Positions 1 to 64,000 of a stretch of 64,000 nucleotides of DNA are shown in pieces. Position numbers and translations under genes: made by a program. The DNA lies in NCBI RefSeq assembly GCF_016433145.1, contig NC_058131.1, positions 405,326,875-405,390,874 of the forward strand, read 5' to 3'. The stretch is from Gracilinanus agilis (Eukaryota). Under the pieces are notes generated by a model that made no database searches, was not told the DNA's origin, and worked only from the letters and a program-made list of their open reading frames with translations. Numbering within the stretch: the first letter of the stretch is position 1; each line of letters starts with the position of its first letter.

Positions 1-10
1 CACACACACA

Positions 11-59
<49 letters not shown>

Positions 60-80
60 ACTCACTCACTCTCTCTCTCT
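1..80. repeat. Compound (CA)n(CT)n(CTCA)n microsatellite
   Basis: Directly visible; lies in or near the FAM53C 3'UTR. Confidence 0.95.
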
Positions 81-497
81 CATATCTGACATCTTGGCCA
101 AATTCTAAGACCTGATAGATCCCTCGGGTCAAAGAAACTTGTGAACATCCCCATACAGACACACAACAGGATTACAAAGCCCTCCTCCTCTAGACTTCAT
201 CCCACAGCTCTCTTGATAACACAGATAATAGCCCTTCTCAGATTTTAGCTGAAACTTTCAATAGAAGGTGAGCTCTATACCATCTGACCCCTTGCCCTCC
301 CATAACCAAACTCAGCTCTTCTCATTGAGCTGTTCGGTCTGTACTGTGGAACTTCCTGGTGCGTGCTGGTTCCCAGCTGCCCAGAACTGGAGCCCTCAAC
401 TCACCCCAGTTCCCAGGTTTAGTCTCTGGCCTGGAGGCCTCATCACTTGTTAGTAGACATGAAGTTTGCTTTCCCCCCAAGAAGCAGCTTCTCAGCT

Positions 498-3921
<3,424 letters not shown>

Positions 3922-6559
3922 GATTCTCCCCAAGAGGCAGAACTTGAGTGGAGAAGTTGAACGTCTCCTTTGTCTTCTTTTGTGACCTTTAACCACCTTA
4001 CTTCTGGGTCATTTGCCACTCCATCACCATTCTAGCATCGCTGGGACTTCCCACTTGATTCATGCCTGCTGAAATCTGCAAGGTATATACAAGGACCAAA
4101 CTCCCTACCACCAATATTAGAGGATGTGTATTTTGGCCTATTTATATTCCCATCTGAATTAGTCTTTTAATATTATCTGACTACATTGTGGCCTAAACAG
4201 AGCCAAAAGTCATTTTAACAGCTGTCAACTCTGCAAGAGAACTGAACACCCCTGTGGTCATTCCCATCCAGGTCGGTCACCTGCTAATACAATCTTCAAC
4301 TTTCAATTCAATAAATTATGTATCACCCTAGAGGTGGCTGGGGAAAATACACAGTTTAGATAAGACAATTTCCTACCCTCAAAGAACTTCCAGTCTTATA
4401 AGAAGGATTTAATGAATGATACAAAATAATATTCAAGTGATATGAGACCTGAAGGGGGTGCCAGCTGCTCAGGGTATAGTGTAGTTAAACCTGTGCCTAA
4501 AATTCAAGTTTGCTCAGTCAGATAGGAAGTTGAAGGTTTTTTTTCAAGGACAATGAAACCAGTGACCAACAAGTGTTTTTCAAGTAGGATATAATTTATT
4601 TTTGAAGAACTGAATTTTGTACTGTATTCAACTTAAGCTAAGAAATTACTGGTTTTCTAACAGAATGATCATGTTTGTCAAGTGCCTCCTAAAAGTTTTT
4701 GAATGGAAAAAAAAAAACTCAAACTGGCAAACAGAACAATTCTAATCATCTTTATATTCTTCGGATCTATGTGACCTCATTCTGCCAAATTTCAGGGTTG
4801 CTCTGGCTGAAAGGCTATACTATATATACACATCAATAGTGAAGTGACTTCCTGATAAAGAGTTCTAAGGAACATTACTACAAGTATTTAATAGCAGCAT
4901 TCAAACTCACAACAGGTGTGAGACCTTTGCTGGATTAAAGGGTATATATTAAAGTGGTTTTTCAATGGCTCCTGTTATTCATCTTTAGGAATGACCTAGA
5001 CTGCAATATAATCCTCTAGAGTATTACTTAAGGAGTACCTAGGTTCTAATACTAATTCCAACCTGACTTGCTTTCTGTTTTATGAATCTTGGGCAAATAG
5101 CATCAGTCTCTTTATGGGCCTCAGTTTCTTTATAATTAAAATGAAGGAGAAATAATAGCATACTAATAACTAAGATAATGGTTATAAAAGCAATTTGAGC
5201 TTTTTGGAATAACCACACTACATAAATCCAAGGAATTATTTCAGAGGAGTCCAGCAGGGTATCATCTCTCACTCTTCCTGTTCAATGCACCATAAAGCCT
5301 AGGGATGCTGGGAGTGATGACATCATTAGGATGCAGAAGGCAATCTGTTCTACCTTTCTGGCTGGACACCATTCACTCATTCATTCATTTGTGCCTGTGT
5401 ACTCACAGAAGTCTAAAAGGGCAGTGTTTGTATATGACAAACTCTGCTTTGTATGTGACCTTGAGGGCAAATTATTAAGTTATTCTATGACTTTTTCCTT
5501 CTGTAAAATGGGAAGAATACTCCCTAATCCCATCCCTCTCTCATGGAAAGACAATGAGTATCACTGGGAAAGTACTCTAGGTTCTTCAGGGGGGAAAAGT
5601 ACTACAGAAATTCTATAAACTAAGATTTCTTCTCAGCTGCTCCCCTATGTATGCCCTTGTTATAGAAATTAAGGCTTAAGCTATATCACACTTCATGCTT
5701 TTAATTTCTTAAAGCTACCCATTTAAAGCAACGCTAATGGAAAAGTGTACCTGGTTGCATTCAGATACTAGGGACTGACAAACTTATTTCCACACTCTTA
5801 AGATTTGGGCCAAAGAGTAAGTTCCTACTACTTCTCTTTCAAATCAAATGAAGAGGATGATTTCATATTTTCTGCATTTTAATTGGTGGGATATGGTCAT
5901 ACACAACAAGTGGAACAATTCAGCTGCTACCATATATTAACTGATATTCTGGGCTCTGGATTTCTTAAAACAGAGTATGTGAGTGAGGGGTAGACTGAAA
6001 CAATTGAACCAAGACACAAAAGAAAGTAATTGGGCTTCAAGAGGGCCTGCCTTTCTAAGCTAGGCAGTCAAACCGAAAGCATTAGAAGGCTTACTCTTGG
6101 CTCCTTCATTTCCCCTTCTTATCTAACTGTAAAGAAATTCCCGAACCCACACTAAACAAGTTAAAACTTCTCAGTAAACTAGCAAAGGAGCACAGCCCTT
6201 CTGGGAGGAGGCAGCTAGCTTGGCCTCTCAGGTACCTATAAGCCCAACCCTCTCACTTATTCTCCCCCCCCACCCCCACTTTCCTGTCCTCTCCCGAAAT
6301 GGAGTATGGATATTCCCCTACTTATCAAAGACCTAAGTGATCACAGATTGATACTTGGGTCTAAGAAATATTGTGTCAGAAGCTAAGGAGCAGCAGTCTC
6401 CCTCGGGGTAGATCTACTCAATTCAGTGGGGCAGACTGGCAGAATATTTTCTGGGGACCCTAAACCTACCTCCCCCCCCCCCCAAGAGGATAAGAGTGAA
6501 TAAAAACAACGGCGGAGGTGGCGATGATAGTCTTTCATTCTCCATGGCCCTAGTGGAGC

Positions 6560-7800
6560 CAGGGATGGTTGATAAAAGTGCTGCCCACCACCCCTCCTCC
6601 ACCCACAATAAGATTATATACCACCCCTCAGGCCTGGGTTGCCACTGCCTTTACCCACGGGCGGGGCATGGTGTGACCTATGACCCCGTGGGGTGGGGGC
6701 GGATGACGTCAGAGGAGCCGCTACCCGACCCCCAACGCCTGCCTTCTGGACCTGGGGCCCGGGCCGCGAAGGAGTTGGGGGGGAGGTCTGGAGACACAGC
6801 GCTCTGGCGGCCCCCTCCCCCACCGGCCCCAGGCTCCCCGCAATGGGGCGGCCTATGAAGCCAGGCCGCGGGGAGGGGCTTGCTGGGAAGGGAAGGAGGG
6901 AGGGAGGGGCAGCGGAGATCCCCGCCCCGGGGCCCAGCGCCACCTGCCCCCAGGGCCCGCCCGCCCGCTACCTACCGCAGCTCGGTCCCCTTCCCAGGGC
7001 TGCAGCCGGAGCAGCTCTGAGCTCGCCACTCGCCCCACGGCGCCCTTAAATAACGCCGGAGTGAACCAATCATCCCCCTGTCAGAGAGGGGGGGTAACTT
7101 GCCCACTCCCAGGACCCACCACGAAGCCCCGTGAGAGGTTCAGGGTCCCCGAGGTTTTCTCTCCCTCCCCAAGAAACTGTAGGGTAAGCAGTAGCGTCCG
7201 TGACGGAGAAGGTGCTTCGCTTACACTCCCGGACGGAACTCGCCTTAAAGGGGTGGTGGTGGTGGGTGTCTTGTTTCCCGCCGAGTTCCCCCGTCGAATT
7301 GTGGAAAGTAGAAAAGCCCAGCTCTAGGCTAAACTAACATCGGACCAGTAGGGGGAACAGACAGAGGTAAACAAACTCATTTCCGCTCTCGACTGTTCTC
7401 GCTCTGGCTGACCTGTGCTTTCTTCTCTGTCCCTGGTCCCTAGTAGCACAAGCCTGGTACCTCTGCGTTTGTTTTTCTCTCTCCTCCTATATCGTCGCTG
7501 CTCTGAAAGAAACCCCTGTTCCCTGTCACAGAGGACTCGTCTGCGATCCAGGGGCAGATGGGAGATGTAGTCCAATCCTGGCCACACTTGGGGCCTGCTT
7601 GAAAGGACTCCGGAGCCCTGGGCAGTAGGAGAGAAGCTTGGGGTTGGGATGGGAATGGTGGTGTAAATTTCTGTATACCAGGACCTTACACCCATTCTAG
7701 CTGGTTCTCTTATCTCCTGACGTCGCGTCTGCATGTTCATTACAGTCAGTGAGCCTGGGCCTCCCCCTTCCTCCCCCCGCCTTCCAGTCACAGCAGGATG
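6560..7800 (-). promoter_or_regulatory. FAM53C: CpG island / FAM53C promoter with probable non-coding exon 1 (~7020-6976)
   Basis: GC/CpG-rich block; palindromic CRE TGACGTCA 6704-6711; CCAAT near 7066; TATTTAA on the minus strand near 7050; minus-strand donor CG|GTAGGT at 6975. Confidence 0.7.
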
Positions 7801-8533
7801 AGGTAATTGGGTTGTGATTATGACATCATAATAAGCTCAGCTCTTCCTTTCCAACGGCCCCCCACCCTTTCCCCCCACATTCGAAAAGAGCCGCCCTTCG
7901 GACTCGAGTCTCTATCAAGCCCTTTTAAAATTCTTTGTGTAGTAGGGATCAGTCCTAAGGAAGACCTTCTTTGTCCATATATCTGCAGTAGTCAGGGAAA
8001 GGGAAGGGGTATTCTTTCACCAAAGATACAAGATTTCTGGCTTAGAAATAACAGGTTAACTAAGAAAGGCCTAGAATGAAAGGAGTTAAAATAGAGGAAA
8101 AGGACAAGAGATGGGATTTGAGACTGCCAAGGCAAATAAGAAATGAATCCATAGCCATTTCATCAGAGAGGTAAAGCAAAGGAGGGCAGCAGATTTTAAA
8201 AATACTCAAGTCTGAGCTGACCAGAAATAGTTTTCCATTGCAGGTTAGTAAGTCTGTAAAAGAGAATTAAGGGGGGAATGGGGGAGTAAGGTAGGATGCT
8301 AAGCTAAGTAGGGAGCATTTTCTTCATTAAGGGGCAATGGTGGTCTTGCCACAGAGAGCTGAGTAGCACTTCTGGGCTTTAGGAACCAACTTCCTAAAGC
8401 CTTTATAGTCTCTGCACACTCAGCACCCCCCAACATTGGAAGTGGTAGGTAGCTTTGATCCCACAAGTACTACAGTCAGTGACAGGAAGCTTCCAGCTGG
8501 AGCCAAGGAAGCAAGGTGGTAAGAGCCAACAAG

Positions 8534-11500
8534 TCAAACTGAAAAGAGAGAGGGGAGGGAGATTGGGGCCATTTTCAAGAGGAAGGTAGGCAACAGCTAT
8601 GTTGTTCCTGTTTTTCTCAAGAGGTAGGCTAGCTTGGAAGTAAGATAGCACTCATTAGGGTCTTTATTTTGCCCTCTTCCCCACTCCTGGGGAAAAAAAA
8701 AAGATAACCACAAATGCTTTATAACAGAAAGTAAATCACAGTAGAGATCAGACCGTAAAATTTTAAATAAACAATTCTACCTAAAGCTTAAGAGAGTAGG
8801 CTTGTAGATCATGTAACTTTATGAAACAGAAGCTAAAATTAGGGCTCTAATTGAGACTTCCCCCTCTCTCCCACCTGCCTTGCTTAACTTTATAGTTAAA
8901 CCTTCCTATGAGTGCACCATTAGCTTGTTTCCAAAAAAAAAAAAAAGAAAACTCTAGTTCCTAGTTTACCACCTTGACCCCACCCCAGGTTTTCATCCTA
9001 ATATTTATAGACCTGCTTTGAACCTAGCCTTAATTCATCTATATTCATTATGAAATATACCTACATCTGAAAGAGAAGTCATTTGATACTATTCCCACAG
9101 GCCTCATCAGAGGCACCTACCCAAGTTCTCATTTGGTGTTGATCTAGATTCCACAGGGGACTCAGAACACTGAGCTAAGTCTTTCAAGAAGCCATCCGAA
9201 GAGTCTGAATCCATGGTCCCTGAAAGATTCTCTACTCCTTGCCTAGCAAAGGAGTATTTTATCAGAAGAGGTGGAAGCAGGATATACCAAGACCAACTCA
9301 GATACATTTTCTATGTAGACTAGCTATTGTCAGAACTGGAAGTGAAAAAAGAGAGACCTTTGCTCTAGTCCTTTCTTTCACCTTATATCCTAGGCCCCTG
9401 CCAAGGGAAGAGAAGATTTAGAACTCAAATCCCACAACTCATTGTACCCAGGTACAAGAAAAACATACATTACTCTCCCTGTACAACAAGGCTGACTGGG
9501 GGGGTCCCAAGCATGTAGGGCTCGTCTCCACTGCCTAATCTGGGCATCCCAGGAACGGCGGCTGTACCTTCGGTTCTTGTTAGGTGTTTGAGGGTGAAGT
9601 CCTGGCTGCCGTTCTGACCTAGAGATAAAATGAAGATCTTAAACTATGCCCTAGAAACAGCTGGATACGGCTCAGTATTCCTGTATCATTGACATGGTTG
9701 AGACTTAGCTAACAGAAAAAGAAAGAATTCTTTAGGATTGTTAGACATCATTAATAATTGTTTGCAGGACTGACTTTAGAACAGTATTCTTAAAAAAAAA
9801 AAAACAGATTGAAAAGCTGAAAGAGACCTTTTAGACCAAATCCCTCATTCTCCCATTGATGAATATCCCATATCTCATACCTAGAATATATTCCCATCTC
9901 ATCACTGCTTCTTAGACTCCCTAATTTCCTTCAAAGCAAAGTTCAAAGATCATCTTTAAATGAGGTTTTCATCCCCTCAATTTCCCCCACTAAAAAAAAA
10001 TCTTACCTTGTATATTTGTATGCATATGTCTTCTTCAGAACATAAGGCTCTTGAGGGAAGAAGGTACTGTTTTGTTTCTAATACATAGCAGGCACTAAAC
10101 ACTTGCTGATTAGTTAACTGATTTATGAACAAGATCACACAGGTTATAGTAAACAGCCAGAATGTGAACCCAGGTCAAAATATATCTTTCTAAATATCAT
10201 CTTGCTTGCAAGGTTGAACCCCTCCAAAATGCCTTCCCTTACTGAGGAATAATAATGGAATGACTCATTCAAAGTCTGAGAGAAGAGACAGATGAATCTT
10301 GTAAAGTTTTCTCCTAAAAAACATTTTTTTAAATTTTTTTTAAACCCTCAACTTCTGAGTATTGGCTCCTAGGTGGAAGAGTGGTAAGGGTGGGCAATGG
10401 GGGTCAAGTGACTTGCCCAGGGTCACAAGCTGGGAAGTGCTAAAAAACATTTTTAAATGGAAGACTGCTCATATGGATGCAGAAAGGCAAGTGGTAAGAA
10501 TGTCCAGGAAGAAAAGGTAGCCATTGACAGGATCAGAAAAAAAAAAATTATAGGCCAAGTAGAATGCTTAAATAATATTAAATGGGGCAGCTGGGTAGCT
10601 CAGTGGATTGAGAGCCAGGCCTAGAGACTGGAGGTCCTAGGTTCAAATCCGGCCTCAGACACTTCCCAGCTGTGTGACCCTGGGCAAGTCACTTGACCCC
10701 CATTGCCTACCCTTACCACTCTTCCACCTATAAGTCAATACATAGAAGTTAAGGGTATAAAAATAAAAAAATAAAAAAAAAATTAAATGATAGGCTAATG
10801 TTTTTTAAAGCATTCTAATACAAATTGATAACTTGGTATTAACTGATAACTATTCATGTTTAGAGACGTCGACTCCCATTCTTCAAATGATAAATGCTAC
10901 CCATCCCCAAACCCTCTGCTCTTACTTAGGGACTTGCTGTAAGAAGCACTGGTAACCAGCTGTTCGTTTCCCATAGTCTATCTGTTTTTGCCTCCTTCGA
11001 AGAACAATCTCATCCGTTTCTACCTCCTGCCTGTGGAGAAATAAATGTCCTATAGGCTATGACAAATGTAAAATATTTTAAAACACATTTCATTACACTG
11101 GAGGCTAACTCACTTGGATCTTCTGTAGCTGGATTCTGTGCTCACTCCCACACTCACCATCTTCACTCCAGAAGAATTCCCAAACTCAAGCATCTTCTTT
11201 CTGGAGACAAGGGTTCTATATAAGTAAAGAAGGTAGGAGAATGCCTAGGGAGCTGCTCTGCCTTTTCCAAAGCCAGGCATCCTCACTTAGATCCCAGACA
11301 GCCAGATTGAGTGTCTTTATCTCTAACACACCTTCTACAATCAAAAAAAGGTTCAATAAGTAACAAATGGATTTACATTTAAATTTTTTATTAAGTACCT
11401 ACTATATGTAGAATTCAATGCTTGGTCTTGGGGGAGATCGAGTTCAGATAAGACACAATCTCTGCCTTCAGGAAGTTTTAAACCAGTCTAGTAGGGGGAC

Positions 11501-11707
11501 GCAAACACAAAGATAATCATACACAATACCATACGTGATTCACAGAGCAAAATCGAAAGATCAGGGTATGTAGTTGAACTTGGATAGAGGACAGGAAAAG
11601 CACTTCGTTCCCCAGCTCCTCTCCAAGGAAAGGATGGGAAACCCTCAAACTTAAATGCGCACCTCTCCTCCCCACCTGGGGTTCCAAAGGTAGATTCTCC
11701 ATTTCAT
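8534..11707 (-). CDS. SLBP2: Oocyte-type histone RNA stem-loop binding protein 2 (SLBP paralogue); 7 candidate coding exons, ~187 aa in the simplest model
   Basis: Spliced exons 11030-10926 and 9618-9469 encode [72 protein letters not shown], a complete SLBP RNA-binding domain. Flanking phase-compatible exons: 11707-11676, 11334-11287, 11215-11114, 9242-9121, and a last acceptor at 8538. The N- and C-terminal exons are less certain. Confidence 0.88.
9121..9242 (-). CDS. SLBP2: SLBP2 acidic post-RBD exon
   Basis: 122 nt, acceptor CCTTTGCTAG, donor G|GTAGGT; [40 protein letters not shown] (part of ORF 9107-9307). Confidence 0.75.
9469..9618 (-). CDS. SLBP2: SLBP2 RBD exon 2
   Basis: Acceptor TTTTATCTCTAG; [43 protein letters not shown]...; donor GTATGT at 9468 gives 150 nt, phase 2-2 (a weaker GTAATG lies 5 nt upstream). 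Confidence 0.92.
10331..10439 (-). mobile_element. 5'-truncated tRNA-derived SINE (SINE1_Mdo-like)
   Basis: 3' half of the SINE, with TSD CTAAAAAACATTTTT (10314 / 10440). Confidence 0.8.
10584..10792 (+). mobile_element. Young SINE (SINE1_Mdo-like)
   Basis: GGGGCAGCTGGGTAGCTCAGTGG...GGTTCAAATCC, poly(A) tail. Confidence 0.9.
10926..11030 (-). CDS. SLBP2: SLBP2 RBD exon 1
   Basis: 105 nt, acceptor TTTCTCCACAG, donor GTAAG; [35 protein letters not shown]. Confidence 0.95.
11114..11215 (-). CDS. SLBP2: SLBP2 exon upstream of the RBD
   Basis: 102 nt, acceptor TATAG, donor GTGAGT; [34 protein letters not shown], in frame with the RBD exon. Confidence 0.8.
11287..11334 (-). CDS. SLBP2: SLBP2 candidate 48-nt exon
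   Basis: Polypyrimidine acceptor TTTTTTTGATTGTAG, donor GTGAGG; phase 2-2, open ([16 protein letters not shown]). Confidence 0.55.
11676..11707 (-). CDS. SLBP2: SLBP2 candidate first coding exon ([11 protein letters not shown])
   Basis: ATG at 11707 with A at -3; donor AG|GTGGGG at 11675 gives phase 2, the only local frame that stays open into the downstream exons. Confidence 0.45.
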
Positions 11708-11899
11708 TGTATCACCTCGCAGAGCACAAAAGTGAGACGTTCGTGCATTAGATGGGAAGGCGAAAAGAGGAGGAAAAAAAAAAAAAACCCAGGACGCCTC
11801 ACAGGTACTTACCTGATTTTTTTTTCCCCAGGTACGGTTCAAAAGACGTGAACTCTAGGTGGGGTGAGGGAGAATTTAAATCTCCCGGGGTGGGAGGTG

Positions 11900-12410
11900 T
11901 GGGAAGGGCCAAGGCCAGGCTGACCCGGTGAAAAGCCAAAGCATGAGCCAATCATGTATCTGAGTTCCCAAGTAGGCGGAGCTTAGCTCCGGTCACGGGG
12001 CCCGCTACGTGGAAGCCTATCCGCTGCCGCTTCGCTCTTGCTTGGAAGACGCGCCCAATTCTGTGTCCTGCCCGTGGATTGGGTTTGGGTTCTGCCCAGC
12101 GGCAGGTGACGTCATAGCAAGCGGGTCTATGGGATAGAAGATTGGCTGAGGTGCGAGCGACGTAGGGGGTTGACCGGAGGCGCGCGAGGATTGGCCCGGA
12201 GGTGGGCGGGCTGAAGGTTTGAACTTTATGTCGCGAGCTGTTAGGTTGACTGTGTCCCTTCGCAGACTTCAGTGCTTCCTTAGAGGGCCTTGAAGAGAAG
12301 GGGCACGGGTCCCACACTCGCTCTTGTCAGCTACTTCCCGCAGAAATTGTCCCTCTTTTTGCGTCCAAATCACCCCTACAGGCTCTCCCATTCCCTGGCG
12401 GAAGCAGGTA
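11900..12410. promoter_or_regulatory. CDC25C: Bidirectional CpG-island promoter of CDC25C (+) and SLBP2 (-), including CDC25C non-coding exon 1
   Basis: CCAAT/ATTGG boxes at 11948, 12055, 12078, 12141 and 12190; CRE TGACGTCA 12107-12114; CHR TTTGAA 12218-12223; + donor CAG|GTATGT at 12408; - donor CAG|GTAAGT at 11812. Confidence 0.85.
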
Positions 12411-14783
12411 TGTTTGCCCAGGCTCGATCCTTGCTTTGGAACTGAAAGAGGTCTCTAAGATTCCCTGATCCAAGTCCTCGTTTTACCGGAGACCTCAGTG
12501 TCCCCATCTGTAAAATGGGAACGATACTCGGCCCCTTCTCCCCCTCCCCCCCACCGCATTACGTAAAGCGCTGTCTATTTAGGTACGGAGCTGCTTTTGT
12601 CGATATCTAGTCTCACATTTTGACTTTTGACTCATTGGTTTATGCGTTATCTTCATTTACGAATATATTCCCCTCTTCCCCGGGAGCCATCCTCTTAACA
12701 AACGTAACACACCCAAATTCCTGATAATATATACATAAATTCATCATATGTTTTGATAGTATGCACAGTATTCTTCCCTCTTGTTTCCTCACCTCTGTAA
12801 GAGGAGTTGCATTTTCTCAATCTTTCAGTAGGACCAAGCTTGGTCATTATTAATTTTCTATTTTTATTTCTTTAAGTTTTTATTGTTATAGTCATTGTGG
12901 GTATATTGTTTTCCTGGTTCTTATTTCATTCTACATCGATTCACATAAATCTGCTCATGCTTCTCTGAATTCTTCATAATTCATTTTTTCTTATGGTGCA
13001 GTAATATATTCATGTACTTCTTTTGGTTTAGCCAGGCCTGCATCAGTCCAGGCCTCTCATTTTACAGTTGGAAACCTTTTATGGCCTCATCTATTAAATA
13101 GAGATCACATGCCCATCCCATAACTGTTTTTAGGATTAAATGCATGCAAACAAATACATGTAATTCATGTACGAAAGTACTACTTAAATTAACTTCTAAG
13201 AAGCAGTGGGAAAGAGATTTTCCCAAGGAAAGTTGGTGGTTTTCTTGGCCAGTAGCAGCTTATAGAGCTAAATAATAAAAGAACATAGCATCTCAGCAAA
13301 GAAGGTATAGAAGAATAAATGCCAACTGTAAAACTTTTTATTATGTAATTTTGATAAATTTGTTCAGAAAACCTAATGGATGTTACTTCACACCATCCAC
13401 TTTTTTCCCAACCTTTCAAAATAAGTAGCTGTGTTTGTTGTTGCAATGTGTAATCATTGTATTTGTTTTATGTAGCCATTTGTCTTTAGTAGTAAAAATG
13501 GTAACTTTCTTCCTTACATATAGAAAGTGAAGGTAGAAACACAAGTCAGGGAGGGAGAAGCAGTTCAACATAACTAATGTATCAGCCAAGCCTGACAACA
13601 TATGTATTCAATATTCTTATGCCCACAGTTCCCCATTATGGTATGAGCAACACCTGTTTTTATGTAAACTGAGCTAATTTCCTATTAAGGAGGTAGTGAA
13701 GTGGATCTGGAGATTATCACTAATTGGCTTCTTTGCCACCTGAGGCCCAGCCAATGGGAAACTGGTGTGGGAAGTTTTAGTGGCATTCCTATTCTTCAGG
13801 GCCTAAACTTTCCCCTTTGTGGCAGGCTGTGAGATGAAGGGGATTATTAGTCTTTAATCTGACTTACTATCTTTTTTTAAACCTTAAGAATGGTACTTTT
13901 TAAACTTTTGTCATTGGTCATTTTTAATGAATTTTATATTGCAATAGTGTTTTCTAACCCTAACTCTGAATCACTAGGCTGGCCCAGAATATCAACCTCT
14001 TCTAAGGAAGGAGAGAGGTGTATTTTTTCTCATCTTTTGACCAAACTTGATTATTATAATTACACAATCTTCAGTTTCCCAACAAGTTCATTTTACAGAG
14101 GGAAATGTGAAGCTCATTGAAGAGATATGACATACCCAAGGTCACAAGGATAGTAAATAGCAGGTAGTAAATAGTAGGTCCTTTGATTCCAAATTCAAAT
14201 GCTTTTTATACTATACTATGCTGATATCCTCACATGATATCCAGGCTGATTTTTTTGGAGTGGACCCTAGAGAGAAGAAAGTTTAGTCTCTTTGGGCAGC
14301 AGAGAATTTACTTTTGTTCTAGGCTCTTTCTAGTCGCTCCCATTCTGTAACAATTTACAGTTTACAGAGTCTCTTTCTTCACAAGACTCTTGTGAAATTA
14401 ATAAGGCAGGCATTATTATTTTCATTTTACCAATATGGAAACTGAGCTTCAGAGAAGGGAAGGGACTTGACCAGAAATCCCACAAATAGAGAGTGACCGT
14501 TATCTCTGACAAAAACTTAGGTATTCCAAAATTAAATCCAAAGATCTTTCCACTCCACCGGCATGCTATCTATTCCTTTTGGTAACTGGGGACTATCATT
14601 CTACTTTTCTTTTTGATTCCACTTTTAATCCTACTGGTTACTATTTTCTAAATTGGTAATTTGAGTGAAGAGAAAAATGAAAGAAGGGGGTTATGACTCG
14701 TGATACAGACATCAAGTTGAAATATGTTTTCACTTTGATTTTCAGGGACTCATTCTTTCCCAGGATAAGAGTCTTTTGAGGCC

Positions 14784-14944
14784 ATGTCTGGGACTCCATT
14801 CAGATCCTGCTTCAGGTTGAGCTGCAGAGAGAAGTTGAACTTGCTTCTAGAGAAAGATGCTTCCTTTTCATATTATTCAGAACTTCCCAAGACCCCATCT
14901 AGCAAGTTCCTTGCAGATCCTGAAAACCTCAGTCCTTTGACAGG
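14784..14944 (+). CDS. CDC25C: CDC25C exon 2 coding part
   Basis: GCCATG with an in-frame upstream TAA; acceptor at 14745; MSGTPFRS...KLNLLLEKD...PKTP...; donor GTAAAT. Confidence 0.9.
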
Positions 14945-17900
14945 GTAAATCCATTTTTACCACTGCCCTTCACTGTTTCTTATATTTGTTCACTGGTCCA
15001 GATAGGTTATATTTGGAGTCTCCCCTGTATTCAACCAGGTGCCAACTTCTGTTGATCCTATCTGTGCAGCAACTCTTTGTTTGCTCCTTTCTTTCCAAGC
15101 AAACCAGCTCAATTCTAGTTCAGAATCTCATTGCTTCTGCCGTGGATTATTGAAACATTCAAATTAAATCAACAAACATTTAGTATGTTCTTGTAGTGGC
15201 ATGCACTGTATTAATCGATGGAGATACAAAGAAAAGTGAAAATTATCTCTACTGTCTAGGAGCTCACAGACTAATGGGGAGACAACATACAACAACTATC
15301 TATGAACAAGATATATGGCGGGGAAATTGTTGATAATTTCAGAGAGAAGCCCAGAGACAGATGAAGGGGACTAGAATCCTAGGCATTAGAGATGCATCAT
15401 TGAAAATGCATGGAGTGTCATGTGGGAGAAATGGCAAGGAGACCACTATCACTGTACAAAGTACATGGAGTGGAGTAAAGTATAATAAGACTGGAAAGGC
15501 AAGAAGGGGCTAGGTTAAAAATGACTTTAAAAGCCAAATAGGCAGTTTTATATTTGATTCTGAATGGAATATAAACTACGTTTTTTGCAAGTTTCCAGTT
15601 TGCCCCTGCTCCCTGAAAACTCACCCCAAGGTAAGTTCCAGACTCACCAGTTTCAGACTATAGACCTTGGTTAGACCCCAGTTTGGGTGGGACTATGAAT
15701 ATAGTCAAATGTTAAGTACTGTTTTTTTGTCTTAGTAGCTTCTCCCATTGTATCAAAGTCCTCTCCCCTGAAGCCCAGCTTTTGGTTTGACCCTTTCCTT
15801 TTATATTCATTGTAGTAGACTACTTCCTGATACCCTAGTTGCTGGCTTCCACCTCTTTCCCAAGCCTGCTAGCAACCTGTCAATGTATATTTCCTGTACC
15901 AAGTTCCCCAAAAGTAAGATTCCCAAATTCTATTATTCTTTGGAAAATCATCTAGTGGGGTGATCGTCCCAAAGATACTGTCCCCAGAGCCCCAGGGTTC
16001 TGACTCTGTAGTATCTTGGCCCCTGGCTCTGTGATAGCGGCTGATTATTAGACCTATCTCCTGATTAAAGATGTATCAACATGGAATCTACAAGCCCCAA
16101 ATTTGTAGCCTAGTAAGATCTGATGAATACCCAGTTAGGTGGGGCTAAACAAAAGCTGAGTACCTCTTTTTGCCTCCAGAAGCTTCTCCCACTGTACCAC
16201 AGCCGCCTTCCAGGATTGAAATCAGGACCTTCCGCTTATGAGGCTGAAGTGTTGCCTATTGCACAAGAAGACACTCACTCAACTTTTGCTTAGCCCCACC
16301 TAACTGGGATTGTCATTTATCTTTGGGTCCATTATTCAGTCTGAAACTGCTAGCCTGAGATTCCCTTCAGGGTGGATTCTCTTGGGAACAGGAAACCAGT
16401 ACAAGCTTTGTAGTCACCAGCTTATCAGCTAGTCCTAAAACTTGGGGTTTATCAGATCTTACTTGGCTACAAGTTTGGGGATTCTAGATTCCATGTTGAC
16501 AAAGACTTGGTTTTTGCTGACTACTTTAGTAGTTCTGTGTTATTTCCAAGTTAACAGGAATAAGGAGTCATTATAGCCTACTGAATAAGAGGATGACATG
16601 GTCAGACCTGTACCTTAGACACTGACAACTGAGTGGAAGATGGACGGGAATGGGGAGAGATTTGACATTAGGAAGTGTAATGGATAAAAAGGGATTTTTA
16701 TTGGTAATGATTAAAAGGTTTAGTCGACAGAGGATTGAACAATTATCGATCCCCAATTAAAGAATAACCTCAAGTTAAAATGCCTTTTATGGAAAATTTA
16801 TTTACAAATGAGAAGAAGAAATAATAAGAAGAGAGGATAAGATAGGATAAGTAATCTAACACAGTAGGTAATTTGCTCCTATTCCCTAGTTTAATCCAGG
16901 TAGATCTAATTAACCCTCAGCAGAGGGAAATCTGGCCTTGATCCCAAGACCAGAAACTCAGAGGCCTGGAGGAGAATGAAGCAAAAGCTTCAGTCACAGA
17001 GTCTCTTTGAAAGGGAAGTTCCTTAAGAGAAGTTCAGGAAGATTCAGTCTTTACACTCACCATGTTGAATTCCAAAGGAAAGATTTAAGAACAGTCTCAC
17101 CAGCTTCAGAGCTCCTTCAAGTCCCATTCACAAACCAGAAGAGAGGGCCCAGCTCACTGAGGGCTCTTTTTAAAGGGGCCTCTTTTATGTCACTTCCTGT
17201 GGCCTCCTCTTAGTCTATGTGTCCAATCACAACAGACGCTTTTCTAAGGACTGCCCAGAAGGCAGTCAGTAAATTCTGATTTGTTACTCTAGTACACATT
17301 GGTTACAGACCACCCAACTTGTGAGTTAAATGGAAATATTTTCACCTTTGGTGATTAAATCTAAAGATGGGCAGGGTAGATTTAATCTAATTATCACGGA
17401 AGACCAATCAGAAAGCTATGGCAACAGTCTAGGTGTGAGGTGATGGAGGCTATGAAAAGGAAGATTATAGCTATCTGGAATGGACAAATCAAGTGTAATA
17501 GTACCCTAATTCATTATAGTCCATCACTCCATTCCATTCTCTTCATATCTGCTAGACTGGGATTCCTAAAATATAGATCTGATCTTGTCATTCCTCTTTT
17601 CAAAAATCTCCAACCCTATATCTTCTAAGATAAAATATAAAATCCTCAACTTTGCAACTAAGGCCTTCTATAATAGAGAAATTTTCCAATCTTATTTAAT
17701 TTCACTTCCCTTTTTGCCCCCCTCTTTCCATTTCAGTCAAAGCTGGGCATTTTTCATTTACAACATTACACATCCTACCTCCTTGCAGAGATCTTCCTTC
17801 TCTGGAATGCTTTCCCTTTCCATTCCTTTTTGGAATCCCTAAATTTCTTTAAGATTGAGCTTAGGTACCACTTCCCGCCTTTTCTGATCTCAGTGGTTAA

Positions 17901-20900
17901 TGTTCTCTCCATCTTGGAATTATTTTTACATATATTTTATTTACTTATCCTTGTATATGTTGTATCTCCTTGATAGAATGTAAGCTTCTTGAGGAACTTT
18001 TTCACTTTTTTTTTTTTTTTTTTTACTTTGTATCCTCAGTGTTTAACCTAATGCTTTGTACACAGCAGAAGGCTAATGTTTGTTGAATTGAATCCTGGTG
18101 CACCATGATGATGAGGAGTTTTAATTAAGTAGTAGGTACTAACTATTCTAATAGTTGAGAAGAGAGTTTTTCTTAATCTCATCATTCAATTCAGTTTTTC
18201 TGTTCCTAGTCAGGTAATTCTGTGAAATGTGGAGAGCTGGGAATGTATGATCTGATTTTGGACACTTAGCTTTTTTTAATCTTATCTCTCCCTCTACTCC
18301 CCATTGAGCAAACTAAAAACAAAATATGTGTATTTTCTATGTCCAAAATTATCTCTCTTTCTCTCTGCATTTTAAGTTAATCACTTCTCTGTCAGGAGGT
18401 AAGTGGCATATTTCATTTTCATTGCATTGATCAGAGTTCTAACATCATTTAAAATTTTTGCCTATAATGTTATCAACATATAAATTGTTCTAGTTCTGCT
18501 CACTTTGCTCAGCATTTATTCATAGTGTTTCTCATGGCACAATAATATTCTGTTATATTTACATCCTAGAATTCGGTTTAGTGATTCCTCACTATAGGAC
18601 AGCCCCTTAGTTTCATTTTTGATTTTAAATATTTTTATATAAATAAATCCTCTTCTTTCTTTGATTTTACCAAAACTGATTCTCATATAGCATCTGTCCA
18701 TCCACTGTACACAAAAGTACTTTGGACTAGGGAGTGTTACAAATTAAGACATTGATACAGGCCCTGCCTGTGAGGAGCTTTTATTCTAACAAGGATTTTG
18801 ATGTTTTCTTATGACTTTAGAGCAACCCCAAAGCGTTGCCTTGACTTATCAAATATTAGCATTGAGGAGACAGCTGCCACCCAACCTACCACATCACCAG
18901 ACCCTGATGAAACTGGTAAGAAAAAGAGAGACAAAAAGTCTTCTATGGGAAGGATAGTTTAATTATCTCTAAAGATAGAAGAGGAAAACTAAGATGGAAA
19001 AGGTTGGTAAAGAACCTTGAAGAAGAATTAGAAATTTTATGCCAGGGTAATTAGGGAGACCCTCTGAAATATTATGAAATGATCAATGCAGTGTGTAGGA
19101 AAGCAATACAGTGTCAGTTAATTAGTACTGGGTGGTTTTAACTCAAGAGAAAGAATCCTGATTTGTTGATTGGAAGCAAGTAATCAAGGTGAAATTTGGT
19201 TTTATGTTTTAGTTTCTGAAGGACCAAGGAGATCAACAGCAAAGAGACCTTTTTTTCCTCTTTTTTTCCCCTCTAAAACCTGGTGTTTGTGGAAGCCCTT
19301 TGTCCTTTAGACCGAAGTTGATTTTCTTCAGCATTCTTCTCAGTATTTGATCTAGAATTAGATTTTTAGAATTCTATAGCTTCCTTTTCTTCCCATAGAA
19401 AATAGCTATGGGTTCTTATAAGAATTTTTCATTTGATGATACACTTAGAAATTTCCATGTTTACCGTGGAACACCAAATTGGGAGAAGAAATGTATTTCA
19501 TACCTAATGATGAATATTGGTCATTCATTAAGTTTTTGTCAAATGCCTACTAGGTGCTGGGGAAATTGGTATATAAAGGAAATTCCATACTGTTAAGGAG
19601 CTCACCATTTTGTGTTGTGAGTAGGGCTTTGTTTAAGGAGGGTGGGGAACTCAGTCTTTGAAAAGAGGGTATACTGATTAAGATGGTGAGACCTGTATAT
19701 ATAGAACCTAGCAAAAGTGATCATTTGACTATTTTCAATTAGTATGCCTCTGAACAGTTACAGGCTACTTGTATTTGGCTTATTTTTAATTTAGTCTCCA
19801 TTCAAGAGGTGAATTATTGGTGATATAGATTAATAATGAGAGAGGAGTAACACATAGGCAAAGAAAGGAGGAACTGAAGTTTGGGTTATGAAGAAAATTA
19901 GCTTGCTGTAATATGCAACTGATATCTTTGTGATATACTGATTTATCCTAATACTGTAGTTAGAAAGCACCAAATCAGGAGATTTTTTCATCCTGTTGTT
20001 GGCTTGTCTTATCTGCTTACAGGTAGCTTGGATTCCTCAGGACTAAAGGAAGTTCAGTTAGCTGGAATGTAAGTTACTAGTTCTGGGACTTATTAAATAC
20101 CTCCACCTTCAAGCTTTTCTGTCACTTCAAGTTATAGATGAAACAACTAGGAGGATCTTCTTTCTTTTTTCTTTTTTGTGTTGGTTCCAAGGCAGAAGAG
20201 TAGTAAGGACTAGGCAGTGGGGGTTAAGTGACTTGCCCAAGGTCATACAGCCAGGAAGTGCCTGAGGCCAGATTTTAACCTAGGACCTCCCATCTTTAGG
20301 CCTGGCTCTCAATCCACTGAGCTATCCAGCTGCCTCCTAAGATCTTTTCTTTTGCAGGTGCTTTGTAAAATGAAGAAATGTTCGCTTTAGATTGCAGGTG
20401 GCCTTTATGGCCTAAATCCTTCTCTCTTTTCAAGTTTTCCCACTCCTGACACATGTCTATTAGCATAGGACATAATTAAAATGTTACTGTCAAAAGGAAT
20501 GCTATAAAATGAAAGATATGTGCAGTGCCTATTTGCAGTGTGGAAAAGACTGCAGATCGTTTAATAAATAGATACAAATAGCCATTGGGGTCATAATATC
20601 TTTATGAGAGACAGTGTTATACTCTTATTTGCATGTGAATATCTGTTATAAATTTTAATATCAAATCAGTTTCCTTCTTCTTGCTACCCAGCACACTATA
20701 GGTGACCTCCCTTTACTATAGCATGTGTACATTCAACAAATTTGAAGTAATTACACTGAAAAGGCATGGGAGTTGAATTCAGAAGGACCTGAGTTTAGAA
20801 TCTGTTTGCTGTTTGCTATTTATTCTCTGTATAACTGTGAACAATTTATACAACTTGTCTGAACCTTGTTTTTTTCTCAATTGCAAAATTGGGGGGTGGT

Positions 20901-23900
20901 GGTTTATACAACTTGTCTGAACCTTGTTTTTTTCTCAATTGCAAAATTGGGGGGGGGGGTTGGACCAAATTCTTCCTCTTTTTTTCTCCTTAAACTTTTA
21001 TCTGATACTGTATATTGGTTCCAAGATAGAAGAGAGTGGTAAGGGCTAGACAAATGGGATTAGGTAACTTGACCAGGGTCACATAGCTAGGAAGTATCTG
21101 AAGTCAGATTTGAACCAAAGACCTCCTGTCTCTAGGCCTACCTCTAAATCCACTGAGCCACCTAGCTGCTCCCCAAACCAGTTTATTTCTAAGGTCTCTT
21201 ACCGCTTTTGGTCCTATGACCCTCTAAATTTCATCTGGATGTTCCTCAAATAGGTAGTAGGCAAAAACACCAATATGTTCAGATCCCTTCAGAGCTTGAC
21301 ACTTAATCTTTTAAGTGAATTGTATACTCTCTTTCAGCACACTGAGTTTTTTTCAGCATATATGAAAATTTTGGTTTTTCTCTCATTTGTTTTCCATATC
21401 CAACCCATGTAGCATAGACAAGTTTGGCTTAAAATGTAAAAAATTCAGGCAAAGAGCAAGTATAAGATTGTAATAAATGGTAATAGTAGGGAGACAAGAA
21501 AGTCAATATTTGAACATTTAGGAATAGCCAAATTCTATTTGCATAAGATGAGTACATAAGAGATAACATGACATAGCAGGTAAAGTTGGTCAGGAGGACC
21601 TAGATTCAAGATCAACTTCTGGCATAGAATGCACGTGTGACCTCGAGCAAGTCACTGAACCTAATCCTGACCCAGAGAACTCCTTAAGGTTATAAACTGG
21701 TGAGCAATTTGTGATCTGAATTGGTAGAATGTTTCCTCACTGAGCATTTCCTATACCAATGAAACCACAGGTCTGTCTGGTTAAAAAAGAAAAAAAGATG
21801 AGTTCAGACTGATTTATCATTGAGACTTCTATGCATATTAGTTCCACAAATGAAATGAGGAGGGAAAAGAATACTTGAGGATAGTATCTAAAAACAGTAC
21901 TAAGATATTACCTATAATATTGCCATGTCAAGTGATGATCAAAGAAGTTAATAGATAAGGTCCAGAGTACCTATGATAGAAGGGGAAAGGAAGCATTTTG
22001 GAATTTACCAAATGATAAAAGAAGAGAAGATTTGTTTGGAAGGATTCATTGATGTCTAGTTTGTTCTTTGCAGAGGTTACCATCAGCATGTTAAGAAATG
22101 CATCCCTGTGAGTAATGGCTTTTTATAATGTTTGGCTTTTGTTTCTCATCTGTGGGCTGGGAACTCGAACAAGTTAATGGCTCTAGGATGCTGAACGTGG
22201 GTGAGCATCCTTAGAAAGCTGCCCTTTGGATCTCTTCCAGGAACAGTTGCTGTGTAGCACTCCCAGCTCTCTATATTCCATCTGCCAAAAGACAGATGCA
22301 ACAGGTAGCGCTTCTTCAGACAAAGAAAATGTAAGTGTTCTACTTGTATGGGGTCAGGCCTATACAAACTCACAAACTGGATGGTTTGGGTTTTTTTTCT
22401 CAATCTGCTTTTTCCAAGCATTTTTGGGAAGGAGAGAACCACTAATCACTTTCCCTTCAGTGAAAAAACCCATTCATATCCAGGTAAATATGTTGCTACT
22501 CAAGTCAGTGAATGGAGAGGTGCCTGGCTAAGTATACCATCCCTGTTCTCCATATCAATTGGAGATGGACCTTCTGTGATGATACTACCAAATAGAGAGT
22601 ACTCTTTGCTACTAATCTTTTCTGCTTTCAGCTGAGAAAGCATAAGGAATGTTCCTTGTGTCCTGCCTCTTGACACATACTGGCTATGTGCCTCTGAGCA
22701 AGCCACTTAATAGTGCTCAAGACAACTCTTTAATATGATACAATACAATAAACATTAATTAGGCAACTACAGTGCTAGATGCTGTGCTAAGCTGTGGTTA
22801 TACGGTAAGAAAAAGAAAGATAATCTAGGCCAGTGATGGAGAACCTTTTAGAGACAGAGTGCCCAAACTAACCCTCATACTGCTTGTGAACCATTCCCCC
22901 TCCTCCCCTCCTTACTCCAGACAGGGGAGGAAGGGAGCACTCCTATTGGGCTACTAGGCAGAGGGGTGGATCATGTGAGAAATGTCCTCAGGTGTATATG
23001 GAGAGGGGGAAGGGAGCAGCCCTCTCCTGCTGGTTTGTCTGGGCCTTCAAGGAACTTACATTTGAATGGAGAAAGACAGTGGAGAAAAGGAAGCTGGGAA
23101 GGGTAGAAGAGGAGAGGGAGAAGGTACCCAGGGTGGAAGCATGATGGTAGAGTTGGATCCAAGTGGAAAATGAGTTGGCTGGGCTTCTGAGCCCTCTTAA
23201 AATGGACCTGTGTTGGTAGAGTGGATTTTCTCATCTTCAAATTCCTTATGTCAATAAAATCACATGGCCAGTCCCTATTCTGTCTTTTCTTTAGTTTTTA
23301 AATTTACACTTGGAGCCTCTCCCTCTGCACATGGTGCTGCAGGTCTCCAATCAGTTGTATGGAGTATAAACCATACTGGAGGGTGAGAAATTGGGGAGCT
23401 TGGTCTAAGTGAAAGTGACACAAACACTGCAAAAAAGCAAGTTAACAGTCCTCTTTGGCTTAGTCACAGACACTGTGATGTGGCTTAATAAGGAAATCTG
23501 GCTTTTTCATTTCAAACTTGTTCTGGTGAAGCTATGTCTTCTCTACCAGGACCCCAAGCACCAATATTTATTCTGCTATTTTCAAGCTATCTGAACATTG
23601 AGCTAGTTGTCTGCTCCCCAGAATGTTTTAACTAGCACCTCTTTAAACCATTTCCCTGGGTCTACTTGCCCAAGGCAGTGTCTTTGACCTCAAACTTTCT
23701 CAACCTTTTCTTTATTCCTAGCTCCCTTTTGATACCTCTTTTCAAGCAGGTTCTTTGTTTCACCATCTCCTTGCTCCTTACCAGCCACCCTTCCTTTCTA
23801 TAGCCTTTTTTAGCCTATATGCATGTCATTCTGTCGTTATAAAATTAGCAGCCAAAATATATTCATGTAGCATAATATGATATAACTTTTGTCTAAAGAA

Positions 23901-26900
23901 CAAAAGGATATATTTAAAATGTTCATATGCTATGGAGAAGAGGGAGGAAGAATTTGTTCCATCAGAGAATCAAATGGAAAGCAAGTGCAGAACCTGTTAA
24001 CACCTCTTTTTCCCCTCTCTCCCCCATTCAACACCATCTCTTTTTGTGCAGGAGAATAGCTTTCTGAATCATCCTGGACTACCGACACTCAGGTCCTTAA
24101 GGTTTCAAGAGAGATCAAAAAGACCTCTCTTGTCTCCTATTTCTCTGCTAGTAAGTATTAGCCTTCTAAGCTCTGTGATCACCTGCAAAGGAGTATGTCT
24201 ACTAGAAGATCTGGTCCCATCGCACATTTAATTATTTCAAACTGGACTGGGAAGTGGTAAGGCTGGTGGTTAGAACCAACAGGTTAGACAAAGCAGATCC
24301 TTATTTAAATGAGGGCTACTGTCTTGGATCATGTCTCTAAATCAATCAGGACCCAAAATAATAGAGAACCTGCTTAGACTTTTAAACTTAATTTATAGGT
24401 GATGTGCAATGCATAGATGGGAGAATGATCTAGATTGTGATTTTTTTTTAACTCATTTTCTCCCAAGGGATAGATTAAGTTTTTCATTTTTTTATTATCC
24501 TCCCCACGTTTCCTTTGGATCAGAATTCAAACTTTCTGCATTAGTTCCAACCCAATAGAAAAGCGGCCGCACATATTCTAGATGATTAGTGGAGTTATTT
24601 ATGCTTCAGATTTTAGATCTTTGGTGGGGCCATTTGGTTTCTTACCATATCCTTTTAACCTGACAGGACAACAGAAATTCTATGGAAGGTGAAATGAACT
24701 ATCTGGGAAGCCCCATTACTAGAATTCCATTGCATCAGGATGGAGAAGGCTGTGCAAGGGAGACTTCACTTGAGTTAATGGAAATTTTCCTGGAGAAGGA
24801 AGAAGCCCAGGTAAAAAAATCTCTTGAAAGTACAGTGTAAAAATGGGCTAGTGAACCCAGGTTCAAATCCCTTACAATTTCTGTAATCTTGGGCAAGGGA
24901 TTTACCTTCTCTGGGCCAAAGATCTTCCACTTTAAAAGGTGGGGATTGAGACTAGATGATTGCTAAGCCCCCTGTCCAGCTCCAAACTCTCATCCTATGA
25001 TTCTATAATGCCTTAACCTTTACTGTGCTAATGGAAAAGGTCTTGGGATGATCCTCCAGTCAGGGGTCTGGGTTCTAATCCCACCTCTGATCTACCAGCT
25101 GTGTCACCTTAGATGAGTCAGTTTTCTTGGACTTCAGTTTCTTCTTCTACAAAAGGAGGGGTTTGAATTAGATGACCTCTGAGGTCCTTTCCAGCTCTAG
25201 AACCATGAAAGTATGACACAGGCAATTCCAGTACTCACCTAAATAAACTGACTCAGATTAATTTTACCAATTCTGAATTGTCATTTGTCCTGGAATTGCA
25301 GTAATCAATGGCCCGTATAGAGAGGTTATGCCGAGGAGGATGAATCCTTCTCCTATTTCCTTAATAAGGACTTAAGATTCACTTTACAAGGTTAGCTACT
25401 TGTTGACAATGTTAAGGCAAATGGAACCTTTGTTTAGGTTTTTTTGGGGAGGTGGCTTGGGGGCCAGAGTATGAACTTCCCTTGTTCTGGGCATCACCAA
25501 GTTACCCCTACCTTGAAGATAAACTTCACCCCAGTAGTCAGTCAGAATTCAAAAGAACTATCTAGGTCATTAAAGGAAGCTTATTGGGGTTCAGTGGAGG
25601 GAAGGGGCTGGCTCTTCCAGACTTATAGTTCTACCCTGGAGTTGGGCCCCTTTGCATCCTTTACAAAGGAAAGACACTAAGGATTTCATCCTTCTCTCTG
25701 CACTCACACAACCCATAGAACTAATAGTACTTATTAAGAACAAAATCCTGATTTCCTTCTCATAGTGGATCTCTCCCTTATTGTTCCAGCAACTAATGCT
25801 TAGTTTTGCCATTGCTGTCTCCTTGCTGCTGGCTCCTCCTCCTGCAACTTCCTGGTCTTGGCTTAGAAACTCCTTGTTGCTGCTTCCATCCATCACTGTC
25901 TTTGAGGGTCATAGAACTATCTAGGTCATTAAAGACCAAGTGACTTTGTGGGGACCACATGGTGATAAAAAAGGTTTGTCTCCAAAGAACTGAGTTCCTG
26001 GGACTAGCTTCCCCCTCTCTCTCTAGGCTTCTTTTGTTCATTTTAAAAGGCTAGGTACAGAGGTAGGAAGCCTACTGGTGTTACACTTTGAACATGTTTT
26101 CAGATTTTTTTTCAACACATTGATCATTTGTGCTGGGTTTTTTTGTTTTTGTTTTTGTTTTTTACTTTTAAGAAACACTACTATACAAGGAGGGAAGTGA
26201 AGAGAGATAATGGGAATAACTATGATGACATAAGAAATAGAAGACTTTAGGGGCAGCTAGGTAGCTCAGTGGATAGAGAGCCAGACCTGGAGATAGGAGA
26301 TCCTGGGTTCAAATGTAGCCTCAGATAGTTCCCAGCTATGTGACCCTAGGCAAATCACTTAACCCCAATTTCTTAGTCCTTCTTCTCTGCTTTGGAACTG
26401 ATATTTAGTATCAATTCTAAGACTGAAGGCAAGGGTTTTTTTTAAAAAAAGACTTCAATAAAAATTTACTTTAAAAAAAAAAAAGGCTATGCCCACAGAC
26501 ATAACTCAAGTTTTCACTTCAGGAAGATGGTTATTTGACAAGTTTGGCTAACTTTATGATTCTTTTTTTCTTTTTAATTTAAATTTAAATTATTTTTTAT
26601 CTTATCTTTACCTTCTATCTTAGATTTTTCTTAGAATTAATTCAAGGTTTATAAAATATTTAAACTTAAATTTTAAAAAAGGCAAAAAAGTGATAAAGGT
26701 TAAGGCAATTAAGGTTAAGTGACCTGCCAACGACTAAGACCTCCCAATTCTAGACCTGGTGTGCTACTTAACTGCTCCCTAACTCAATGATTCTTAGGAT
26801 AAAGCACATTCATACCTCCTCATAAAGATATCATCAATGCTAAAACAAGGCTCTATTTGTGTAAACCTAGAAAACAAGAAATTAACTTTAACAAAGAGTT

Positions 26901-29900
26901 AACCTTGTCAAAAAAATACTTCTCCTGGGGATACTCCCTACATGTATGTAGGATGCTTCCAAGTATCCTGCTATTTTATACTACATCCTCTAATCTTTTT
27001 ATCTTCTTTATCTGGAAAGAATACTTGATTCATATGGTTTGTATTTGCCTTGGAGTGCATGCCACAGATAAATTGTTGGGTAGTTTTTCTTTCTATTACA
27101 ACTTTGTACCTTTGGCTAATGGGTTTAAAGAATTAACTTGACATGTAGTTACTGAGTGTCCACTGTGTGCATAGTTATTCCATTTATTACTGAGGGAAAT
27201 ATAAGAGAATGGCAAGACATAAGTCCCGCCCTTGAGAAGCTTGTCATTCAATTGTGGTGATAAGATATATTCACATGAAACAGGCAGTATATGGAATCAA
27301 AGTTAAGGATAAAGTTAAGAACCAATAAGTTGGAGTGGTTGTATAACTGGAAGCTCCCATGTGGGTGGAAAGGAATGCTTCAAAGGGTATGGAGGAAGGG
27401 GGAGAGAGAGTATAGAGCAAATTTGTAGTCAGAGATGGGGAACATTGAATTTGAGATCATAATGGTGTAGTGGTGCTGTATGATGGTTGTCCAGAGCACC
27501 ATGCTAGTGGAGAACTGAGAAGACAGGGAAGAACCTTTATAGAGGGAGTAAAAGATAATGAGAGGTTGTAAAACTGAAGAGTTAGCTGGGAAGTCAGTAA
27601 AGGATATGATAGTAGGGTTCAGGATAGAGAAGAAAAACATAAGCCAGGTGTTAAAAGTCTGACAGAAAAGTAGAAGTAGGTCCAGGGGCACTTGCAGTAG
27701 CTGTTTGGATAGCTGGATAAAGCTGAATGTCATGGATTTTAGCTGAAAAGAAGCAAAGAATTTTGTGGATCGATCTGTTTAATTTATTTCATTTATTTAT
27801 TTAAATTTTTAAGCCCTTACTTTCCGTCTTAGAGTCAATACTCTGTATAGTACTGTAAGGGAGAATAAAAGAAACCAGGGATTTGTAACTTTGCAAATGT
27901 AGCAAAAGGCATGGGTTTGCAAAGGAGGGTCTGGTCACACACACAGAATTGAAAGAGCAAGTTCCAGAATCTGGGGAAGGGATAAAACTGAGGACTGAAG
28001 ACTTTTAAGGGTCCATTGTTCTTATCCAGCCAGGAGAGCGGAAAGTTCACTTCCTGTGGCAGTTTGTTTATGCCTGAAGGAGATGACTTACCTTTCCTGA
28101 TACCTGGAAGTTCTTGTAGTCCAACTATTGAGGAGATTCCTGAGGTCTGTTCCATCCCTGCCTCCAGTTGCCATCTCCTAGATACCTTATGAGAGGTTTC
28201 CTGACTGAGTGTGAGTGAGAGCCAGACCCCAGATAAACCCTGTCTTTGGAAAAGAGGCCTGCAGCCATCATGGCCTCTGAGGAAGAGACTGAGATCATCT
28301 AGATTTCAACAGTCTACTGTGATGAACTTTTACTGTTTCTTCAATTTATTTTGAGGACCAGTATTTAGGATAGATTATATAGAAGGGGGGATTTAGTTAG
28401 AGAGAGTAGAGTTTTAAGGAGCTTGAAGATCTTGAAGAAGGTTCTGTGAGGAATCCGTGAAAGCTCGGTGGAGAATTGAGTTTTTTAGTTAGGGACTCCT
28501 TTTTCCCTGGTCCTCCATCATTTCTTTTAAGTTAATTAAAAGAGCAGAATATTTGCTTCCTGTGGCAGTTTGTTTATGTCTGAAGGAGGTGACTTATCTT
28601 TCCTGATAATTTTAAGTAAATTAAAAGAAAGAACGCTCCATATTACTAATAATATGAGAAATGCAAATCAAAACAACCTTGAGGTTTTACTTTGCACCCT
28701 GCAAATTGACAAAGATGATGAAAAATAGCAATAGTCAATGCAGAAGGAGTTGTGAAATGAGGCACACTGATGGAACTATTGGTGGAGCTGTGAAATGGTA
28801 CAATTATTTGGGAAAGCAATTTAGAATTATGCAGAGTAATTAAGTGTTAATACTCTCTCACTCAGAGAATCCATTATTGGGCATATGCTCCAAGGAAACC
28901 ATTGATAAGAAGATAGTCCTCATATTTATGAAAATATTTACAGCAGCACTTTTTTTGTGATAGCAAAGAATTGGAAACAAAGAACGTGTCTATTGATTGG
29001 GGAATGACTAAACAAATTGTGACACATGAATGTAATAGATTGTTACTGTCCTGTAAAAAAAGATGCGTGATGAATACAGAGAAGCATGGAAAGATCTATA
29101 TGAACTGATACAGGGTGAGGTAGGCAGAGCCAAGAAAACCATATACACAATGATTATACAAGAAGTAAAAGATCAACCATGTAAAAAAAAAAATCAAAAG
29201 TGAATGAATAGGGGGCAGCTGGGTAGCTCAGTGGATTGAGAGTCAGGCCTAGAGACAGGAGGTCCTAGGTTCAAATCTGGCCTCAGCCACTTCCTAGCTG
29301 TGTGACCCTGGGCAAGTCACTTGACCCCCCCATTGCCTACCCTTACCACTCTTCTGCCTTGGAGCCAATACACAGTATTGGTGCTAAGATAGAAGGTAAG
29401 GGTTTAAAAAAAAAAAGTGAATGAATATTTGAAAAATTATGGGGCAGCTAGATGACTCAGTGGATTGAGAGCCAGACCTAGAGGTCCTGGGTTCAAATTT
29501 GCTTTAGATACTTCCTAGCTATGTGACCCTGGGCAAGTCACCTAATTCCCATGGCTTAGCCCTTACTGTTGTTCTTCCATGGAATCAATATACTGTATTG
29601 ATTCTAAAACAAGGTAAGAGTTTAAAAAGAAAGCCTTTTGAAGAGGTGAAAAGATCACAGGTGTCACACATGGTATCAGACTTGTTTAATGAATTGACTG
29701 GTTGTACTGATTCATTTTTTTTTTTTAAACCTTTAACTTCTGTGTATTGGCTCCTTGATGGAAGAGTGGTAAGGATGGTCAGTGGGAGTCAAGTGACTTG
29801 CCCAGGGTCACACAGCTGGGAAGCGTCTGAGGCCAGATTTGAACCTAGGACCTCCTGTCTCTAGGCCTGACTCTCAATCCACTGAGCTACCCAGCTGCCC

Positions 29901-32900
29901 CCGATTCACTTTTTTTAATATTATTATGTGAAATCGCTCCCTGGGAGGGAGAAGAATACTTGAGAAAACTATGTTTGTATGTATGAAAATATAAAAAGCA
30001 AAAGACATAAAAACTTTTTTAAAAAGAGAAATCATCAGTAATCTTGGAGAGAACAGTTTCAGTTGAGTAGGGAGACTGAAAGCCAGATTGCAAGAAGTTA
30101 AGAAGTGAGTGGAAAATGAGGCAGTGGAGATAATAAGCAGATAAGTGTTTAATTTTTTAAATACTGACATGTTTTGTTTTTATGCAATTAAAAAAAAACA
30201 ACAAATACAAAACCAGGAAACTTGGGAGGGAAACTATGAGTACCCAGGACAGATAGGCCAGCTGTTTCAACCCAATGGCTGTGCTATCTCCTAAGAATTA
30301 AAAAATGTCTTTAGTGCAAAATACATGAACTTTATTTCTGGATAATGTTCCTCACACCTCAAGCTCACTGCAACATAAATAAAAGTTTTCAAGTAAATGG
30401 TCTTTAAAAAGCTGCAGATAGGATTCAGTCTTACCAAAGCCTGAAAACCTCTTGGGTTTTCTAGTTTAAAAGGTCCATCAGAAGTTTGGAAAAGGTCCAA
30501 TTTTTCCTTAAAAAATTAAAACCACTTTTTCAGATGTTAAATTAGTCTATGGTACAACCTGAAGCAGCTGGTTCTTAGGGCTTTCCTCATCAACTTCTGG
30601 GAAATGGCAAGTTATGCCTTGGCTAAAAAAGGCTGAAATGCCATTCTTAAATTACCTTACATTCTTTTTGGGCACAGTAAGTTGCCAGTTCCTGATAGAT
30701 TACTTCTTTCCTTTTAACAAATTAGAAAGCTATGATATAACAGTAGTGCTTGCTTGTGTTTATGGAAGTGGCCAGTCTGCTGATGTCCATTTGTTCTTGG
30801 CTTCTTGGCCTTAGATCATGAAACCTCAGCAGGATAATCATTAACTTCACTGGCACTAACAGTTAATATTTTGAAAAGTTCATGGTATGCACCAATCAGC
30901 TGAATCAAATACACAGAAGACATTGTCTTTACCCTTGCAAAGTTTCTAGTGAAACACTAAACACTAAAATTTGCGTTAGATGCAGATGTACTGGCAGTTT
31001 GCCCTCTCTTGCAAGGAATTGAAATGATTCTAAATTCTTGGTAAGATGAGTACTTTGCTTACAATAATTGAACTGGTTTGGCTGATTCTCTACTCCCTTA
31101 CCTCTCTCCAGAAATCAGAGGCTAAGAACTACCTGTCTTCAACACAATTGTCCTGTTGCCAGTTTTCTCTTGTATCAGGATCACAATTAGCTAGAGGAGT
31201 AGATGGGAGAGGAACTTGTAGTCTAAATGGTGATGGGCAAACTATGGCCTGCAGGCCAGATGCGGGCCCCCTGAAATGTTCTATCCAGCCATTGAACATT
31301 ATTCCTAATCTGACGAATACAATGAGAAGGATACGATACAATGAAACTTCAAAAGAGTTGCCTTAGAAACAGACTGATAGATGAGCATTTCCTTTCCTTT
31401 GGCCCCCTCTTTAAAAAGTTTGCCCATCACTGGTCTAAACCTCTCCAGTCCAGAGTGGGAATTATTTAGAGAGATGCCAGCAAGATGCAGAATGTAGGTA
31501 TGGAAATCCTTTTAAGGCTGCTGGAAGGCACTGCCAGGGTATCATTTAGTCGATTTCTTCCTCAGACTTTTATATTTAAGGGAAGGGAAGGAAAAATTAT
31601 CTTTTTTTCTCACTCTCTTAAAAAGAAATCACTACAAGAAAGTGTCTCAAAAGAAGTCACTAAGCAAAAAGTAGCAATCAGCTTCCATGGCTTGCTTTTG
31701 GGTTTTTTTTTTTCCCCTGACCTCACTTTTTTCTTTTATCACCTTCCTCAGCTCTGTTGGATTCCTTATCCTCTAATTGTCAGCATCCCAGCATTCTGTG
31801 AAGGAATGGAACTGGAGCTTCCTTTCTTCTCTAAGGATTGGTTTGTGTGAGGCAGACTGCTATAGGAGTTGGCCCTGGATTGAAATGGAACTTCTGGTAG
31901 AGACAAAACCTTATGGCATCAGAGGGGAGGCTGGGAGGGAGACACAGTACAGAATAGAGGAGGGATGGCACTCACCCAGGGGACTTGGCATTCCTGAACA
32001 CATGTTCATGAATAGATGCGGTCTATACCATTTTCCATGGAAATCAGACAAGCAAAGCTAAAACATCTGGTAAAAAAAACAAGGACCCTGTGAATGAGAA
32101 ATATTGCTCCAGTATCAGAGAATCTGAGAAAGTCAGAACATTAACTCGGTACCAGATAGTCCTTTTATTTAACTGTTTTCTCATCCTTTATAGGATAAGA
32201 ATTGCCTTGATCTCCCTGCTGCTTTTTCCTGCCCTTCTATCATTTCCTTCCTCAAATACTAGTGTAAGAAATGTTAGAATTAAGCATTTTTTTTTGCATT
32301 ACCTTCTTAGAAATACTATAGTCCTACTGTCTGCCTACTGTCTTTACTTTCTAAGACTGCTAGTTAACTGGTGCTCTTTGGTTGATAAGGTACCACTGGA
32401 GAAGAACATAGTAAGTTGTGTGTGTGGAGGAAGAAGGCACCAACATTACACTCAGAAATGACTTGGCAGAGAGCGATTGCTGAAAAGCCAGGCACTCAAG
32501 TTCTAAATCTGCTGAGTTTAGAAATGGGAGACTTTTTTTTCTCCATCTTCAGGAATCAGATCTAAAGAAGACAGTTTCACTCTATGACATTAATGCCATT
32601 CAGATCTTTGGAGAAAATTCTGACCAGAGGCAGCTGATAGGTGATTTCACCAAGGTGAGTATGGCTACTCCCATCCTGGGCTTCAGGTACCCACTTTGGG
32701 CTGGGATGTTTTCTTCTCTGCTCTGAGAAAAGAGCATTCATGTTTATACATGGGAGACTATGCTTCATGCCTAGTTCTCTACGTGCTCCCTGATGGTAGG
32801 GTGAGGATCCTATGGTGGTGAGCAGCCTAAGGGTGCTGGTAAAGGCCAGGCTCACCAAGCTTTTCTTATTAAATAAGTTACCATGCCCCATGCAACAATT

Positions 32901-35900
32901 AGGGGAAAGTGGAAAGGTCAGTGATTGATGTTTTAAGAAGCAATTCAGGTCCAAGGGAAATTTAAAAGGAAAAGTATGCTCAAAGGCAGCTGGGTAGCTC
33001 AGTGGATAGAGAGCCAGGCCTAGAGATAGGAGGTCCGGGGTTCAAATCTGGCCTCAGATGCTTCCTAGCTATGTGACACTGGAAAAGTCATTTACCCCCC
33101 ATTGCCTAGCCCTTACTGCTCTTTTGCCTCAGAACTAATACTTAGTATTGATCCTAAGACAGAAGGTAAGGGTTTAAAAAAAAAAAAAAGAAAGTAAAAG
33201 GTATATAGGTCAGTGAATTTTTGATTCTATGAGGTTATTTTTTTTCATATGTTAAACTTGTTTTCCATTTTTGGTCTTCCAGGTCTATGTTCTACCAACA
33301 GTGACAGGAAAGCACCAAGATCTGAAGTATATCAACCCGGAGATGGTAAATTTGTTTTTATTATTATTATTTTTTTAAACCCTTGTACTTCGGTGTATTG
33401 TCTCATAGGTGGAAGATTGGTAAGGGTGGGCAATGGGGGTCAAGTGACTTGCCCAGGGTCACACAGCTGGGAAGTGGCTGAGGCCAGGTTTGAACCTAGG
33501 ACCTCCTGTCTCTAGGCCTGATTCTCACTCCACTGAGCTACCCAGCTGCCCCGGTAAATTTGTTTTTGAAGATGGCAGGTATTTTCAAAGGCTGTCTAGA
33601 ATATTCAACCAATCTCCCTTCTCATTTGGCTTTCTTAGCCCTTCCTAATATAGTCCCTTTATAAAAATAAACTGGATTGGTGGGTTCCTAATTAATATTC
33701 TCTAATTCTAACATTTTGTTTTGGAGGTTAAGAAGGCTACCTCCCAACTTTCTCCTTTTTCCTTTCAAAGATGAGCATGGCTTCTGAGTCACTGTCATCC
33801 TAAGTCACTTCCCTGATTTTCTCTGACTGTTTTACTTTTTGAGGTATTTAGGGGAGATTAATTCTGTTTGTTGCCTTTAGTTTGGCATATTCTTTCCTTC
33901 CTTGGCTTCTTGTCTCAGGACAGGCAGCTCTGGGATCTCAAATTCTCTGTACTGTTGCTTGTTGAACTGCACAAGTACTCAGCACTGTGCTCTCCTGAGC
34001 TGCCTTTTCTCAAGGGAGGCCACTGACACTTCTTCCTGGAATATTTGGTAAGAAGGCAGAGTCTGTGGGGGCCAAAGGCAGCCCCACAAACCATGAAAAC
34101 CACTGCCTGACCATCTTCTTCAAAGTAGTTAGCAGGGGCCAACATGGTTAGTACCTGTTGTTCTTTTCTAGGTGGTTGCTCTGCTAGGAGGACAGCTGCA
34201 AGACCAGATTGAGAAATTTTACATTATTGATTGCCGCTACCCATATGAATATCAAGGAGGTCACATTCAGGTAAGGCCTGGGGCCCACATCCATAGAATA
34301 GGAGATAGGTAGTGAATAGGTTTATGTGGAGAATGGACCAACCACCTCATGTACTGCAAGAAGGATCCTCAGCAGGAAAAAGTAAAGATGACAAGGGCAG
34401 ATTGTATATTTAGAGATAGTATGAGGTCTTGAATACTCAGAGCTGAGGCCTCATGCTCCTTTAGTGCCATAGTAAGTAATCTGTAGCCTTAAACAATTAC
34501 TTTAATATTTGGAGACTAGTTTCATTCTCTGTTTTGTGGGAGATTAATACAATTCCTGTCCCTGTTTCCCTTCTTTAGACTTGCTGATTCAATGGCCCCA
34601 GTAACATGAGATAGACCTGATCACCCCAAGAATGGTGGCCTAGGTGTTTTAAAGTGTCTGTGATATCTGGAGATTCTTGTGGGATCTGCTTCTTAGATTC
34701 TTCTCTTCTACAGGGAGCTCTGAACCTGTACGGCGAGGAAGAACTTTGTAATTTTTTCCTGAAAAAGCCTTTTGTTCCTTCTGATACCCAGAAAAGAATA
34801 ATCATCGTGTTTCATTGTGAATTCTCCTCAGAAAGAGGCCCCCGAATGTGAGAATGAGGTCCTGGGTGAGACAGAGGGTTTGGGGTCTGGTTCCCCCAAA
34901 TGTCTCCATGGTTACCTGGAAGTCAGTCAATCTATTGCCCTCACTCCATTGTCATGTGAGTAGCATGAGGAAGAAAGATAGAGAGTGATTTTATTGTTTG
35001 AGTGTTAGGAGGAGATTTCAATAGGGGTAAAAAATTGGGGTTATAACCCTGACATTATAAATAGTTGGTGGAAGAGGAGAGAAAGGAAGGAGTACTGGTA
35101 TGACTTTAATTTATAATGTCCTCAAAATATTTGAATCTCTATTTTGGCTCAGAACTAGCTTGACCCATCTCCCCATTTACTTTTCTTTACTCCCCTTTTG
35201 CCCCCCATCCTCTGGGATTTCCTTTGAAGGTGTCGCTATCTAAGAGAAGAAGACAGAGCTCGGAACAAGTACCCTGCCCTATACTACCCTGAGCTCTACA
35301 TCCTCAAGGGAGGCTACCGAGACTTCTTCCTAGAATATGCGGTAAGAGAACAGGGCACAAGGTAACAAAGCAAGTTCCTACATACAGAAGGAGCCAATTT
35401 CTGACCCTTGGTGAGTGCCTGCCAGCATTCAGCTCCCATATTTGGTCTTTCTAGAAAATATATTTCTTAACTGTGTATCCCTGAGCAAGTCATTTAATTC
35501 CAATTGCCTAGTCCTTACCACTTTTCTGCCTTAGAACCAATACTTAGTATTGATTCTAAGAGAGAAGGTAAGAGATTTTTAAAACAAAAGAAAACAAAGT
35601 CCATCTGTTCTTTCTCTCACACTTAGTAATTTAATTTAACAAACATTTTCAAATGCCTGCTATGTGGCAGGCATTGAAAATACAAAGGCAACAATAAAAC
35701 AGTGCCTGTCCTTAGGAACTCATGGAGTACAGTATTTACATGGGCAGGTGTAATCCCCGTAATTTGGAGAGGAAGGCAACCATAGCAACTGGGGAGATTA
35801 AGGAAAGTTTCATGTGCTGAGCACTGGAGAATAAGATTCAGAGGCAGAGAGGAAGAGGGACTATGCTCCAGGCAACATGAATATTTTGGACAAATTCATG

Positions 35901-37292
35901 GAGGAAGGAGAGATGGAATGCCAAATTCAAGAAACAGCCAATGGTACTGTTTGACTGGAATGAAAAGTATGTATATTAAGAGAAGGAATGTGAAAAAATA
36001 CTGGAAAAAGAAGCTGGAGCCAGGTTTTGGAAAGTCTTGAATATCAGTGTTTAGAAGAGTGCCTGGCCCATAAATTATGAGCCTGAGTGACTAGGAATAT
36101 GGTAGTGCCCTTAACAGAAATAAGAAAGTTTGGAGTCATAGTTTAGGATGAAGACCATGAGTTTGATTTTGAACACATGCATTTTGAAATTTTAATTGAA
36201 TATCTGAATGGAGATGCTTGATATGTAGGCATGCTGGGAAGAGATTAGGGCTTTGTGAGTAGATCTGAGAGTTATTTCAAAGAGGTGATAATTGAACTCA
36301 TAGTGGTAGATGAGATCTCCAAGGAGAGAATGTAGGGAAAAAAGAGGGCTCTTGTTTTCTGGTATTGATATGGAGGAGAATGCAGTAAAGGAGACTGAGA
36401 AGAAGCATTCAGAAGTGTAAGAAGCCTGGGAGAGAGCCTTTTCACAGAAGCCACATGGAAGAGGGAGTAGTAACAGTGTTGAGAAATTGAAAGGTCAAGA
36501 AAGATGTGGGTTGATGAAAAGGCCATTAGATTTCCCAGCCAAGAGATCCTTACTAAGCTTGGTGACTATAGATTCACTAGAATGGTAGAGTTGAAAGCTA
36601 GATTGCAAGGGTGTAGGACATAAGTGGGTGGCAAGGAAATGGAACTAGATGGAGCAATTAGATGGCTTGGGTGGATGTCAGGAAGACCTGTATTCAGATC
36701 TGACTTCAGAAACTGACTATGTAACCTTGGAAAAGTTACTTAACCTCTGTATGCTTAGGAAGCATACATTTAGATGGCCCAGTGGATAGAGTACTGGGCC
36801 TGGAGTCAGGAAGACCTGAGTTTAAATCTAATCTCAAACACTTACTAGCTGTGTGATCCTGGGCAAGTCACTTAACTTCTCTTTGCCTTATTCCACTGGA
36901 GAAGGAAATGGCAAACCACTTCAGTATTTTTGCCAAGTAAACCCCAAGATGGTCCATGGTCATGAAGAGTAGGACACAACTGCATGAGTAAACAATAACA
37001 AGGAAATGATTCTAGATTACTCTTTCCTGGAGTTTGGCAATAAAAAGTGACCAAAGTTGGGAGTATGGAGCTGACTTTTGTCCCCTGTGGTCCAAATATG
37101 ATCACTTATTCCTTCTCCTTTTCTCCCGCCTTTTCCCAGGAACTATGTGAACCCCAGAGCTATTGCCCAATGCATCACCAAGATCATAAGGCTGAACTGT
37201 TAAGGTGCCGCAGCCAAAGCAAAGCATGGATGGGAGATCGGCAGCTCCAGGAACAAATTGCTTGCCTCATGAAGAATGTGAGCTCAAGCTGA
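14784..37292 (+). CDS. CDC25C: M-phase inducer phosphatase 3 (Cdc25C), 12 coding exons, 410 aa, lacking the equivalent of human exon 8
   Basis: Exons 14784-14944, 18821-18915, 20023-20068, 22074-22107, 22241-22330, 24667-24810, 32553-32654, 33283-33345, 34172-34270, 34714-34847, 35230-35341, 37140-37292. All GT-AG and phase-consistent, 1233 nt. Rhodanese-fold catalytic motif HCEFSSER, plus [10 protein letters not shown] and [11 protein letters not shown]. Confidence 0.96.
16202..16272 (-). pseudogene. Degenerate tRNA-Met(CAT)-derived sequence
   Basis: Minus strand GTCTTCTTGTGCAATAGGCAACACTTCAGCCTCATAAGCGGAAGGTCCTGATTTCAATCCTGGAAGGCGGC aligns with elongator tRNA-Met (TCAG.CTCATAA..GAAGGTC.TGAGTTCGA); the T-loop and acceptor stem are degraded. 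Confidence 0.65.
16676..17398 (-). mobile_element. Solo ERV LTR, antisense in CDC25C intron 2
   Basis: Minus strand runs (C)GTGATAATT...CCAATAAAAATCCCTTTTTATCCATTACA; flanked by duplicated (G)GAAG; AATAAA at 16697-16702. Confidence 0.75.
18821..18915 (+). CDS. CDC25C: CDC25C exon 3
   Basis: 95 nt, [11 protein letters not shown]...DET. Confidence 0.95.
20023..20068 (+). CDS. CDC25C: CDC25C exon 4
   Basis: 46 nt, [15 protein letters not shown]. Confidence 0.93.
20170..20337 (-). mobile_element. SINE (SINE1_Mdo-like)
   Basis: Reverse complement of the family consensus. Confidence 0.85.
20845..20960. repeat. 58-bp tandem duplication
   Basis: TTTATACAACTTGTCTGAACC...AAAATTGGGGGG begins at both 20845 and 20903. 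Confidence 0.9.
20990..21173 (-). mobile_element. SINE (SINE1_Mdo-like)
   Basis: Reverse complement of the family consensus. Confidence 0.85.
22074..22107 (+). CDS. CDC25C: CDC25C exon 5
   Basis: 34 nt, [11 protein letters not shown]; TTTGCAG / GTGAGT. Confidence 0.88.
22241..22330 (+). CDS. CDC25C: CDC25C exon 6
   Basis: 90 nt, EQLLCSTP...DKEN (KEN box). Confidence 0.95.
24667..24810 (+). CDS. CDC25C: CDC25C exon 7
   Basis: 144 nt, [18 protein letters not shown]...[13 protein letters not shown]. Confidence 0.93.
26250..26452 (+). mobile_element. SINE (SINE1_Mdo-like)
   Basis: A/B boxes and A-rich tail. Confidence 0.85.
27854..28640 (+). mobile_element. Probable solo ERV LTR in CDC25C intron 7
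   Basis: TG...CA ends with TAGTAC/TATTAC flanks; internal 53-bp direct repeat (28050-28102, 28556-28608). Confidence 0.6.
28647..29196 (+). mobile_element. L1 ORF2 3' fragment
   Basis: GAAATGCAAATCAAAACAACC...; decayed [19 protein letters not shown], typical of the L1 ORF2 C-terminus. Confidence 0.8.
29211..29412 (+). mobile_element. Young SINE inserted at the end of the L1 fragment
   Basis: TSD AAAAGTGAATGAATA on both sides. Confidence 0.9.
29441..29620 (+). mobile_element. SINE
   Basis: Family consensus match. Confidence 0.8.
29718..29901 (-). mobile_element. Young SINE, antisense
   Basis: Reverse complement of the consensus. Confidence 0.88.
31229..31432. mobile_element. Second copy of the same hAT MITE, opposite orientation
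   Basis: Reverse complement of 2978-3181; TIR GTTTGCCCATCACTG; 8-bp TSD GTCTAAAT / GTCTAAAC. Confidence 0.88.
32008..32131 (+). pseudogene. CDC25C: Decayed relic of CDC25C exon 8 (Ser216/NLS exon)
   Basis: Three successive frames read [10 protein letters not shown] / [14 protein letters not shown] / [19 protein letters not shown]|gtcaga, collinear with human VSRSGLYRSPSMPENLNRPRLKQVEK...KVKKKYFSGQGKLRK. It is 124 nt (not 3n), has no AG before the first codon, and contains in-frame stops. Confidence 0.75.
32553..32654 (+). CDS. CDC25C: CDC25C exon 9
   Basis: 102 nt, [12 protein letters not shown]...QLIGDFTK. Confidence 0.95.
32985..33189 (+). mobile_element. SINE upstream of CDC25C exon 10
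   Basis: A/B boxes, poly(A). Confidence 0.88.
33283..33345 (+). CDS. CDC25C: CDC25C exon 10
   Basis: 63 nt, [21 protein letters not shown]. Confidence 0.96.
33360..33552 (-). mobile_element. Young SINE downstream of CDC25C exon 10
   Basis: 15-bp TSD GGTAAATTTGTTTTT (33345-33359, 33553-33567). Confidence 0.92.
34172..34270 (+). CDS. CDC25C: CDC25C exon 11
   Basis: 99 nt, ...[21 protein letters not shown]. Confidence 0.97.
34714..34847 (+). CDS. CDC25C: CDC25C exon 12 (active site)
   Basis: 134 nt, GALNLY...[17 protein letters not shown]. Confidence 0.97.
35230..35341 (+). CDS. CDC25C: CDC25C exon 13
   Basis: 112 nt, [37 protein letters not shown]. Confidence 0.97.
36773..36999 (+). mobile_element. 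MAR1-type CORE-SINE with RTE-derived tail
   Basis: CORE sequence followed by GGAGAAGGAAATGGCAAACCACTTCAGTATTTTTGCCAAG and a CAA-repeat end. Confidence 0.75.
37140..37292 (+). CDS. CDC25C: CDC25C last coding exon
   Basis: [17 protein letters not shown]...SSS*. Confidence 0.96.
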
Positions 37293-37680
37293 GGAAAGAG
37301 CTGCCATCACAGTAGTTACTTGCTCATATCAGAGCTGACCCCCAGAGAGGAAATGGTGACTTCTATGGAAAAACAGACCAATGATTTACAGAAAAAATCA
37401 CTCAGCAGGCCAAAACATTTGACTGCCCAAGTCAAGTCAACCTGCATCCCAGAGAGAATAGGAGCTTTCTGTATGGAGCTGTGTCCTGAAAGCTTTTCAT
37501 CCTTGCTAGAGCTGCAAAGTTTCCAATAATCAAAGAGAATTCTTTCTTTCCCCTACTGTATGTCTTCTTTTTTAGCCAGCTTATCTCCTCTGCTTGAATT
37601 TCTTGCCATACTTGAGATGGTAAATCTTCTTTCTGAATTTCTTTCCATTCTATTCTCCCCCCATTAAAAAAAAATGGTAC

Positions 37681-37686
37681 AATAAA
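37681..37686 (+). terminator. Probable CDC25C polyadenylation signal
   Basis: First AATAAA after the stop codon, ~390 nt into the 3'UTR. Confidence 0.55.
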
Positions 37687-40600
37687 CATACAGAATGAGA
37701 AATGGGGCCTGATTATTTCATGTTCCCCATGGAGTAAGAACTGTCTCATTACTGGTGATGTCCAAGCAAGGATTTTAAACAACCATGTTATAACCATCTT
37801 CATTACCTACTACCTAAACCTTTGTTTAGTTCAGTGTGACCCATTTGGTAATGCTTTTTACCCCCAAAGCATGCTCTTGGCTCCTTACCTGATACCCAGT
37901 CTCAGAAAACAGTGTGACTTGAGTTATTGATAACTCACAATCAAATATACCCACAACTAAAAAAATCTTCTTAATATAGCCAAAGGTGACTCCCAATTCT
38001 TGACATGGTTCAGCAGAATGAGCTTCAAGAATTAGGTTGAGGGTTAATGAAACCGCAACTACCAAAAAATCAAAAACAACACAGAAGAGAACATTAGGCA
38101 AATTCAGAAGGAAATACAGACAAGCAGCGTAGTTTGAGTACTATTTAGTTAAATTTCATGTATACTTTTAAAAGAACTATAATAGAAATTCACAGTTTTA
38201 CATGCAATCTTTTTTCTGTTCATATATTTAAATGTTTGTTTCTTGATAAAGTAATTTTGTAAATGGAGCTCAGGGTAGGAATTTGAAATGACTAAAGAAC
38301 AAAAGAAAATGAGATGAAATTTATTTAAAAGGATTTCACATATCCTCCAGGCCAAGTGAAACCCAAAGAAGCCATTTCATAATAACCTGATAGAGCTATG
38401 TTCTAGTGACATGCTTTTATCAGCCCATAAGTGTTCATATATATATGAGTGAGAACCAAAGAAAATACAAGAAAAATCTTTTTTTTTTTGCCTAAACCTT
38501 TATCTCCCATCTTAGAATCAATACTGTATATTGGTTCCAAGGCAGAAGAGCAGTAAAGGCTAAGCAATGGGAGTTGAGTGTCTTGCCCAGGGACACACAG
38601 CTAGGAAGTATCTGAAGATTTGGACCCTGGAGGGACTTCCCATCACTAGGCCTGGCACTCAATCCACAGTCAGCTGCCTCCGCACAAGAAATAAGGACCA
38701 AAAAGTTCCACCAAAACAAAACCAAAGAGAAAAAACATCCCTGAAAACAATTCAACAATATACAAAAAAGTAGTTGCAGATATGTAAGCCAACTCTTCTG
38801 ATGTTACTGATTAATATGGCCTTCATTTATTTTAATCTTAACCAGGTAGCACCACTATCTCCACTACTGTATTTACAATGACTTTTGTTGCTGATTGATT
38901 TTAGAGAGAAATGAGACAAAACATTTTCTGGTTGTATTTTCTATCCCTTGCCATTTGGGTGATCTCAATAAAGCCCTGAATTATGTGACTAGAAAAGACC
39001 TTGAAATTCCATCAAACTTTGTGACTATAACTTTGACTGATGGGAATGTGAAAGAAGCACTAGTTACTCAGAACTGGAAATTCCATCCAATTTGACTAGC
39101 ATTTATTAAGTTCCTACTGTGTGCTGGACATTAAAGCTACAGATGAAAATGAATGTCCCTTTCCTTAAGAAACCTAGTCTCTGAGGAGTGGGATATAATA
39201 AGTAAATGGAAAATATATGCAAAGTCATTTGGAGAAATATTCCTTTGGAAACTGGAGGCTGAGTCGGAAAGGAAAAATGAGACATGACACCTCCATTAAT
39301 TCTAAGTTTCCTATCTTTGGATGATAATTTTTAAATTTTTATTAGTTTTTCCTCTTTTTTTTTTTTTTGGAGGTGTTTGTTGAGGATACTGACATTCTAT
39401 CTTGACTAGAAAGCTCAGTTTGTACTTTTTTTTTTAAATTTTTATTCTGAATATTTTCCCATAGTTACATATTTGATGTTGTTTCCCTCTCCCCCAAATC
39501 TCCCTACCCCCCCCCTTAACCGACTCCCAATTCCACTCAGTTTTACATTTCTATGGAAAAGGGGGAAATTTTTAAAAGGAGTTGAACGATGAGTAGCATG
39601 CTGGCTGCAGCTCCACAGCACATACTGTATTTTCAGAAAGGGAGTGTGACAAGGGCTTCTTACAGCAGAGGGCACTCTATGCTACCCTAAGTTAGCTAGC
39701 CTCTACTTAACACTGTACCCTAGCTACTAAAAAAGGGAGAGGGTACAACTTGCATCAGCTGCCCCTCCGAATCCCTCTTTGAGAACTCTTGCCCACTTGC
39801 TCTGGCACCCTCGTGTTTGTGTGCCCCCTCAGTACTGTGGCAAAGATCTTTAGGGGCCAAAGAATACCATATACTTAAGTTGGTCCTTTTAAACGTCAAG
39901 TAGAGGCATTTTATGTAACAATTCCCGCCTAATGGCTCAGTAGATGCTCTCCTGGAACCCTCCTCAGATAAAAGAGCTACCTTGAGGCAAAAATGTTGGA
40001 AATCTTCCCTAGGAAGGTAGCACCAATACAAGTGTGGCATGTTTTTGGTTTTTAATAAACCCTTACCTTCTGCCTTAGTATCAGTTCTAAGACAGAAGAG
40101 CAGCAAGGGCTAGGTAATTGGAGTCAAGGGACTTCGCCAGGGTCACATAGCTGGGAAGTATCAAAAGGTCAGATTTGAACTCAGGTCTTCTTGTGTTCTA
40201 TCCGTTTTGCTACCTAGCTGCTTCCAATGGTATTTTTTTTAAGTCAACCTATTAAATGAGAATTTGGATTCATAAATGTAGGTGGTTCTCTTTGCAAAAT
40301 TTTAAATAATAGCTTTTCCTCGGTATATATCAAATATGATTTGATTTACATGTAATTTTGTGGGAGTATCTTATTGAATAAAGTGAGTTCCACCTGAACT
40401 ATGCCATTATGAACTAGTATACATTCCTATGGTTCATGCTATTTTAGTACTAAGTAGGTTTTCCAGATGTGATTGTTACTCCTGGGGATTAGGTAGCTGG
40501 CCCCGTTTCGGGCAATGGCAGGGGTGTGTGTGAGGAGTCTTTGGGGAGATACTGTCTTAAAGGAAATCAGTCTGTAGGAATGGGAGAAAGTTTCAGATGG

Positions 40601-41642
40601 GCTCTGAGGTCCAATAGCCCTTCAGGTCCACATTGTACCAAGAATTGATAAATGATTAATAAAATGTGCTACACCACAGCTGAGTAGAGGCTGGGGGTGC
40701 TGCTGGAGAAGGAAAAAAACCAAAGCTTCTCTGTTGCCAAATACTACCCTAACTTAGACTAGGATTTGCTAGTTTGAAGTCAAGAGTAAAGGAATAAAGA
40801 TAGGGAGAACTGCTTCTTCCTCCCCTCAGCCTAGCATTCTCTGTTGGTTAGGGAGGAGGGGAAGAGCCCCTCAAGTGGAAGGGATCTCAAAGGTCATTTA
40901 GGACATCTCATTTTTTAAAAATTTAATTTAAAAAATGTTTTTCATGGTTACATGATTCATGTTCTCCCCCTCCTCTCTCTTCCCTCCCCCCTCTCAGAGC
41001 TGACAAGGAATTCCACTGGGTTATAGAAGTATTATTACTCAATAACTATTTCCATATTATTAATTTTTGTAATAGAGTAATCTTTTAAAACCAAAACCCC
41101 AAATCCTATACCCATACAAACAAGTGATAAATCATATGTTTTTCTTCTGCATTTCTACTCCCACAGTTCTTTCTCTGGATGTGGATAGTGTTCTCCAGAA
41201 CTGTCCTGGATCATTGCATTGCTTTTAGTAGCAAAGTCGATTACATTTGATCATAGGACATCTCATTTTGAAAAAAAAATTAATTCTAAGGAAATTATGT
41301 GACTTGCTCAAGGTCATGTCAGGAAGGAATCATCAGAAGGGAGATTTGAACCTAAGTCCTCTGACTTTAGAACCACCATTCTTTCTATTGTGTCATACTG
41401 CCTCCAACCAATGCCAGCTGAGATGTAACTAAAGGAAACCTAATCCTTTTAAATACTTGAACACATACATACAGAGAGACAGAGAGACAGAGAGAAAGGA
41501 CATCTAATAAGGGATGGTGCTGTAAATATTAAATGCTTTAGCTGACTGCCTTCTTTCTATTAAATTTACTTAAAAGTCAAGGTAAGGAAAATCAAGAGAA
41601 ATGACATGACATCAGCTATGCCCATTTAAAAGTATCTGTGTA

Positions 41643-41858
41643 GGGGGCATTTTGGGTGGCTCAGTGGATTAAGAGCCAGGCCTAGAGATGGGAGGTCCTG
41701 GGTTCAAATCTAGCCTCAGACACTTCCTAGCTGTGTGACCCTGGGCAAGTCACTTAATATCCCTATTGTCTAGTCTTTACCACTCTTCTGCCTTGGAACC
41801 AATACACAGTATTGATTCTAAGATGGAAGGTAAGGGTTTTAAACAAACAAATAAATAA
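41643..41858 (+). mobile_element. SINE (SINE1_Mdo-like)
   Basis: Consensus match with A-rich tail. Confidence 0.85.
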
Positions 41859-43871
41859 ATGGAAGTGTCTTTGTGGTTCTAAGACAGTATTACTGATGAT
41901 CAGTTCCCCCAAGTTACAAAGTAAACTCAAACATGGCAAAGCTAACAATAAGTGTCTTTATTATGAACACATACCACATCCTATTAGCATCATTTAAATG
42001 AGATTACCTAGTTTATTTTGGAATATTGTCATCATAGTTTCTCTTCAATACAAAGAACAATGGAGCATTTATTCTACCCTCCCTACATTATTTCTATGTA
42101 GTCAGAAGAAAAGGCGCTGAAAGACACTTCTCTAATGTAAATCACTGGAATGGAAAGAACTATTCTATTCTACTAGTCTATTCCTTTTTTTCTATCTCTA
42201 TACACAACTTTACCTGCTGGACAGATCCTTCTAAAAAGATCGTTGTCTATATTTCTACCAGTAATTTCCATTTATTTAATGACTACCACCACCTCTTTAA
42301 TAATCTATTCTAGTCCAACTCGTCTCAAGCTCAAAATTTTCCCATAAATCTAATCTACATTTCTTGCCACATAGAACCTATATCTCTGTAAAGGCTCAGA
42401 GAACTGAGTGACAGCTTCCTTTGAGTTAAAGAGACTTGAAAAAGGAAAGCTAATTTATTAAACTAGAGTTGTGAACTTGGAGTCAGGAAAGCTCTGGGTT
42501 TGAATTTCATTTCTGCAATTTACCAGCCAGGTACTTTGGGCAAGTCAGCCTGGCTCTCAATCCACTGAGCCACTTAGCTGCCCTGCTACTATTATTTTCA
42601 TAGAAACATCTCAACCAAATAAATAAGGAGCTCCCTCAATAATAACATTTTCATAGCCTTTCCTCTATCACAAATATTATTGTAATCTTAGAAATGAACA
42701 AGTCAAAGATAATCATTTGTCCAAGAGGCAGTTCAGGAACTGGAACCAAAGTCTCCTAACTCCCAATCCAGTGCTCCCCCCCCCCCCCCCCCGCCCATAT
42801 CATATTGCTCATTACTCCCCTCATTTTATTTCATATTATTTTTAAAACCTTACCTTATGTCTTAGAATGAGTACTAAGTATTGGATGTTACAGCAGAGCC
42901 GTAAGGACTAGGCAATTGAGGTTAAATGACTTACCCAGGTTGCACAGCTAGAAAGTATCTGAGACCATATTTTGAAACTAGGACCTCCCATCTCTAGGCC
43001 TGGCTCTCTACCCATTGAGCCACCTAGCTACCCCTCCCCCCCATTTTATAATGAAAGAGAGGTTCTGTGGATATACCTAAAGTTACATGACTAGTGTTAG
43101 AGCCAGGATTCCTGAGTGTCTCAACCTTCAAATAAAGGGGTCTCTCCTTTCATTCCATTCCAACTGCCTCCATTTCTTGGGGTCCTGGGGACAGAATTAG
43201 TGTAGTTTGATAAGAAAATGAGAAAACGAAATCATTTCAAGGGTGTAGAATTGGAAAGTCTGGCATTTGGTTTTAGGCACTTAATTTACCCCTCTCACAG
43301 CAAGTATACTTCCCAATGAATTCTAGATGTTGATATCAAGGAGGTAAGGAAAGGGCAATATCCCTTTAGAAATAAGCACGAGTAACAGTATTGCTAATGA
43401 GATAGCTGGAGGTCCACATTTTTCCCCCTACAGGAATAGCCCTTTGACTTTGAAGCTTGCAGCCACATTGAGCTACAAAGTTTCCCCACATCTCAGTTAA
43501 ATCAATTGAAAAAATGTACTAATTCTCCTCATCGGGTTAGTTAGCTTTGCATAGTGAACAATATTGAATTGCCACAAACTTATCCCTAAACCTCCATCAT
43601 CTCATAAATATATGTATTGGTTACAAAAGGGACCCAAGTGCAAACTTATCCTCTCTAATAATGATAGGTCAAGAGCATCATCTTTCTATAAAAGGGATGA
43701 CACATTATCTGCCAGGCATCCAAAAGATGTGGCTCCTTCCTTAATGGGTGGGAATAACTGCTGGCAATGTCACAAAGGATATCTAGCAAGGGATGGTGTT
43801 GCAATTATTAAACTTAGCTAGATGGAGTGTTTGTCTGAGCTTTCCCTTTCAGCCCATGGCACTGCTCACTT

Positions 43872-44075
43872 TTTTTTTTTTTAAACCCTTACCTTCTATC
43901 TTAGCACCAATACTGTGTATTGGTGCTAAGGCAGAAGGGTGGTAAGGACTAGGCAATGGGGGTCAAGTGACTTGCCCAGGGTCACACAGCTGGGAAGTGT
44001 CTGAGGCCAGATTTGAACCCAGGACCTCCCGTCTCTGGGCCTGGCTCTCAATCCACTGAGCCACCCAGCTGCCCC
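43872..44075 (-). mobile_element. Young SINE
   Basis: TSD CACTGCTCACTT / CACTGCTTACTT. Confidence 0.88.
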
Positions 44076-44670
44076 CACTGCTTACTTCATACTAAATCTC
44101 ATGCCTGCTAGAGCCCTAAAGATACTCTCACTCATTCTAAGGGCCCACACCAGGCACATATTCCTGGACCGTTCTCTGATTCAGAGAGACCAGCCTTATC
44201 TTCATTAGGTTATGGTGTAGCATTAAGCTAGATAGACCCACATTTTTGCCTATATATATATATATATACATACACATATATATCAATAGCACAGATGCTG
44301 GAACTTAAGGGACATACTGAACAAAAGTTCTTTTCCACTCAACTCTCCCATCCCCTAGATTTACTTGTGAGGAAGGGCAAAAAGTCTGGAGTTAAGTCAT
44401 AGTCAATCCCTATCTTTCTGAAGTCTTGGTCCTTGTCCTACACTTCTCAAGCATTTTTCCTTTTTAATGTTTTAATTTTTTCATCCATTTCTAGCAACAT
44501 GAAAGAGGAGTTGGCATCCTGGGTGAAACTTTCCCCAAGTCTCAGTGAAGGAAGACGCAAGGTTAGAGTAAACAAAGAGAAATGCGCCAAAAAAAAAAAA
44601 AAGGTGGGAAGCCAACTGTCTTTTTTTCTTTATGACCTTTTTGGGGGTCATTTTTATATCTTTCATTTCT

Positions 44671-44703
<33 letters not shown>

Positions 44704-45419
44704 CTTGCCTTGAAAGTACTTTAGTTTAGTTTTGTTCTTAGGCTTAACACAATTTTTGAAACAGCATATGCTACATTCTATACCCATAATCCCCCCCCCA
44801 GCCCCAGTGAAAGGAGAGAAATATAGATGTTTACTTTATTGGGTCTCTTTTTAATGCTGGCAGTGCAGACAGATAAAATGAAGCACAAACTCTATTTAAA
44901 GTGCATTAAAGCTTAGAAACTAGTGGCTAATGAGGGGTGGAAGGACACTGAGGCCACTGTCAGTCTTCTTCCTTATCTGGGGCCACATGTCTCCTTTTCG
45001 GCTTCATGAAGGGTGATTTACACCCCCACCTGGAATAGCTCTTTCTCTCTGGGCTGATTACATCAGCAAATGCCCCCAGAGGCCACTGCAAAATGGGAGT
45101 ATTCAGGCACAGCAGCTGATAAATCTCAGGGGTTTATATAGTGCCTCTCAATGCCCTCCCTCCTGGGCCTTCTGCCAAGCCTGCTGTTGTAGTAAAGGAG
45201 AGGAGGCTGAGGTGAAAAGGGGAGTGAATAGGGGTAGGGGGAAAAATCCTTGTTCCATCATCAGGACAAGGAAAGTCTTCTTTCCTTTTTGACTGTCCTG
45301 CTTATTTTACCACATTCTTTCATGGCATTCTTTAAGTGGGAAATTAGACTAGAAAACACAATAACTTTACCCCAAAACACCTAGCCTCCTGGAGTCAAGC
45401 AACATTATATGGCTAATGT

Positions 45420-45850
45420 ACTCTTTGTGGTGGCAAAAAATTGGAAATGAAGGTGAAACATTGTGGAACTATCCAATTTAATGGACTTTGCTACTAGCAG
45501 CAATACAACAAGCCAGGATACTTCTGAAGGACTTATGGGAAAGAATGCTAACCACCTGGAGAGAAAGAACTATGGGAGTAGAAATGCAAAAGCAAAGCAT
45601 ATGACATTACTTATCACATGTATATATGGGTATGCGATTTGGGGTTTAGGCCTTAAAAAAATCGCTCCTAACAAAAATGAATAATTTGGAAATAGGTATC
45701 AAGTGACGACATTTGTACAACCCAGTGGAATTGCTGGTTGGCTCTGGGAGGTAGGAGGGAAGAAGGGAGGGAAAGAAAATGAATCATGGAAACATGGAAA
45801 AATATTAAAAATAAAAAAGACATGTCAAAAATAAAATAAAATAAAATTTA
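45420..45850 (+). mobile_element. L1 3' end fragment
   Basis: CTCTTTGTGGTGGCAAAAAATTGG... through to an A-rich tail. Confidence 0.7.
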
Positions 45851-46504
45851 AGAGAAAAAAACAAACATTTTATGGCTAAGCTGCCCAATGGCTGCTATTC
45901 ATTCCATCTTCACTATGGACTAAGCAAGAGGAAGTGCAGATGATAGGTTAGAAATAAGGAAGAATTTTCCAGACTGTCATCAGTACCTTTGGCCTTCCTG
46001 CTTCCTCCAGTTGGGTCTTTGGTACTGAATTGTCCTCTGGGTCACAGAAACTGATAATATGCCAGGTGCCAAATTCTGTCTGATAGAGCAGAGGGAGCTG
46101 GGTTTCTACAGGTGCACATACACAATTGTAAACTGTGTAGGAAAAAAGGGCTCTGGGCTGGGAGTCAAGAGAACTAGGTTTCAAGTCTAACTTTCCAACC
46201 ATCAGGTAACAGGAGCTAAGTAACTTCACCTCTTAGGGCCCCAATTTTCCCATCTGCAAAATGGAGTCAATGATATAAAGAATCCTGTATCATCCCTTAG
46301 AATTGTTTTGAAGGTGAAAATGGAAAACAAAGATGTGTACTCTATGAAAAAGAGTTTTAGCCAGACCTGGAGTCAAGAGATCCTGGTTTCAAATGTGACC
46401 TCCAACACTTCCTAGCTGTGTGATCCTGGGCAAATCACTTAATCCCCCTTGTCTAGCTCTTACTGCTCTTCTGCCTTGGAACCAACACACAGTATTGACT
46501 TAAG

Positions 46505-47048
46505 AGAAGGAAAGAAGGAAGGAAGGAAGGAAGGAAGGAAGGAAGGAAGGAAGGAAGNNNNNNNNNNNNNNNNNNNNNNNNNNNNNNNNNNNNNNNNNNN
46601 NNNNNNNNNNNNNNNNNNNNNNNNNNNNNNNNNNNNNNNNNNNNNNNNNNNNNNNNNNNNNNNNNNNNNNNNNNNNNNNNNNNNNNNNNNNNNNNNNNNN
46701 NNNNNNNNNNNNNNNNNNNNNNNNNNNNNNNNNNNNNNNNNNNNNNNNNNNNNNNNNNNNNNNNNNNNNNNNNNNNNNNNNNNNNNNNNNNNNNNNNNNN
46801 NNNNNNNNNNNNNNNNNNNNNNNNNNNNNNNNNNNNNNNNNNNNNNNNNNNNNNNNNNNNNNNNNNNNNNNNNNNNNNNNNNNNNNNNNNNNNNNNNNNA
46901 GAAAGNNNNNNNNNNNNNNNNNNNNNNNNNNNNNNNNNNNNNNNNNNNNNNNNNNNNNNNNNNNNNNNNNNNNNNNNNNNNNNNNNNNNNNNNNNNNNNN
47001 NNNNNNNNNNNNNNNNNNNNNNNNNNNNNNNNNNNNNNNNNNNNNNNG
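46505..47048. repeat. (AAGG)n microsatellite running into an N gap (46558-47048, with an AGAAAG island at 46900-46905)
   Basis: Directly visible; the repeat grows from the tail of the SINE at ~46355-46505. Confidence 0.9.
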
Positions 47049-47678
47049 GTAGGGTGTTGATATTTAAAAAAAATTTTTTTTTCATTTTTAGTGCTTATCT
47101 TTGATATTTTCTAAGTGGCTAGGTTGATATAGGCGAGTAAGAAAGTGTTCTTTTCTTTGCACCCACTGGGTAATTTCTGCTCACCTGTAGGTTGTAGGCG
47201 GAGGCACCCAGATACCTGAGTCACACCGCCTTTCTCTAGAAGGGAACAGATATCTTCCTTCTTTGCCCCACTCCCTACCCCAGCTCCCCGGCCCCACCAA
47301 AAGTTTCCTAAATTAGGTCCTAAGGTAGAGACATGGAACCAAAAGAGGGTCTCCCACCCCACCGAATCTCTCCTTAGAGGAAATGTCCCAAACTTCTTCT
47401 TCCTGTGCACCTCTACCCCGCAGAAAATTCTTTTTTCTACCCACTTGCGGTCTAGTCTCAGAGCCTCCCTTCCTTCTCCCCGCCCCCAAATTCCCCAGGC
47501 AAACGAAGTAGGTTTGTATTAGTCCGTATTTATCTGCATGGGAGTTCTTGGGTGCGTGGCTGGAGTAGGGGGCTTAGTATGTAGGCGCTGCTCGGGGTGG
47601 AGAGAGGGGCGGAGGCTGAGGCGGCGCCTCAGAGCGACTCTCGACTCTTGGAGCGGGAAGGAGCGGGCTGGCGGGGCT

Positions 47679-47735
47679 GGACAGGGCAAGGCAGGACAGG
47701 GCAGGGCAGGGCAGGGCAGGGCTGGGCAGGGCAGG
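47679..47735 (+). repeat. (GGGCA)n pentanucleotide repeat
   Basis: About 11 imperfect units, ending ~60 nt upstream of the GFRA3 ATG. Confidence 0.9.
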
Positions 47736-47794
47736 ACGCACCGGGGCTGAGACAGGCACACTCGTGGAGCCAGATACGCCGTGCCTGCTGCACC

Positions 47795-47864
47795 ATGCCG
47801 CCGGGCGTCCTGCTGGTTCTGTTCGCTTTGTTGCTCCTGTCCCTGCTTTCTTTACTCCAAGCCG
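47795..47864 (+). CDS. GFRA3: GFRA3 exon 1 (signal peptide)
   Basis: CACCATG; MPPGVLLVLFALLLLSLLSLLQA; donor GTGAGT. Confidence 0.88.
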
Positions 47865-50800
47865 GTGAGTACAGGCATTAGTGTAAATATTGGTATATGT
47901 GTGTATGTATGTATATATGCATGTATGGAGCCCTCTGCAAGCGTATGTAGTGAGTATGGAACGGAATACGCTATAGAAGCTCTTAGACTGGGACCTCTAC
48001 TTACGGCACTAAAGAACGTCCTCTCAAAGACTCGGTGAGGCATTAACTGATCGCTCTGTCCCGAGACATCTGTAGGAGTTGAGAAGGCAGAACTAAACAT
48101 GTGTTTGGGACCCCAAGAAGCGTCAGACAGTTTAGAATGGTCTGCCCAAAGCACCAAGCTGGGGTAAAGATGAAATGGGTCTGAGAAGCCTTGCTTAAGA
48201 CCTTGGGTGGTAGGAGTCAGAGGCGTCCTGGAGGACCAGCTGGATGCTTAAACTCTGTATCTGAACTGAGGCAAATTGAATGCCATGGATGATTTAGGCA
48301 ACTGGTTCTAATATTCTGCATACCTCTGTTTCTCTTCCTTTATTGGGGTGCAGATCTGAGAGGCCATGTCCTTGAATCCCCCTCTTTACCTTAGCCTCCT
48401 TTAGTCTGAAGCTTCCCCATATCCAAGAGGTCCAGCATCCCTACCACTGAGGGTTTGGTTCAGAGGCACATTCCCATTCTAAGCCTTGATACTTTCATTC
48501 CTGTAAAAAATGGGAGCTTAATTGAAAGGAATTTAGGTTAGACTGGACGAGGAAGCCAAGGTTGTTCCATGTGTGGAACCTGCTGAGATTTTTTTTTTTT
48601 TAAACACATGGCAGGAGTACTGGGGACATCACCACCACCATCCCCAGTATCAATTAAGGAACGGAAATACCTACCTGAAATTTAGGGAAATACCATCACA
48701 CACACTTCATAGTTATAGCCCTTTCAGGTTTGTTTTTATTGACTCATTTTTCAGTCCTAACTCTTCATGAACCCTTTTGGAATTTTCTTGGCAAAGAGCC
48801 TGTAATGGTTTGCCATTTCCTTCTCCAGCTCATTTTACAGATGAGGAAACTGAGTGATTTGCCCAGAGTCACATAGCTGGTAAGTATCTGAGGCCAGATT
48901 TGAACTCAGGAAGATCAGTCTTCCCAACACTTTATTCACTGTACCCCATTTTCAGGTTTACAGTGTGCTTTTCTCTTAACAACCCTATGAGATAGCTAGT
49001 GACAATATTTTAACCCTCATTTTATAGATGAGGAAAAAAGCCTGGAGAAGTTGCCCATAGTGTCACAACTATCAGAGTTGGCATTTAAACCCAATCCAGT
49101 GCTTTTTCCATGACAACATAACGATACAATTTTGCAGCAGGGCGTAGCCTGCCTGCTGCAAACTTTGAATATGTCAGTGATGCTTGACTATGCCTAGCAT
49201 GGTACCTTACACATCCCAACTGCTTAAATTGTGCTTTAGTGAGTGAATGATCATTTTGCAGCTCTGGCCACTAATGTTGCCTTACTCTCCTGGGAAAAGA
49301 CAGATAGAACAGGTGGTTCCATGGGGTACTGGAATCTACTGTCCTCCTGGTAAACCTGTTTCTATTTCTGCTAAATCTCCTTGCTCTCAAGATCCTGGCC
49401 AGTGTTTTTTGACCAAGAAAGATTACCAACAAGCTCTCCCAGAATTGCACTGAAGCATTAGTACACGAAGTGGTGCTTCAAGATATTGCTTTCAATGGAG
49501 GCAGAAAGAGAAGAAATTCCAGAAATACTAGCCACCAGACCAAACTGTTTGACACCATTAGCAGTTCCAGGGAATGGTAGCTGTTGCATTAATTTGCCTG
49601 TGTAGACAATCCTCCTATGGTATGAATCCTCAGATGGTATGAATGGCCATGTTAGAACTAAGAGCAGGGACAGCTAGGTAGCACAGTGAATAGAGCACCA
49701 GGACTAGGGACAGGAGGATCTGAGTTCAAATATGACCTCAGATACTTCCTTGCTGTGAGTCCCTGAGCTAGTTATTTAGCCCCTATTGCCTAGCCTTTGC
49801 CACTCTTCTGTCTTAGAATTACTACTAAAACAGGAGGTAAGGGTTATTTAAAAAAAAAAAAAAGAATTGAGGATAAAGACAAAACTACTTCTCTGTCACT
49901 AATAAACCAAGGCACAATGAGGGAATATATTCACTTTTTTTCAAGTGAAGATACTTATTTTTAAAAGATTTTTTTCTTGATTCTCCTTTTTTTTAAACAA
50001 CATTGTCACTTTATAATGACTCCCTCTTCTCTCTGTAGAGCCTTCTCTTGTAACAAATAAGTACAGCCAAACTAAACAAATATACATATTAGCCATGTCA
50101 GAATGTGCCTCATTTTCATGCCTTTAGTTCATTTCTTCTCTGTCAAGAGGTGGGAGGTATAATTCACCAACATTCTTCCCCCCACCCCCAACCCTTACCT
50201 TAATTTAGGCCTTCCCAAATGTCTTTGAATTCTTCATATTCATCATTTCTTACAGAAAAATGATATTTTGTCACATACATATTTCACAGTTTGTTCAACT
50301 ATTCCCCAGTTAATGGGCACTGATTTTGTTTCCTATTTTTTACTGCCAAAAAAAAAAATACAGAAATGCAAACAAGAAGCCCTGAGTTCAAATTTGGCCT
50401 CAGATACTTCCTAACTATGTGACCCTGAGCAAGTCGCTTAGCCCTTGCTGCTCTTCTATTTTAGAACTGATACTAAGATAGAAGGTAAAGGTTATTAAAA
50501 AAAAAAGAAGAGCAAAGGTGAAACCACTTCCCTATCACCAGTAAACCAAGGCACAATTGGATATCAATGGATCTTACCCTCTGTCTTTGACTTCTTTAGG
50601 GTGTACATTCAGTAGTGAGATCACTGGATAAAAGGGTATGTATGAGGGGCAGCTAGTTCAAGGGGTAGAGAACCAGGCTGAAGTCCTGGGTTCAAACCTG
50701 GCCTTACACAATTCTAAGCTGTGTATCCCTGGGCAAATCACTTAACTGCAATTGCCTAGCCCATTCCACTCTTCTAATCAATACTTAATACGGATTCTGA

Positions 50801-53800
50801 GACAGAAGGTTAAGGTGTATTTAAAAAAAGAAAAAGAAAGGGTATGTTCAGTTTAGTGACTTTGGTAATAAAATTCCAAATTGTTTTCCATAATACTTGG
50901 GTCAATTCTCAGCTTTACCAACAATGTATTAGTATGTATAAATACATAGAATCCACGAATATCAGAGACCTTTCAATATCATAGACTTGAGGATATCCAC
51001 TAATTTGTAGAAATGCAGCCTAGAATAGTAGGCGGAAAAAACCCTGAACTGAGCAGAGGGAATTGAAACAGTGTGAGGGACTTGGCATATAAAGCCTTTG
51101 TTATCCCATGTTGAGAAGATCTAGGAAGGGCAAGAAGGAAATGACAATTGGATTCCTCCTCCTCCTCCTTCCTTCAGCTACAGAGGGAGGAAATTCACTA
51201 TTGCCAGCATTTAGCACCCCACCTCTGGTATTTAGTCTTCCATTTTGGGGGCTGGAGACATTTTCAGATTGCTTTCAATTGAAGGCCCAGAACCAGTCTG
51301 TATACCTACTTAATCTTCCAAAGAACTAGGGTTTTCTTTCTTGCCTTCATGTTTCTGATGCTGCCAATCATAACTTAAGCATGGTCCTGCTATCACTCAC
51401 ATTCTCCACGGTGAATAGCAGTGTCCTTAGACTTGGGTTATTCTGGAATGCTCTCTCTGCATCTGCTCCATGACAAGGAATCTGTCTCAAGATCCTGACT
51501 CTTGGTGATTTAAGCCCTCTTCTGCTTTTCTTTGTGGTACCTACAGGATCCTCACCTCTGGTCTCTTTTTATCTCCTTGGTCTCTTTTTTATCACCATTT
51601 TTATATATAACTTAATGTGTCCCCCACATTCCTACCTGTTTGGTTCTTTCAGATTGCTTCCCTACCTCTCTTATCAGCCCTCACCTGGTATCTCTCCCCA
51701 AGCAGGAGACCTCTCTACCATGGATAGCATGGCTATGGGTAACTGCATCCACGCCAGAAAACTGTGCCTGGCTGATTCCACTTGTAGCACCCCCTTCCTC
51801 TACTTGGAAACCTGCTTTCCTTTCATGACCTCCACTCCTCAGAAGCCTGAAAAGCAGGAGAGTTGCCTGGAGGCAGCACAACAGCTCAAGAACAGCTCCC
51901 TGAGCAGCTGCAGATGCTATTGGCGCATGAAGAATCAGGACACCTGCCTGGCAATCTACTGGACCATCCACTCTACTTTTGGCTTTGGTGAGTCTCTTAT
52001 GTGGATAGGGACAGGGGGCTGGGTTCAGGGAATTCTCCCTAGTTCTACAGGATGCCAAGGGTATGGTAGAAATATGATGGCTGAAGAGGCCTGCATTGTC
52101 TTTAATCATTCTTATGGGCCCCCAGTATACTGCTCTCTTTTCCTAGCTCTCCTGGCCCTAGAGAATGACCCTGGTGAAGTGAATGTCTGACCCAGTTCTT
52201 ACTGTAGCGGTTCTCGCCCTGGGGTGCCTCCAAGCTCTATGGGAAGGTAGTGCACATTCCCAAAGACTGATGTAGAAGTTATACAGAGTTGCACAGTATC
52301 AGCAAGTCCAGAGTGATGCAGGACAGACAGAATGAGTACTCAGACAGTGTCCTGGCAGAGGCCCCAGGAAGCTTGGCACTGCTATTGATATTCAGGCTAC
52401 TCATTAACCAGGAGAGAGAAAGACAAAGATAAGGCACATGGGAAAAGCTTTTCAGGAGAAGAGCAAAATGGAGTCTCTCCTTGTTCTTTTTGGGGAATAC
52501 CCTTCTCTGATCCCTTTCTCCATTATAATCACCACGTTTCTTGGGAGGGATATACCCCCAAAGATCTTTTTGAGTACTAGATCCTTTCTTCCCCATCTCC
52601 CCTTCCCATTTACTTAGGGGAGAGGGGCAGGCAGGGACAACTGTTTCTCTTCTGGTACTCACTACTTTTTCTATTGATCTGGCCTATCTTTTGCCAGATG
52701 CTGAAATTACACTCCCAGTGCCCTGCTGGGTCATGCTCACCTGCCCTTACATTCTTCTTATGGATCACAGGGTTATGGATTTAGGGCTGGAAGGATATAG
52801 TTCATCCTATCCCACATTAGACATATAATTATAAGGCAAGGCAGTCTGTTTCTCTGGTGCCTTTCCCCAGACTTTTTCTGTTAGGGTTTTGCTGTCATTT
52901 ACCCCTCCCAAGTCAGACCCCATTTCTTCTTCCTTATCATGGGACACTTTCCCTAGTCAATTAGCCTCCTTTCTAGAAGCTCAGGCTGAAGACTGTTCCT
53001 TCCTCCATAGAAAAAAACAACTATGTCCTTTTTCCTATTGTTTCTTTCCCCCATAGAAAAATACAGCATCTCCTGGTCCCCAACAAGTCACATAAATGCC
53101 TCTTGGCCAGAGAATCCAACCTGCCCCTTCCTTGTCAACTTCTGCCTGTAGTCTCCTTCTGGCTGGATCAGGTTCTAGGTCTTAACTCATTTTAAGTCTG
53201 AGCTGTCATCCCCCCCATCCCCTCATCTAAGTCCCACCCTGCCATGGTTTATAGGTCTCTGATGTTTTCACCTCTTTTTTTTCTAGGTGACTATGATCTG
53301 GGGGGCTCGCCATATAAAGAAATTGTGATCAGCAAACCTTGGAAATTTAATCACCTGCATTTAGACAAGTTTGAATCAGGTGTGTGGATCTAGGCAGGGG
53401 CTGGGGAGATGGAAGCTTGAACTGGGTATTAGGGGAGTGGGGGAGAATCCTTATTCTTTGCTTATAACATAAGGGATTCCAAGCCAAGGGAGGCAAAGGG
53501 CTCTTTGTATCTGTCAGGATGGCAGATGGAGCTGTTTGGAATGTCCTAGTCACAGTGCAATCACACATAGACACAGACACACACACACACACACCACACA
53601 CACAATGATTGTTGAGGGAGACAGACTAAAACCATTTGTCCCTCAGGTTCATATAGTGAAGGGAACTCAAGGGCATGGTAGGTGTGACATCAGCTCCCAA
53701 ATGAGTGAGGTAATTAACTATCATCCTGGGCATCTTGGAAAATTCTCTGTGTTCCCCACAGAGTTGAAAAGGTTTTCAGATATGGGGAAAGAGGAGAGAA

Positions 53801-56800
53801 AACTAGTAAAAATAGTCTATGCCTATATGACTCATAGGTCTAGATCTGGAAGAGACCTAAGAAATCGTCTAGTCCAACCCACTCACATTTTACAGAGGGG
53901 GAAACTGAGTTCCCTGGAAATTAGGTGACCTGCTGAGGGTCATACAGGTAGTAAGCATCAGAAGCGTGAATTTGAACCCATGTTCTAGTGCTTGTTCACA
54001 CTAAGCCACATTGCCTTTTCATATTAAAGAATCATTAGGAGCAGCCTGGTACATGCAAAAGGAATGTTAGATTTGGAATCAGGGAACCTGGGCTGCAGTC
54101 TTAGCTCTGCCATCCTTTGGTAAGTCACCTACCTGTGTCAGCTCTCTTTTCTTTTTTAAACCCTCTTTTAAAAAACTCTTACCTTTTGACTTAGCATCAT
54201 TTCTAAGACAGAATATTGGCAAGAGCTGGACAATCAGAGTTTAGTACCCAGCTAGAAAGTATCTGAGGCTAGATTCAAACTCTGGTCCTCCTGAATGAAG
54301 GCCTGGCACTCTATCCACTGTGCTACCTAGCTGCCCCTCAGCCTTACTTTTCTCATATACAAATTGAAGGTTCTGAACCAGATGACCTCTGAAATCTGTT
54401 CTACCTCTAAATCTATGACCATGGGGTGTGTTACAGAAGTGGAAGGTGATGGTATTTGGATTTTTAAATTAGGGTAAAGGTATGACAGAGTTGAGAACAG
54501 GTTTGGAAATGTTCAAACAGAGCCTAGAAGAACCAAACAGGGCTATGACCTGTGCTAAATCTCTATCTGGAACCTATGCTCATTCTTATTACCTCTTTTT
54601 TTTTTAAACTCTTACCTTCTATCTTAGAATCAGTATTGCATACCTGTTCCAAGACAAAAGAGCTGTAAGGGCTAGGCAATTAAGGTTAAATGATTTGCCC
54701 AGTGTCATACAGCTAGAACATGTCTCTGGCCAGGTTTGAACCCAGGAAGGGGGAAGAGCTGGCACCTGCTTTTGTGTCTAAGCAGTCTTTAGGGAAGCTT
54801 ATGGGTAGTTCGAGTTACAAACAGTGAGTAGCTTGTTGGGAGGACTGGAGGCTATGTTGGGTGTCAGGGCTCCAAGTGGGTTGAAAGAGAACTTAGGTTC
54901 CAGTACCGTCAAGGTGAAGGGTTAATATAGACATCAGACACTGGGTGGGTGCTAGGGAGGGCTGAGACCTATATTTGGGAGAGGAGGAGGATTCTGGGTG
55001 GTTGGCAGCACCATGTCCAGTTTCCTGGTATAGGAGAAGAATAGTAGGGGATTGCTGCCCTTCTCTCCTAGGTTCCCAGAGCCACGATCTTTGCCTGAAG
55101 TCTACCACTCTGTGCACCCTGAATGACAAATGTAACAAGTTGCGCCTGGCCTATGGAGAGGTCTGCTCAGTGGCTAATTGCCAGCCCCTAAAGTGCCAGG
55201 AGGAGCTCCGGGTCTTCTTTGAGCAGGTGGCAGACCACTATGCACAGGCACTTCTATTCTGCCCTTGTGACAATGGAGATGATGTCTGTGGGGCACGACG
55301 GCGCAACACTATTGCCCCCAGCTGTGCTTCTCCAATACGTGATCTCCCCAACTGCCTGATGCTTTGGAACACCTGCCTTCAAGACTTTCTCTGCAGGTGG
55401 GTCTGACCTTATGGGGCAGAAGGAGACCTTGTTCCTCTGCCTTTCAAGAAATGTCTTTTCATTGATCACCTAGATCTGCCCAGAGGAGAAGTATATTAGT
55501 AGGTATATCCCTATAGTTCTATAAATTAATGGTGGTTTATAATAGTTAATAATTTGCATTAATAGTTAATAGTTTGAGTAGATTTTCTATGGCAAATTTT
55601 TTTCAAGTTTGCATTGTCTTTAAAAAAAACTTCCCCCGCCTTTTTTTCAATTACATATAGAAACAATTTTTGACAAATTGATATTTTGAGATTCAGATTC
55701 CCTCTTCCCTCCACCCACCTCAGATGGCAAATAGTCTGTCTGATATAGGTTATGCCAGTGCTTTTGTTGAATATATATTTCCATATTCCCCATGCTGTGA
55801 CAGAAGAAACATATACGTACAATTATTTGAAAAAAAAAAAACTTGTGGAGTAAATAAAGTGAAAGATGGCATCCTTTAATTCCAACAAAATTCTGACTAT
55901 GGATAGCATTTATCATGTCTGTTGGGGTTAATCTTGGGTTTTGTTTTTTTTATGACAATAGTTTAATCCTTCACAGTTGACCATTGCACAATATTTCCTT
56001 TATTGTATGCAGTGTTCTGGTTCTGCTCCCTTCACTTTTCATCAGTTCTTATAAGTCTTTTCAGGTTTTTCTGAACTCATCCTTTTCATTATTTCTTATG
56101 GCACAATAGTATTCCATTATAGTCATATATCACAACTTATTCAGTATGGCAAATTTTTGATCCTAGTCTGGCTTTCTTGTACCTCTTCCCTCAGAGAATG
56201 ACACTAAGAGGTATTAGAAAGGGAAATCTCTAAGCAAACCAATTCTATTACATTCATTCTAAAGACAAATTCAAATGAGACTAGTGGTATTCTCTCTATC
56301 TGCCCCCATATTACATCCTAAGGATTTTTAAAAAATTCTGGTCTTTTGAGGGGCTCTGGAGGGGAACCAACATAAACTTATCATTGGGTTCCCAAATTCT
56401 GAGAATTCTTTATAAGAATTTGAAGAATAAAAGTGCCCTTCACCATTTCCTTCCCTAGGTTCCTGTCCCTTGCCCTTCTCCCTCCACACTCCCATTTCCT
56501 TTCTCAAGGTAATATTCGATTCTATAAATTTAATTCCCACTAAGACTAGGAATTCATTGATGCTAGACCTCTTCCCAACTCTGATTTTTTTTTCAACCAC
56601 AACACCCTACTTTTCCAGAGTTGTCTCAGTTCCCAAACTTTCCCTTTTTTCCAGATCCCGCCTGGCTGATTTTCAGATGTATTGCTATCACATGGACCCT
56701 CCAGGGACCTGTGTGGAGAGGCATTCTAGTAGATGCCTGAAGGCATATATGGGGTTAATTGGTAAGACCAAAAGGACAGGTACCTAGAAGAGAGACATTT

Positions 56801-59105
56801 GGGGAGGACTAGATGGCCAGGATCTCCATGGGTTAAAATATATGAGACCAAGGATAAGGTGGCATCAAGTGAGATGGGGGGTGGCCTGGTGTTGGAGGAA
56901 GGGCCCTGATGGTGGCTACCATCTTTCTGCACAGGAACTGTAATGACTCCCAATTACATCAGCAACCTCAGTGCTGATGTTGCTGTGAGCTGCTCCTGCC
57001 AGGGGAGTGGCAACCAACTAGAAGAATGCAAGCGTATAGAGGAATCCTTCTCCAGAAATCCCTGCCTCAGTGAGTTTTGTGCGTTTGTGTGTGTTTTGCT
57101 GTTGCCTAGGGCCAGGACTAAAGGAAGGGAGAGTGGGTTGGTACCTAAGTGATTATGCTCCTCAAGAGTGTGAGACTCTAAAATTCTTCCTTTTGACTCC
57201 CAAATCTGGAGTATTATAAGGAATGCTTCCTACCACCAAGCCTCCCATAGCCTTCCATTTCCTTTTCCTCACTCACTGTTGGATCCTAGATTACGTAAGA
57301 GTCAGAATGTCAGAACTAGAAGGGACTTTAGGTCCCCATTGACCATTGATCAGTGTTTACATAGACCCTTTCATTTTACAGAGTCAGAAACTGGGGCTCA
57401 GAGAAGGAAAATGGAACCCATAGAATATTTTCAAATTTAAAGGTTTTTTTGTTATCTTTTGTTTTCATATCAATGTAATTTCCAACTATGTCCCTCACCC
57501 ACCCCTTCCCCTGTAAGTCATCCCTTTGGCACAAAGAATAAAGGAGAAAAAAAAGGAAGAAAAAAAAGTTCCACAAAACTAGTCAACATATCAACTGAGT
57601 TTGGTAGGAGATACAATGTTCTGTACTCCTGGTCCCCCACCTCTGTAATGAAAGGAGAATAGGTCATTTTTCTCAAACTCTTGCAAGGGAATCAATCTTA
57701 GTCACTGAAATAACATAGCATTCAGGGGCAGCTAGGTAGCACAGTGGATCAAGCACCAGCCTGGAGGTAGGAGGACCTTGTTTCAAATCTGACCTCAAGG
57801 TCTTGATTGATGACACATGTTAAAACCAGTGGAATGTGCGTAGGCTATGGTGGGAGTCGGGAGTAAAGGGGAAAGTAAAAACATGTAACCATGGAAAATT
57901 TTTCTAAAAAAATAAAATATTTAAATCAAATCTGACCTCACACATTTCCTAGCTGAAGACCCTGGGCAAGTCATTTAACCATACTGCTTAGCCCTAGAAT
58001 TAATACTAAGACAGAAGTTAGAGTTTTAAAATCAATAAAAAATAATAAAAGAAAAAATCATTTATAGTATTCAGTTCCATTTTATTTTTTGTTGACATTT
58101 CAACAAATACTTATTAAGTCCCTACTATATGCAAGGCACTATAAATACAAGCACAAAAATGAAACAGTCAAAAGCCTAAAGGAATTTTCATTCTTAAGGA
58201 GAAGTAACATGGACAAGGTTGCCCAGTAGTAAACAGCATAGCTGAGATTCAAACTCAAATTTTTTGGCTTCTAATCCAATGATTTTCTATTATATTATTT
58301 CTCTCCCAATATTCAGATGCTCCTTAAGGGCTTCACCTTTATCGTTGGGGACTAAAAGATCCTCATCCCTCAAACAGAAACCTGCCCAAATAGTCTGAGG
58401 CTCTGGGTCTATATCTTGACTTGGATCTCTAATACCTGTGGGATCCTGGGGAAACTTCCACTTATCTTCTTGACTCTTAGTTCATTCAACTGTAAAAAGA
58501 GTGTTGGATTCATTACCCTTCCAATTCTGGATCTGGATCAATGATCATAAAGTACAATCCCTCTTCATCCCATCCCCTGAGGTTTCTATGTTCTTGCCTA
58601 TTCCCTAGCCAAGGCCATTGAAACTCAGATGGAATTTCACCGTCAACTGCTTTCCAAAAGCTCCCCCACTGCCGTCTCTGGGAAAAGCTTTAAAGGCTTT
58701 GAAGATCCTTCCTATTCAGTGGAGATAGACCAGGTGAATGCTTCTTTTTACGGTTGCATCTCCCCCAAATTACTTGGTGGGACCCCCTTCCTGGGGAGGA
58801 TTTGGTCCCTCTAGGCTTTTTGATAACTTGGGAAGGAGAGAGCTCTGGGTCTGAGGAGCTTCTAGTAGGGGCCAAGGGATGCTTGATGGGAGGGAACAGG
58901 TCCCCCTTGGGGAGATGGAAGAGGGAAGGATTTTGGTAATGAAGATAAAGTGTGACAAAACAGTGTCTTCCTTGTTGATCACAGCCGCTCTACCACATTT
59001 TCTTCTCAGGATAAAAATCTGGCTGGAAGACTGCAACCCTGGGTCCCCTCCATCTCTCTAGGCTCCCTGATCTTGGTTTTGTTCCTGCTCTCTGCCCTTG
59101 GCTAG
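47795..59105 (+). CDS. GFRA3: GDNF family receptor alpha-3 (artemin receptor), 8 exons, 410 aa
   Basis: Exons 47795-47864, 51706-51987, 53287-53379, 55072-55396, 56655-56761, 56935-57069, 58609-58733, 59010-59105. All GT-AG and phase-consistent, 1233 nt. Signal peptide, three Cys-rich GFRa domains (RRRNTIAPSC, SCSCQGSGN..EEC) and a hydrophobic GPI-anchor tail. Confidence 0.95.
51706..51987 (+). CDS. GFRA3: GFRA3 exon 2 (domain 1)
   Basis: CIHARKLC...CLEAAQQLKNSSLSSCRCYWRMKNQDTCLAIYW. Confidence 0.93.
53287..53379 (+). CDS. GFRA3: GFRA3 exon 3
   Basis: 93 nt, DYDLGGSPYKEIVISKPWKFN. Confidence 0.92.
55072..55396 (+). CDS. GFRA3: GFRA3 exon 4 (domain 2)
   Basis: DLCLKSTTLCTLNDKC...LLFCPC...RRRNTIAPSC. 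Confidence 0.95.
56655..56761 (+). CDS. GFRA3: GFRA3 exon 5
   Basis: SRLADFQMYC...RCLKAYMGLIG. Confidence 0.95.
56935..57069 (+). CDS. GFRA3: GFRA3 exon 6
   Basis: TVMTPNYISN...SCSCQGSGNQLEEC...NPCL. Confidence 0.95.
57798..57925 (+). mobile_element. Extreme 3' tip of an L1 nested in a SINE (SINE ~57725-58040)
   Basis: 15-bp TSD TCAAATCTGACCTCA (57783-57797, 57926-57940); G-rich 3'UTR plus A-rich tail. Confidence 0.8.
58609..58733 (+). CDS. GFRA3: GFRA3 exon 7
   Basis: KAIETQMEFHRQLLSK...VEIDQ; TTCCCTAG / GTGAAT. Confidence 0.88.
59010..59105 (+). CDS. GFRA3: GFRA3 exon 8 (GPI signal)
   Basis: DKNLAGRLQPWVPSISLGSLILVLFLLSALG*. Confidence 0.92.
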   Translation, partial: DKNLAGRLQPWVPSISLGSLILVLFLLSALG

Positions 59106-62058
59106 TGTAATAGTACTTTGCTTGTGGTCCCTCTTTTCCTCTTGCATATTACTTCCCTGAGAGTCCCAGCCAGAGCTGTTTTAAGCTGTTTAAGGAGAGG
59201 CAAAAAAGAAAAAGAGAGAGAGAGAGAGAGACACTATGCCTGTCCCAAACCTTTGTGATCAGTAATCACTAAAGAAGACCTAGAAGGAAAATTCTATTAA
59301 ATAGTAAGGGAAAGAGACCACTACAAAGTAGGGACAAAGATGGCTGAACCAGGGCTGCCCTCTGAAGTTGTTTTTCCATAGAAGAGAGGGGACTCTATGA
59401 TCATTCCTTCAAGGTATACCGCTACAGAGGTCCTAGGCTCCAGGTGAGGCAACACCCTTAGGGATGGGAGGGAAGAGGAGAGGGAAATTGAATTCAACGG
59501 GGTGTCCTTAATGGACTGGGGCTTCCCTGAGCACCTTGTCTCTTCCACCCTAGGTCATCTATTTCTAGGGTGCTGGGGGCTAACCCTGATTGCCTGGCAA
59601 TGGGAATTAGGCAGTGACTGGCTAAGCCAAGTTCTCTCCAATTCTCTTTTTTTTCCTCTTCTCAGACTATGGTCTTTTCCCTTCAAGGGGAAATATTCCT
59701 TCTATTCCTATATTTTTTTCATTCAATCATGAAGCAAACATTTATTAAATGTCAACTATGTGAAACATTGATCCTGCCCTCAAGCAATTTACCACCTAGA
59801 ATAATAATTTGCCAGTTTTGTGGCTCTAGCCAGGCAGAGTGGGATAGTCCTTCCCATCCATCCAAGGAGAAAATAAATCCAAGATTCCCACATCTTGTCT
59901 AATCTTTGGCCCCTAATCTGAATGAGAGAAAAAGAGGCAGCCTGGAATGTCTTATAGCAGGCGCCCAGGTTCTTAAAAAAGAATTTCAGTTCCTAAGTTG
60001 GGTTCTCCTGTGCCCTACTCTGATATGTTATTCCTTCAACCCAATTTCCACCTCCTCAATTATACGTTCATTAAATATTTCTGTTTAAACTTGGTTCTTG
60101 TCAAAGTTTTTTGTTCCACTTCATATTTAAGCAGAACACTATTTCCATAACTCCTTGAGAAACTGGATCCCCTCTTTCACTGCTCCCAATACCTACCTAG
60201 GCTGCCCCTCCACCTCTGTGCCTGTTTTTTTACAGTGAAACTGCCATGCCTGTAGGAGGAAGGCTTAGGCATTTTTGCCTTTTTTAGCACCGCAGCCAAT
60301 TCTGGGTGCCCCTACCTAACCTTAGGATCTGCTACCTAGACCCACAACCCCCCAGGACACATTTGTGCTCTTCCCCTTTCTGAACTTTCAGACCTTAGCC
60401 CACAGGTCTGACTTCTTCCCCTTTCAGAGTCTAGATGAGGAGAAAAAAAACATTCATCTACGTGAAAGAGAATGTTTATGGAATAATGTGTCAAGGAGGA
60501 CCAAATAAGTATAGAATTGGTAAAGAAAGTAAAAAAATCCTGGAATATTTCCTTCAAGAAGTGAGCTTTGAGCAGCATTTTAAAAGGGGTGAAGGAGGGT
60601 TTGGCAGAGAGGAGCTGGGAGAGTGTTCACTTTGAAAAGCCACCCAAAGAAGAAGTCCAGAGAGGCAAGACCAGAAAGGCCCTCCTGTCTGTCTCCCTAG
60701 CACTCTTACCCTCACAGAGAATCAGACCAGAGAATTGGAGAGCTGCAAGAGACCTCAGGGATCATCTGGTCCAACCCCTTCCTTTTCCTAATAAGGAAAA
60801 TGAGGTACAGAGAGAGTAAGCAAATTGCCTAAGGTCTCCTAGATAGTTGTGGCAGAGATGGGACTGGGAACCAGGTTCCTTGGCTCTAATTTTCTTATCA
60901 TCACACTGCCCCTGCAACTGCTTTTTCTATAGGCTTCAAGGGTCACCTGTTCAACCCCACCAGTTTCTCTCCCCTTTCAACCCCTCTACCTATGATTCCC
61001 TGCTCCCTGTGCCCAGGCTCCATTTGCTGTGGCTCTCTCCATTAGCCCTGGGCCAGGGGAGCAGAACAGTCACAGCTAAGTGCTCAAATTAGGCTAATAG
61101 ATGGCTGCTTATTCCTGCTCTTATGTGGTACCGAATTCCTGGTAAACAAACCAGCAGCTCCCACCTCCCGGGCCAGGCGCCAAGAGCTGTGGTGGGGAAA
61201 TGAAGCGTCAAGACTTCATCTCTGAAGGCCCACCAAGTCACACCCACATAGTTATGGCCATTAGGCTGGCTAATAAATAAGGAAGAATGGAGGAGAAAAC
61301 AGAGGGGGAGGAGAAAGAGTAGGCAGATAGAGGTCAAGTTTTCAGCTTGTTGGAGTAAGAAAGGACATAAGACCTTTTGCCAATAGTAGGCTTATATCCC
61401 TGGGAGGCCAGAGACATGAGGAAAAAGCTCATATATATATATACCCAAATGTTCAGAGTAGCACTTTTTTCTTTGAAATAGCAAAAAAAAAAAAAAAAAA
61501 AAGCCTGGAAACATAGAGGATGTCCATCAATGAGGGAAGGGCAGAACAAATTCAGAATCTGCTTGTAATGGAATAGGGTTGTCCTGTGAAAATGACAAAT
61601 GTGCAGAATTCAGAGAAACTTGGAAAGATGTCAAATGATAAAAGAGTGAAGAAAGCAGAGCCAACAGAATAACATATACTCTGACCACAGTAATATGAAG
61701 GAAAACCACATGGAAAAAGACAGTTCTAATGGACATAATTCATTCAACATATATTTATGAAGTACCTACCCACTGTTCTAGACACTGCAACTACAAAGAA
61801 AAAAAATGCCCTCAGGGACTTTCTACTGGGTCATGTAACGATTAATTCAATTCAAGTGAATGGACTATGAAACATCACCCTCTTCCTCTGCAAAGAAAGA
61901 GAGTGGAATGCTGCAAATGCTAGGAAACACCATCAACCTGTTGGTTTGTTTTGCTTAATTTGTTTTCTTTGTTAGAAGGCAGAGTTCAAAGATTACAGGA
62001 AGAATTTTTTCTTAATAAGCAAAATGTGTATGTGTATTGTTTTAAGAAAAAGATGGCA

Positions 62059-62200
62059 TCTGGCCTCAGACACTTCCCAGCTGTGTGACACTGGGCAAGC
62101 CACTTAATCCACATTGCCCAGCCCTTACCACTCTTTTACCTCGGAACCAGTACACAGTATTGATTCTAAGATGGAAGGTAAGGTTTGAAAAAAAAAAAAA
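62059..62200 (+). mobile_element. 5'-truncated SINE
   Basis: TSD AAAAGATGGCA on both sides. Confidence 0.82.
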
Positions 62201-63311
62201 AGATGGCACCCTGGATATTAAACAGCCAGACCCAAATGTGCTGTCTATATACACCCAAGCTACTGCCCCAGGGCCCCTGGAAAGGCAAAGAACAGATCAG
62301 CCAAAGAGACATTTAGCACTAGTCTCCAGGTCTAGCAGTTTCCAAAGCTCTTATTTTGCCTATGAATTGTATTCTAAGTAATGGTTCTCCTTGGTTTGGA
62401 GTTGCCTCAGATCCAACTATCAGAAGTATCAAAAGTTGAGGGGTACATGCTTCTTTAGAATTTCTACTGGCTAAAACAGTCCTTCTAAGCTTGGAGCAAC
62501 AGGGACTGGAGCGGGGCACTGAAATGATCCATCCCTTCTCTCCTCTACCTTCCATTCTCCCTTGATTTGAAGGAGTCTCTTCTGAGCTTCTTTCCTCAAT
62601 AAGGGCTAGGAGGAGGTGGAATCTTGTCTCTGCTCTGACTTTAAGCATGTCTTTTTTTTATCTTTCTAGGGAATAACATTAGGGGCTCTGTTTCAGAATA
62701 GAAGAAGAACTAGACAATTTAGGAAGCAATAGATAAGAGAGATTTTACCATGAAGGTCTTTTGGAGCCATTTTGCAGTGAGGTAAATGAACATATGTGCT
62801 CAGGCAGGTCTCAGGAGCAGGATGGATGTGCTCCTTTCTCCCACATCATGATCCTCTGTAACTGGAATGGGTTGCTTTCTTCCCTTTACCTTGTAAATTT
62901 GTGGTGGTGGTGTTCAGTGGTTTCTGTTCTGTCCTACTCTATGTGACTCCATTTAGTGTATTCTTGGTAAAGATCTTGGAGTGGTTTGCCATTTCCTTCT
63001 CTAACTCATTTTCCAGATGAGCAAACTGAGGGAAACAGGGTTAAGTGACTTGCCCAGAGTCACACAGCTAGTAAGTATCTGGGGCCAGATTTGATGAAAG
63101 GAAGATGAATCCTGCTGACCAGACCTGGATCTCTATTCACTGCACCACCTAGCTTCCCCATGTAGATGTCTTAGCTTCCTTCACAGCACAACTCTGATAC
63201 TAGCTCCTACCCAAGTCTTTTCCTAACATTTCAAAGTGACCTGATAATTATTCTGCTTTCCTTCTGGAAATTACTTAGTATATATTTAGTCCCTGAAATC
63301 TGTAGAAAGGG

Positions 63312-63313
<2 letters not shown>

Positions 63314-63361
<48 letters not shown>
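63314..63361. repeat. (CA)n microsatellite
   Basis: Directly visible. Confidence 0.95.
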
Positions 63362-63363
<2 letters not shown>

Positions 63364-64000
63364 TTGTCTATAGATGTTGTATTCTGCCAACACCGTGAGA
63401 GGTAAGGAGTTTTGCTTTTTTATCTTCAGACTTATAAAGTGTCTCACACAGATCCTTAATAAATATTTGTCAAATTGAATTGAATTTCCTTGGATGGAAA
63501 TCAACTCCTACTGACTTTGAGTCTCTTCTGTAAGTCTTTTGCCTCCTGATTCTACCTTTTTTTGTACTTCTTCTATTTTAGATTAAAGATTTATAGTTCT
63601 TCTCTGTCCAGTCCATCATCTTCCTGATTCTCCCCTCCATGGGCTCTGGAATTAGAAGGTTGAACTCAAATCCTGCCTTTGACAATTACTACCTTTGTGT
63701 GATCTTAAGCAAGTCTCTTTTAATTTCCCTGGGCCTCAGTTTCCCCATTCTGTGAAATGAGGGAGGTGGACTAAATGGCCTCTAGGGTCCCTTCCAGTTC
63801 TAGGTTTAGGATTTTGTGGTTTTCCAACAGTCTACTCTCTTTTCTCTTTAGCCAAATAACCACCAGGTCAAGCTTCAAGGGGGAGGGAGCAAGACTTCAG
63901 TATTCTGATGGACTCCCTTAAGATGTTGGGTGGAGATTGGACTGGGTAGTCTCCATATCCATTCACCACCCTCTGGGTGCTTCCTGTGTGACAGACCACC

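Follow-up and report, generated by a model that had tools for sequence, protein, structure and literature searches.

We show that the RNA-binding domain (RBD) of an SLBP2 gene in the stretch of DNA analysed here, 64,000 nucleotides from the Gracilinanus agilis genome (the window), is under strong purifying selection, and that this selection went on after lesions at the 3' end of the gene, shared with Monodelphis, had arisen. Judging from its exons, SLBP2 in the opossum lineage has probably been reduced to this selected core, with a product of about 153 aa and both ends decayed. The first-pass annotation of the window had proposed a hidden marsupial SLBP2 with an intact RBD. The SLBP2 identity of the gene and the intactness and constraint of its RBD stand, whereas novelty in marsupials and intactness outside the RBD do not, which corrects the idea that this gene is intact. 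As an unannotated didelphid orthologue added to a small and little-studied family, the gene itself is a correct but largely ordinary identification.

The RNA-binding domain and the exon model

Joined in frame, the minus-strand exons at 11030-10926 and at 9618-9469 encode a 72-aa SLBP RBD running from ETDEIV to WDPP, as had been read from the letters alone. Both halves score above the curated cut-off (27 bits) of the 70-position Pfam profile PF15247 (SLBP_RNA_bind): the first exon covers profile positions 1-30 (40.9 bits, E = 2e-10), with the domain beginning at 11020, and the second, which also encodes a short linker, covers positions 33-70 (57.0 bits, E = 2e-15), with the domain ending at 9498. 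The TPNK, YGK and YSRR motifs and the conserved Trp and His residues are all present. The human SLBP structures 4L8R and 4QOZ match the domain at E = 9e-18, with the equivalents of Thr171 and Arg181 kept; in the alignment with 4L8R chain C, the window segment that holds the TPNK threonine and the base-specific Arg lies opposite HPKTPNKFKKYSRRSWD (the roles of human Thr171, the TPNK threonine, and Arg181 are taken from PMC10388802). Since the sequence matches solved SLBP structures, we regard the SLBP fold predicted for this domain as settled. The full domain is open and under constraint.

The five minus-strand exons initially proposed have AG acceptors and GT donors throughout and keep a single frame open for 175 codons. 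Among the three outside the RBD, 11215-11114 and 9242-9121 (the penultimate exon) are homologous to SLBP2 exons of Petaurus and Monodelphis, whereas 11334-11287, although open in frame, matches no part of any SLBP2 protein, gives a poor alignment between species and was dropped from the coding model. The initial set also missed the true ancestral first coding exon, whose relic (MENLPLEPQ...) was located at 11702-11663 on the minus strand by tblastn with the Petaurus protein P0160. A possible non-coding first exon, of putative usage, lies at 11890-11813 on the same strand, with a donor CAG/GTAAGT at the exon end, 11813; by tblastn it is homologous to exon 1 of P0164, an old gene model from Monodelphis, it holds no ATG, and it falls where the gene and CDC25C share a head-to-head region. 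The upstream frame that P0164 opens (MSSTPGDLN...) was considered and rejected: the window lacks an ATG at this place, and an A-run of different length shifts the phase. This part was treated as 5' UTR.

The most likely start codon is the internal ATG at 11193-11191, in the exon 11215-11114 that also encodes the VSVGVSTE motif; the predicted product from this start is about 153 aa long and begins MLEFGNSS. This ATG has an A at position -3 and matches the start used in the Monodelphis, Sarcophilus, Antechinus and Notamacropus models. The ATG of the relic exon 11702-11663, if that exon is still spliced in, opens a short out-of-frame ORF ahead of the main start. Downstream, the splice sites of the first RBD exon are identical in Monodelphis, Antechinus and Petaurus; the presumed donor of the second, AAT/GTATGT at 9469/9468, is weak. 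The last exon spans 8538-8479 (minus strand), and the current frame ends within it at the TGA 8536-8534.

Decay at both ends and selection on the core

The gene as a whole is not intact: its start exon is frameshifted, and its C-terminal module is out of frame and bears stops. The relic start exon is 40 nt long, versus 44 nt in Petaurus and whale, and this 4-nt deletion puts the ME[NH]LP start out of frame with the next exon, so that splicing the two yields only a 30-aa peptide. Monodelphis keeps the 44 nt but has AT in place of the GT donor, and Antechinus has ACG in place of the ATG. At the other end, the second RBD exon lacks one T between 9490 and 9489, a deletion common to Monodelphis, and a four-species alignment shows that the ancestral splice donor at 9442-9441 (minus strand) is gone, with CA/GTGAGT in Petaurus versus CA/ATGAGT in the window and Monodelphis. 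In the penultimate exon, the conserved TGG encoding the Trp of D-W-L, a residue conserved from Xenopus to whale, has become TTAG at 9178-9175, a +1 frameshift again common to Monodelphis, downstream of which the old frame remains recognisable. The ancestral frame of the last exon is likewise still readable and then runs into TGA (8478-8476) and TAG (8472-8470); a Trp codon of this exon is now TGA. The last-exon TGA is common to the window and Monodelphis, and the window alone carries the TAG. The C-terminal module (D-W-L ... QF..L ... PWL ... HW.Y) is therefore not in frame in the window, a lineage-specific loss that leaves orthology unaffected.

The RBD shows a different pattern. A dN/dS comparison across marsupial orthologues, which the first-pass annotation had suggested as a check, places this domain well below 1. 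Against Antechinus and Petaurus, dN/dS is 0.085-0.14, with dS close to intron divergence, and on the window's own branch there are four synonymous changes and one non-synonymous change (P = 0.01). Between the window and Monodelphis, nine synonymous and two non-synonymous changes are found (dN/dS 0.055, P = 4.5e-5 against neutrality), where an intron divergence of 0.10 predicts about 16 non-synonymous changes for a neutral RBD. At the protein level, 2/72 residues differ in the RBD and 7/80 in the rest (Fisher p = 0.11), which is only suggestive; the comparison at the DNA level replaces it. The tail after the RBD has a dN/dS of about 1.2-1.4 between the two opossums, near 1, the change counts outside the RBD being small.

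The strongest competitor to a selected core is a unitary pseudogene in slow decay, in which a useful protein ended in the didelphid ancestor and the RBD exons happen not to have been hit yet. Frame-disrupting lesions lie in the first, fourth, fifth and last exons, four in all and all outside the RBD; no SLBP2 protein is called at the locus in the Monodelphis assembly annotation, and protein database searches returned no didelphid RefSeq SLBP2 protein. The four lesions and the missing Monodelphis call would both fit a pseudogene call by annotation pipelines, and the tail dN/dS points the same way, as does the repeated loss of SLBP2 in mammals (PMC7226043), the gene being a pseudogene in human, mouse and rabbit (PMC7226043, PMC6239174). 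The weak donor of the second RBD exon, together with the loss of the ancestral one, also speaks against a selected core, and so would the short upstream ORF of the relic start exon if that exon is still used. However, the two didelphids that differ by only two non-synonymous RBD changes already share the 3' lesions, far fewer changes than neutrality predicts, and the 153-codon frame is free of stops and indels in both the window and Monodelphis. We consider slow decay unlikely on this balance.

It is very improbable that the gene is a full-length SLBP2 of the Xenopus, bovine or Petaurus type, with the lesions being assembly errors or spliced around. The single frame open across the five initial exons could be read in this way, and an extra 3' exon brings the old model P0164 of Monodelphis back into the conserved last exon. 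In the window, however, this route (extra exon, acceptor near 8686, into the last exon) is blocked by stops, the start exon is 4 nt short and two Trp codons have turned into TTAG and TGA. The 3' lesions recur identically in the independent Monodelphis assembly and hence are not assembly errors.

A trimmed but selected SLBP2 remains our preferred reading, and a working model can be proposed by analogy with the SLBP2 of Xenopus, zebrafish and cow. In this opossum-family lineage, the N-terminal exon and the C-terminal module have fallen out of frame, most probably leaving a product made of the VSVGVSTE motif, the complete RBD and a short unconstrained tail. In oocytes, this product would bind replication-dependent histone mRNAs at their 3' stem-loop, via the contact of the Arg181 equivalent to G7 and via the TPNK threonine, and would keep these mRNAs stored; storage is proposed because the product is without the parts of SLBP1 on which processing and translation depend. 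Maternal histone-mRNA storage may be retained, as the first-pass annotation had suggested for metatherians. A bolder possibility, which we hold at somewhat less than even, is that didelphid SLBP2 is a natural minimal SLBP2, in which only the VSVGV motif and the RBD have been kept for tens of millions of years after the termini were lost, with dasyurids eroding the same termini independently. Were this the case, the oocyte function would require no more than occupancy of the stem-loop, and some reproductive strategies could do without the C-terminal module, which may serve in degradation or partner binding. Our knowledge of histone mRNA control is unchanged by these results. What they offer is a constrained RBD from which both conserved ends have been discarded, marking the essential part of SLBP2, and a natural truncation series, with full length in Petaurus and Dromiciops and truncation in opossums and dasyurids.

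SLBP2 identity, locus and earlier annotation

The gene belongs to SLBP2, not SLBP1, on the evidence of phylogeny, synteny and motif content. Its RBD falls inside the mammalian SLBP2 clade (SH-aLRT 98 in one tree, 99/99 in another), SLBP1-type sequences form a separate group in 97% of bootstrap trees, and forcing the window into that group costs 27.7 lnL and is rejected (AU p = 0.016). The VSVGVxTE motif, found in 83/140 SLBP2-type and 0/43 SLBP1-type proteins, is present upstream of the RBD as VSVGVSTE, and the RBD is 97% identical to that of the Monodelphis SLBP2-like gene. A recent duplicate or retrocopy of SLBP1, the placement that the first-pass annotation had named as fatal to its claim, could appeal to the ~65-70% of RBD residues shared with human SLBP, but it is already refuted by the tree and AU test, the SLBP2-only motifs, introns at positions shared with the SLBP2 of other mammals, and synteny kept in other marsupials and whale.

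The placement between FAM53C and CDC25C is borne out by an ORF with a FAM53 domain at 1345-2151 on the minus strand and by CDC25C exons from 14784 to ~34.9 kb on the plus strand. The order CDC25C-SLBP2-FAM53C is found in the window, Antechinus and Petaurus; SLBP2 adjoins CDC25C in whale (locus L003), and its exons lie upstream of FAM53C in Monodelphis and Dromiciops. The window gene, adjoining both neighbours, occupies the ancestral position with CDC25C and FAM53C on either side. A published figure of the Zmat2 locus draws both Fam53c and Slbp2 for the species compared (PMC7255616).

A marsupial SLBP2 is not in itself a discovery, as the annotation of at least seven marsupials and of both monotremes already includes an SLBP2-like protein. 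There are RefSeq/Ensembl models for Monodelphis, Sarcophilus, Antechinus, Petaurus, Notamacropus, Phascolarctos and Vombatus, and for platypus and echidna, under the names 'oocyte-specific histone RNA stem-loop-binding protein 2-like' or 'Histone RNA hairpin-binding protein'. No SLBP2 protein is on record for the Gracilinanus agilis genome, our search of the open literature found nothing linking SLBP2 to marsupials, and the matching Logan contigs, checked for marsupial transcripts, included none from a marsupial.

Comparison with known SLBP proteins

The window gene resembles Xenopus xSLBP2 and zebrafish Slbp2 in RBD subtype (the [A/M] variable position), in the N-terminal VSVGV.TE and in paralogue clade. 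Frog SLBP2, however, is ~243-286 aa long with a conserved C-terminal tail, whereas the window product is predicted at ~153 aa with the tail out of frame. Oocyte expression and histone storage have been shown for frog and fish SLBP2 (Xenopus, Wang et al. 1999, as cited in PMC6239174; zebrafish, PMC6239174); bovine SLBP2 goes back to Thelie et al. 2012, as cited in PMC7226043 and PMC6239174.

Among mammals, the eutherian SLBP2 represented by whale is an orthologue at the same CDC25C-adjoining locus with the same exon layout and an RBD ~90% identical to that of the window, but it keeps the MEHLP... start exon and the D-W-L/QF..L/PWL tail, the reading frames of which the window has lost. The SLBP2-like genes of Petaurus, Notamacropus, Phascolarctos, Vombatus and Dromiciops (the last from exons found here, at a locus with no gene called) are closer still, with RBDs identical to the window at 66-70 of 72 positions and the same splice sites; they keep the full architecture, and the window and Monodelphis do not. 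The two opossums also have TPNK where Australidelphians have TPDK. In Antechinus, the start codon, a donor and the last exon have been lost as well, via mutations other than those of the window. Human SLBP (SLBP1; 4L8R/4QOZ) is of the same PF15247 fold family, with the TPNK threonine and the Arg181 equivalent found in the window too, but it is a different paralogue: the window protein is without its long N-terminal region and its SWDQQ/KVALHF signature. The SLBP2 pseudogenes of human, mouse and rabbit, relics compared here by way of the literature, are the same gene in lineage-specific decay, whereas the RBD exons of the window are open and constrained.

The SLBP2 gene and its locus

We read the minus strand of window 8400-12000 for the exon structure of SLBP2. 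The five exons named in the first-pass annotation all carry AG acceptors and GT donors, with one frame open over 175 codons; the exon at 11334-11287 does keep the frame open, but no SLBP2 protein contains a counterpart of it, so we reject it as coding; any use of it would probably be as 5' UTR. The two exons of the RNA-binding domain (RBD; minus strand, 11030-10926 and 9618-9469) join as originally described into a 72-aa domain running from ETDEIV to WDPP. In Pfam, they match positions 1-30 (40.9 bits) and 33-70 (57.0 bits) of PF15247 (SLBP_RNA_bind), so that each half exceeds the curated cut-off of 27 bits, and both also match the RBD of Drosophila SLBP and the solved RBD of human SLBP (4L8R/4QOZ; E = 9e-18 for the second half). 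The TPNK and YSRR motifs noticed initially are kept: the TPNK threonine aligns with human Thr171, and the second arginine of YSRR with human Arg181, which makes the sole base-specific contact of human SLBP, to G7 of the stem-loop (PMC10388802). TPNK is also kept in Monodelphis, monotremes, and the eutherians compared (P0165, P0166, P0179), and TPDK takes its place in all Australidelphian SLBP2 seen, namely Antechinus, Sarcophilus, Petaurus, Notamacropus, koala, wombat, and Dromiciops (loci L001, L002, and L005, and proteins P0003, P0151, and P0160-P0163). The intron between the RBD exons holds two MIR-like SINE core copies (...GTCACACAGCTGGGAAGTGTCTGAGGCCGGATTTGAACC...) in opposite orientation, at 10740-10590 and 10440-10380; the Monodelphis locus also has a similar copy, at another position (L004:16419-16559).

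A FAM53-domain ORF (minus strand, 1345-2151, by domain match) lies on one side of the gene and the plus-strand coding exons of CDC25C on the other, recognized by sequence from the N-terminus (MSGTPFRS..., from 14784) to the catalytic motif at about 34.7 kb. SLBP2 therefore sits between FAM53C and CDC25C, as first annotated, and head to head with CDC25C. Two further plus-strand ORFs with GFRA-type GDNF/GAS1 domain matches (51.5-55.4 kb; window 51534-55403) are consistent with GFRA3 downstream of CDC25C, as in the human gene order. The order CDC25C-SLBP2-FAM53C recurs in Antechinus and Petaurus; SLBP2 adjoins CDC25C in blue whale (L003), and in Monodelphis and Dromiciops its exons are located upstream of FAM53C. 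PMC7255616 draws both Fam53c and Slbp2 in its figure of the Zmat2 locus. Window 11869-12250, between the 5' end of SLBP2 and CDC25C, shares about 76% identity with Antechinus; with one TGACGTCA and one TTTGAA element along with several CCAAT/ATTGG boxes, it fits a predicted shared bidirectional promoter of cell-cycle type. Two N runs of 342 and 142 bases, six bases apart, occupy 46558-47047.

With the 49-aa exon as query, 1.84 billion representative proteins yielded 120 matches at E <= 1e-10. Among the best were Monodelphis domestica F7CY79 (public name "Histone RNA hairpin-binding protein") and models from Sarcophilus, koala, and wombat; matches from Antechinus, Petaurus, Notamacropus, platypus, echidna, and many eutherians are named [quoted passage not shown]. 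The plain name "histone RNA hairpin-binding protein" belongs to proteins bearing the SWDQQ signature, which are SLBP1. In RBD trees of 173 rows (98 SH-aLRT) and 53 rows (99/99 support), the window falls inside the mammalian SLBP2-like clade, beside Monodelphis and other marsupials. Membership in the SLBP1 clade, the outcome that the first-pass annotation had set against its SLBP2 assignment, is rejected, since constraining the window to one clade with SLBP1-type rows costs 27.7 log-likelihood units (AU p = 0.016). The motif VSVGV.TE just upstream of the RBD, present in the window, occurs in 83 of 140 SLBP2-type proteins versus none of 43 of SLBP1 type. Taken together, trees, AU test, motif, and gene order make the orthology to SLBP2 secure.

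Lesions outside the RNA-binding domain

The RBD is intact, as originally described, but its flanks are not, and there alignment with Antechinus, Petaurus, and Monodelphis DNA (and whale for some exons) reveals four kinds of lesion. The ancestral first coding exon (MENLPLEPQ..., ME[NH]LP in eutherians), located by homology at 11702-11663 on the minus strand, has 40 nt versus 44 nt in Petaurus and whale. It thus no longer fits the phase of the exon that follows, and a transcript including it would encode a peptide of 30 aa. Monodelphis keeps the 44 nt with AT as donor, and Antechinus has ACG for ATG plus a 2-nt deletion, so this exon has been disabled in three different ways. Directly after WDPPSQ, one T is lost between 9490 and 9489, and the Petaurus donor CA|GTGAGT reads CA|ATGAGT at 9442-9441; the 1-nt deletion, combined with an alternative donor (AAT|GTATGT at 9469/9468), returns the next exon to its ancestral frame, and P0164, the old Monodelphis gene model, uses the same junction. 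In the penultimate exon, TGG has become TTAG (9178-9175), a +1 frameshift that removes the tryptophan of the D-W-L motif conserved from Xenopus to whale. The old frame of the last exon is still recognizable, followed by TGA at the position of a Petaurus tryptophan and then TAG; the frame now read stops at TGA 8536-8534.

The linker/donor lesions, the TTAG frameshift, and the last-exon TGA recur unchanged in the independent Monodelphis assembly, hence they are real and older than the split of the two opossums. The whole architecture survives in Dromiciops and diprotodonts, from which we infer that the marsupial ancestor had it. In Dromiciops (L005:1900-5450), tblastn exons lack stops in their aligned coding parts and the penultimate exon has a 12-nt in-frame deletion. 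Decay in Antechinus is parallel to that of opossums yet independent; there (L001:9800-12500), TT stands in place of the Petaurus-type donor, translation of the last exon gives F-I-stop, and the RefSeq protein has 122 aa, RBD only.

Selection and the predicted product

The Nei-Gojobori dN/dS ratio over the 72 RBD codons is 0.098 for window versus Antechinus, 0.142 for window versus Petaurus, and 0.085 for Antechinus versus Petaurus, with dS (0.28-0.41) close to intron divergence (0.23-0.42). On the window's own branch, with whale as outgroup, the RBD has four synonymous changes and one non-synonymous (binomial P = 0.01). The decisive pair is window versus Monodelphis, the sole other didelphid compared by DNA, as both already carried the common 3' lesions (intron divergence 0.10). 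Here, the RBD has nine synonymous and two non-synonymous changes (dN/dS 0.055, P = 4.5e-5), whereas the respective counts, all small, are 1 and 2 for the N-terminal stretch from ATG to RBD (about 0.5), 1 and 5 for the post-RBD tail (about 1.4), and 1 and 4 for the relic last exon (about 1.2). The marsupial comparison suggested initially thus yields RBD ratios of 0.055-0.142 for the window, not near 1, and the RBD is under strong purifying selection after loss of the ends while the tail is not. This constraint argues against a dead gene, despite its lesions, and for a selected protein built on the RBD core.

Translation of this protein likely begins at 11193, the first ATG leading into the RBD (AAGAAGATGC); models from Monodelphis, Sarcophilus, Antechinus, and Notamacropus begin at the same conserved codon. 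From there, a protein of 153 aa is predicted, with MLEFGNSS... at its N-terminus, followed by VSVGVSTE, the RBD, and a tail of about 50 residues that ends in ...NENLV. The start-side exon choice and the AAT|GTATGT donor after the second RBD exon are likewise predictions.

Relation to known SLBP2 proteins

The SLBP2 family is described in PMC7226043 (with Thelie 2012 as cited there), along with its distribution among eutherians and its repeated loss in mammals, and SLBP2-like models of other marsupials and monotremes already exist in RefSeq, Ensembl, or UniProt; the window gene is therefore a further SLBP2 of known type, correctly identified and unannotated in this genome. Database searches gave no SLBP2 protein for this genome or any didelphid except the Ensembl-derived Monodelphis model, the annotations call no gene at the Monodelphis (L004:2300-5500) and Dromiciops (L005:1900-5450) loci where all SLBP2 exons are present, and our search of the open literature found no paper linking SLBP2 to marsupials. 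Of modest interest is that opossums, and by different mutations dasyurids, show erosion of both termini around an RBD core that stays constrained.

The window RBD is of SLBP2 type and keeps under constraint the residues that human SLBP uses for stem-loop recognition. As summarized in PMC6239174 and PMC7226043, Xenopus SLBP2 is oocyte-specific, binds histone mRNA without supporting its processing or translation, and is broken down at maturation, with SLBP1 then taking its place. That loss of the C-terminal module alters such turnover in opossums is speculation. Histone storage in zebrafish needs maternal Slbp2 (PMC6239174), and bovine SLBP2 protein is found in oocytes as well as in embryos that have yet to activate their genome (PMC7226043). 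By analogy, the opossum protein would work as SLBP2 does in Xenopus, zebrafish, and cattle, by occupying the stem-loop.

Follow-up and report, generated by a model that had tools for sequence, protein, structure and literature searches.

A relic of the Ser216 exon in the CDC25C gene of Gracilinanus agilis and the absence of this exon from marsupial CDC25C protein models

Introduction

In textbooks, Chk1/Chk2 are linked to mitotic entry by the phosphorylation of CDC25C on Ser216 together with the binding of 14-3-3. A single human exon carries Ser216, the phospho-acceptor of Chk1, Chk2 and C-TAK1, as well as the motif R-S-P-pS-M-P on which 14-3-3 docks and the KKK cluster for nuclear import. This exon (residues ~206-254, with RSPS216MP and KVKKK) is functional and constitutive in the main human isoform, and it spans 49-51 codons in placentals. 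The motif RSPS[ML]P is kept in primates, carnivores, afrotheres, xenarthrans, eulipotyphlans, reptiles, a frog and fish.

The closest described departure from this arrangement is that of the mouse, whose CDC25C has no equivalent of Ser216 (PMC5247581) and, according to unpublished data of the authors, forms no complex with 14-3-3 (PMC4890593); other phosphorylation sites have been suggested to act in the mouse protein (PMC5247581). An initial annotation of the DNA described here had stated that mouse Cdc25c lacks the canonical site, and these two papers agree with it. The same annotation proposed that a marsupial had lost the exon through pseudogenisation. A literature search on CDC25C in opossum or marsupials returned nothing relevant. 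Here, we describe the CDC25C locus of Gracilinanus agilis, compare the remnant of its Ser216 exon with the orthologous sequence in other marsupial orders, and weigh the alternative explanations for its state.

Results

The window analysed is a stretch of 64,000 nucleotides of the G. agilis genome (contig NC_058131.1, positions 405,326,875 to 405,390,874); coordinates below count from its first letter, and all features lie on the + strand. The coding part of CDC25C occupies 14784..37292, where tblastn of the predicted protein (P0184) matched the exons at 100% identity and the spliced translation reproduced P0184. P0184 is the public 410-aa G. agilis entry; it is annotated as M-phase inducer phosphatase 3, and all its top matches are CDC25C. 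Orthology to CDC25C, as opposed to CDC25A or CDC25B, was also indicated by the last exon, which as a query returned CDC25C proteins. The translation carries the HC(X5)R active-site loop of the CDC25 catalytic rhodanese domain at ~34813, and Pfam PF00581 (Rhodanese) covers residues 254-355 of P0184. Exon 7 (24667..24810), the 5' neighbour of the relic, ends in phase 0 (..GAA GCC CAG/gtaaaa), and exon 9 (32553..32654, ending in ..LIGDFTK) is in phase 0 at both ends and joins straight to position 24810, the junction in P0184 reading EKEEAQ/ESDLKK. The earlier statement that exons 7 and 9 are both phase 0, such that skipping gives an intact product of 410 aa, was borne out by joining the coding exons, as the 24810 to 32553 join yields a product identical to P0184 over the exons joined. 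The Pfam family PF06617 (M-inducer_phosp), which describes an N-terminal regulatory region, found no match in the three marsupial proteins scanned, nor in that of the vole Microtus. In human CDC25C this family covers residues 200-247 only, i.e. the exon missing in marsupials, and its failure to match marsupial proteins is therefore attributed to loss of the exon and not to non-orthology.

The relic of the exon for Ser216, the 14-3-3 site and the nuclear import cluster lies at 32002..32131, which amounts to 130 nt from the long-form acceptor or 124 nt from 32008. Three-frame translation of 31990-32160 recovered the strings on which the annotation had based its identification, namely GLYHFP, a 12-letter string and a 16-letter string running up to GT, in frames 31990, 31992 and 31991, respectively, and the stops it had mentioned are present in all three frames. 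Its length of 124 nt from 32008 was likewise reproduced, and the gap to exon 9 at 32553 is 421 nt (given previously as 420). No AG stands at the ancestral start, as had been claimed: the dinucleotide is AC at 32000-01 for the long form, and TC at 32006-07. The long-form acceptor is the one used by the placental Condylura, and the alignment has AG at this position (32000..32001) in Dromiciops, Antechinus, koala and Condylura. The former donor (32132..32137) now reads GTCAGA, in which GT is retained and the C at +3 departs from the GTRAGT consensus; Condylura, Antechinus and koala have GTAAGA here, and in Dromiciops the site is deleted.

Smith-Waterman local alignment of a placental exon against the 7.7-kb intron placed its best match exactly at 32009-32132 with a z of only 2.4, one shuffle outscoring the direct placental-to-Gracilinanus alignment; with the Condylura exon as query, blastn found a marginal partial match in the intron only, and the relic was missing from the tblastn output for human and reptile CDC25C. 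The low z, the higher-scoring shuffle and the silence of the human query speak for chance likeness within an A-rich intron. However, the best match in the 7.7-kb intron covers the whole exon, in order and in the syntenic place, and the orthologous Dromiciops copy matched rhinoceros CDC25C residues 244-287 by BLASTP with E = 4e-8 and gaps of 3 and 5 residues. The alignment of five species moreover spans the exon from acceptor through donor, and the flanking intron is itself orthologous, with ~74% identity across ~1.3 kb. Chance similarity can thus be practically dismissed. Homology of the Gracilinanus relic is secured because the better-preserved Dromiciops copy matches the placental exon. The relic and the Ser216 exon are homologous, and they occupy the syntenic position between the same flanking exons. 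The proposed exon pseudogenisation accordingly held on four counts: homology, syntenic position, disabling lesions and absence from every marsupial protein model retrieved.

The alignment comprises Gracilinanus, Dromiciops, Antechinus and koala, representing four marsupial orders, and the placental Condylura. Three lesions are common to the marsupials. CAT (His) at 32029..32031 replaces the CGC of Arg213, the -3 Arg of the Chk1/14-3-3 motif; a 9-bp in-frame deletion with its junction at 32034..32035 has removed the Ser216 codon (Pro-Ser-Leu/Met) and corresponds to the 3-residue BLASTP gap; and a 15-bp in-frame deletion, with an approximate junction at 32089..32090, has eliminated the placental Pro-Ile-Pro-Asp-Lys, corresponds to the 5-residue gap and falls directly before what was once the KKK cluster and is now NEK. 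Two further lesions occur only in Gracilinanus among the aligned species: a 1-nt deletion at 32053..32054 (AAGCCAAAG to AAGCAAAG), which is the first true frameshift, and an A8 run at 32072..32079, two bases longer than in Dromiciops, which is the second. The resulting length is consistent (129 - 1 + 2 = 130). The frameshift that the initial annotation had placed within the motif itself, at CAT TTT CC/ATG, was not upheld, since the five-species alignment resolves this place into the shared 9-bp in-frame deletion and the Arg213 to His substitution; the SME reading in frame 31992 is out of frame, and the true continuation is a different 11-residue reading. Its description of the Ser216 exon as surviving in frameshifted form was therefore right about the relic and wrong about the serine, the codon being absent rather than shifted. 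Productive inclusion in Gracilinanus is barred by the change of the acceptor from AG to AC, the 1-nt deletion, the two extra bases and the stops in all frames.

As the Gracilinanus-specific lesions were taken from one assembly, the frameshifts and the lost AG might be assembly errors concealing an intact exon 8 in use, and one of the two frameshifts indeed lies in the homopolymer at 32072-79. All 13 sampled words of 31985-32150 were found in run X24, which supports the assembled sequence, although this sole run with the region possibly derives from the same sample as the assembly. The explanation is nevertheless extremely improbable, in view of the independent assemblies of three other orders, which show this Arg to His change and both shared in-frame deletions (9 bp and 15 bp) as well as lesions of their own. 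Even a corrected Gracilinanus exon would be without Arg213 and Ser216, and the exon is skipped in all gene models.

Annotation from RefSeq, GenBank third-party records and Ensembl/UniProt supplied protein models for 12 marsupial species, which belong to the Didelphimorphia, Microbiotheria, Dasyuromorphia, Peramelemorphia and Diprotodontia. Of the nine 90% clusters, six were covered with all their listed isoforms and three by their representative alone. The relic exon was found in no CDC25C model or annotated isoform retrieved (0 of 12 species), and the junction in all retrieved marsupial models follows the pattern ..E[EQ]E[AV][QK]/ES[DEN].K[KR]T. A homologue search with a rodent protein query returned placentals only. 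Mixed profiles of window exon pieces and full-length protein were dropped, as they ranked placentals above opossum; one design yielded marsupial proteins. That the loss is marsupial, as had been suggested, is thus supported, with the exon absent from the models of 12 of 12 species and the relics of four orders sharing three lesions. Aligning the region across marsupials, the step proposed for dating the lesions, separated the shared Arg213 to His substitution and the 9-bp and 15-bp deletions from the disabling lesions, as every frame-breaking or splice-breaking lesion is confined to one lineage and each order has its own set. Gene models and lesions together point to skipping of the exon in marsupials. 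Word counts in RNA runs were dropped as evidence for skipping, since the organism codes of these runs differ from that of the DNA run: the RNA runs contained ~9% of the words of 31900-32700, approximately the share of exon 9 itself, those with exon-9 words were coded as other organisms, and relic words occurred in one DNA-like run only.

Between orders, identity is 69-81% for the relic (a small sample of ~120 nt), 73-78% for the flanking intron and 86-89% for exon 9, and the relic accordingly evolves at the neutral rate of its flanking intron. Parsimony reconstructs the ancestral marsupial exon as probably open, 129 nt long and bounded by intact AG and GT. The koala copy has an open 38-codon frame by net arithmetic and both AG and GT intact, and it may be included occasionally. 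In Gracilinanus, a cryptic AG at 32014-15 would define a 116-nt exon with a premature stop (MRSIPFSME...TRTL, then stop). Together with the GT at 32132 it could allow low-level inclusion of the relic as a poison or alternative exon, sending transcripts to nonsense-mediated decay and thereby controlling CDC25C dosage. The retention of both ancestral splice sites in koala and Antechinus is compatible with such a role, and so is the cassette behaviour of the placental exon, for which many skipping isoforms are predicted. Yet the relic is conserved no better than the flanking intron, the stretch before 32016 is pyrimidine-poor, the donor carries C at +3 and is wholly lost in Dromiciops, and no annotated isoform of the 12 species includes the exon; we thus consider this role quite unlikely.

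Human CDC25C has exactly one 14-3-3 mode-1 motif (R..[ST].P), at 213-218, and none occurs in the 12 marsupial CDC25C proteins. Runs of three basic residues are likewise absent from the position of the human KKK in all 12, and occur elsewhere in Trichosurus only, at residues 58 and 336. The optional 33-codon exon was considered as the source of a compensating 14-3-3 site and rejected, its ..RSLLSP.. being proline-directed and not R-x-x-S-x-P. 14-3-3 can also bind non-canonical sites, and the absence of the motif is for this reason not equivalent to the absence of binding. Checkpoint and 14-3-3 control could therefore have moved to another, non-canonical site, in which case the exon loss would be a functionally silent rewiring. 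Most marsupials retain the basophilic L-x-K-x-x-S site LKKTVS of exon 9, the counterpart of human Ser263, which is a candidate for such a site, and the suggestion of other active sites in mouse CDC25C (PMC5247581) lends the idea some precedent. It is rendered rather doubtful by the lack of any R..[ST].P in the marsupial proteins and by the mouse, in which the same exon is missing and the unpublished data mentioned above (PMC4890593) record no 14-3-3 complex.

Discussion

We interpret 32002-32131 as the neutrally decaying remnant of a phase-0/phase-0 cassette exon of CDC25C that is skipped in marsupials and was lost at the stem or crown base of the group, a reading to which we assign a probability of about 0.85. 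The donor after 24810 would be joined directly to the acceptor preceding 32553 with the frame kept, and the product would be a phosphatase with an intact catalytic part (410 aa here, 443-444 aa with the optional upstream exon), but devoid of the 14-3-3 mode-1 site and the KKK cluster. Under this reading, the ancestor common to the marsupials would already have been without Arg213 and Ser216, owing to one substitution and two in-frame deletions, with the frame and both splice sites of the exon intact. Frameshifts, stops or losses of splice sites would have followed later, separately in each order.

Marsupial CDC25C could then presumably not be held inactive in the cytoplasm via Ser216 phosphorylation and 14-3-3, as judged from the missing motif, and this form of checkpoint control of CDC25C was probably lost in marsupials. 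G2 arrest would therefore depend on control of CDC25A/CDC25B, on Wee1/Myt1, on p53-dependent repression and possibly on LKKTVS, and the same reliance on other routes is believed to hold for the mouse. The physiological consequence may be small, considering the mouse precedent and the viability of Cdc25c-null mice (as cited in PMC5247581 and PMC9863197). The lack of the site in a whole infraclass, in addition to mouse-like rodents and bats, supports the view that the Ser216 link is dispensable and redundant with CDC25A, CDC25B and Wee1 control. As with the mouse, reagents and conclusions based on phospho-Ser216 do not carry over to the laboratory opossum and other marsupial models.

The relics in four orders offer an unusual chance to read the order of events, in which the in-frame deletion of the site appears to have preceded the disablement of the exon. 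Which came first, loss of the site or skipping of the exon, has thus become a question that more genomes can test. A more far-reaching scenario is that the brake did not go as a by-product of the death of the exon but was removed first in stem marsupials, through Arg213 to His and the precise 3-codon deletion, while the exon was still spliced and open, and that the exon then became dispensable and died independently in at least four orders; with the rodent and bat losses, 14-3-3 control of CDC25C would be a part of the mammalian G2/M checkpoint that has been discarded repeatedly and possibly selected against. We put this forward tentatively, as a speculation that is tenable but probably incorrect in its full form.

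With respect to known systems, the relic and the human exon share the same flanking exons, the phase (0/0) and several recognisable blocks (..NRS.LY.., ..KLKQ.V.. and ..K.CSS..E.EK/GT), whereas Arg213, Ser216 and KKK are gone from the marsupial copy, whose disabling lesions vary from order to order. Predicted skipping isoforms of felids, elephant, armadillo, loris and raccoon dog contain the same in-frame junction of exon 7 and exon 9, which suggests that the ancestral exon was a skippable cassette; in these placentals, however, the exon is intact and a full-length isoform is made too, while the marsupial protein arises only via skipping. Rodent Cdc25c resembles the marsupial gene in joining the same two flanking exons (..EDQ..K/.L.LKK..) without RSPS or a PF06617 match, but it represents an independent event within placentals and is known here from proteins alone; in squirrels (Urocitellus), a degenerate exon is still annotated in a model flagged LOW QUALITY. 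The independence of the marsupial loss, as originally proposed, is supported by the retention of the motif in most placental orders and in non-mammalian vertebrates, and for the same reason the rodent loss is taken as a separate event. Among bats, none of the CDC25C proteins returned contains the exon, and this applies to the X1 isoforms of Pipistrellus kuhlii and Molossus molossus too; no relic was detectable between the flanking exons at the Pipistrellus locus, whereas marsupials retain a recognisable one. The marsupial exon loss is real, and it is only moderately surprising given the mouse-like rodents and bats: it is another case of a kind of loss already known, which adds a whole mammalian infraclass to the groups without the Ser216 site.

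Structure of CDC25C in Gracilinanus and other marsupials

The coding part of CDC25C lies at 14784–37292 (+ strand), with exons mapped by tblastn with human and reptile CDC25C, and translation places the catalytic loop at about 34813 on the same strand. Exon 7, ending at 24810 (..GCC CAG|gtaaaa), and exon 9, at 32553–32654, are both in phase 0. Scripted joining of the coding exons gave a protein identical over those exons to the public 410-aa entry P0184, 'M-phase inducer phosphatase 3' of Gracilinanus agilis (agile gracile opossum, a didelphid); this is exactly the product that the initial annotation had predicted from skipping between exons 7 and 9. Exon 7 is likewise joined straight to exon 9 in every marsupial CDC25C model retrieved with a mixed profile built from the exon pieces of the window, covering 12 species: Gracilinanus, Monodelphis (X1–X3 and Ensembl/UniProt), Sarcophilus (RefSeq and GenBank), Sminthopsis, Antechinus, Macrotis, Trichosurus, Petaurus, Vombatus, Phascolarctos, Notamacropus and Dromiciops.

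An intact 33-codon cassette exon at 24052–24150 (ENSFLNHPG...LLSPISLL), flanked by a good AG and GTAAGT, is present in Monodelphis X1 (443 aa) and most Australian marsupial models and left out of the 410-aa Gracilinanus model, probably through alternative splicing or under-annotation. Exon 9 is also skipped in the 410-aa isoforms P0192 (Notamacropus X1) and P0280 (koala X2), which read ..EQEAK|VY[MV]LPTVTGKHQ.., and the region linking the N-terminal part to the catalytic domain is thus alternatively spliced in marsupials. The intron between exons 10 and 11 carries, at 33967–34047, a partial pseudo-copy of exon 13 with an in-frame stop (77% identity over 83 nt to 35265–35347); since Dromiciops, Antechinus and koala have orthologues and the Condylura locus has none, it is an old marsupial-wide intragenic duplication. 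In Macrotis (bilby), the immediate upstream neighbour of CDC25C, in head-to-head orientation, is a 426-aa gene carrying an SLBP_RNA_bind domain.

A relic of the Ser216 exon

Three-frame translation of 31990–32160 reproduced the decayed exon strings reported initially (GLYHFP in frame 31990, the others in frames 31992 and 31991, the last followed by a donor-like GT), together with stops in all frames. The end of the relic, at 32131, lies 421 nt upstream of exon 9, and the acceptor AG is indeed missing from both ancestral positions, 32000–01 being AC and 32006–07 TC. Another AG at 32014–15, paired with the GT at 32132, would define a 116-nt exon reading MRSIPFSME...; it is ruled out as a rescue because a stop follows after 25 codons, and its 'SME' is an out-of-frame coincidence rather than a surviving Ser216-Met. 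The true continuation, ..HFPWKSDK.., aligns with ..HSPGKLVK.. of Dromiciops.

The direct signal of the relic against the placental exon is weak. It was not detected by tblastn with human and reptile CDC25C, and a Smith-Waterman comparison of the Condylura exon with the whole 7.7-kb intron placed its top match at 32009–32132, covering the exon end to end with a z of only 2.4. The case for homology rests on other marsupials, for which the genomic loci of Dromiciops (L002), Antechinus (L003) and koala (L005) were compared alongside that of the placental Condylura (L004), where the exon is intact (153 nt, CAG|GCT...AAG|GTAAGA). The intron around the relic aligns between marsupial loci over about 1.3 kb at 73–79% identity. 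In Dromiciops an open frame still spans 39 codons and matches residues 244–287 of rhinoceros CDC25C, the Ser216 exon, by BLASTP (E = 4e-8, 48% identity, with one gap of 3 residues and one of 5).

Common and private lesions

Alignment across marsupials, as proposed initially, separates common in-frame lesions from private disabling ones in Gracilinanus, Dromiciops, Antechinus and koala. Three in-frame changes are common to all four marsupial orders aligned, namely Arg213 CGC to CAT His (32029–31), a 9-bp deletion taking out the Ser216 codon (junction 32034/35) and a 15-bp deletion immediately ahead of the former KKK cluster (about 32089/90). The lesion originally placed at CAT TTT CC|ATG stands as a deletion but not as a frameshift, the five-species alignment having only the common in-frame deletion there. 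Lesions that break the frame or a splice site are each confined to a single lineage: in Gracilinanus, acceptor AG to AC, a 1-nt deletion at 32053/54 and an A8 run (32072–79) lengthened by two bases; in Dromiciops, a 1-nt deletion near the 5' end and a 4-bp deletion removing the donor GT; in Antechinus, an in-frame TAG and a 1-nt insertion; and in koala, two deletions (11 and 6 nt) and two extra bases, which leave the exon net in frame with the middle scrambled.

Relic lengths of 130, 128, 130 and 114 nt (Gracilinanus, Dromiciops, Antechinus, koala) are in line with a 129-nt exon in the marsupial ancestor, which by parsimony would have been open, with AG and GT, and would have read ..LYHSPGK.. 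instead of ..LYRSPS[LM]PEN... Because both common indels are multiples of three and the disabling lesions are all private, the phospho-site appears to have disappeared from an exon that was still coding. For an exon already dead, the chance of both indels being in frame would be about one in ten or less, which suggests, without proving, that site loss preceded exon death. Abandonment of the exon would have followed, either near the base of crown marsupials or on several later occasions. Between-order identity (69–81% in the relic versus 73–78% in flanking intron and 86–89% in exon 9) is consistent with a relic behaving like intron, as supporting evidence from a small sample of about 120 nt.

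Judging from the gene models and the lesions together, the exon can no longer be used productively in Gracilinanus, Dromiciops and Antechinus. The koala relic (L005, about 21110–21270) keeps its CAG acceptor and GTAAGA donor around an open frame of 38 codons; alone among the four relics it might in principle be spliced in without breaking the frame, and no annotated koala isoform carries it. The proposed marsupial pseudogenisation is supported by a relic with lesions in four orders and by absence of the exon from all models of 12 species, a loss that extends to all marsupials examined.

Consequences for the protein

The 14-3-3 docking motif R..[ST].P occurs exactly once in human CDC25C, at 213–218, and in 0 of 12 marsupial proteins. 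No three consecutive basic residues occur in any of the 12 at the human KKK position, where we take the NLS to lie; Trichosurus alone has any such runs, at residues 58 and 336. Pfam PF06617 covers a single region of human CDC25C, 200–247, corresponding to the Ser216 exon, and gave no match in the three marsupial proteins scanned, nor in a vole. The basophilic LKKTVS site of exon 9, presumably human Ser263, reported as affecting localisation, is kept in most marsupial species. Marsupial CDC25C would escape Ser216/14-3-3 control, and any physiological consequence may be small. It is established that Chk1, Chk2, C-TAK1 and other kinases phosphorylate Ser216, generating the 14-3-3 site and retaining CDC25C in the cytoplasm (PMC7268735).

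Comparison with other vertebrates

The exon is ancestral, as RSPS[ML]P is present in CDC25C-like proteins of reptiles, frog and fish and in most placental orders, and its retention in the latter upholds the claim that the marsupial loss is independent of the rodent one. Predicted isoforms skipping an intact exon occur in many placentals. The Ser216 motif is evolutionarily soft, judging from these proteins, even in species keeping the exon. The two-toed sloth Choloepus didactylus (P0126) reads LYHSPSMPE, with Arg213 replaced by His as in marsupials and Ser216 kept, and camelids, whales and deer (P0100, P0121, P0128) read RS[FS]SLPD, with Pro215 replaced and the +2 Pro kept. In afrotherian models (P0205, P0120, P0095, P0108, P0166) the exon ends early (..KDNPIPDQ|GLGLKK..), keeping RSPSMP and lacking the tail with the KKK, a pattern suggestive of an alternative donor within the exon.

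Among rodents, the exon is missing from the only or X1 isoforms of myomorphs, heteromyids, geomyids and ctenodactylids and degenerate in ground squirrels (P0168, P0167, P0117). The Urocitellus LOW QUALITY model reads ..RSCQDHSPSMPEN.. here, with the Arg at -3 lost, one Ictidomys isoform has unrelated sequence at this position, and other isoforms skip it; the rodent loss seems to be caught at an intermediate stage in squirrels. That mouse Cdc25c lacks the canonical site, as initially stated, agrees with published work reporting no Ser216 equivalent (PMC5247581) and no binding to 14-3-3 (authors' unpublished data; PMC4890593). The exon is also absent from all bat proteins returned (Pteropus, Myotis, Pipistrellus X1, Molossus X1, Eptesicus, Rhinolophus, Glossophaga), and blastn and tblastn found no relic at 6070 to 14158 of the Pipistrellus kuhlii locus (L006); this looks like another independent loss.

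Our literature search for CDC25C with opossum or marsupial found no paper describing the marsupial exon loss, which public gene models already embody; new here are the survival of a relic, its occurrence in different marsupial orders and a succession of events that can be read from it. Marsupials are a third lineage with a known kind of exon loss, the same kind as in rodents through independent events, and, while both bats and marsupials are without the exon in the protein, a recognisable relic is found only on the marsupial side of the comparison with Pipistrellus.
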